35,445 bases of DNA from Bdellovibrionota bacterium (lineage in GTDB: Bacteria; Bdellovibrionota_C; UBA2361): contig JBILDU010000021.1 in NCBI GenBank assembly GCA_044352465.1, forward strand, positions 1 through 35,445, written 5' to 3'. Within the stretch, counting starts at the first letter, position 1, and each line of letters begins with the position of its first letter. The translations under genes and the position numbers were made by a program. This document shows, piece after piece, positions 1 to 35,445 of the stretch. The notes beneath the pieces were generated by a model. It saw only the letters and a list, made by a program, of their open reading frames with translations. It was not told the DNA's origin and did not search any database.

Positions 1-35
1 GGGGAGGATACTCCGGGGGGAACCTTGGGCTCGAA

Positions 36-83
36 GGAGTGGGGCGGCGCTACGAAAGGGATGCTCTCGTAGCGCCGCGCTCC
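36..83. terminator. GC-rich inverted repeat, possible terminator of the small minus-strand ORF
   Basis: Perfect 12-bp IR GCGGCGCTACGA (44-55) / TCGTAGCGCCGC (67-78), extended by GGAG/CTCC; lies just downstream of the 103..351 ORF; no clear U-tract. Confidence 0.4.
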
Positions 84-102
84 AGTGATGTTCCCAGGCG
101 AA

Positions 103-351
103 TCACTTTGCGGGAGGAGGAGTGGTGGGCTTGGAGCCGTACCATTCCTCGGGCGGGGTGATCCCGGAGATCTCCATCGCCCTCTTGATCCCGACCTTGC
201 GGCAGAGCTGTTCGAACTCCCTCAAGGTCTTCGGCACCGGGTACTCCTCTGGCTGACTCTCTTCCATGAGAATTCTCGTTGTTCCTCTTTCGAGTTTGGA
301 AAATCGGGGGATAACCACAGAAACAAAACCGTGGAACGGAGTATCCTCCAA
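103..351 (-). CDS. small hypothetical protein (start may be ATG at 267)
   Basis: ORF with protein-like composition (MEESQPEEYPVPKTLREFEQLC...), followed by a hairpin; no recognisable family. Confidence 0.35.
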   Translation of the reverse strand: MEDTPFHGFVSVVIPRFSKLERGTTRILMEESQPEEYPVPKTLREFEQLCRKVGIKRAMEISGITPPEEWYGSKPTTPPPAK

Positions 352-578
352 TTGCTCTGAGAATAACGTGAAAGGGGTTCCTAAGAAAGTTTCTCGTCTC
401 CTCCGAAGGGGCTTCGAAGGTTCGCTTTCGTACCGGTCTTACGCGGGCGCAAGTGCGTAATCGATCGTACCGTTCTACCCTCGAAAAACACCTAATTCAC
501 GGGGTTAGAGGTTCGAAGGTGAAGGGTGAGGGAAATTTGCACCGGCTGTAATCCCATTTGATGATATCATAGAGGAAG

Positions 579-1013
579 ATGTCTCGACGCGGGTTCCTCA
601 TATTACTGCTGGTGGCCACTTATTTTGAGGCACGATCTTGTCTGGCCGCAGGGGTTGAACTTCAGCTCGCGAGCTCCAAGAGAGACTTCGTGAAGTCCTC
701 GTTCCAAGCGCTCGGCAAGGGAATAGAGCGCGGCGATTTTGCAACGGTGCTCAGGAAGGCGAAAACGCGCGAGAGCCTTTTGACTCTTACGAGGATTTTT
801 CACTCCTCAGCTCTTCGAAAGCCGGTGCAGTTACGCTGTCGCTACGGTGCGGCTCCCCGAAAGAAACGACTCCTCGACCTTAATCACGCTCTCGAGATGC
901 GGGTTGATGTACCGGTGAGTGTGCCCCTCAAAGATGCAGCCGTGTCGTTTTCGGTGGATCGCCGTGCCGATCAAGTTGAATCGGCGACTGTCCTCTTCTC
1001 ATTCTCCTTTTGA
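579..1013 (+). CDS. hypothetical exported protein
   Basis: GAGGA upstream of ATG; basic/hydrophobic N-terminal signal peptide; C-terminal FSFSF reminiscent of an outer-membrane beta-strand. Confidence 0.55.
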   Translation: MSRRGFLILLLVATYFEARSCLAAGVELQLASSKRDFVKSSFQALGKGIERGDFATVLRKAKTRESLLTLTRIFHSSALRKPVQLRCRYGAAPRKKRLLDLNHALEMRVDVPVSVPLKDAAVSFSVDRRADQVESATVLFSFSF

Positions 1014-1163
1014 GCGAAGGAGATCCAGGATCGCGCCCCGAGTGAGCGCGATCATGCGGTAATGGGGCAACGATCACTATGCTCCTCTCAAAATCGCTGG
1101 AAGCTCGCGCCAGGTGACTCCCTCAAGGGCAGGGTGCGAGGCGATAATTTAAGAGGACGTGAT

Positions 1164-1526
1164 ATGCGAACTGAGATTACGGAGCAGGAGACGGTTGAAG
1201 TCGTAGAGCGGGATGCCGAGGAGTGCATTCAGAATTGCTTTGAGAGTTATCGTGGATGCCTTGAGATGATGGCGTATTGTCTGGAGCAGGGAGGGGAGTA
1301 TGTAGCCGGGGAGCTCGTCTCGAGCTTGCAGACCTGTGCACGGTTATGTCAGACGGCGGTTGAACTTATGGTGACTGATTCCGAGCTGTATGCGCCAGCG
1401 TGTGAGATCTGTGCTGTCGCGTGTGAGCAATGTGCGGATGAGTGCGATGCTATAAACGACGAGCAGCTTGCTGCTCTTGCAGACCTCTGCCGCCAGTGCG
1501 CCGAAACGTGTCGAGAGATCGCCTAA
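1164..1526 (+). CDS. four-helix bundle Cys-rich copper storage protein (Csp3/DUF326-like)
   Basis: GAGGA RBS before ATG 1164; 14 Cys in CxxxC/CxxC helical pattern (CEICAVACEQCADEC, CRQCAETC); no signal peptide. Confidence 0.85.
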   Translation: MRTEITEQETVEVVERDAEECIQNCFESYRGCLEMMAYCLEQGGEYVAGELVSSLQTCARLCQTAVELMVTDSELYAPACEICAVACEQCADECDAINDEQLAALADLCRQCAETCREIA

Positions 1527-1550
1527 TCTGGGAAGGGGCAGGCTGAGAAG

Positions 1551-2279
1551 CTAAGCCCCCGCTTTCTCATTCCCAAAAAGGGCCGTACGCTCGTTCGTTG
1601 AGAGAAAACGGTGCTCGCCAGCTGGTAGGCCCTCGAGTGTGAGGGGGCCGAAGCGGCTTCGGTGCAGCGTTTCCACCCGATTGCCTACCGCACCAAACAT
1701 TCGACGTACCTGGTGGTAACGTCCCTCGTGGAGGGTTATTCGGCAGGTGGTGGGCGACAGGACCTCGAGCTCCGCCGGGAGAAGTGGCTTCGATTCATCT
1801 TCGAGCATCAAGGTGCCGGAGGAGAAGACCGTCGCTTCGTCCCCGCGGAGCGGATCGGCAAGGGTGACCTCATATACCTTGGGGAGTTTCGCCTTGGGAG
1901 ATGTGAGACGGTGCAACGCCTGACCGTCATCGGTAAAAAGGAGCAGGCCTGAGGTGTCTTTATCGAGGCGACCGACCGAGGAAAGGACCGGGTTCCGCCG
2001 ACTATAGCGCTCCGGGAGAAGCTCATACACGAGCGACCCTGTGTCGCTGCGACTACAGGTATAGGCGATCGGCTTATGGAGCATTAATAGGATCCCTTCA
2101 CCCGGATCGAGGGGCTCTCCCTCAAACGTAACTTCCGCTGGGTCAACTTTAAGAGCCCCACTTCGGGGGACCTCCCCTTTGACCGATACGGCCCCGTATT
2201 TAATAAGCGTGCCCACGTCGCCGCGCGAGCAATATCCTCGTGAGCTGAGGAGTTTATCCAGTCTGACAGATGTTCCCAT
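1551..2279 (-). CDS. rsuA: RsuA-family rRNA pseudouridine synthase
   Basis: S4 domain RLDKLL..G..SR, HKP, catalytic VGRLDKDTSGLLL, EGRYHQVRRMF. Confidence 0.92.
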   Translation of the reverse strand: MGTSVRLDKLLSSRGYCSRGDVGTLIKYGAVSVKGEVPRSGALKVDPAEVTFEGEPLDPGEGILLMLHKPIAYTCSRSDTGSLVYELLPERYSRRNPVLSSVGRLDKDTSGLLLFTDDGQALHRLTSPKAKLPKVYEVTLADPLRGDEATVFSSGTLMLEDESKPLLPAELEVLSPTTCRITLHEGRYHQVRRMFGAVGNRVETLHRSRFGPLTLEGLPAGEHRFLSTNERTALFGNEKAGA

Positions 2280-2398
2280 AGGAGCGGTACACTACCATGT
2301 TTCGAGCTCTTAGGAGAGCTCTGCGTTAAAATAGCCGCTCACGGGGCAGAACAGGCTGGAGTTTTAAGCTCCGCGTGGCATAATCCAGCGCCACAGCC

Positions 2399-3535
2399 AT
2401 GACGAATCACGCCTTTGATCTCGAGGTAGCGTTGCCGAGACTTTCCTTGGGTCTCCGGGAAGGAGTGTGGTCGCGGCGCGCTAAGACTGAACACTCAGAG
2501 AACTACCTCCGTTCGCTGCTATTTGAACTACAGCGGCGGGCCGATGATCGTCGCTGGACCTACCATGCCGTCCGTTCGGTTACCTTTAAGCTTGAGCGTG
2601 GAGGGCTCGAGCCGGATGCGATCGGCCAATTTGTCGGTGCGCTCCAACGCACCTTTGCTTTTCTCCCCGGCTGTCGGATCTCGTGTGAGTCGCTCCCGGC
2701 ATCGTCGAAGGACTTTCGGCCGTTGGCCGACAATGGGATCGAGCGATTGTTTCTACCGGTGGGCTCGTTCGATGCACGAACGCTGAGCACGGAGAGTGCC
2801 CCGCTCGATTCGGCGACGGCTCGGTGTCTCATCGCCGATGCGATGGCGGCGGGATTTGGGGCGGTGGCGTTAAAGCTTCTCTTCGGCTCTCCCGGGCAAA
2901 CCGTGGGAGAGTTTCGGGCGGATCTTTCGCAACTTATCGTCCACACCCCCCACGAGGTCCACTTCGTACCATCGGCTAGTCGGTCACGACTCGGGCGCCG
3001 CAGCCTCGCCGTATCTCAGCTTGCGAAGATGAAAGGGATCATCGAAGCAGTCATGGGGGGGCTTGGCTATACCGAGTGCCGCCTTCACCATTACGTTCGG
3101 GGTGGGGCCGTGGCGCTCCCGGAGGATACTTCCGGATATCGTCTTGCGATCGGTGCGGGCGGGGTGACCTCGATGACCGATGGCCTCGGGCGTCGCATCG
3201 TCGCCCGAAACGTGGCCGGAGTTCGTGAGTATATGTGGGCGCTTGCGCGGACTGGGCGCGCGTGGGACGTCGAAGAGGTCGTTACTCCGGAGGAGGAGAT
3301 CGGGACTGCGATCGCGGAGATGTTTTATCAGCGCTCAGGGCTTGATCTCGGGGCGATCGAGCGTCGCTTCGGAGTTGATGTCGAACGCGCCTGCCCCGGA
3401 GTACTTGAAGTCCTTATCGATGCTGCCTTTATACGGCGAGCGGGCGACCAGATCGCTCTTACGCCAGCGGGGCATGTTGCCATTGACGATGTTGTCGCCC
3501 AGTTCCGTGGCACTTTTGCGGGAGCTCCTGCATAG
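2399..3535 (+). CDS. degenerate HemN/HemW-like radical-SAM-fold protein lacking CxxxCxxC
   Basis: Colinear HemW-like segments (GIERLFLPVGSFD, AGFGAVALKLLFGSPGQT, LAIGAGG, C-terminal GLDLGAIERRFG...LTPAG HemN_C-like region); no Fe-S Cys triad. Confidence 0.7.
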   Translation: MTNHAFDLEVALPRLSLGLREGVWSRRAKTEHSENYLRSLLFELQRRADDRRWTYHAVRSVTFKLERGGLEPDAIGQFVGALQRTFAFLPGCRISCESLPASSKDFRPLADNGIERLFLPVGSFDARTLSTESAPLDSATARCLIADAMAAGFGAVALKLLFGSPGQTVGEFRADLSQLIVHTPHEVHFVPSASRSRLGRRSLAVSQLAKMKGIIEAVMGGLGYTECRLHHYVRGGAVALPEDTSGYRLAIGAGGVTSMTDGLGRRIVARNVAGVREYMWALARTGRAWDVEEVVTPEEEIGTAIAEMFYQRSGLDLGAIERRFGVDVERACPGVLEVLIDAAFIRRAGDQIALTPAGHVAIDDVVAQFRGTFAGAPA

Positions 3536-3722
3536 CCACACCATCGGCGCAATATCTGGAGCTCGGGCGAGATCCGGGGTATCCCCCCGATTCCTCAAGC
3601 CCTCCGGGATTTCGGTACCGCCTCAAACCCTCGTAGGGTACTATAATAGGTGAAGTGAGCGGCGCTCAAAGGCTCGGCGGTTCTACCGTGGATCGAGACG
3701 GGGCGCATTCAAGCGAAGTTTT

Positions 3723-4805
3723 ATGAAGACGTTCCCGTATTTTGAGATTGAGGGAGATAACGCCCACATCGGCGAGGGAGTGGGGAGCCTTTTGGCCGAG
3801 CGTATCGCCGAGTCTTATCGATTTTACGAGGATCTTTTCGCTGAGATATCCAAGATCGACCCCGGCTCTTCCTTGGCTCGCGCCCAGCTTGTTGCGCGCG
3901 TGCATGAGTATGCGGATGAAATCGCCCTGACGATTAGAAAACATTTCCCTACCTATGCGACCGAGATCGAGGCTATCGCAGCGGGAGCAGGGGTCGAACC
4001 GTGGAAAGTCTACGCGTTAAACGGCCGAACCGAGATCTATCGCCTGTTGGCTGAGAAGGCCAAACCGAAAGACCCCGGCGAATGCACCGCGGTTTATTTT
4101 CCGACGAGTGGATTACTTGGTCAAAATTGGGATTGGCATCCGCACCTTGAAGATTTAGCGGTGATTCTGAAACTTCGCCAACCTGATGGTCACACTATCT
4201 TGATGTTTACCGAGCCAGGGATTATCGGAAAGATGGGGTTGAACTCGGCCGGTCTCGGGGTCTGTCTCAATATTCTTTTCGGACGAAGTTCGACTGCGGG
4301 GGTGCCGATCCACATATTGCTGCGAGCGGTGCTCGACGCTCGGTCGGTGAGTGAAGCCGCTGCCCTCATCGCCGGGCTGCCCCTTGGAACCTCGAGCAAT
4401 ATCCTTTTGGGCGATGCGGACGGGAATGGGGTCAATTTGGAGATCCAAGGCAGCGCCCTCCACCGTTACGACGTAACCTCCGGTGACCTCGTGCATACGA
4501 ATCACTATATTGCGGACGAATCGAGTGCCACCGCAACGATACCCGGCTCCGTCAAGCGACTCGAGAGAGCGCGAGCCTTGTTCGGGGTCGAGTCGCGGCG
4601 GGGTGTTGAGGGGATGAAGGCGATGCTCGCTGACTGCGAGAGCACTGAGTTCCCGATCTGTCGAAGTTATTCAAAGGGGATCGATTTCTTGGTTGGAACC
4701 GTTGCTTCGGTGATTTTTGACCTCAAGGCTCGGGCGCTGCATGTGGCTCGAGGTCAGGGGGCCGTCGCTGGGGAATGGGTCAAGGTAAGCCTGGCTGGCT
4801 CGTAA
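3723..4805 (+). CDS. C45 family autoproteolytic Ntn acyltransferase/hydrolase
   Basis: GECTA cleavage/nucleophile site, QNWDW, GLNSAGLGVCLN, GVPIH, HTNH motifs. Confidence 0.88.
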   Translation: MKTFPYFEIEGDNAHIGEGVGSLLAERIAESYRFYEDLFAEISKIDPGSSLARAQLVARVHEYADEIALTIRKHFPTYATEIEAIAAGAGVEPWKVYALNGRTEIYRLLAEKAKPKDPGECTAVYFPTSGLLGQNWDWHPHLEDLAVILKLRQPDGHTILMFTEPGIIGKMGLNSAGLGVCLNILFGRSSTAGVPIHILLRAVLDARSVSEAAALIAGLPLGTSSNILLGDADGNGVNLEIQGSALHRYDVTSGDLVHTNHYIADESSATATIPGSVKRLERARALFGVESRRGVEGMKAMLADCESTEFPICRSYSKGIDFLVGTVASVIFDLKARALHVARGQGAVAGEWVKVSLAGS

Positions 4806-4880
4806 CAAAGAGGGCCGGCTGGATGGCTTTTTTTGTGGGTTTAATCGTGTGGTCCCGCGCTGCGGTGCGCAAATCTCTTA

Positions 4881-4909
4881 TAGCCAAATCAAGTCAGGCG
4901 CTCTACAAT
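4881..4909 (+). promoter_or_regulatory. putative sigma70 promoter of the porin-potABCD operon
   Basis: TAGCCA-17 bp-TACAAT about 40 bp upstream of the porin start. Confidence 0.5.
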
Positions 4910-4947
4910 TTTGAGGCGTAATGACTCTGTTTTCTAAGGGGAATGAC

Positions 4948-5706
4948 ATGAACAAATTTATTCGCCTCGCCGGTCTTCTGGCGTGCTCTTTAACCCTCGG
5001 CCACGCCGCTTTTGCCGCCGATGATAGCGCTGAAAAGCCGTGGTCTGTCGACATGAACGTCGCGTTTATGTCGGACTATATGTTCCGCGGCCAAAACCTC
5101 TATGACGGCTCGTCGATTCAACCTTACATCGGTGCAAGCTATGACACCGGCTACGGGGTGCTCGGTGCCTACAATTGGATGCACATCTCGGCTGATGGTT
5201 CGACCAACGTGCCGGAGTTCTTCGAGATGGACTGGGGGGTAAGTTACTCGATCGATTTTGAGCCGGTAAGTCTCTCGGTCGGGAATCTCTGGTACACCTA
5301 CCCGAATGATAGTGATGATATCAACGACACCTCCGAGGGGTTCGTCACCGTGGGGCTCGATGATAGCGGCTTTAATGACTTCTATACCTTGAATCCGACC
5401 CTTTCGGTCTATAAAGACTGGGATGAATTCGACTACTACTACTATGAGTTGAAGCTCAGCCACGATCACACCTGGTCGGTGCTTGGTGATGGCGTCACGA
5501 TCACCCCGTATGTATCGTTCGGCTTCGTCTCTGATGGGGAAAAAGCCTACGCTGATGATGGCTTGGTTACCGTCTCGGAGGGGGTGTCGGTTAACATACC
5601 GGTTGGTGAGCTCGTGCTTGCGCCGACCCTCAACTACACCCACGAGGTGGACGACCTTACGGTCAATCAGTTCTGGTTCGGCATGACCTTGGCCTACAGT
5701 CTTTAA
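4948..5706 (+). CDS. TorF-like (TIGR02001-type) putative outer-membrane porin
   Basis: Signal peptide (AAFAA), SDYMFRG motif, aromatic-rich alternating strands, ends LAYSL. Confidence 0.75.
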   Translation: MNKFIRLAGLLACSLTLGHAAFAADDSAEKPWSVDMNVAFMSDYMFRGQNLYDGSSIQPYIGASYDTGYGVLGAYNWMHISADGSTNVPEFFEMDWGVSYSIDFEPVSLSVGNLWYTYPNDSDDINDTSEGFVTVGLDDSGFNDFYTLNPTLSVYKDWDEFDYYYYELKLSHDHTWSVLGDGVTITPYVSFGFVSDGEKAYADDGLVTVSEGVSVNIPVGELVLAPTLNYTHEVDDLTVNQFWFGMTLAYSL

Positions 5707-5712
5707 TCCAAG

Positions 5713-6849
5713 GTGACTCGATCAATGTTGGGTGCCTCCCACTCAAAACCCGAAGTTCGACCGACCGATGTGCCGGCGGTTGAACTTCGGGGGGTCGAGA
5801 AGAAATTCGGCGATTCCTTCGCGGTCGCTGGAATCGATCTCTCGATCAAGCAAGGGGAATTCTTCTCCCTTCTCGGGCCCTCCGGTTGTGGTAAGACCAC
5901 GCTCCTAAGGATGGTCGCCGGCCTCGACTTTCCCACCGCCGGCGAGGTTTTGATCTGCGGCCAAGATGTTATCTCGGTCCCCGCGCATGAGCGACCTGTT
6001 AACACAGTCTTCCAGTCCTACGCCCTCTTCCCCCACATGACGGTGCGGGAGAATGTAGCGTTCGGGCTCAAGATGAAAAAAATTGCTCCGGCGGAGATCG
6101 CTCGGCGGGTAGACAAGATTATGGAGCTTGTGCAGATCGCGAAGTTCGCCGATCGCAAACCTCATCTACTATCGGGCGGGCAACGTCAGCGTGTCGCGCT
6201 CGCGCGCGCGGTGGTGAATGAGCCGCAGGTTCTCCTCCTTGATGAACCTCTCGGAGCGCTCGATCTGAAGCTCCGTAAGGAGCTGCAGATCGAACTGATT
6301 CGGTTGCAGCGCTCGCTCGGCATTACTTTCATTTGTGTCACCCATGATCAAGAGGAAGCGCTGACCATGAGTGACCGTATCGCGGTGATGAACGGCGGGT
6401 GTATCGAACAGATGGGCTCGGCCGAGGAGCTCTACGAAAATCCCCGCACGCGTTTTGTTGGAAGTTTTTTGGGTACCTGTAATTTTATCGAAGCTGTGGT
6501 GTCGTCACGAACTGCGCACGGCGCCGTAGTGCAGAGTCCGGTCGGTGCACTGAACGTCGAGTTCCGACGGCGCACCCCGGCATCTGAAAGAGAAAGGTTT
6601 ACTCTTGGTATCAGGCCGGAAAAAGTCACCCTGCACGATACTCCGGCTACTCACGGGGAAAATTGCATCGCGGTAACGGTGAAGGAGCTCTTGTACATCG
6701 GGTCCGAGACGCACTACCAACTCGATGCGGCGGGCGTAATTCTCGGCGCCGATAGCATGAATTCAAAGGTAGGCTCTCAAGGATTCGAGTTAGGGCAAAC
6801 GGCCTACGCCTATCTCCCCGCAGATGGTCTCGTGGTGCTCGATGATTAA
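5713..6849 (+). CDS. potA: spermidine/putrescine ABC transporter ATP-binding subunit
   Basis: GPSGCGKTT, VNTVFQSYALFPHM, LSGGQRQR, LLLDEPLGALD, C-terminal TOBE-like region; start may be ATG 5725. Confidence 0.93.
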   Translation: MTRSMLGASHSKPEVRPTDVPAVELRGVEKKFGDSFAVAGIDLSIKQGEFFSLLGPSGCGKTTLLRMVAGLDFPTAGEVLICGQDVISVPAHERPVNTVFQSYALFPHMTVRENVAFGLKMKKIAPAEIARRVDKIMELVQIAKFADRKPHLLSGGQRQRVALARAVVNEPQVLLLDEPLGALDLKLRKELQIELIRLQRSLGITFICVTHDQEEALTMSDRIAVMNGGCIEQMGSAEELYENPRTRFVGSFLGTCNFIEAVVSSRTAHGAVVQSPVGALNVEFRRRTPASERERFTLGIRPEKVTLHDTPATHGENCIAVTVKELLYIGSETHYQLDAAGVILGADSMNSKVGSQGFELGQTAYAYLPADGLVVLDD

Positions 6850-7774
6850 TCCTCGCTGGCGCACGGAGCGGGAGAATAAGTTCGGGGAACAGCTGACCCG
6901 CTACGACCAGATGTGGCGCTCGCTCCGGACCAGTGGACCAGCGATCGTTTGGACGACCCTCTTTCTTTTTATTCCGCTCATCGGGGTAGTCTTCATTAGT
7001 TTTATGAGTCGGGGGACGTACGGGGAGCTTCAGTTTCCACTGACCCTTGACAACTATGCGCGGTTCTTCGGCTTCGGATTCTTCGGGTTCGATCCGCTCT
7101 ATCCAAAGATCCTCCTCAGAAGTGTGGCGATCGCGGCAGGGGTAACGGCACTTTGCCTCGTGTGTGCCTTGCCGCTTGCGTTCTTCATCGCCGGTCTCCC
7201 CGATCGATTCAAGATCCTCGCGCTCACGCTTGTCATGGTTCCGTTTTGGACTAACCTGTTGATTCGCACCTACGCCTGGCAGATGCTTCTTTCGAGTGAG
7301 GGCTTGTTCTCCCAGATCGCCCAGTTTCTGGGGTTGCTCGCTGATGGGGACTCTCTCTACCCAAGTATCGGAGCTGTGCTTATCGGTACCTTGTGCGACT
7401 ACCTTCCGTATCTCGTCCTTCCCCTCTATGCGTCGGTTGAGAAGATCGACTGGTCGATCGTAGAGGCGGCGCGCGACCTGGGAGCAAACGGGGTGCGGGC
7501 TTTTCGGCATGCGGTACTTCCGCAGATCGTTCCAGGACTCGCGGCCGGAGTCGTGTTGGTGTTCGTTCCGGCAACAGGTCAATTCGTGGTGCCCGATCTT
7601 CTCGGAGGGGCGAAAACAGCCATGCTCGGGAATTCGATTGCCCAACAGTTTGGCGCGAGTCGTGATTGGCCATTCGGCTCGGCGATCGCGATGTCAGGGA
7701 TGATCGCCCTTTTCGTGGGCCTTTTATTCTATAACAAGGTAATGACCAAGCGGGGTGGGGAGGGGCTCCTATGA
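6842..7774 (+). CDS. potB: polyamine ABC transporter permease
   Basis: PFWTNLLIRTYAW, EAARDLGA EAA loop, RDWPFGSA; overlaps the potA stop. Confidence 0.92.
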   Translation: MINPRWRTERENKFGEQLTRYDQMWRSLRTSGPAIVWTTLFLFIPLIGVVFISFMSRGTYGELQFPLTLDNYARFFGFGFFGFDPLYPKILLRSVAIAAGVTALCLVCALPLAFFIAGLPDRFKILALTLVMVPFWTNLLIRTYAWQMLLSSEGLFSQIAQFLGLLADGDSLYPSIGAVLIGTLCDYLPYLVLPLYASVEKIDWSIVEAARDLGANGVRAFRHAVLPQIVPGLAAGVVLVFVPATGQFVVPDLLGGAKTAMLGNSIAQQFGASRDWPFGSAIAMSGMIALFVGLLFYNKVMTKRGGEGLL

Positions 7775-8565
7775 AACGGAACTCCCCCGCGCTTTCTCTC
7801 GTCGCCCTCATCCTCTACACCTTCATGTATCTCCCGATCATGGTGGTGGCGATATTTTCGTTCAACGATTCAAAACACGGCGTGGCATGGAAAGGGTTTA
7901 CGACCAAATGGTACGGCGTTCTCCTTGAAAACGAGCAGGCTCTGAGCGCGACCCTCAATTCACTCATCCTCGCCGGGGTGAGTGCCGCGATCTCAACGGT
8001 GCTCGGCACCTTGCTTGGCTATGGGCTCAGCCGCTATTGGTTCCCCGCGAAACGAGCTGTTTCGACCCTCATGTACATTCCAGTAATCATTCCAGATATC
8101 CTCATGGCGGTGGCCCTCTTGATGTTCTACGGCGTTCTCCGCGACCTGCTGGGAATCTTTGAACTCGGTATGGGCACGATGATATTTGCCCACGTTACCT
8201 TTCAGATTGCGTTCGTGGCGGTGGTCGTAAAATCACGTATGGTGGGGCTCGATCCGGCCCTGGAGGAGGCGGCGCGAGATCTGGGAGCTAATCGCTGGAA
8301 CGTTTTTTGGAAAATAACTTTTCCACTGATGATGCCCGGAGTCGTCTCGGGAGCGTTGCTTGCCTTCACCTTGAGCCTCGACGATTTTGTGGTGAGCTTT
8401 TTCACCGCGGGCCCTGGGTCGACCACCCTGCCGATTTTGATTTACTCATCGGTGAAAAGAGGTATAACTCCGGATATTAATGCGCTTTCCACCCTCATGG
8501 TGGTAGCGTCAACGTTGTTGGTCATCGCGACCACGTTACTTCAACCAAGGAGAAAAGCGACGTGA
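7771..8565 (+). CDS. potC: polyamine ABC transporter permease
   Basis: FSFN..WKGFTTKWY, EEAARDLGA, FTLSLDDFVVSFF, TLPILIYS; ATGA overlap with potB. Confidence 0.92.
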   Translation: MKRNSPALSLVALILYTFMYLPIMVVAIFSFNDSKHGVAWKGFTTKWYGVLLENEQALSATLNSLILAGVSAAISTVLGTLLGYGLSRYWFPAKRAVSTLMYIPVIIPDILMAVALLMFYGVLRDLLGIFELGMGTMIFAHVTFQIAFVAVVVKSRMVGLDPALEEAARDLGANRWNVFWKITFPLMMPGVVSGALLAFTLSLDDFVVSFFTAGPGSTTLPILIYSSVKRGITPDINALSTLMVVASTLLVIATTLLQPRRKAT

Positions 8566-9614
8566 GAAATCTGCGCTCTGTGCTCGGAAAGGTCATCATT
8601 TTGGGAATCCTCGCGGTAATGCCCTGTGTGGCGGCAGCGGCCCCCGCGCATAAACTCAACATCTACATCTGGAGCGAGTACATCGATCCTGAGATCGTGA
8701 AGAGCTTCGAGCAAAAGTTCGATTGCAAAGTGACCATCGACCTCTATGAGGACAATGAGAGCATGATGGCCAAGCTCGCGGCCGGCGGAGCGTCGACCTA
8801 TGACATTATCGTTCCCTCAGATTATGCGGTTCCGATCGTGGCGAAGCGGGGGCTCGCCCAGAAGCTCGATCACGCCAAGATTCCGAATTTGAAAAATATC
8901 GATCCTAAGTTTTTGAACACCCCCTTCGACCCAGGTAACCAATACTCGGCGCCGTATCAGTGGGGAACGGTAGGCGTCTACCTCCGCAAAAAGCCGGGGC
9001 AGGCTATCGATGAGTCTTGGGGGCTTATCTTCGACCCGAAAAAACAGCCCGGGAAGTTTGTCCTCATCGATTCGATGCGTGAGATGATTTCGGCAGCGCT
9101 GAAGTATCGGGGGCTTGGAGTTAACGAGACCGATCCGGCGAAGCTCAAAGATGTACTCGGTCTCCTTACCGAGGCAAAGGGCCGTTCTCTCGGATTCGAT
9201 GGTGGAGTTGGGGGGAAGAATAAGGTCCTTTCCAAGGTCGCCGACATGGCGGTCGTGTACAACGGCGATGCGGTGCGTGGCATGGTGGAAGATCCTGAGA
9301 CCTATTACTTTGTTCCGAAAGAAGGTGGGGAGATTTGGCTCGATAGTATGATGATACCGGCCAAAGCTCCGAATAAGGCGATGGCGGAGGCGTTCATCAA
9401 TTACATCCTCGATGCTGAGGTGGGAGCGCAGCTCTCAAACTTCAATCAATACGCCACTCCAAACAAGGCATCGCTCGATAGGATTAAGCCGGAGGATCGG
9501 GCAAATACGGCGATATATCCCTCCCCAGAGGTCATGGCAAAGCTTGAGTATCTCCAAGATCTCGGTGATAAGACGAAGCTCTACGACGAGATCTGGACCC
9601 GATTAAAGTCGTAA
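8562..9614 (+). CDS. potD: polyamine ABC transporter substrate-binding protein
   Basis: Signal peptide; WSEYID, DIIVPSDY, PYQWGTVG, YNGDA, PKEGGEIWLD motifs; GTGA overlap with potC. Confidence 0.92.
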   Translation: MRNLRSVLGKVIILGILAVMPCVAAAAPAHKLNIYIWSEYIDPEIVKSFEQKFDCKVTIDLYEDNESMMAKLAAGGASTYDIIVPSDYAVPIVAKRGLAQKLDHAKIPNLKNIDPKFLNTPFDPGNQYSAPYQWGTVGVYLRKKPGQAIDESWGLIFDPKKQPGKFVLIDSMREMISAALKYRGLGVNETDPAKLKDVLGLLTEAKGRSLGFDGGVGGKNKVLSKVADMAVVYNGDAVRGMVEDPETYYFVPKEGGEIWLDSMMIPAKAPNKAMAEAFINYILDAEVGAQLSNFNQYATPNKASLDRIKPEDRANTAIYPSPEVMAKLEYLQDLGDKTKLYDEIWTRLKS

Positions 9615-9637
9615 GGGCTCGCTGCCTTTAACCCTTG

Positions 9638-9666
9638 AACCCCGCCCTCAGCGGGGTTTTTTATTT
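9638..9666 (+). terminator. rho-independent terminator of the pot operon
   Basis: AACCCCGC-cctca-GCGGGGTT followed by TTTTATTT. Confidence 0.85.
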
Positions 9667-9774
9667 CGCTCAGGTGGTGTCTCGACTCGGGGTAGACGCT
9701 GAGCGATTGCAGTCGCCGGATGAGTCCGGATGAGATCCGCCCCCCAACCGTAATCAAATCACCTGTGGTGGTCT

Positions 9775-9952
9775 GTGGAGGGCCCGACTCTGTCGGGCCG
9801 TGGTTGGATCACCTGTGACGCTTGGTGGTCAGACAGAGTCCGACCCTCCACTCGATCTGAAACATCGGTGGTGATTGGCGGCCGGATCGAATCCGGCGCT
9901 CCACATTCGCGTGGTCTGGGTGGAGGGCCCGACTCTGTCGGGCCGTGGTTGG
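9775..9952. repeat. REP/BIME-like cluster of four GTGGAG-palindrome units
   Basis: Identical 33-mers at 9775-9807 and 9920-9952; inverted variants ending at 9851 and 9904; each unit is GTGGAG plus a short hairpin. Confidence 0.8.
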
Positions 9953-9985
9953 GAACGCCACCGTAATGCTCCGGGTGGGGTTTAT

Positions 9986-11227
9986 CTAAACCCCTAGGAT
10001 CTCGCGTGCGACCCGCACGCCGCTATCGTAAGCGCCGTGAGCGGTCGACGTCGGTGCGGTGCCCTCACCGGCCCAATAGAGGGGCGGGGTGGGGCGGCTG
10101 AGGACCGCGCGACCGGGGAAGCCCCCGGGGAGTGACACGCTGTACCCGCCGAAGGCGAAGGGGTCGTCACGCCACATCACGAACTTCGTAGCCGACGGAG
10201 TCGCCGTCTTATCCCCGATCTCAGCGCGGAACGTCTCAAGGGCGTATGCGACCGCCTTTTCCTCTCCCATGTCGTAGAGTTTCTCCGCCCAACGCCCGGA
10301 AAAGAATGCCGACCAGACTGTGTGTTTAAGGTGGGGACGTCCCATCGTGGGGGACCACCACATCGGCGGGCAGCCGGCGCTGTAGATCGCGCCGATTTCT
10401 GGATTGAAAACCGGTCTATCGAAACGGAGGATGATTTTGCTCACCGCCGACATAGCTATCTTTTCGAGTGCGGCAGCTTTCTCCGCGGGGAGTGCCGGTG
10501 AGAATTTGACGACCCCTGCTTTTAACACCCCCACGGGCAGGGTAATGACCGCAGCATCTGCCGCAAAGCTCTCACCGCTCTTCGAGCGAATCCGCACACC
10601 GGGCGAGCTCCATTCGATCGTATCGATGATGGTGTTCAGCCGAATGTCGAGCCCCCGTGCGAGATGGCTCATCAGGGTATCGTATCCACCGAGCAGTCGA
10701 TAATCGTTCGCGGCGTAGGCTTCGAGGTCGTGCATCGCCTGATAGGCGTCGATGACATCGGGGTCGCCACCGACAGCGTTCGCAAACATGCGTCGCACAT
10801 AGTGGATCTGGTCCGCGTTCCACCCCCCGCGGGTGAGGAAGGCGGTGAAGGTCTCCCCATCTGGCTGGGGTTTAATGTCGGGGAGTTGCCAACTTCGCAC
10901 CTGATCGAGCTCCGCGTCTTGAGCGCGGGCCGCGGTCATGGTTAAGAATCTTCCGTCTTTGAGCCTGACCATCGAGTCATCGGTCTTCTTCCATGGCACC
11001 CAGGCGAGGCCCAGGGACCGAATGAGGGGTTGGGTCGAGATCTCATCTCCATGCACGAACTCACCTCCGAATTCGATCGGGTGGTCGGCGAAGTCTCGAT
11101 TGGTCCAAAGCCGTCCACCGATGCGATCTCGCGCTTCGAGTACCCGAGTCTCAATCCCGTTCTCTTTGAGTGTACGCGCCGCCGCTAGTCCAGCTGCTCC
11201 TGCACCAACGACGAGCACTGATCTCAT
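9986..11227 (-). CDS. flavin-containing amine oxidase (MAO/PAO family)
   Basis: GAGAAGLAAA Rossmann motif, EARDRIGGR, EFGGEFVHG, conserved Lys (SKIILRF), W..DPF..GGYS, AGEGT..HGAYDSG. Confidence 0.9.
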   Translation of the reverse strand: MRSVLVVGAGAAGLAAARTLKENGIETRVLEARDRIGGRLWTNRDFADHPIEFGGEFVHGDEISTQPLIRSLGLAWVPWKKTDDSMVRLKDGRFLTMTAARAQDAELDQVRSWQLPDIKPQPDGETFTAFLTRGGWNADQIHYVRRMFANAVGGDPDVIDAYQAMHDLEAYAANDYRLLGGYDTLMSHLARGLDIRLNTIIDTIEWSSPGVRIRSKSGESFAADAAVITLPVGVLKAGVVKFSPALPAEKAAALEKIAMSAVSKIILRFDRPVFNPEIGAIYSAGCPPMWWSPTMGRPHLKHTVWSAFFSGRWAEKLYDMGEEKAVAYALETFRAEIGDKTATPSATKFVMWRDDPFAFGGYSVSLPGGFPGRAVLSRPTPPLYWAGEGTAPTSTAHGAYDSGVRVAREILGV

Positions 11228-11880
11228 GCGAACTCCTCGATATTTTTCTCAGTTAGTAAAACGAGCCGTACACACGCGTTGCCGCAGGTGGGATCGTCAA
11301 GGTATTCTTTCGCCAGCCCCTGGGGCTCAAATCCAAACCGCATCTGCATCGATACCGTCGGATCGAAGATCTCGCGGGCTACCACCTTTGTGTAGTACTC
11401 ATCGAGACTCAAGCGGTCGCGAACCGCACTGTAGCCATTGATCATGCCCATTGAGTACTGCCCCTTGAGGCCGAGGCGGCGACACGTTTCATGCCGTGCA
11501 TGGTAAAGAGCCCGAGCTATTCCGCGTCCCCGATAGTCAGGATGGACGCCAAGATCGACCCCGTAGAGCCATTCACCGTGCGGGTCGTGCGAGGTGCAAA
11601 ATCCTCCCTCGATGACCTCGTCGAATCCGTGGTCGGCCGTCAAAAAGGCCTCGGACAGCCGGATGGAGGTGGTCATGCCCACAACTTTATCGCCGTCGAG
11701 GGCCACGAACTGCCCCTCCGGGAAGAGCTCAATGTGTTTCAGGTAATGGGCTCGCTTGAGTCGCTGTGAGTCCGCGAGCATCGGAAAGACCGTTTTTTGG
11801 AGCTCCTCCAATTGCTCGGCGTGCGCCGCACTGGTCGGTACGACGGCGATTCCGCTGGTACGAGTTTTTTGATAGCTCAT
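11224..11880 (-). CDS. GNAT family N-acyltransferase, paralogous to the N-terminal domain of the upstream fusion
   Basis: FPEGQFVA, LYGVDLGVHPDYRGRGIARALY acyl-CoA motif; ATGA overlaps on both sides (start 11880). Confidence 0.88.
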   Translation of the reverse strand: MSYQKTRTSGIAVVPTSAAHAEQLEELQKTVFPMLADSQRLKRAHYLKHIELFPEGQFVALDGDKVVGMTTSIRLSEAFLTADHGFDEVIEGGFCTSHDPHGEWLYGVDLGVHPDYRGRGIARALYHARHETCRRLGLKGQYSMGMINGYSAVRDRLSLDEYYTKVVAREIFDPTVSMQMRFGFEPQGLAKEYLDDPTCGNACVRLVLLTEKNIEEFA

Positions 11881-13427
11881 TTTCCGCGGGTCCTCAGCCA
11901 CGCCACCGAGTACAGGTCGGTCCGTCGGTCGAGCAAGTTACGTGAACTGCCTTGCAAATGGAGCTCCTTCAAGAGCGAGAGGTCAACGTCCGCAACAAGG
12001 GTCATCTCAGTGTTCGGCGTTGCTTCCGAAATTGTCGAGTCGATCGGAAACGCAAAGTCCGAAGGGGAGAAGACCGCCGACTGGGCGAATTGGGTGTCCA
12101 TGTTTGAAACCTTGGGGAGGTTGCCAACACACCCGGCGATCGCCACGTAACACTCGTTCTCAATCGCGCGCGCCTGAGCACAGCACTTGATCCGTTGATA
12201 ATCGTTCGGAGTCGATGAGGAGAACGGAACGAACAAGAGCTGCACCCCCTGTTCCGCGTACAGTCGTCCGAGCTCAGGATACTCAACGTCGTCGGAGAGG
12301 AGAATTCCGACCTTGCCCGAGTCGGTATCGAACGCCTTGAGCTCATCGCCGCCGACCATGCCCCAGTGACTCACTTCGCCTGGTGAGATGTGGATCTTTT
12401 TATACGAGTCCCATGACCCATCACGACGGCACAGATAGCAGATACTATAGAGCAGCCGATCCTCAACGTAGGGCATGCTCCCCGTGATGATATTCGTATT
12501 GTAAGCTACTGCGAATTCGCAAAATTTCTTTAAGAGCGGCTCGGTATAGAATGCGAGCTGTCGAATCGCCTCCGACTCAGGGAGATTGTTAAACTGCATC
12601 ATCAGTGGAGCGTTGATGAATTCGGGAAAAAGGCAAAAACTCGCCTGGAGACTACTCACCGCGTCAACAAAGAATTCGATCTGCTCGAGGAGCTCTTCGA
12701 GGCGGTCGGCCCGACGCATCTGCCACTGCACGAGCCCGATCCGGGCATACGATTTTTGCTTCGTAAAGAGGTCGCGTTTCTCCTCGTAGAAGACGTTGTT
12801 CCACTCGAGCAGAGTAGCGTACTGCATCGACTCTTTGTCATCGACGAGATAATTACGTAATATTTTTCTGACGTGAAACTGATTCGATAGTTGAAAAGTG
12901 AGGATCGGGTCGTAGATCTCTTTAAGCCGCACCTTCTCGATATATTCGCGGGGACTCATCTGCGCGGCGACCTTTTGGTACCCCGGTATTCGACCGCCGG
13001 CGATGATTGAGCGAAGATTGAGATTTTCACACAACTCTTTGCGCGCATCGTAGAGTCGCCGTCCGAGACGGAGTCCCCGATGTTTCGGATTGACGAAGAC
13101 CTCGATGCCGTAGAGCACGTCACCCTTGGGGTTGTGGGTATTAAGCTGCTGATTGTTCGTTACCTTAGCGTAGGTATGGTCATCTCCGTAGTCGGAGTAC
13201 TTGACGATGATGGCGAGCGCCGCTCCGGCGACCTCACCGTTCACCTCGACGCAGATCTGTCCCTCGGGGAAATCTTGAATGAGGCGTTGAATCTGTTCCC
13301 GGCTCCAAAGCCCCATCCCAGAACCTCGATAGCTCTCGGCCATCGCCGTGGAAAGTTTGTCGAAGTCCGAGAGGGCTAATCCCCGTAGTTTGACCTTCGT
13401 TCGCTTCGCACTCGCTGCCGTTGCCAT
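11877..13427 (-). CDS. bifunctional GNAT / carbon-nitrogen hydrolase fusion (catalytic Cys replaced by Ser)
   Basis: N-terminal GNAT (FPEGQIC, RGLRLGRRLY); C-terminal nitrilase fold with LFPE, YKKIH, ARAIENECY, but GILLSDDVEYPE where the family has GILICYDxEFPE. Confidence 0.88.
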   Translation of the reverse strand: MATAASAKRTKVKLRGLALSDFDKLSTAMAESYRGSGMGLWSREQIQRLIQDFPEGQICVEVNGEVAGAALAIIVKYSDYGDDHTYAKVTNNQQLNTHNPKGDVLYGIEVFVNPKHRGLRLGRRLYDARKELCENLNLRSIIAGGRIPGYQKVAAQMSPREYIEKVRLKEIYDPILTFQLSNQFHVRKILRNYLVDDKESMQYATLLEWNNVFYEEKRDLFTKQKSYARIGLVQWQMRRADRLEELLEQIEFFVDAVSSLQASFCLFPEFINAPLMMQFNNLPESEAIRQLAFYTEPLLKKFCEFAVAYNTNIITGSMPYVEDRLLYSICYLCRRDGSWDSYKKIHISPGEVSHWGMVGGDELKAFDTDSGKVGILLSDDVEYPELGRLYAEQGVQLLFVPFSSSTPNDYQRIKCCAQARAIENECYVAIAGCVGNLPKVSNMDTQFAQSAVFSPSDFAFPIDSTISEATPNTEMTLVADVDLSLLKELHLQGSSRNLLDRRTDLYSVAWLRTRGK

Positions 13428-13444
13428 ACCGCCAACCCTTACGT

Positions 13445-14737
13445 TTATCGCGTGCCTGAAAGTGCGCCGAGAGAGCTTTCGAGCATCGCCAGCGCCTCCT
13501 CGATAACCGAGTCCTCAGCGGTGATGGGAACGAGAATGCGGATCGTATTGGCGTAGACACCGCACGAAAGGAGTATAAGCCCTTTGGTGAGTGCGATGCC
13601 GGTGAGGCTCTTCGCGAGCTCGGGAGCCGGTTCGTGGGTCGATTGATCTTTGACGAGCTCGAATGCGACCATGCCACCCAGACCACGGACCTCTCCGATA
13701 AAAGGAAAGCGTCCGGAATCGGCTAACGCCGAGAGGCGACTCTTCAGTTTCTCGCCGAGAGCGGTGCTCCGTTCGAGGAGTTTTTCCCGGTCCATGAGTT
13801 TTAAGATGGCGAGTCCCGCTGCACAGGCGACCGGGTTACCCGCGTACGTCCCTCCCAAGCCCCCCGGCTCCGGCGCATCCATGATTTCAGCTCGTCCAAT
13901 AACCGCCGAGAGGGGGAGTCCACCGGCGATACTCTTCGCGGTGACGATAATGTCGGGTTTGATACCGCTATGCTCGATAGCGAAGAGTTTGCCGGTGCGT
14001 CCAAATCCACACTGCACCTCATCGGCAACCATCACGATCCCATGTTGATCGCAGATCTCCCGGATCCGTCGGATAAATTCGGGGGGAGCTTGATAGAAGC
14101 CACCCTCGCCCTGCACCGTCTCAAACATGATCGCGGCGACCTCGGATGGATCGATCGAGGCTTTAAAGATCCGTTCGATTCCATGAATAGCGTCGTCAAC
14201 GGAGACTCCGTGGTATTCCATCGGAAAGGGGGCGTGAAAGATGCTTCCTGCCATCGGACCGAAAGTCTTTTTATAGGGGAGCACTTTCCCGGTGAGCGAC
14301 ATCGCCAGGAGACTCCGTCCGTGAAAACCTCCGATGAAGGAGATCACCCCGGGCCGTCGTGTCGCCGCGCGACAGATCTTTACCGCGTTTTCGCCCGCCT
14401 CGGCACCGGTCGAGAAGAAGATCGTCTTGGCGGGTCCTTTAATCGGAGCGCGGCGATTCATCTCTTCAGCGAGTGCGATGTACGGCTCGTATGCGGTGAC
14501 CTGGAACGCTGAGTGAATGACCTTACTCGCTTGATCGGTGATCGCAGCCACCACATCGGGATGACAGTGCCCGAAGTTTTGAACACCGATGCCTCCAGCG
14601 AAATCGATGTAGCGCTTGCCCTCGACGTCCCAGATCTCGGCGTTTTTGGCCCGGGCAGCAAAAACCGGGTGGGCGGTTGATACACCGCGGGGCACCGCGT
14701 TTTTCCGACGTTCCAGGAGCTCGTTATTACTGGTCAT
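13445..14737 (-). CDS. gabT: 4-aminobutyrate aminotransferase (class III PLP)
   Basis: DFAGGIG, GAEAGENAVK, VQGEGGF, ADEVQCGFGRTG, TAKSIAGG, GGLGGTYAGNP. Confidence 0.93.
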   Translation of the reverse strand: MTSNNELLERRKNAVPRGVSTAHPVFAARAKNAEIWDVEGKRYIDFAGGIGVQNFGHCHPDVVAAITDQASKVIHSAFQVTAYEPYIALAEEMNRRAPIKGPAKTIFFSTGAEAGENAVKICRAATRRPGVISFIGGFHGRSLLAMSLTGKVLPYKKTFGPMAGSIFHAPFPMEYHGVSVDDAIHGIERIFKASIDPSEVAAIMFETVQGEGGFYQAPPEFIRRIREICDQHGIVMVADEVQCGFGRTGKLFAIEHSGIKPDIIVTAKSIAGGLPLSAVIGRAEIMDAPEPGGLGGTYAGNPVACAAGLAILKLMDREKLLERSTALGEKLKSRLSALADSGRFPFIGEVRGLGGMVAFELVKDQSTHEPAPELAKSLTGIALTKGLILLSCGVYANTIRILVPITAEDSVIEEALAMLESSLGALSGTR

Positions 14738-16197
14738 GAGGCGATTCCTCCTAAACAGATATATTTGGTGTGAGTATAATCATCGAGCCCGTACTTCGAA
14801 CCCTCCCGACCAAAGCCCGATTGTTTGACACCACCGAAGGGGATGTTCTCGGCGGAGATCATGACGTCGTTCACGCCGACCATCCCCACTTCGAGCGCCT
14901 CGGCAGCGCGCCAGATTTGTCCCAGGTCGCGGCTATAGAAATATCCGGCGAGGCCGAACTCGCTTCGATTGGCGAGCTCGAGGACTTCGGTTTCATCCGA
15001 AAATCGGAACAGTGAAGCGAGGGGGCCGAAGGTTTCTTCGCGGGCGACGAGCATTGCGGGAGTGGCTCCGTCAATGACCGTCGGCTCATAGAAAAAGCGC
15101 CCCGCAGCGGGTTGTTTGCCGCCGCACGCGATCGTCGCTCCGCGCTGAGCCGCATCGCTGACGTGCGCCTCAACCTTATCAACGGCGGCCCGGTTAATCA
15201 GAGGTCCCACATCGGTTCCGTCGGCGAGCCCTGAGCCGATTTTGAGCGCCGTTACTGCTTTGACGAGCTTATCTCGAAACTCCGCGTAAACCTTCGTATG
15301 GACGAAGAAACGATTGACGCAGATGCACGTCTGGCCGTTGTTTCGAAACTTCGCAAACATCGCACCTTTCACCGCCGCATCGATATCAGCGCTTTCGAAA
15401 ACGATAAACGGTGCGTTGCCACCGAGTTCCATAGAGAGCTTCTTAATCGTCGCGGCGCACTGCTTCATCAGGAGCGCGCCGGTGCGAGTTGAGCCGGTGA
15501 AGGTCACCTTTCGCACGGTCGGGTTGGTCGTGAGTTCGAGTCCGATCGCTTGGGGGTCGCCGTTTAAAACGCTCCAAATTCCCGGCGGCAGTCCTGCCTG
15601 CTCGCCGAGATAGGCGAGCGCGAGCGCGGAGAAGGGTGTCAGTTCGGCAGGCTTCGACACGACAGCGCATCCCGCGGCGAGCGCCGGCGCGATCTTTCGG
15701 GCCAACATCGCCGAGGGGAAATTCCACGGCGTGATGGTGGCAACAACACCAACCGGCTCTTTGAGGACGAGGAGTCGGGTCTCCTTCCGGTTCCCTGGAA
15801 TAATGTCACCGTATGCTCGTTTGGCCTCTTCGGCGAACCACTCGATGTACGCACCTGAGTAGGTTACCTCAGCCCGCGCCTCGGGAAGGGGTTTTCCTTG
15901 TTCAAGGGTGATAATCTTGGCGAGGTCTTCGCGATGCTGAATGACGAGGTTGAACCAAGTGCGCAAGATATTGCTGCGCTCCTTGGCTGTGAGCGAACGC
16001 CAGCCGGCTTGAGCAACCTGCGCGGCCGCAATAGCGCTTTTCGCATCCTCAACTGAACAAGCCGGGACTCCGCCAAGGCGGGTTCCGTCGAACGGATTGA
16101 GCACGTCGATGGTAGAGCGGCCGCCGCCGGAGACCCATTTCCCAGCGAGGTAGGCCTCCTCACGAAGGAGCTTCGGTTCACGGAGGTCAAAATTCAT
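14734..16197 (-). CDS. gabD: NAD(P)-dependent succinate-semialdehyde dehydrogenase
   Basis: TPWNFPSAM, FTGST, MELGGNAPFIVF, KFRNNGQTCIC, EETFGP, PFGGVKQSG; ATGA overlap with gabT. Confidence 0.93.
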   Translation of the reverse strand: MNFDLREPKLLREEAYLAGKWVSGGGRSTIDVLNPFDGTRLGGVPACSVEDAKSAIAAAQVAQAGWRSLTAKERSNILRTWFNLVIQHREDLAKIITLEQGKPLPEARAEVTYSGAYIEWFAEEAKRAYGDIIPGNRKETRLLVLKEPVGVVATITPWNFPSAMLARKIAPALAAGCAVVSKPAELTPFSALALAYLGEQAGLPPGIWSVLNGDPQAIGLELTTNPTVRKVTFTGSTRTGALLMKQCAATIKKLSMELGGNAPFIVFESADIDAAVKGAMFAKFRNNGQTCICVNRFFVHTKVYAEFRDKLVKAVTALKIGSGLADGTDVGPLINRAAVDKVEAHVSDAAQRGATIACGGKQPAAGRFFYEPTVIDGATPAMLVAREETFGPLASLFRFSDETEVLELANRSEFGLAGYFYSRDLGQIWRAAEALEVGMVGVNDVMISAENIPFGGVKQSGFGREGSKYGLDDYTHTKYICLGGIAS

Positions 16198-16252
16198 CTT
16201 CGTCAGCTCCAGGGATAGGGGGTTTTGTTGGGGCCTTAGCGGCGACCCCCCT

Positions 16253-16261
16253 AGTATACCA
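16253..16261 (-). promoter_or_regulatory. putative extended -10 promoter of the gabD operon
   Basis: Minus strand reads TGG-TATACT about 55 nt upstream of the gabD ATG; GGAG RBS present. Confidence 0.45.
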
Positions 16262-16451
16262 GAGCTTCTCTAAATTGCGATAACTTATTGACTTTCAAAA
16301 TAAATTGCCGTTTCGCTAGGGCGTTTCGCCGACTTGCGATGCTAGGGGAGGTGGCTCATAAAGCCTCGTCTCTCAACGAAGCTCGATGGAGAAAGGCTTC
16401 AATCTGGGGCGGCTTTTAATTGAGCAATAAATAATTATCCGCCTGGATCGG

Positions 16452-16480
16452 TTGATAAAGTTTATAGCTTTCTGTAGGGT
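16452..16480 (+). promoter_or_regulatory. putative tRNA promoter
   Basis: TTGATA-17 bp-TAGGGT ending 14 bp before the tRNA. Confidence 0.45.
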
Positions 16481-16494
16481 AACCAAACGTTTGG

Positions 16495-16570
16495 GGGCCG
16501 GTAGCTCAGCTGGTAGAGCAGAAGACTCTTAATCTTCGGGTCGAAGGTTCGATCCCTTCCCGGCTCACCA
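16495..16570 (+). tRNA. tRNA-Lys (anticodon CUU)
   Basis: 76 nt cloverleaf: GGGCCGG/CCGGCTC acceptor stem, AGCTCAGCTGGTAGAGC D-arm, GAAGA-CT-CTT-AA-TCTTC anticodon arm, GGTTCGATCC T-arm, encoded CCA. Confidence 0.97.
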
Positions 16571-16631
16571 AATCCTTTCAGGTACTTGCTCCTTCAAGTG
16601 CCGCGTTTTCTCGTGTGTGTAGCTTCTCTGC

Positions 16632-16679
16632 TGTGTTGTTGGACGTCTGTGTCGTTGGACGTCGGTGTTGTTGGACGTC
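16632..16679. repeat. 3 x 16-bp tandem repeat
   Basis: TGTGTTGTTGGACGTC / TGTGTCGTTGGACGTC / GGTGTTGTTGGACGTC. Confidence 0.9.
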
Positions 16680-16840
16680 GGTAGATTGGGCTACAGCTGC
16701 TTACAGCGAAGATCCAATCGTGTCGTTTCTTTAGGCGTAACGTCACCCGAACGAAGAGGCCTGTGTGTCGTGATGAGGCCAGCGTGGGCTCTGCGCACGA
16801 GTGTTGGCGGAGAGACCACGCGATTTAACTTCCGGCCGAT

Positions 16841-17986
16841 TTAACTTCCAGCCATCTCGCGCGCGATGAGCACTCGTTGCAGTTGGTTAGCGCCCTCGAC
16901 GATTTGGAGCATCTTGGCGTCCCGCATGAGGCGTTCCACCGGGTAGTCCTTGATGTATCCCGCACCACCAAAAAGCTGCACTGCATCGGTGGTGATGCTC
17001 ATCGCTGCGTCGGTCGCGAAACACTTCGCCATGGGCGGATAGACCCGATTCTCGCGCGCTTTGGGATCGCTCTCGAGTGTTCGTGCCGCTTGGTACGTCA
17101 GCAATTGGGCGGCCTCAAGCTTCATGCGCATATCCGCGAGCATGAATTGAAGTCCCTGGAAGTCGATCATCCTTTGACCGAATTGCTCGCGTTCTCTGAG
17201 ATGGCTTACTGCGAGGTCCAGCGCAGTGCGGGCGATCCCGTTGGCACATGCGGCGATGCTAATCCGCCCCCCAGCGAGTCCGGAGAGGGCGACCTTGTAG
17301 CCGCCGTGGAGCGGGCCAAGGAGCTGTGATTCGGGAACGCGCGCATCGTTGAAGTTCAGCGATGCAATCGGCGAGAGCTCGCACCCCATCTTGCGCTCTG
17401 GTTTGCTGATGGTAAGGCCGGGAGTAGTCGCCTCGACGATAAAGGCTGAGATTCCCGCCCCACCTGGAGCCTCGCTCGTACGGGCGAACACGAGGTACAG
17501 GTCGGCGAAGCCAGCGCTGGTGATGTAACACTTGTCGCCGTTGAGGATGAATCCGCTCGCGGTTTGGCGCGCTGTCGTCTTCAGTGCGGATGCGTCTGAG
17601 CCAGCGCTCGGTTCGGTGAGCGCAAAAGCGCCGAGGTACTCGCCGCATGCCATTTTGGCGAGGTAGCGGCTTTTTTGCTCCGGTGTCGCGAATGCATTCA
17701 CGAGGCCACAGGTCATCGCGTGAACAGAGGTGAAGATTGCCGGGCCAAGATCCACCGCAGCGAGCTCTTCCATGATTACCATCGAGGTGGTGGCTCCAGC
17801 ACCGATTCCGCCGAACTCCTCAGGGATAGCCAGACCAGCGAGGCCGAGCTCCGCGAGTGAGCTGAAAAGGGGGCGGGGAACGGTGTTGTAATAAGCCTCA
17901 GTTTGGTAGCGCGGAACCTCACGCTCAGCGAGGCGACGCACACTTAGCCGAATTTCACGAAGCTCATCGGTATCAAAATCGAACAT
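16841..17986 (-). CDS. acyl-CoA dehydrogenase
   Basis: GAFALTEPSAGSDA, LNGDKCYIT, GGRISIAA, REQFG, FGGAGYIKDYPVERLMRDAK..IVEG. Confidence 0.93.
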   Translation of the reverse strand: MFDFDTDELREIRLSVRRLAEREVPRYQTEAYYNTVPRPLFSSLAELGLAGLAIPEEFGGIGAGATTSMVIMEELAAVDLGPAIFTSVHAMTCGLVNAFATPEQKSRYLAKMACGEYLGAFALTEPSAGSDASALKTTARQTASGFILNGDKCYITSAGFADLYLVFARTSEAPGGAGISAFIVEATTPGLTISKPERKMGCELSPIASLNFNDARVPESQLLGPLHGGYKVALSGLAGGRISIAACANGIARTALDLAVSHLREREQFGQRMIDFQGLQFMLADMRMKLEAAQLLTYQAARTLESDPKARENRVYPPMAKCFATDAAMSITTDAVQLFGGAGYIKDYPVERLMRDAKMLQIVEGANQLQRVLIAREMAGS

Positions 17987-18106
17987 ACGTTTTATTAAAA
18001 TAGCGCTGATTCGGTAAAATTAAAACAGGCGAGGTGCCTCGTAAGCGATAACAAGACCTTACCTGTTTCAAGCATCGCGTTAACACATCAACCGAAAGAT
18101 TCTAGC

Positions 18107-18252
18107 TTGACGGGTGGCGACGGAGTAGTAAGTTGCTGACAAATAAGCACGGGGCCGCTGTTTTCTTCAAGCCCCGTGACAAGCAGTTCCCGAATTTCGG
18201 GGCGTTTGTCACGACGGCTTGCGGAAGGTTCAGCGGGTTCTGCGGTGCTTAT
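18107..18252 (+). promoter_or_regulatory. putative promoter plus long structured 5' leader (or ncRNA) of the porin gene
   Basis: TTGACG (18107) ... TAAGTT (18129), then nested complementary segments spanning 18143-18252. Confidence 0.6.
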
Positions 18253-18292
18253 CCTTAAGCAATGTTAATCCTGATTGGAGGAATTTAGGCAC

Positions 18293-19495
18293 ATGCGTAA
18301 AGTTACAATACTTGCCGCGTTGATGCTCCTTGCTCCGGCGGTTTCTCAAGCTAAAACTCTTGAGGACCTCTTGGTGGAGAAGGGCGTAATTTCGAAGGGC
18401 GAGGCTCAGGCCGCTGCTGGCTCGGGCGCTTCGAAAGTCTACTGGAACAATGGCACTCGCATCGAGTTCCCGGATAACGGGTTCACGATGGGTGTGAGCA
18501 CCTTGATCCAGACCCGCTACACGTTCAACGATGGCGACGACGATACGGGCACGCCCAATACGTCGAGCTTTGACGTGAACCATGCGTACCTCACCGTTTC
18601 GGGCACCGCCCTGAACGAGGAGTTCGCATACGTGTTGGAAGGTGATTTCGCTGGCTCCGCCGCGGACCTCACCGATGCGTACCTCGAGTGGCGCGCTTGC
18701 GACTGGGCTGCGGTGAAGATGGGTCAATTCAAGACCAATCTCGGCCGTCAGTTCAACACCAGCGATGCTCACCTCCAGTTCGCTGATCGCTCGACTGTGA
18801 GCGATTACTTCGACCTCGGCCGTCAAAACGGCGCGAGCGCGACGGGCAACTGGATGGACGGACAGCTCTCGCTGACCGCTGGCATCTACAACGGTGAGAG
18901 CGATGGCGAAGGCCAAAACCGCTCTGGCGTTGATACCAACCACACCGGCATCGTGTCGGTCCGTTGGGACCCGATGGGCAAGATGAACGCCTACGAAGAG
19001 GGCGACGTGGGTTGGACCGAGGATATGGCGGTCTCGATCGGCGCGTCGTACGCCTTCGCTGATGCGAAGAACGACTTCGGCGGCGGGTTGGTCGGCACCG
19101 AGCAGAACCTTATCTCGGTTGACGCCAACTTGAAGTACCAAGGTTGGAGCCTCCAAGCGGAGCTCTTCAACGATTCCGCTTCGATCGATAACACCTCTGC
19201 AGGTGATACCGAGCCGACCGGCTTCTACGTCCAAGGTGGTTACTTCGTTGATGCGAAGACCATGGAGGTTGCTGCTCGTTACGGTTACCTCGATTGCGAC
19301 GACGGAACGGCCCCGGGTGAGTGCGCTGGCAACGACAACCTCAACGAGGTTACCGTTGGCCTTAACTACTACTGGTGGGCTCACCACCTGAAGGCTCAGG
19401 TGAACTACTCGTTCCTCAACTCGGACATCGCTGGTCCGGGTGGTGCGGACGTGAACACCAACCGCTGGATTGTTCAACTTTCCAGCCACTTCTAA
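18293..19495 (+). CDS. OprO/OprP-like (phosphate-selective family) porin
   Basis: GGAGGA RBS; signal peptide; DAYLEW, GQFK, GFYVQGGY, EVAARY, GLNYY, terminal Phe; strong codon bias. Confidence 0.8.
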   Translation: MRKVTILAALMLLAPAVSQAKTLEDLLVEKGVISKGEAQAAAGSGASKVYWNNGTRIEFPDNGFTMGVSTLIQTRYTFNDGDDDTGTPNTSSFDVNHAYLTVSGTALNEEFAYVLEGDFAGSAADLTDAYLEWRACDWAAVKMGQFKTNLGRQFNTSDAHLQFADRSTVSDYFDLGRQNGASATGNWMDGQLSLTAGIYNGESDGEGQNRSGVDTNHTGIVSVRWDPMGKMNAYEEGDVGWTEDMAVSIGASYAFADAKNDFGGGLVGTEQNLISVDANLKYQGWSLQAELFNDSASIDNTSAGDTEPTGFYVQGGYFVDAKTMEVAARYGYLDCDDGTAPGECAGNDNLNEVTVGLNYYWWAHHLKAQVNYSFLNSDIAGPGGADVNTNRWIVQLSSHF

Positions 19496-19518
19496 GCCGA
19501 TTTCGGTTTAGTAAAGTG

Positions 19519-19551
19519 AGAAAGGGCGCCCTCCGGGCGCCCTTTCTATTT
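19519..19551. terminator. bidirectional rho-independent terminator
   Basis: 13-bp perfect stem AGAAAGGGCGCCC-tcc-GGGCGCCCTTTCT between convergent genes. Confidence 0.88.
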
Positions 19552-19597
19552 CAGCCATCAGCGTCGCGAATGAAAGACTCGGTGAGAGCCGATTGAG

Positions 19598-20167
19598 TTA
19601 GGAAGGAGAGTCCTGAGAGTCGCCTTGACCGCGGAGCTTTACCGGTAAAAGGACGCGGTCCCGCACCTCCCCCGCCTCCCGACGTAAGAGGCTCGCCACA
19701 AGGCTTAGCGCGTGTGTATGGGCCTCAATCTGATCAACCAGGGAGAGGAACGAGCACAAGTATTCTCGCTCAGCCCCCTTGGGTGAAGGATCCCCGAGAG
19801 CGCTTCCCCAGCTCGGATTTGAAAACGGATTTTCATGGCTCGTTCGTTCGATGTGGCTCAGTCTTTTCTCGATCAGCTTGCGTGGGTTTATCCAGAACTC
19901 GAATTCATCGTGATTGGCGAGAGAGAATCCGTTTCGCCACAAGAAAACGTTCCGTTCGGTCTCAGCGAGAAACCACACCGGGTGAAAGTTCTCGGGGTCA
20001 AACCCAGCCAGGATGCCCTTGTTTTGGAGCTGGAGCTCTACCGTCTTAAGAACTTGATCGAGCACGGTGTCCTTCGGTGGATGCGCCGTTTGCACAATAA
20101 AGTTCTTCAGCTGTGCAATTTTGTACGTCTTGGCGGTGGAGGAATGCCCGTGCTTTGAGCTAAGCAT
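19598..20167 (-). CDS. hypothetical protein
   Basis: 189-aa ATG ORF filling the gap between the terminator and the divergent kinase; no recognised motif. Confidence 0.55.
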   Translation of the reverse strand: MLSSKHGHSSTAKTYKIAQLKNFIVQTAHPPKDTVLDQVLKTVELQLQNKGILAGFDPENFHPVWFLAETERNVFLWRNGFSLANHDEFEFWINPRKLIEKRLSHIERTSHENPFSNPSWGSALGDPSPKGAEREYLCSFLSLVDQIEAHTHALSLVASLLRREAGEVRDRVLLPVKLRGQGDSQDSPS

Positions 20168-20408
20168 TTAATTCCCTTAATCTAACCCAACCACAACTCT
20201 GCGACGAACCGATCGAAACTTCCGAATATTCATTAGCAGCAAAAAATAGGCCGAAGATGTCACCGTTTTGACGGTGGACAAAAACGAGCAGCGAAGTTCG
20301 GTAGGTGGCTTCATAAAATGCGCAGCTTAGCCGATATCACCGATAGCGGTCGCTGCATCGTTGCTAGGGCGGCATTCCGTATGTACCAGGAACTGGGGTC
20401 TCGTCGAC

Positions 20409-21527
20409 ATGTCAGGAAAGGGGGGCAAAGCACCGTCGCCTTTATCGCCGCAGCGCGAGGTGGAGGTGGCGCACCTTGTGGCGGAGCTCGAACTGTTGCG
20501 TGGCCTGGCACACCTTCTTCCGGAAGGGATTGTAATCCACGACCCGAGTGGTGATGTTGTTTTTCTGAACGAGTCGATGCAGAAGCTCTGTGGTGGCGCG
20601 ATGCCCGCGACTTTTGCCGAGTTAGGGGAGGTCCTCTTGAACGGCACCGTGGCGCAGACCCTTCAGGCGGCGCTCCTGCGCGCTCAAAACGCCGGCGGGG
20701 TCTTTCTTGAAGACATCAGGAGCGCGGACACCTATCTGACAGCTTCGAGTCGTGAGATGAGACGAGGTGGAGAGGGGTTACGACTGTGGTCGTTCGCAGA
20801 CCGCTCCGCGGAGCTTCAACGGGGAGAGGCGCGCCACCTTGATGCGGTCAATGTTTTCGCCACGGGTATCGCCCACAATTTTAATAACCTTCTTTGTGGT
20901 ATCTCGGGAGCCATCGATATGCTCGAAGGTATCGCTGGCGAGGATACTCGTGCCAAGCGATGCGTAGGGCTGACACGGCGTTGTGTTGATGAGGGGGTCG
21001 CCTTGACCCGTAAAATGATAGCCACCGGACCACAGGCCGTTTCGGGAGATATGAGCGCCGTTCTTGAAGACGTGGTCAAGAGCGTCGTTGAGGTGCATGA
21101 GGTTCTCCAAAGCGGACGGGTGGCGTTTGAGCTGGCGCTTCCACCCGACCTTCCACCCGTAGGGATGCCGTGGGACTCGCTTGCGCGGGTTGTTCAAAAC
21201 TTGGTCCTGAATAGCGTTGAGGCGATCGAGGCGGTCGGGAAGGTTACGATTTCTGCCACGGCTGCGCCGACAACCGATGCCTTGACGTTGAAGATTGAGG
21301 ACACCGGCAGTGGGATGGACGAGACCACCTTGCGGCGCGTTTTCGAACCTTTTTTTTCGACCAAAAGTCTCGACCAGGCCCACGGGATAGCGTCTGACGG
21401 GAGTGGCCTCGGACTTTGGAATGTCTATCGAGCGGTTAAAACCGCCGGCGGATCCGTTTCGATGAAAAGCCAGGTGGGGAGGGGAACTACCGTTGAGGTG
21501 ACACTTCCGATAGTTCGAGAGGGGTAG
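20409..21527 (+). CDS. cytoplasmic PAS-containing histidine kinase (HisKA/HATPase_c)
   Basis: PAS-like LPEGIVIHD..GDVVFLN, H-box GIAHNFNNLL, N-box QNLVLNSVEAI, DTGSGM, FEPFFSTK, GSGLGL; start taken at ATG 20409. Confidence 0.88.
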   Translation: MSGKGGKAPSPLSPQREVEVAHLVAELELLRGLAHLLPEGIVIHDPSGDVVFLNESMQKLCGGAMPATFAELGEVLLNGTVAQTLQAALLRAQNAGGVFLEDIRSADTYLTASSREMRRGGEGLRLWSFADRSAELQRGEARHLDAVNVFATGIAHNFNNLLCGISGAIDMLEGIAGEDTRAKRCVGLTRRCVDEGVALTRKMIATGPQAVSGDMSAVLEDVVKSVVEVHEVLQSGRVAFELALPPDLPPVGMPWDSLARVVQNLVLNSVEAIEAVGKVTISATAAPTTDALTLKIEDTGSGMDETTLRRVFEPFFSTKSLDQAHGIASDGSGLGLWNVYRAVKTAGGSVSMKSQVGRGTTVEVTLPIVREG

Positions 21528-21575
21528 GCGCTCCTTTCTTCCCATTGAGCTCCATTCGTCCTATCCTTCTGTCCC

Positions 21576-22763
21576 GTGAGTAATCCATCTGTACTAAAAA
21601 ACACCGGGCCGCGCATCTGTCACCTCGCCGACATCCATCTGGGCTATCGTCGGTACAACAAGGTGACGCGGGCGGGGTTCAACCAACGCGAGGCCGACGT
21701 TAATCACGCGTTTCACGAGGCCGTCGAACGACTTATTCAGTTAAGACCTGCTGTGGTGATTATCGCGGGGGACCTCTTCCACTCGGTGAGGCCCTCGAAT
21801 GCGGTTGTAGCGTTTTGTTGTCGCGAGTTAAAGCGACTCCGCCAAAGAAGCGGAGCCGAGATCGTCATCATCGCCGGCAATCACGAAGCGCCGAAGCGGA
21901 GCGATACAGGTTCGGTACTCAGGGTCATCGCTGAGATCGACGGGTGTTGTGTGGCGGTAGGGGAGCGCGAGCGGTTTACCTTTGAAGACCACTCCCTCTC
22001 CATCGAATGTCTGCCCCACGGTGCGCTTGGGGGGCTCACTCCCGGAGAGATCCGCGCCAATGATCGGATGAAGCATAACGTTCTTGTTCTCCATGGTCAG
22101 GTCAATACCGATACCATAAGCGATTTCGGTGGGGAGCGTATCGATCTCGCCGCGCTTTCGCCCCACGAATGGGACTACATCGCGCTTGGGCACGTCCATG
22201 TGAAGCGCGCGGTGGGGCTTAACGCCGCTTATGCGGGGGCGATTGAGCACACCGCCATAAATATTTGGTCGGAGGCCCGTGAAAAGAAGGGTTTTTGGGA
22301 GATCGACCTCGCTTCGGGGAAGCGCACCTTCCACGCCCTGACGTCTCCCCGCGAGGTGGTCGCGCTGGATCCCATCAATGCGCTCGAACTTGAACCTCAT
22401 GAGGTGAGTGCGGAGATCGAGCGGGCTTTCGAAAACGTTCCCGGTGGGATCGCTGGCAAGATCGTACGCCTTGAGGTGATAAATCTTGCTCGCTCGGTAT
22501 GGCGGCAGATCGATCCGAAGGCGCTACGCCGGTGGCGTACGACGGCGCTGCATATCTCTCTGCATCTCGGATTCGAGGATCAGGTGGGGGCCCCCCTTGC
22601 GGTCGGTGATGGTGGGCTTCAAAGAGAATTTTCGCTCAAAGAAGAGCTGCTCTCTTTTTGTCGGGAGCGCGAGTCGAATCGGGGTGATCCCGCGGCGCTT
22701 GAGACGTTAGTGGGGCGGTTTTTCGATGCAGTGGAGGGAGCACATGAAACTCCTGAGCCTTGA
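21576..22763 (+). CDS. sbcD: SbcD/Mre11 nuclease subunit
   Basis: HLADIHLG, AGDLFH, AGNHE, LHG, YIALGHVH metallophosphoesterase motifs; adjacent to a Rad50-like gene. Confidence 0.9.
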   Translation: MSNPSVLKNTGPRICHLADIHLGYRRYNKVTRAGFNQREADVNHAFHEAVERLIQLRPAVVIIAGDLFHSVRPSNAVVAFCCRELKRLRQRSGAEIVIIAGNHEAPKRSDTGSVLRVIAEIDGCCVAVGERERFTFEDHSLSIECLPHGALGGLTPGEIRANDRMKHNVLVLHGQVNTDTISDFGGERIDLAALSPHEWDYIALGHVHVKRAVGLNAAYAGAIEHTAINIWSEAREKKGFWEIDLASGKRTFHALTSPREVVALDPINALELEPHEVSAEIERAFENVPGGIAGKIVRLEVINLARSVWRQIDPKALRRWRTTALHISLHLGFEDQVGAPLAVGDGGLQREFSLKEELLSFCRERESNRGDPAALETLVGRFFDAVEGAHETPEP

Positions 22764-24855
22764 GCTCCGCTATTTTCGGCAGCACGTTGAGAGCTCCATC
22801 GAATTTCCCGATGGGTTGGTGGGCATTATCGGCCATAACGGCGCGGGCAAGACCTCCCTGGTTGAAGCGGTGGCATTTGCCCTGTACGGTTCGAAAGCGA
22901 TTCGGGGCAAGATCGAACATCTGACCACCCGGGGGGCTCCATCAAAGGCGACACCCGCTGCGACCCTCATCTTTGAGCATGAGACTATCGGCTACACCGT
23001 CGAGCGTTCGACCGAGTCTGCGCGCCTCTTTCGGGGCGGTGAGGCGGAGCCGGTCGCCGAGGGATCGCGGGACGTTTCGGCGAAGATAGCGCAGGTGCTC
23101 GGCATGAACCACGAGGAGTTCGTGGCGACCTATTTCACTGAACAGAAGGGCTTAGAGTTTCTGAGCGGGAAAAAAGGTGCCGCCGAGCGGGAGCGGTTTA
23201 TCGTCCGGATGATGGGGTACGATCGGCTTGAGAAGGTGCAAGAGGCGCTGCGTGCGGACCGGCGCGATAAGAAAAATGAGCTTGTCGGCTGGGAGGCGAG
23301 TCTCGGGAGCCGCGGAGCAATCGAAGGACGACTTGAAAAGGAAACCGCTGATATTGCCGGGCTTGAGAAGGTTTTTGTTGAGGCGGTCAGCGCCCTTGAC
23401 CGGGCGGAGAAAGACACGACGGCTTTGAAAAAAAGCCTTGAGAGGCTCGAGCTCGTCAGAGCACCTTGGATGAAGCTCACCGAAGCCGTCAAGAAGATCG
23501 ATATTCAACTGGATGAGCGCCGCCGGCGCTGTGAGCAGGTTCAACGGGAGTGGGCTCGTGCCGTTGAGGTGCTAGGAGGTGGTGAAGCGATAACTGCGGC
23601 GCGAGAGCGGCTCGCTGCTCGTGAGGAGCTTCACGGGAAGATAACACGCGGTGAGGAGCGGGTCGCCCTGAGCGATGGCGCGCTCAAAACTCTCGAGCTC
23701 TCGTGGCGTGAGGAGGTCACACGGGCAAAAAGTGAGCTTGAGGGCACGCAGAGGCAGTTGAACGCCGCCTTGGTCGCCCTCAGAAAGCGGGGCGAGCTTC
23801 AAGCGGGAAGTCGCTGCCCCACGTGTGACCAAGAGCTGGGAGACAGCTTTAGCGCGGTGGTGGAGCATCAACGGACGGAGATCGCGGCCCTTGAGGGGGA
23901 GGTCCAAAGACTGGCCGGAGTGTTGAACAAAGTCGAGACCGAGCCGTCTGCGCTCATCGAGTCGAGGGTGAAGCGAGACGAAGCCGCCGCGGCACTTCTG
24001 AAGCTGCGGCATGACTTTACGGAACTCACTCGCATTGAACGCTCGCTCGAGACGGTTACTCGTCTCGAAGGTGAGGTGACCGCTGGGAAGACGGAGATCT
24101 CCGAGCTTGACCAGGAGCGCGGGGTGCTTATGCGAGAGATCAGCCGAAGTACTTTTTCCGACGAGACGTACGTGGCTGAGAAGGCTAAATATGAGGCCGC
24201 CTCTCGGCTTCTTGAGGTGGCGCGGCTTCAAAAAGTACGGGCGGAGGGTGATCTGCAAACACATCGCGCGTTGAAAGCACGCACGGAGACCGAGCTCCAC
24301 GCGTTCGATGAGCGCGCGGCGGCGCTTATCGAGCGGCGGAAGTTACTCGCACTCCTCGACGACGGTGATCAAGCGCTCACCGATTTTCGTAAGCATTTAA
24401 ACGCCTCGATTCGCCCCCGTCTGGCGGAGCTTGCGAGCGAGTTCTTGGCCGAGCTCACTGATGGGCGCTACACCACGGTGGAGATCGGGGCTGATTTCGC
24501 CCCGACCGTGATCGAGGATGGCGAACCGAAACCGATCATCAGCGGTGGTGAAGAGGATATCTTAAATCTCTGTCTTCGCTTGGCACTCTCCAACATGCTC
24601 GCTGAGCGCGCCGGACAATCGTTCTCCCTGCTGATGCTCGATGAGGTCTTTGGCTCCCTCGATGAGGGGCGTCGAACAAACGTCTTGGGTCTTTTAGAGA
24701 AGCTCAATCAACGCTTCGAACAGATCTTAGTCATTACCCACCTCGACGATATCAAGGACGGTGTTCAGAGTCTCATCGAGATCGAGTACGACGATGCGAC
24801 GGGAGCGGTACAGGTGGGGAAGGGGCGTGATTTTTCTGAGACGTTCGAGATTTGA
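22744..24855 (+). CDS. sbcC: SbcC/Rad50 SMC-like ATPase
   Basis: Walker A GHNGAGKTS, coiled coils, zinc hook CPTC, signature ISGGE, Walker B LMLDEVFGSLD, ITH; GGAGGGAG RBS before ATG 22744. Confidence 0.92.
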   Translation: MKLLSLELRYFRQHVESSIEFPDGLVGIIGHNGAGKTSLVEAVAFALYGSKAIRGKIEHLTTRGAPSKATPAATLIFEHETIGYTVERSTESARLFRGGEAEPVAEGSRDVSAKIAQVLGMNHEEFVATYFTEQKGLEFLSGKKGAAERERFIVRMMGYDRLEKVQEALRADRRDKKNELVGWEASLGSRGAIEGRLEKETADIAGLEKVFVEAVSALDRAEKDTTALKKSLERLELVRAPWMKLTEAVKKIDIQLDERRRRCEQVQREWARAVEVLGGGEAITAARERLAAREELHGKITRGEERVALSDGALKTLELSWREEVTRAKSELEGTQRQLNAALVALRKRGELQAGSRCPTCDQELGDSFSAVVEHQRTEIAALEGEVQRLAGVLNKVETEPSALIESRVKRDEAAAALLKLRHDFTELTRIERSLETVTRLEGEVTAGKTEISELDQERGVLMREISRSTFSDETYVAEKAKYEAASRLLEVARLQKVRAEGDLQTHRALKARTETELHAFDERAAALIERRKLLALLDDGDQALTDFRKHLNASIRPRLAELASEFLAELTDGRYTTVEIGADFAPTVIEDGEPKPIISGGEEDILNLCLRLALSNMLAERAGQSFSLLMLDEVFGSLDEGRRTNVLGLLEKLNQRFEQILVITHLDDIKDGVQSLIEIEYDDATGAVQVGKGRDFSETFEI

Positions 24856-25093
24856 ATCGGTAAGCTCCTCTCGGATATGCACCCGGTGGGCGGCTGTCTT
24901 ATCGCCCAGATCCTCTCACGAACTCCGCCGGGCCCGATGAAATCACCATTGAAACACCGGATTGGGTCGACCCGTTTATGCTGCCGGTTCCAGGCAAATT
25001 CGACGGAGCAATCTCAGGAACTACGGCGTGGTAAGCGCTCTCGCCCGCAACAAGGTCTTTAGCCTGAGGAATCACACCCTCCTAATCCCGTAC

Positions 25094-25387
25094 TTAACGG
25101 CCTCCCGTAAGAGCATAGGATACGAGATGCGCCAATCCATCCCGCGCGTCGTCCTGGCCTGTGTGGTGTGCGGCGATCCTCTCGGTCAATCCCTCGGGTG
25201 CATACGCGATTCCGCTTCGAGGCGCTGCTATCGGAGCAGGTCGCTCGGCCGCTGGGGCGGAATCGGGAGTAGCTTTCCTTGCTCGCCGAGCCGTGGCGCT
25301 CTTTCGATAGACGCGGGCTCGGAGCATCGCCCAGTGGCTACGCTTTGGGTAATTTGCGGTGGTAGTACAGGTGATCTCATTACTCAT
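25094..25387 (-). CDS. small hypothetical protein
   Basis: GGAG RBS before ATG 25387, 20 nt downstream of the preceding ORF's stop. Confidence 0.4.
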   Translation of the reverse strand: MSNEITCTTTANYPKRSHWAMLRARVYRKSATARRARKATPDSAPAAERPAPIAAPRSGIAYAPEGLTERIAAHHTGQDDARDGLAHLVSYALTGGR

Positions 25388-25407
25388 ACATCTCTCCAAA
25401 AGATTTT

Positions 25408-26148
25408 CTAAGCCTTGGCATCCCAAACGAGAACACGTCCGACCCGCGCGGCGTATAACGCTCCTCGCGGAGCGATCGGATTGGCGCCGTGAAGGTTGCC
25501 GATGCACACCGCCTCCCCAGAGGCAAAGCGATCGTTTGTCCGACCGTACGTGGTTCTAAAAAGCCGCTCTCCGTTTTCAAGAGCGGAGAGAGTCAGGATG
25601 CCGGCATGCTCGATCGCATGAGCGGTACGATACTGGGCTGCTGGGGTGTTCCCCTCGGAGAAGCAGGTGCTGTGCGGAGCGATGTCATGATATTCGAGGA
25701 CCCAAATGCCACGGTGTATCGTGGTACGCTGCAGTTCGTCGCTGGGTAGTCCACGGTACGAAGAAAAGAGCGGAAGGATGAGTGGCGCCCGGTCTGCGGC
25801 AAACAAACGGAGCGACTCGATCGAGGTGGCGTCGTCATCTATTTTTGCCGGGATGTAGACTAGCCGATGGGTCTCAGCAACCGTTCGACCGTCGTCTGCA
25901 ATCGGGCAACGGCTCCGAATATGGGTGATAATCCTTGGTGTAATCGGAGTGACTTCACCGATCTCCACATCGTTAAAAATTGAGCTGGTGGGGACGACTG
26001 AGCGGCCCGGCATCAAACGGCGAATCTCGTTCCAGAGTCGCTGTTGCGATAGTCGACGTGAGGTGCGAGTCGGTCGGGTGGTAGCGAGCGAGGGGGCCGT
26101 TGGGCTGGTCGTTGGAGTCGCCACGGTAGCTTGCTCATGAGGGGCCAT
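25408..26148 (-). CDS. hypothetical protein with Thr/Pro-rich N-terminus
   Basis: GGAGGA RBS before ATG 26148 (MAPHEQ...); globular C-terminal region with CPI..G.TVAETH.LVYIP, WVL, GERLF motifs. Confidence 0.65.
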   Translation of the reverse strand: MAPHEQATVATPTTSPTAPSLATTRPTRTSRRLSQQRLWNEIRRLMPGRSVVPTSSIFNDVEIGEVTPITPRIITHIRSRCPIADDGRTVAETHRLVYIPAKIDDDATSIESLRLFAADRAPLILPLFSSYRGLPSDELQRTTIHRGIWVLEYHDIAPHSTCFSEGNTPAAQYRTAHAIEHAGILTLSALENGERLFRTTYGRTNDRFASGEAVCIGNLHGANPIAPRGALYAARVGRVLVWDAKA

Positions 26149-26549
26149 AGGGAATCCTCCACTGGTTCTGAGGGGTTGTTGCTCCGAACCTTGATTAAGA
26201 TACCCAATATCTTCGTAACCTTGGCCACCCAGGCGGGTGATGAAAATTTGGTGATAGGTGTCGCGGGGGGGATGCCCCACCACTTATTAAGTGGTGGGGG
26301 AAAGGAAGGCTACTTTCCTTCGAGCTTTTCAATCGCTTCGGTTAGTTCGTTTCGGACGTAGTAGTCTTGCCCCCCTTTAAGCTGTCGACGAAAGCGGGGG
26401 AGTAACAGACCGAGATATTGCTCTCTCGGCTTTTTTTGCCTGAGAGCTGAGCATGGGTCGGCCTACGCTTGCCCCAACCCAAGAATAATTCATGGAAATC
26501 ATTCGGAATCCATGAGGTGAGAAATATACATCTAAATTTAGTAAAAATA

Positions 26550-26580
26550 AGTGTACCTATTGAGCCAAACCAGGTATACT
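26550..26580 (+). promoter_or_regulatory. putative abiE promoter/operator
   Basis: IR AGTGTACCT (26550-58) / AGGTATACT (26572-80), one mismatch; the right arm contains TATACT. Confidence 0.6.
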
Positions 26581-26586
26581 AAAGGA

Positions 26587-27165
26587 ATGAGAGCAACTGC
26601 GGCACAGAAACTAATGGAGTCGATGACGCCCGGACGGGTGTATCGACGGCATGAGCTTCGCTCTCTCTCCAGTAACCTCACGAGAGATCTCGATAAGCTC
26701 GTTGAGAGTAGGGAGGTAGTTCGCGCAGCGCCTGGCCTCTATTACAGACCAAAGATGACGAAAGTCGGGCCACGTCCTGCAAGCCCAGAGGAGCTCGTTC
26801 GGGCGTTTCTAAATGACGACGAGTTCCTTCTTACTTCTCTCGATGATTACAACCCTCTTGGGCTGGGACTCACCCAGCTTTATAACCAAGCTATCGTTTA
26901 TAACAGAAAGCGGCACGGCCACTTCGAGCTCGACGGGCGAAGGTTCTCGTTTAGAAGACCAAGAGACTTTCCGCGCGCCCTAAGCAAAGAGTTCCTTTAC
27001 GTCGATGTCCTGAATAATAAAGATGAGCTTCTTGAAGATACGAGTGAGCTTGAGGCGCGAGTGGCTGAGGCAGCAAGAAACCTGAGCGAAAAAACGCTCC
27101 TAGCGGCTGCAAGCCGCTACGGAAAAGTCTCCACGAGGAAGTTCTTTGAGGAGCTTATTCGGTAG
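26587..27165 (+). CDS. AbiEi-like (DUF6088-type) type IV TA antitoxin / transcriptional regulator
   Basis: N-terminal winged-HTH (GRVYRRHEL...RDLDKLV...GLYYRP), N.LGLGLTQ motif; 1-bp overlap with the AbiEii gene. Confidence 0.78.
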   Translation: MRATAAQKLMESMTPGRVYRRHELRSLSSNLTRDLDKLVESREVVRAAPGLYYRPKMTKVGPRPASPEELVRAFLNDDEFLLTSLDDYNPLGLGLTQLYNQAIVYNRKRHGHFELDGRRFSFRRPRDFPRALSKEFLYVDVLNNKDELLEDTSELEARVAEAARNLSEKTLLAAASRYGKVSTRKFFEELIR

Positions 27166-28112
27166 TGGCAAGAGAAAAATTCCTTCACGAGCTTTCAGAA
27201 CACCGCATCTTGGTTGAACAGCTCGCTGTAGCAAGGAAAACTCGCGCTCAGTTGATCGAGAAAGACTATTGGCTGATGCACGTCCTGTGGGGACTCCAGG
27301 AACAGGGATTTAAGTTCGAGCTAAAGGGGGGCACATCACTTTCAAAGGGTTTTGGGATCATCGACAGGTTCTCTGAGGATATCGATATCCGGATAGAGCC
27401 GCCGAAAGAGCTTGAGGTAAGGGGCGGCGTTAATCACGATAAGCCGAGCCATATAGCCAGTCGAATTAAATTTTATGATTGGCTCACCAAAGAGCTTTCT
27501 ATCCCTGGCGTCAAAGCGGAACGCGATCCGAGCTTCGATGATAAAAAGGGCAGAAGTGGCGCAGTAAGGCTTAATTTTGAGAGCGAGTACCCGACGCTCG
27601 CGGGAGTAAAGAGCTATGTGCTCCTTGAGGTTGGTTTCGACGTGACGAAGCCAAATGAGAAGAAGACCATCTCTTCATGGCTGTATGACGCTGCGCTCAC
27701 ATCGGGGCTTACAATAGTAGATAACAGAGCTATCGATGTCGCGTGCTATCTTCCTGGGTATACGTTCGTTGAAAAGCTTCAGGCCATTTCAACAAAATAC
27801 GCTCAAGAGCAAGAGGGCAAGACAATGCCCGTTAACTTCATCCGGCACTACTACGACGTCTATCAGCTTCTTGGAGACCAATCAGTCTTAAGCTTCATCG
27901 GGACGAAACCGTACTTTGAGCATAAAGCTACTCGCTTCCGCACGGGGGACGAGCCAAATATAAAGAAGAATGAAGCTTTCATTTTAAGTGACCGGGCGAC
28001 GCGAGCGCGTTACGCCAAGGAGTTTCAACGAACTCAAGCGCTCTACTACGGCGGATTCCCTAGTTTCGATGCGATTCTATCGCGCATTCAAGAGCACGGT
28101 AAGAAGCTCTGA
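27165..28112 (+). CDS. AbiEii/AbiGii nucleotidyltransferase toxin
   Basis: IEKDYW, LKGGTSLSKG, RFSEDIDI, TFVEKL, RHYYDVY motifs. Confidence 0.92.
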   Translation: MAREKFLHELSEHRILVEQLAVARKTRAQLIEKDYWLMHVLWGLQEQGFKFELKGGTSLSKGFGIIDRFSEDIDIRIEPPKELEVRGGVNHDKPSHIASRIKFYDWLTKELSIPGVKAERDPSFDDKKGRSGAVRLNFESEYPTLAGVKSYVLLEVGFDVTKPNEKKTISSWLYDAALTSGLTIVDNRAIDVACYLPGYTFVEKLQAISTKYAQEQEGKTMPVNFIRHYYDVYQLLGDQSVLSFIGTKPYFEHKATRFRTGDEPNIKKNEAFILSDRATRARYAKEFQRTQALYYGGFPSFDAILSRIQEHGKKL

Positions 28113-28128
28113 GGATGGGCGGTTGCCG

Positions 28129-28188
28129 AGAGATGTGCCGTATCAGTCTTTGATGAAGGTATTTCTAGCTGACCGGCTGCGGAATGAG
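28129..28188 (+). pseudogene. C-terminal remnant of a CopG/BrnA-type RHH antitoxin
   Basis: In-frame RDVPYQSLMKVFLADRL, typical of the C-terminus of this antitoxin family; no own start or N-terminus. Confidence 0.55.
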
Positions 28189-28832
28189 CTAGCGCCTTCA
28201 GGTCGAAAGCACACCGCTCGAAAGGGGTGGTTCAATGAGCTTCGCGCTCTTATCACCAAATCCTACACTCCGGAGACCTGGGCGAAGATGCCGCGGGAGC
28301 AGAAAAGCGCCTTCCAAGTCCCCGGGAGCGAGATGGGGCTTATAGCCCTCGCCACACGGTTCGGTGTTAAAGGAGACCCAGTAGGCTCCCACGCCATCCA
28401 CCTTGAGCTCGGGGATAATATCTTTGGCGCCACTCAAATCCAAGAACACCGGAAAGCTCAGCACAGAGACTAAGGCCGTGGCAAATTGGTCGCGCTAGCT
28501 GCGCTTGTGCTCGAAGAAACGGCTCCGCTCCGCGTTGCCAGCGCTCCTTCGGGTTGAAGTATACCTGTCTAAAAAAGGGGGGGCGACACTGGCTCGTTTG
28601 ACATTGAGAGATGTGATCGTTTGTTCCTTGAGACGGCCACTGTAACTGTTGTTGGGCTTGACGGTCCGTTTAGTCATTGCGGGATCGATCCGATGGGGCT
28701 TTTGACGCCGGCGCGGGGGCTCTACGCCCCGTGAAGAAACGCACTAAACTCGCCTACTTGAAACACCTCTTGCTTGGCCACTCGCCCTCAAACCCTTTGA
28801 TTTTTCATAGGGTTAGTGCTTAAATCGCCGCT

Positions 28833-29186
28833 ATGACTACGGCTACGGAAACTCTCTTTACGAAGATCATCAAGCGGGAGATCCCCTCCACGATCGTGTA
28901 CGAGACCGATTCGGTGATAGCGTTTAAAGACATCACCCCCCAAGCGCCGGTGCATATTCTGGTAGTGCCGAAGAAGGTTATTAAAGATGTCGGCGCTGCG
29001 ACGAAAGACGATCAGGGTGTCCTTGGTGAGCTTCTCCTTGCTGCCGCTGAGGTAGCCCGCCAAGAGGGGCTTGCCCCGGACGGTTATCGCCTCGTGATTA
29101 ACACCGGGCGTTCTGCTGGGCAGACGGTGTTTCACCTCCACATCCATCTCCTGGGCGGCCGCTCCTTTGCTTGGCCACCGGGTTAA
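28833..29186 (+). CDS. hinT: HIT family (HinT/PKCI) nucleotide phosphoramidase
   Basis: LFTKII..EIP, AFKDITPQAPVHILVVP, GQTVFHLHIHLLGG, WPPG. Confidence 0.95.
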   Translation: MTTATETLFTKIIKREIPSTIVYETDSVIAFKDITPQAPVHILVVPKKVIKDVGAATKDDQGVLGELLLAAAEVARQEGLAPDGYRLVINTGRSAGQTVFHLHIHLLGGRSFAWPPG

Positions 29187-29218
29187 TTCCACTGGGCTTC
29201 ATTTCAAGAGAAAATCTT

Positions 29219-30010
29219 ATGACCTACCTCGAAGAAGATACGGTACAGCTCGTTTCAACAGGCCCCGTGAGCGAGATCGTGATCAATCGGCCGAAGAGCT
29301 TAAACGCGCTCAATGCGGATGTGCTCCAAGGGTTGATCCTCGCGCTCGACAAGCTTGCAACGATGCCCGACGTACGGGTTCTCACGATCACGGGAGCGGG
29401 GGAGAAGGCGTTCGTGGCGGGTGCTGATATCGCCACGATGTCGGGGCTTGGCCCCCGTGCCATCGCCGATTACGTCGAGCTCGGGCAGCGCGCGATGCGG
29501 GGATTGGAGCTTGCCCGTGTGCCGGTGATCGCTGCCATCAACGGCTATGCTCTCGGTGGCGGACTAGAGCTCGCTCTGGCGTGTGACATTATTGTAGCCT
29601 CCCGCTCGGCGCGCCTCGGGCAGCCTGAGGTTAACCTCGGTGTTATCCCTGGATTTGGCGGCACTCAGCGGCTTATTCAGCGGTGCGGCATCGGGGCGGC
29701 ACGGAGGCTGTGTTACACCGGGGAACTGATTACTGCGGATGAGGGTTTTACTATCGGACTCGTTGACCGGGTCGTTGAGGCAGCCGAGCTTAAAGCTGCG
29801 GTGGCGGCGATGGCGAACCTTATCGCGCAGAAAGCACCTCTCGCTGTGCAGAAGGCGAAGACCGTTATCCGGCAGTCCCAAGAGGGGCTTCTCAACTCTG
29901 GGCTACGGCTTGAGGTAGAGGGCTTTTTAAGCCTTTTCGGCACGGCCGATCGCGCTGAGGGGATGGAAGCGTTCCTGCAAAAGCGCGAACCTAAGTGGCG
30001 GGGGCAGTAG
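29219..30010 (+). CDS. enoyl-CoA hydratase (crotonase)
   Basis: INRPKSLNAL, AFVAGADI, GYALGGGLELALACD, GQPEVNLGVIPGFGGTQRL; both catalytic Glu present. Confidence 0.92.
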   Translation: MTYLEEDTVQLVSTGPVSEIVINRPKSLNALNADVLQGLILALDKLATMPDVRVLTITGAGEKAFVAGADIATMSGLGPRAIADYVELGQRAMRGLELARVPVIAAINGYALGGGLELALACDIIVASRSARLGQPEVNLGVIPGFGGTQRLIQRCGIGAARRLCYTGELITADEGFTIGLVDRVVEAAELKAAVAAMANLIAQKAPLAVQKAKTVIRQSQEGLLNSGLRLEVEGFLSLFGTADRAEGMEAFLQKREPKWRGQ

Positions 30011-30051
30011 TTCTTCTTGAGCAGCGAGTTTTTATTAGGAAGCGGCGCGTT

Positions 30052-31212
30052 ATGGGTTGGATAGACGGGTTCCCCTTTCCGTTGGGCGAAGAGGTGCGGA
30101 TGGTTCAAGAGACCGCGCGCGATTTCGCTGAAAAAGAGGTGCTCCCGATAGCCGCTGAGATCGATCGAAATCACCGCTTCCCAAAGGAACTCATTCCTAA
30201 GATGGGAGCGCTCGGCTTTATGGGCGCGACCGTCCCGGTGGAGTGGGGGGGCGCGGGGCTGTCCCAGCTCGCGTATTGCCTTATTATCGAAGAGCTCGCA
30301 GCCGCGTGTGCCTCGACGTCGATTATCGTCAGCGCGCATCACTCGCTCTGTCTCTGGCCCGTCAATGAATACGGCACTCCAGAGCAGAAGGACCGCTACG
30401 TCCGGGGACTTGCGAGCGGAAAAGATCTCGGTTGTTTCGCGCTCTCTGAACCCGGCACGGGGAGCGATGCAGCGAGTCTGACCTGCTTTGCCCGGAAAGT
30501 AGGGGATGAGTACGTCATCAACGGTACGAAAAATTGGATCACGAACGGGCCCGATGCCGCGACCTGTCTTTTGTTTGCGACCCAAGACACCGGCCTCGGT
30601 CATAAGGGGGTAACGGCGTTCGTGCACCCCATGAATCTCCCCGGGATCGTCGTGGGTAAAAAAGAAGATAAGCTCGGGATCCGAGGATCCTCGACTTCAA
30701 GCATCACCTACAACGACGTGAAGCTCACCAAAGACAACGTGGTCCTGGGTGAGAAGCAAGGCTTCAAAGTCGCGATGACGACTTTGAACGGGGGCCGGAT
30801 GGGGGTAGCGGCTCAAGCGATCGGCATCGCTCGCGCAGCTCTCAGAGATGCGCTGGCTTACGCAAAACAACGTAAAGCTTTCGGCAAATTTTTGACCGAA
30901 CACCAGTCCGTACAGAATTACCTGGCTGATATGGTGACCCGAATCGATGCCGCGCGTTATCTCACCCTAGGTGCGGCTCAATTGAAGGATGACGGGAAAG
31001 AGCACGCACGTGCTGCGGCGCAGGCGAAGCTTTTCGCCGCTGAGACCGCGATGGAGTGCGCTTCAAAGGGGATCCAAATTCACGGCGGGTACGGCTATGT
31101 GACTGATTTTCCCGCGGAGCGGCATTTAAGAGACGCCAAGATCACGGAGATCTACGAGGGTACGAGCGAGATTCAGCGGGTGGTTATCTCGGCTGGACTC
31201 GTGAAAGACTAG
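30052..31212 (+). CDS. short-chain (butyryl-CoA-type) acyl-CoA dehydrogenase
   Basis: [54 protein letters not shown]. Confidence 0.92.
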
Positions 31213-31240
31213 AAAACGAAATCTCTTCGAGGAACGTTGT

Positions 31241-32932
31241 ATGAGTAAGAAGGGCACCCCAGAAACTAAAGCAACTCCCGCTCCGGTAAAGAAGAGCGGC
31301 TCGTATGCCGAATGGCGTGAGGCCAAGTATCGCGCCCAAAAAGAGCGCAAGAACCGGTTCGCTTCGATCAGTTTTCGGGTGCAGGACGAGCTGGTGACTC
31401 CGGAGAACCAAGGGGATTTCGATTATCAAGAGAAACTCGGGTTTCCCGGAGAGTATCCGTTTACCCGGGGGGTTCAGCCCTCGATGTACCGAGGACGGTT
31501 GTGGACGATGCGGCAGTTTGCGGGGTTCGGATCGCCTGAGGATACGAATCGTCGCTTTAAGTATCTCCTAGAGCACGGCCAGACAGGGCTTTCAACCGCA
31601 TTTGATATGCCATCGTTGATGGGCTACGACCCGGACCATCCGAAATCGAAGGGGGAAGTGGGGCGCGAGGGGGTGAGCGTTTCGTGTATTGACGATATGG
31701 ATCGCCTTTTCTCGGGAATCGCGCTTGATCAAGTCACGACCTCGATGACGATCAATTGCACGGCGACGGTGGCGTTGGCTTTCTATTTCGCGGTTGCGAA
31801 GCGGCGGGGCATTTCCTTTGATAAGCTCGGTGGCACGATCCAGAACGATATGTTCAAGGAGTTCATCGCTCAGAAGGAGTGGATTTGCCCCCCGAAGCCT
31901 GCGGTGAAACTCGTGTGCGATGTGATCGAATTCTGTGCAAAGGAAGCGCCGAAATTTAATCCGGTGTCGATCAGCGGCTACCATATCCGTGAAGCGGGGG
32001 CGACCGCGGTGCAGGAGCTCGCGTTTACGTTGGCCGATGGCCTCGGGTACGTTGAGCACTGCGTCGAGCGGGGGATTCCGGTTGATGAGTTTGCTCCCCG
32101 TTTGTCTTTCTTTTTCGATGTTCATAACGACTTTTTTGAGGAGATCGCCAAGTTTCGCGCCGCCCGCCGGATCTGGGCGAAGCTGATGCGCGAGCGGTAC
32201 GGAGCGAAGTCGGAAAAGTCGATGATGCTCCGGACCCACGCTCAGACCGCGGGGGTGAGCCTTACCGCTCAACAACCGATGAACAACGTTGCCCGAGTGG
32301 CATTACAGGCCTTGGCTGCCGTCCTGGGAGGGGTCCAATCGCTTCACACGAACTCGATGGATGAGACGTTGTCGCTTCCGACGGAGAATGCGGCGAAGGT
32401 GGCCTTGCGGACCCAACAGATTATAGCGGAGGAGAGCGGTGTTACGAACATCATCGATCCGCTGGGCGGCTCGTACTATGTTGAGAAGCTCACCGATGAG
32501 ATCGAAGCCGAGGCGATGGAATATATCGACAAGATCGCGGCGCTCGGCGGTATGCTGAAAGCTGTGGAGCTCGGCTTCCCACAGAAGGAGATCGCCGAGG
32601 CTTCCTATCAGTTCCAGCTCCTCGTCGACTCAAAGGAAAACCCGATCGTTGGTGTCAATAAATATGCCGATGATGCGGAGCAGGAGATCCCGACGCTTCA
32701 TATCGACTATGCGGTCGAGAAGAATCAGATTGAGTTTGTGAAGGCGTTTAAGGCGCGGCGCGATAAGTCGAAATGGGAGGCGGCGATGGCTAAGCTCAAA
32801 GCCACCTGCTGCGAGGGGGGAAACGTGATGCCGGTATTGATTGAGGGGGTTGAGGCGGGAGTAACACTCGGCGAGGTATCGGACGTTTACCGTGAGGTAT
32901 TCGGGGTGTATACTGACCCCGGTTTAATTTAG
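31241..32932 (+). CDS. icmA: B12-dependent acyl-CoA mutase large subunit, isobutyryl-CoA mutase type
   Basis: [19 protein letters not shown] (Phe), [14 protein letters not shown] (Gln), [10 protein letters not shown]; no B12 domain. Confidence 0.85.
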
Positions 32933-33053
32933 TATTCGGTTGAGCGGGTTGGTTTCCCGCGGCGGAACCCCTCTATAACGATTTGCGCGGTTACGTTGTT
33001 GTCCCCGCGGGGGGCGGCGTTGCGGAAAGAGATCTCACTTTTTAGGCTCTCGT

Positions 33054-33464
33054 ATGTCGACACACACATCTCCAATTCGAGTTCTTATCGCGAAGCCGGG
33101 CCTCGACGGTCACGATCGAGGGGCGAAGGTCGTGGCGCGGGCACTCCGCGACGCCGGTATGGAGGTGATCTACACCGGGCTCCACCAGACCCCAGAGATG
33201 ATCGTGCGGAGCGCGATTCAAGAAGACGTTCAATGTATCGGGATGAGTATTCTTTCCGGTGCTCACATGACCCTTTTCCCGGAGGTGATGGACCTCCTTA
33301 AAAAAGAGGGGGCAAACGACATTATCCTTTTTGGCGGCGGAATCGTTCCAAAGGATGATGTGAGGAAGTTAAAGGAGCTCGGCGTGAAGGAGATCTTCCT
33401 CCCCGGTTCCCCGACCACCGAGATTGTGGAGTGGATCCGGAAGAACGTACCGGTCAGAGAGTAA
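33054..33464 (+). CDS. icmB: acyl-CoA mutase cobalamin-binding small subunit
   Basis: [14 protein letters not shown] (DxHxxG), SILSGAH, GGIVP. Confidence 0.88.
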
Positions 33465-33584
33465 GCAGCCCCCACTGAGAGTCCGCGCTCGAGTACTCAA
33501 GATCGTCGTGGTAGTAGGTACCTGCGCTCGCGAGGCGAAATTCCCGCGGTCGGGGTTGCCCCAGCCTCGCGGCTCTTTTTTAAC

Positions 33585-33941
33585 TTACTTCGTCTGATGT
33601 GGTGTGGTGCCGACCGAAACAGAGGTACAACATTCGTAAGTCACCACGCAACCGGGTCCAAACTCACTGCAGTAGTTTGAACAGTAACCGGGTGAGGTAA
33701 TCCGCGGGGTTCCTCCGCTCGGGCAGGATGTGTCAGCGGCGCAGTAGCACTCGCCTCCAAGAACCGGAGCTGAGTAACAATCCCCCAAAACAGTTTGTCG
33801 GGAGCAGACCTCAGCGCTGACGATCTTTGAGGCGCCGCCTAGCGTCGCATCCGGTTGAGAATCGATGAGCGGCTTTGCCCACGTCTCCCCCACTGAGAGC
33901 AAAGTGAATGCGACGGTGAGTGTGATTCCTAAGATTTTCAT
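33585..33941 (-). CDS. small secreted Cys-rich protein
   Basis: GGGGAG RBS; signal peptide; 10 Cys in the mature region. Confidence 0.7.
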   Translation of the reverse strand: MKILGITLTVAFTLLSVGETWAKPLIDSQPDATLGGASKIVSAEVCSRQTVLGDCYSAPVLGGECYCAADTSCPSGGTPRITSPGYCSNYCSEFGPGCVVTYECCTSVSVGTTPHQTK

Positions 33942-34176
33942 AATGCTCCCCTTCTATCATTAATTTTCTCGTCAAGCCCCCCGAGCGCCGACGGTACCCT
34001 TTGCTTGGGTGTGAAAACGTTCCCGAGTAGTATCGTTTTTTTTTTTTCTCTTTAGGGTTTTAGGAGAGTCGTGGTCAAAATGAGGGTTTTTCCTAGGTGA
34101 GAGGGCGGGACCTTTTTACGACCTCACGAAGCCTTTTCTGCGGAGGTGGAGAGGTCTGCTTTTTCGGACCGGCTCG

Positions 34177-34556
34177 TTGTTCTCTGTACCGGGGCTACTC
34201 GATACAGATGGAGGTATTTATTTAGAGTGGGAGAATGGATCGCTCCTCGCACTGCGCCCTGCCAAAAGTAGCCCCGGCACAGGGGAAAAAAACAAAAAGT
34301 AGCCCCGGTACAGAGGAAAGTAGCCCCGAGTTGCTGGTCCGTCCCAACTCCACCGACTCGATGCCAAGAACCCGCGAGCTTTATCCACCCAGCTGATGTC
34401 ACTGTTTTTCCTCATCACGGTTTGTTCAAGCGATTTGAGAGTAAAATTTGTTCTCTGTACCGGGGCTACTCGATACAGATGGAGGTATTTATTTAGAGTG
34501 GGAGGATGGATCGCTCCGCGCTCTGCGCCCTGCAAAGAGTAGCCCCGGTACAGGGG
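34177..34556. repeat. two 109-bp direct copies of an IR-bounded MITE/REPIN-like unit, plus extra IR arms
   Basis: 34177-34285 and 34448-34556 differ at 6 positions; CTCTGTACCGGGGCTACT / AGTAGCCCCGG(T/C)ACAG arms; extra arms at 34298 and 34319. Confidence 0.9.
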
Positions 34557-34626
34557 GAATTTTGGAGAAACGTGTTGGGAGGATACGCTTCGAGAACACG
34601 CTGAGACGCTAGGGTTACCGCAGGGT

Positions 34627-35106
34627 GTGCACCTTGCGGTATCAAGAACGCAGAGTGGGATACGTTCCTTTACGGCCCCTCCGGTGCTTACCTGTGGGCA
34701 GGAGCTCTCGACCCGGTATGAGGGGAGGGGAGAGGTGCTTTTGACCGCGGCTCCACTGCCTGAGGGGCAGATCCCTCCGCAGTGCCTGGATGGTTCGCTC
34801 ACCTGTAGGGCGGAGCTCCAAGGCTTCTATGGCGGCGAGGCGTCGGGGACCACGATCGATGAGGAAGCTGCTAAAGCCCGAGCGCTTGATGCAATTCAAG
34901 CGGCCTACCCTCAGTCAGCGCCGTGCGATGATTTGGCGGAACCAAACTGCGTGACCCTCGCTCTTTCAAGAAATGAGAGCACTGAGCTCGGAGACACCTA
35001 CCGCGTAGCCGCATCGGCCAAAGTGCCGCTCACGCTTCTTCTAGGAAGCCCCATAGAGCTCTCTACAGTAAACGAGCGGCGCTCGGAGGCGACCTTTATC
35101 AGGTAA
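34627..35106 (+). CDS. hypothetical exported-type protein, possibly 5'-truncated
   Basis: Frame stays open upstream to a TAG at 34540 inside the repeat; paired Cys and a beta-rich C-terminus; no signal peptide remains. Confidence 0.45.
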   Translation: MHLAVSRTQSGIRSFTAPPVLTCGQELSTRYEGRGEVLLTAAPLPEGQIPPQCLDGSLTCRAELQGFYGGEASGTTIDEEAAKARALDAIQAAYPQSAPCDDLAEPNCVTLALSRNESTELGDTYRVAASAKVPLTLLLGSPIELSTVNERRSEATFIR

Positions 35107-35445
35107 AGTAGCCCTAAGGGACCAAGACATGAAAGGGGTCGTCACGGGTGAAACGGTGCTTTAAAAAAGGAGCACCAGGTACCGCGGAGTCGGCATCAGA
35201 CGGAAGATTTCTGTTTTTTCCCCAAGGCATAATTGCGGAGGCTAAAGATTTACTCGCTAAGAGCCGACGTAGACCCCTTAGACGGGGGGAGAAATGCGCA
35301 ATCTCAAATCTTTTTGGCGGGCGGTCTGCCTTTGGTGTGTGAGCCTTACATCCCTCAGTAGCGCGTTTGCCTACACCCCGCCGAACACCGACCTTGGTGA
35401 GTGCATTCGTGTCTGTATGAGTGAGGTTAACACGCTGTCATGGCA

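What the first reader, a model, noticed from the sequence alone, without database searches (positions are those of the whole stretch)
3723..16197. Candidate acylation-protected polyamine-to-GABA catabolic system (import plus complete pathway)
Seen: two convergent units, C45 hydrolase/TorF-like porin/potABCD and gabD-gabT-[GNAT+CN-hydrolase]-GNAT-FAD amine oxidase. The second is coupled by three ATGA overlaps and one 17-nt gap. Known: the classic bacterial putrescine routes use gamma-glutamylation (PuuA/B/C/D) or transamination (PatA/PatD); neither PuuA nor PatA is recognisable here. Mammals use acetylation, then MAO, ALDH and deacetylation to make GABA. Inference: the GNATs N-acylate putrescine/spermidine, the flavin oxidase oxidises the free amine, an ALDH oxidises the aldehyde, a deacylase releases GABA, and GabT/GabD give succinate. 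That would be an acyl-protected analogue of the Puu pathway. Only one ALDH is present, so GabD would need to act twice or another ALDH must lie elsewhere.
Basis: partly seen in the sequence, partly recalled or inferred. Interest (0 to 1): 0.85.

Follow-up and report, generated by a model that had tools for sequence, protein, structure and literature searches.

The report
Acyl-protected polyamine breakdown gene cluster
This bacterium carries a polyamine importer next to an operon that probably breaks polyamines down to succinate by first capping one amino group with an acyl group, a route known from mammals and yeast for which I found no gene-level description in bacteria.

Summary
All eleven genes, the three ATGA overlaps and the 17-nt gap are there.

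- **Conserved core.** The small GNAT ("GNAT2") belongs to a distinct, widespread family. Across unrelated lineages it sits beside, or is fused to, an enzyme that turns an amine into an aldehyde.
  - Its partner is this flavin amine oxidase in 6 of 6 informative metagenome loci.
  - Its partner is a GabT-like transaminase in 7 of 10 Bacteroidota genomes.
  - It is fused to a GabT-like transaminase in P0355, P0362 and P0371 (P0355 is labelled Terracidiphilus).
  - These clusters also carry a GabD-like aldehyde dehydrogenase, an amidohydrolase of varying fold, a transporter (PotABCD in one case) and sometimes agmatine-to-putrescine genes.
- **Classic routes absent.** The genome has no PuuA- or PatA-type gene.
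- **Corrections.**
  - The GNAT+CN-hydrolase fusion is not part of the conserved core.
  - Its catalytic cysteine is serine here, yet the domain is strongly conserved, so the C45 hydrolase is the better deacylase candidate.
  - GNAT2 folds like PKS-loading GNAT decarboxylases but lacks their His/Thr dyad.
  - The acyl donor and the exact amine remain open.

The parts
3723..4805 (+). C45-family Ntn acyltransferase/hydrolase (360 aa). Best deacylase candidate, or an acyl-CoA:amine acyltransferase.
   Evidence: NF040521 scores 237.9 bits against a cut-off of 85. Best PDB match is isopenicillin N acyltransferase 2x1c/2x1d at E 4e-28, with Cys121 aligned to its CT nucleophile motif and NWD conserved. 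C45-porin-potD order is conserved in G123 (80% id) and G066 (54% id). A GNAT2-like gene followed by C45 forms a pair in G103.
4921..5706 (+). TorF/Gcw_chp-type putative outer-membrane porin (261 aa), 6 nt upstream of potA.
   Evidence: PF09694 scores 31.3 bits against a cut-off of 24; TIGR02001 is below its cut-off. The N-terminus looks like a signal peptide. A homolog (40-44% id) lies divergent from the fusion gene in G049/L017.
5713..6849 (+). potA, polyamine ABC transporter ATPase.
   Evidence: TIGR01187 scores 384.7 bits against a cut-off of 355.6.
6824..7774 (+). potB-like permease.
   Evidence: NF007044 scores 232.4 bits, below its cut-off of 348. It is the only tblastn hit to itself in the genome at E 1e-15 or better.
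7771..8565 (+). potC-like permease.
   Evidence: NF007047 scores 265 bits, below its cut-off of 326.
8562..9614 (+). PotD-like periplasmic polyamine-binding protein.
   Evidence: It aligns with E. coli PotD (8y5h_E) at E 1.7e-55 and with PotF at about 1e-38 to 1e-40. The alignment keeps the WxEY, PSxY, DxxRE, WxD and YxTPN stretches. That these are the ligand-contact residues is recalled, not taken from a call.
9637..9659 (+). Intrinsic-terminator-like hairpin ending the pot operon.
   Evidence: 9-bp stem with 6 GC pairs, followed by a T run.
9986..11227 (-). FAD amine oxidase (413 aa) of the LSD/PAO/PuO superfamily. Proposed to oxidise the free or secondary amine of the N-acylated polyamine.
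   Evidence: PF01593 at E 3e-62. PDB by sequence: LSD2 1.4e-36, PuO 2.8e-25, maize PAO 2.5e-21, PAOX 6e-18. The model has pLDDT 90.9; Foldseek gives TMq 0.80-0.84 to LSD2, ZmPAO, PAOX and PuO. A GNAT2 homolog lies beside it in 6 of 6 informative distant loci.
11224..11880 (-). GNAT2 (218 aa), a standalone GNAT of a distinct family. Proposed N-acyltransferase that caps one amino group.
   Evidence: PF00583. The family has 1092 hits and 985 representatives. The tree separates it from the fusion-type GNAT domains with 100/98 support. The model has pLDDT 95.6; nearest folds are SxtA-DC, GphF and CurA GNAT_L at TMq 0.77-0.78. The decarboxylase dyad is replaced by Gly145 and Gln179.
11877..13427 (-). 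GNAT + CN-hydrolase fusion (516 aa), with Ser378 in place of the nitrilase-type catalytic Cys.
   Evidence: PF00583 + PF00795. The CN domain is closest to Nit2 (2.6e-14). Ser378 aligns to the Nit2 ICYD cysteine. Motif counts over 120 homologs are. The CN domain is more conserved than the GNAT domain.
13445..14737 (-). gabT, 4-aminobutyrate transaminase.
   Evidence: TIGR00700 scores 555.3 bits against a cut-off of 506.65.
14734..16197 (-). gabD, succinate-semialdehyde dehydrogenase. The only ALDH in the locus.
   Evidence: TIGR01780 scores 662.4 bits against a cut-off of 646.35. It is the best match in this genome (43% id) to the ALDH that follows GNAT2 in G049.

Best explanation
The two convergent units form one system for taking up and degrading a polyamine or diamine (putrescine and/or spermidine) through N-acyl-protected intermediates.

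Proposed steps:
1. The porin and PotABCD bring the amine in.
2. A GNAT (GNAT2, and possibly the GNAT domain of the fusion) acylates one amino group.
3. The flavin amine oxidase oxidises the remaining primary or secondary amine to an N-acyl-aminoaldehyde.
4. An aldehyde dehydrogenase makes the N-acyl-omega-amino acid. This is the GabD-like enzyme, or the generalist ALDH elsewhere in the genome.
5. An amidase removes the acyl group to give GABA. This is most likely the C45 hydrolase, less likely the Ser-type CN-hydrolase domain.
6. GabT and GabD convert GABA to succinate.

What is shown: the gene identities, the operon structure, and the cross-phylum conservation of the GNAT2 + amine-to-aldehyde enzyme + ALDH + amidase + GabT + transporter association.

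What is inferred: every catalytic step, the order of steps, the acyl donor (acetyl-CoA, or a dicarboxylyl-CoA such as succinyl- or malonyl-CoA) and the substrate.
For: **Operon structure.** The operon is translationally coupled.

**Oxidase-GNAT2 link.**
- A metagenome scan with an oxidase alignment returned 80 loci. Nine have an oxidase at 41% identity or more.
- Six of those nine (L054, L055, L057, L059, L060, L061) carry a GNAT2 homolog directly beside the oxidase. The other three are contigs of 1.2-2.1 kb.
- None of the 71 loci with an oxidase at 25-37% identity has one.
- A GabT-like gene follows the oxidase in L059, L060 and L061. L060 has a GabD-like gene, and L059 has potB/potC.

**Tree.** These GNATs and GNAT2 form one clade (100/98), apart from the fusion-type GNAT domains.

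**Fusions.**
- GNAT2-like domains are fused to a GabT-like class-III transaminase in P0355 (57% and 46% identity to the window's two proteins) and in P0362 and P0371.
- Relatives are fused to a CN hydrolase in both domain orders, and to Amidohydro_3.

**Bacteroidota sample.** 401 genomes were searched.
- 10 genomes have a standalone GNAT2-family gene.
- A GabT-like gene is adjacent in 7 of those 10, and a GabD-like gene lies within about 3 kb in 8 of 10.
- An Amidohydro_3 gene is in the cluster in 5 of 10.
- PotABCD and a CoA-transferase occur in L190. Agmatine deiminase occurs in L187, and an NCPAH-like CN hydrolase in L187 and L190. A PF01593 oxidase occurs in L184.

**Relatives of the same order.**
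- G049 has the order fusion, ORF, GNAT2, ALDH, with the porin beside the fusion.
- G103 has GNAT2-like followed by C45.
- C45-porin-pot is conserved in G123 and G066.

**Importer.** The PotD-like protein keeps PotD's conserved stretches. It is the only potBCD set in the genome by tblastn.

**Classic routes.** There is no PuuA or PatA type in the genome.

**Literature.** P. aeruginosa converts N-acetylputrescine to 4-acetamidobutanoate in culture (PMC10542159; passages read).
Against: - No activity was tested, and no GNAT substrate can be read from sequence.
- GNAT2's nearest structures are decarboxylases, not N-acetyltransferases. SSAT and SpeG were not among the Foldseek rows shown.
- The oxidase is about equally like LSD2, PAO, PAOX and PuO. 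Neither a preference for acylated substrates nor the cleavage site can be inferred.
- The fusion's nitrilase nucleophile is Ser.
- The locus has one ALDH, and it scores as a genuine SSADH.
- In G049 the oxidase ortholog (53% id) lies away from GNAT2, beside a radical-SAM gene and a pseudouridine synthase.
- In 25 of 27 genome loci the fusion has none of these neighbours directly beside it. L018 has only a distant ALDH and a partial transaminase in its flanks.
- L191 and L192 (Bacteroidota) carry GNAT2-like genes in unrelated contexts.
- Related genomes are not independent samples.
Confidence: 0.58

Rival explanations
1. Free-amine route. The oxidase acts directly on imported putrescine (PuO-like) or spermidine (terminal PAO-like) to give 4-aminobutanal. 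An ALDH makes GABA, and GabT/GabD finish the pathway. The GNATs are accessory: they detoxify or allow export of by-products such as 1,3-diaminopropane, or buffer excess polyamine as SpeG does.
For: Putrescine oxidase and maize PAO are among the closest structures. The putrescine oxidase + ALDH + GabT/GabD route is established in actinobacteria (recalled). The route needs no deacylase, which fits the Ser-for-Cys CN domain. In G049 the oxidase stands without a GNAT neighbour.
Against: It does not explain three things: why GNAT2-family genes are fused to a GabT-like transaminase; why relatives are fused to two unrelated amidohydrolase folds; and why an amidohydrolase recurs in the clusters. The oxidase-GNAT2 adjacency in 6 of 6 distant loci and the ATGA coupling argue for consecutive steps. 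This route also needs a second ALDH.
Confidence: 0.2
2. Unrelated neighbours. PotABCD serves polyamine homeostasis and gabTD serves GABA use. The fusion and GNAT2 serve something else, for example an osmotic-stress function, as the fusion's neighbours in Bacteroidota would suggest. The convergent arrangement has no shared function.
For: In the 14 distant loci examined, the fusion's neighbours include MscS channels in 6 and Usp proteins in 5, plus AraC regulators, a K+ channel and a Na+/H+ exchanger. Convergent operons are not co-transcribed. The pot operon and the gabD operon lie on separate contigs in G123 and G066.
Against: Components of both units recur together elsewhere:
- potB/potC beside GNAT-oxidase-GabT in L059;
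- potABCD beside GNAT2-gabD-gabT in L190;
- the porin beside the fusion in G049;
- C45 beside a GNAT2-like gene in G103.
Confidence: 0.12
3. Dav-like amide route. The flavoenzyme oxidatively decarboxylates an amino acid (ornithine or lysine) to an omega-amino amide. The CN-hydrolase domain hydrolyses the amide to GABA or 5-aminovalerate. GabT/GabD (as DavT/DavD) finish the pathway. No second ALDH is needed.
For: The gene families match those of DavB, DavA, DavT and DavD of Pseudomonas putida (recalled). This would solve the one-ALDH problem.
Against: - The oxidase's best sequence and structure matches are LSD2, PAO, PAOX and PuO. The only amino-acid-oxidase entry seen is a putative L-amino-acid oxidase (7eme): 1.2e-19, rank 46.
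- The CN hydrolase is not conserved with the oxidase in other loci, whereas the GNAT is.
- The CN nucleophile is Ser.
- The transporter is PotD-like.
Confidence: 0.04

Closest known systems
Mammalian and yeast acetylation route for putrescine: N-acetylputrescine, then 4-acetamidobutanal, then 4-acetamidobutanoate, then GABA. Also the SSAT/PAOX polyamine back-conversion. (Pathway knowledge recalled; PMC10542159 and PMC7576179 read in passages.)
   Same: The logic is the same: acyltransferase, flavin amine oxidase, ALDH, deacylase, then GABA catabolism. The oxidase shares the PAOX/PAO/MAO fold.
   Different: The GNAT is not SSAT-like; its nearest fold is GNAT_L. The oxidase is only 22-25% identical to PAOX and LSD2. 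The genes are clustered with an ABC importer and gabTD. The deacylase candidates are C45 or CN-hydrolase proteins. The acyl donor is unknown.
Arginine succinyltransferase (AST) pathway and the gamma-glutamyl Puu pathway of E. coli (recalled).
   Same: An amino group is masked by an acyl group. A class-III transaminase or an oxidase then makes the aldehyde, an ALDH oxidises it, and an amidase unmasks the amine. The GNAT2-transaminase fusions mirror the consecutive AstA/AstC steps.
   Different: No PuuA-type ligase is present. No AstA or AstE family match was seen among the 15 window proteins scanned. The substrate is a polyamine or diamine rather than arginine.
GNAT-like decarboxylases of PKS loading modules (CurA GNAT_L, GphF, SxtA DC) and malonyl-CoA decarboxylase.
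   Same: Closest fold at TMq 0.77-0.78. They share the PxGQ/N, HxxxG and DP motifs in the profile alignment.
   Different: The catalytic Thr355/His389 dyad of CurA (PMC3701320; passages read) aligns to invariant Gly145 and Gln179 in the GNAT2 family.
Nit1/Nit2-type nitrilase-superfamily amidases (omega-amidase, deaminated-glutathione amidase) and N-carbamoylputrescine amidase.
   Same: These are the best matches of the CN domain. Glu269 and Lys344 are kept.
   Different: The domain is fused to a GNAT. The catalytic Cys is Ser378 in this clade.
   Same: It has the same GNAT family (shared words) and was given the same reading of an acetyl-protected polyamine route.
   Different: There a transaminase fused to the GNAT and an SpdH-like flavoprotein take the place of this oxidase. 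The amidohydrolase and the transporter are of other families. I did not examine that operon's DNA.

Membership tests
PotABCD spermidine/putrescine ABC importer | PotA-type ATPase over the family cut-off | tested here: met
   TIGR01187 scores 384.7 bits against a cut-off of 355.6.
PotABCD spermidine/putrescine ABC importer | PotD/PotF-type binding protein with the polyamine-contact residues | tested here: inconclusive
   The PotD equivalog NF007048 scores 203 bits against a cut-off of 582. The alignment to E. coli PotD has E 1.7e-55 and keeps WxEY, PSxY, DxxRE, WxD and YxTPN. The role of these residues is recalled.
GabT/GabD GABA shunt enzymes | Scores over the curated cut-offs of the GABA transaminase and SSADH models | tested here: met
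   TIGR00700 scores 555.3 against 506.65. TIGR01780 scores 662.4 against 646.35.
Puu (gamma-glutamylation) pathway | PuuA, a glutamine-synthetase-family ligase additional to GlnA | tested here: not met
   There is a single PF00120 match in the genome, which is 94.9% complete.
PatA/PatD transaminase pathway | Putrescine aminotransferase over the cut-off | tested here: not met
   TIGR03372: best 243 bits against a cut-off of 658.65, with 3 matches.
Acetylation route (N-acyltransferase, amine oxidase, ALDH, deacylase) | N-acyltransferase acting on a polyamine | not testable with these tools
   A GNAT fold with the RGRGIA CoA-binding motif is present. The substrate is unknown.
Acetylation route (N-acyltransferase, amine oxidase, ALDH, deacylase) | Flavin amine oxidase | tested here: met
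   PF01593 at E 3e-62. Fold TMq 0.80-0.84 to PAO, PAOX, PuO and LSD2.
Acetylation route (N-acyltransferase, amine oxidase, ALDH, deacylase) | ALDH for the N-acyl-aminoaldehyde, distinct from SSADH | tested here: inconclusive
   GabD is the only ALDH in the locus. A generalist ALDH lies on C51. The ALDH beside GNAT2 in G049 is SSADH-like but below the cut-off (485 against 646).
Acetylation route (N-acyltransferase, amine oxidase, ALDH, deacylase) | Amidase able to remove the acyl group | tested here: inconclusive
   C45 keeps its nucleophile Cys. The CN domain has Ser378. There is no Amidohydro_3 ortholog in the genome.
GNAT_L / malonyl-CoA-decarboxylase-type decarboxylases | His + Thr/Ser catalytic dyad (CurA His389/Thr355; PMC3701320 passages) | tested here: not met
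   The profile alignment puts Gln179 and Gly145 at these positions. Both are invariant in 34 of 34 family members.
Nitrilase superfamily (active amidase) | Glu-Lys-Cys catalytic triad | tested here: not met
   Glu269 and Lys344 are present. Cys is replaced by Ser378, aligned to the Nit2 ICYD motif. That the Cys of this motif is the nucleophile is recalled.
C45 Ntn-hydrolase/acyltransferase | Family model over the cut-off, and an N-terminal nucleophile Cys at the processing site | tested here: met
   NF040521 scores 237.9 against 85. Cys121 aligns to the G-CT site of isopenicillin N acyltransferase, with one inserted Glu before it.
Dav (lysine monooxygenase/amidase) pathway | DavB-type amino-acid 2-monooxygenase and an active DavA-type amidase conserved together | tested here: not met
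   The oxidase is closest to LSD2, PAO and PuO. The CN hydrolase is absent beside oxidase orthologs elsewhere. Its nucleophile is Ser.

The most novel reading that the evidence does not exclude
A widespread, so far undescribed bacterial pathway degrades diamines and polyamines through N-acyl-protected intermediates.

- **Committed step.** A new GNAT subfamily with a GNAT_L-like fold, in which the decarboxylase His/Thr dyad is replaced by Gln/Gly.
- **Modular design.** The amine-to-aldehyde step is done by an LSD/PAO-like oxidase or by a GabT-like transaminase, sometimes fused to the GNAT. The deprotection step is done by Amidohydro_3, CN-hydrolase or C45 enzymes.
- **Acyl group.** It may be a dicarboxylyl group (succinyl or malonyl) rather than acetyl. 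The GNAT's nearest folds bind malonyl-type thioesters, and the CN domain's nearest relatives cleave dicarboxylate monoamides.
- **This lineage.** It has recruited a nitrilase-superfamily domain that works with Ser instead of Cys, or has become a non-catalytic partner.
Probability: 0.4. Interest if true: 0.8.

Novelty: new variant of a known kind. Interest (0 to 1): 0.68.

Why it matters
- **A third bacterial route.** Bacterial polyamine catabolism is usually explained by the gamma-glutamyl (Puu), transaminase (PatA/SpuC), putrescine oxidase or spermidine dehydrogenase routes. Many genomes, including this one, lack the first two. A gene-level acyl-protection route would fill annotation gaps in Bacteroidota, in Oligoflexia-like bacteria, in the Terracidiphilus-labelled record and in the metagenome lineages sampled here.
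- **Unassigned families.** It would give a function to a large unannotated GNAT family (985 representatives at E 1e-3 or better).
- **Acetylated polyamine metabolites.** It could explain bacterial production of N-acetylputrescine and 4-acetamidobutanoate.
- **Chemical rationale.** Acylation avoids reactive aminoaldehydes (this rationale is recalled).
- **Enzymology.** The Ser-for-Cys nitrilase-superfamily clade is under strong purifying selection and is an open question of its own.

Tried and rejected
- **Fusion as anchor for the neighbourhood.** In 25 of 27 genome loci none of these genes lies directly beside it; L018 has only a distant ALDH and a partial transaminase in its flanks. Its neighbours there suggest osmotic stress. 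I therefore re-centred on the oxidase and on GNAT2.
- **Dav-like amide route.** Considered and given low odds (see rival explanations).
- **GNAT2 as a decarboxylase.** Rejected, because the catalytic dyad is missing.
- **Structure comparison of the oxidase.** It did not separate PAO-, PAOX-, PuO- and LSD-type chemistry.
- **ESM Atlas search for GNAT2.** It returned only 'GNAT family' names.
- **Literature.** Nine full-text searches found no paper on any of three topics: a bacterial GNAT + amine oxidase polyamine cluster, the function of the GNAT+CN-hydrolase fusion, or a natural Ser variant of the nitrilase triad.
  - Subscription journals are not covered.
  - Pace & Brenner's classification of nitrilase branches, which I recall lists a RimI-type fusion branch, was not found in the library.
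  - PMC10606097 holds none of the acetylation terms I searched for.
- **dN/dS by domain.** dS was saturated, so only dN and amino-acid identity are usable.
- **Complex prediction.** Not used, because the report does not claim that any two of these proteins bind.

Full report
**1. Observation**

The window is a whole 35,445-bp contig (C116) of a 3.13-Mb, 170-contig genome that is 94.9% complete. Its closest public relatives are MAGs labelled Pseudomonadota bacterium and Oligoflexia bacterium.

- Over their curated cut-offs: C45 (NF040521, 237.9 vs 85), PotA (TIGR01187, 384.7 vs 355.6), GabT (TIGR00700, 555.3 vs 506.65) and GabD (TIGR01780, 662.4 vs 646.35).
- The porin match is weak (PF09694, 31.3 vs 24).
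- The PotB, PotC and PotD equivalog scores are below their cut-offs.

The ATGA overlaps (14734-14737, 11877-11880, 11224-11227) and the 17-nt gap were read in the sequence. A terminator-like hairpin (9637-9659) closes the pot operon. REP-like repeats fill the convergent spacer.

**2. The fusion is the wrong anchor**

The GNAT+CN-hydrolase fusion belongs to a very large family. 8000 candidates were scored, and most of the best 120 are 61-64% identical, with many from Bacteroidota.

Of 27 loci in species genomes, only the two close relatives (L001, L002) carry gabT, gabD, GNAT2 or the oxidase directly beside it. L018 has only a 35%-identical ALDH about 1.6 kb away and a partial transaminase at the edge of its flank. 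In the 14 distant loci examined, the neighbours include MscS channels (6 loci), Usp proteins (5 loci), AraC regulators, a K+ channel and a Na+/H+ exchanger. The fusion's ancestral role is therefore not tied to this pathway.

**3. The conserved core is GNAT2 plus an enzyme that turns an amine into an aldehyde**

*Within the phylum.* In the 124 genomes of the phylum, oxidase orthologs above 50% identity occur only in G123 (82%) and G049 (53%).

*Metagenome scan.* A scan with an oxidase alignment gave 80 loci.
- Nine hold an oxidase at 41% identity or more.
- Six of those nine have a GNAT2 homolog (34-40% identity) directly beside the oxidase. The other three are contigs too short to tell.
- None of the 71 loci with more distant oxidases has one.
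- In L059, L060 and L061 a GabT-like gene follows the oxidase. L060 adds a GabD-like gene, and L059 has potB/potC divergently.

*Tree.* A maximum-likelihood tree of 45 GNAT sequences gives two clades, each with 100/98 support. One holds the fusion-type GNAT domains, including split forms. The other holds the standalone GNAT2 family, which contains the oxidase-linked GNATs.

*Family size and fusions.* GNAT2 has 1092 word-indexed homologs, many 54-60% identical and labelled Armatimonadetes, Planctomycetota, Sumerlaeia or soil. It has 985 cluster representatives at E 1e-3 or better.
- P0355, P0362 and P0371 are GNAT2-like domains fused to a GabT-like class-III transaminase.
- Other relatives are fused to a CN hydrolase in either order, to Amidohydro_3, or to PEP carboxylase.

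**4. Independent confirmation in Bacteroidota**

In an even sample of 401 Bacteroidota genomes, 15 matched the GNAT2 profile at E 1e-45 or better. Five of the matches are fusion-type; ten genomes have a standalone gene.

Around these ten:
- a GabT-like gene is adjacent in 7;
- a GabD-like gene lies within about 3 kb in 8;
- an Amidohydro_3 gene is in the cluster in 5;
- transport genes vary (NhaC-like, APC, SusC/D, and PotABCD in L190);
- L187 carries agmatine deiminase, and L187 and L190 each carry an NCPAH-like CN hydrolase;
- L184 carries a PF01593 oxidase;
- L190 carries a family-III CoA-transferase;
- two loci (L191, L192) show unrelated contexts.

Several clusters have two GabT-like genes flanking GNAT2.

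**5. Same-order relatives tie in the other parts**

- G049 has the order fusion (74%), a 188-aa ORF, GNAT2 (54%), ALDH (43% to GabD), with the porin (40-44%) divergent from the fusion.
- G103 has a GNAT2-like gene (41%) followed by a C45 gene (34-39%).
- The C45-porin-potD order is kept in G123 and G066.
- Contig-length coincidences in the protein tables suggest that fusion, GNAT2 and oxidase share contigs in at least five further relatives. This evidence is indirect.

**6. What the proteins themselves say**

*Binding protein.* It aligns with E. coli PotD (E 1.7e-55) better than with PotF, and keeps the conserved stretches.

*Oxidase.* The model (pLDDT 90.9) matches LSD2, maize PAO, LSD1, PAOX and putrescine oxidase about equally (TMq 0.80-0.84, 20-25% identity). 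By sequence LSD2 is best. Its chemistry cannot be narrowed further.

*GNAT2.* The model (pLDDT 95.6) is closest to the GNAT-like decarboxylases SxtA-DC, GphF and CurA GNAT_L (TMq 0.77-0.78). Ard1, serotonin and agmatine N-acetyltransferases reach 0.63 or less. However, the CurA Thr355/His389 dyad (PMC3701320, passages) aligns to Gly145 and Gln179, both invariant in 34 of 34 family members. The fusion's GNAT domain shows the same Gly and Gln. It is a distinct GNAT subfamily and unlikely to be a decarboxylase.

*CN domain.* It is closest to Nit2, yeast Nit3, NitFhit and N-carbamoylputrescine amidase.
- It keeps Glu269 and Lys344, but Ser378 aligns with the Nit2 cysteine.
- Among the 120 best homologs the motif is CY in 102, SD in 11, SY in 2 and AD in 1; 4 could not be placed.
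- Of the twelve closest proteins (P0001-P0012, 69% identity or more), eleven have SD and one has AD.
- Within that clade the CN domain is more conserved than the GNAT domain (for example 82% vs 72% to P0009; dN 0.028 vs 0.052 to L001). It is therefore under selection, as a Ser-based enzyme or as a non-catalytic partner.

*C45.* It keeps the nucleophile Cys121.

*Amidohydro_3.* There is no ortholog in this genome.

**7. Genome context**

- There is one glutamine-synthetase-family gene, so no PuuA.
- No PatA-type transaminase is over the cut-off.
- There are seven ALDH-family matches. The four other than GabD that I classified are P5C-, P6C- and methylmalonate-semialdehyde-type enzymes and one generalist ALDH.
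- There are five PF01593 genes.
- Pot here is the only potBCD set by tblastn.

**8. Reading**

The recurring set is GNAT, then oxidase or transaminase, then ALDH, then an amidase of varying fold, then GabT, plus a transporter. Fusions join the GNAT to the transaminase or to an amidase. This is what an acyl-protection pathway predicts. It parallels the AST pathway and the mammalian and yeast acetyl-putrescine route.

The agmatine-to-putrescine genes and the Pot systems point to putrescine or spermidine as the substrate. I put the general scheme at 0.58.

Still open:
- which amine is the substrate;
- which acyl-CoA is the donor. The GNAT_L-like fold and the Nit-like amidase hint at a dicarboxylyl group, but this is inference;
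- whether GabD doubles as the acyl-aminoaldehyde dehydrogenase;
- which amidase deprotects. C45 is favoured here.

**9. Novelty**

Nine full-text searches found no bacterial gene cluster of this kind. PMC10542159 (passages) shows that P. aeruginosa makes 4-acetamidobutanoate from N-acetylputrescine, without naming genes for that step. PMC7576179 (passages) notes that bacterial PAO-like proteins lack biochemical data.

I verified the GNAT-transaminase fusion proteins myself but did not examine that operon.

The chemistry is known. The bacterial genetic basis and the enzyme families appear to be new.

Noticed in passing
window 11877-12770 (CN-hydrolase domain of the fusion; Ser378): A whole clade of this nitrilase-superfamily fusion has Ser, and once Ala, in place of the catalytic Cys, and Asp in place of the following Tyr. 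The clade is the twelve closest homologs, at 69% identity or more. The domain is nevertheless more conserved than the GNAT domain.
   Followed up: partly
proteins P0472, P0508, P0499: GNAT domains of this clade (about 37% identity to GNAT2) are fused to the N-terminus of PEP carboxylase. They might be an acyl-CoA-sensing or modifying module. This remains unexplained.
   Followed up: no
L032 = G000:C144:3411-7442: A methylmalonate-semialdehyde-type ALDH lies beside a GTP_CH_N + GTP-cyclohydrolase-II protein and a DUF1688 protein. The arrangement resembles the URC pyrimidine-degradation genes of yeasts (recalled).
   Followed up: no
L028 = G000:C51:306-5666: A bacteriorhodopsin-like gene lies beside a PF01593-family (carotenoid-desaturase-like) gene, a DeoC-like aldolase and a generalist ALDH that is cut by the contig end.
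   Followed up: no
window 9758-9952: Two identical 33-nt repeats (9775-9807 and 9920-9952), with an inverted partner at 9827-9851, lie between the convergent operons. They look like REP elements and may explain why relatives' assemblies break here.
   Followed up: partly
L029 = G000:C43 (locus coordinates 4105-7651): A paralogous PF01593 amine oxidase (415 aa) lies directly after an ADP-forming acyl-CoA synthetase-type gene (CoA_binding + Succ_CoA_lig + ATP-grasp_5). CoA-activating genes also sit near GNAT/oxidase clusters: an AMP-binding enzyme in L055, an acetyl-CoA hydrolase/transferase in L059 and a CoA-transferase III in L190.
   Followed up: no
window 26551-28112 and 22726-24855: An AbiEii-type nucleotidyltransferase toxin gene (27165-28112) follows a 204-aa ORF. 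SbcC- and SbcD-like genes lie upstream. A tRNA-Lys (16495-16570) separates the gabD operon from an acyl-CoA dehydrogenase gene.
   Followed up: no
L140 (G073) and L145 (G072): Split forms of the fusion: a standalone GNAT next to a standalone CN hydrolase, in two genomes of the same order.
   Followed up: no
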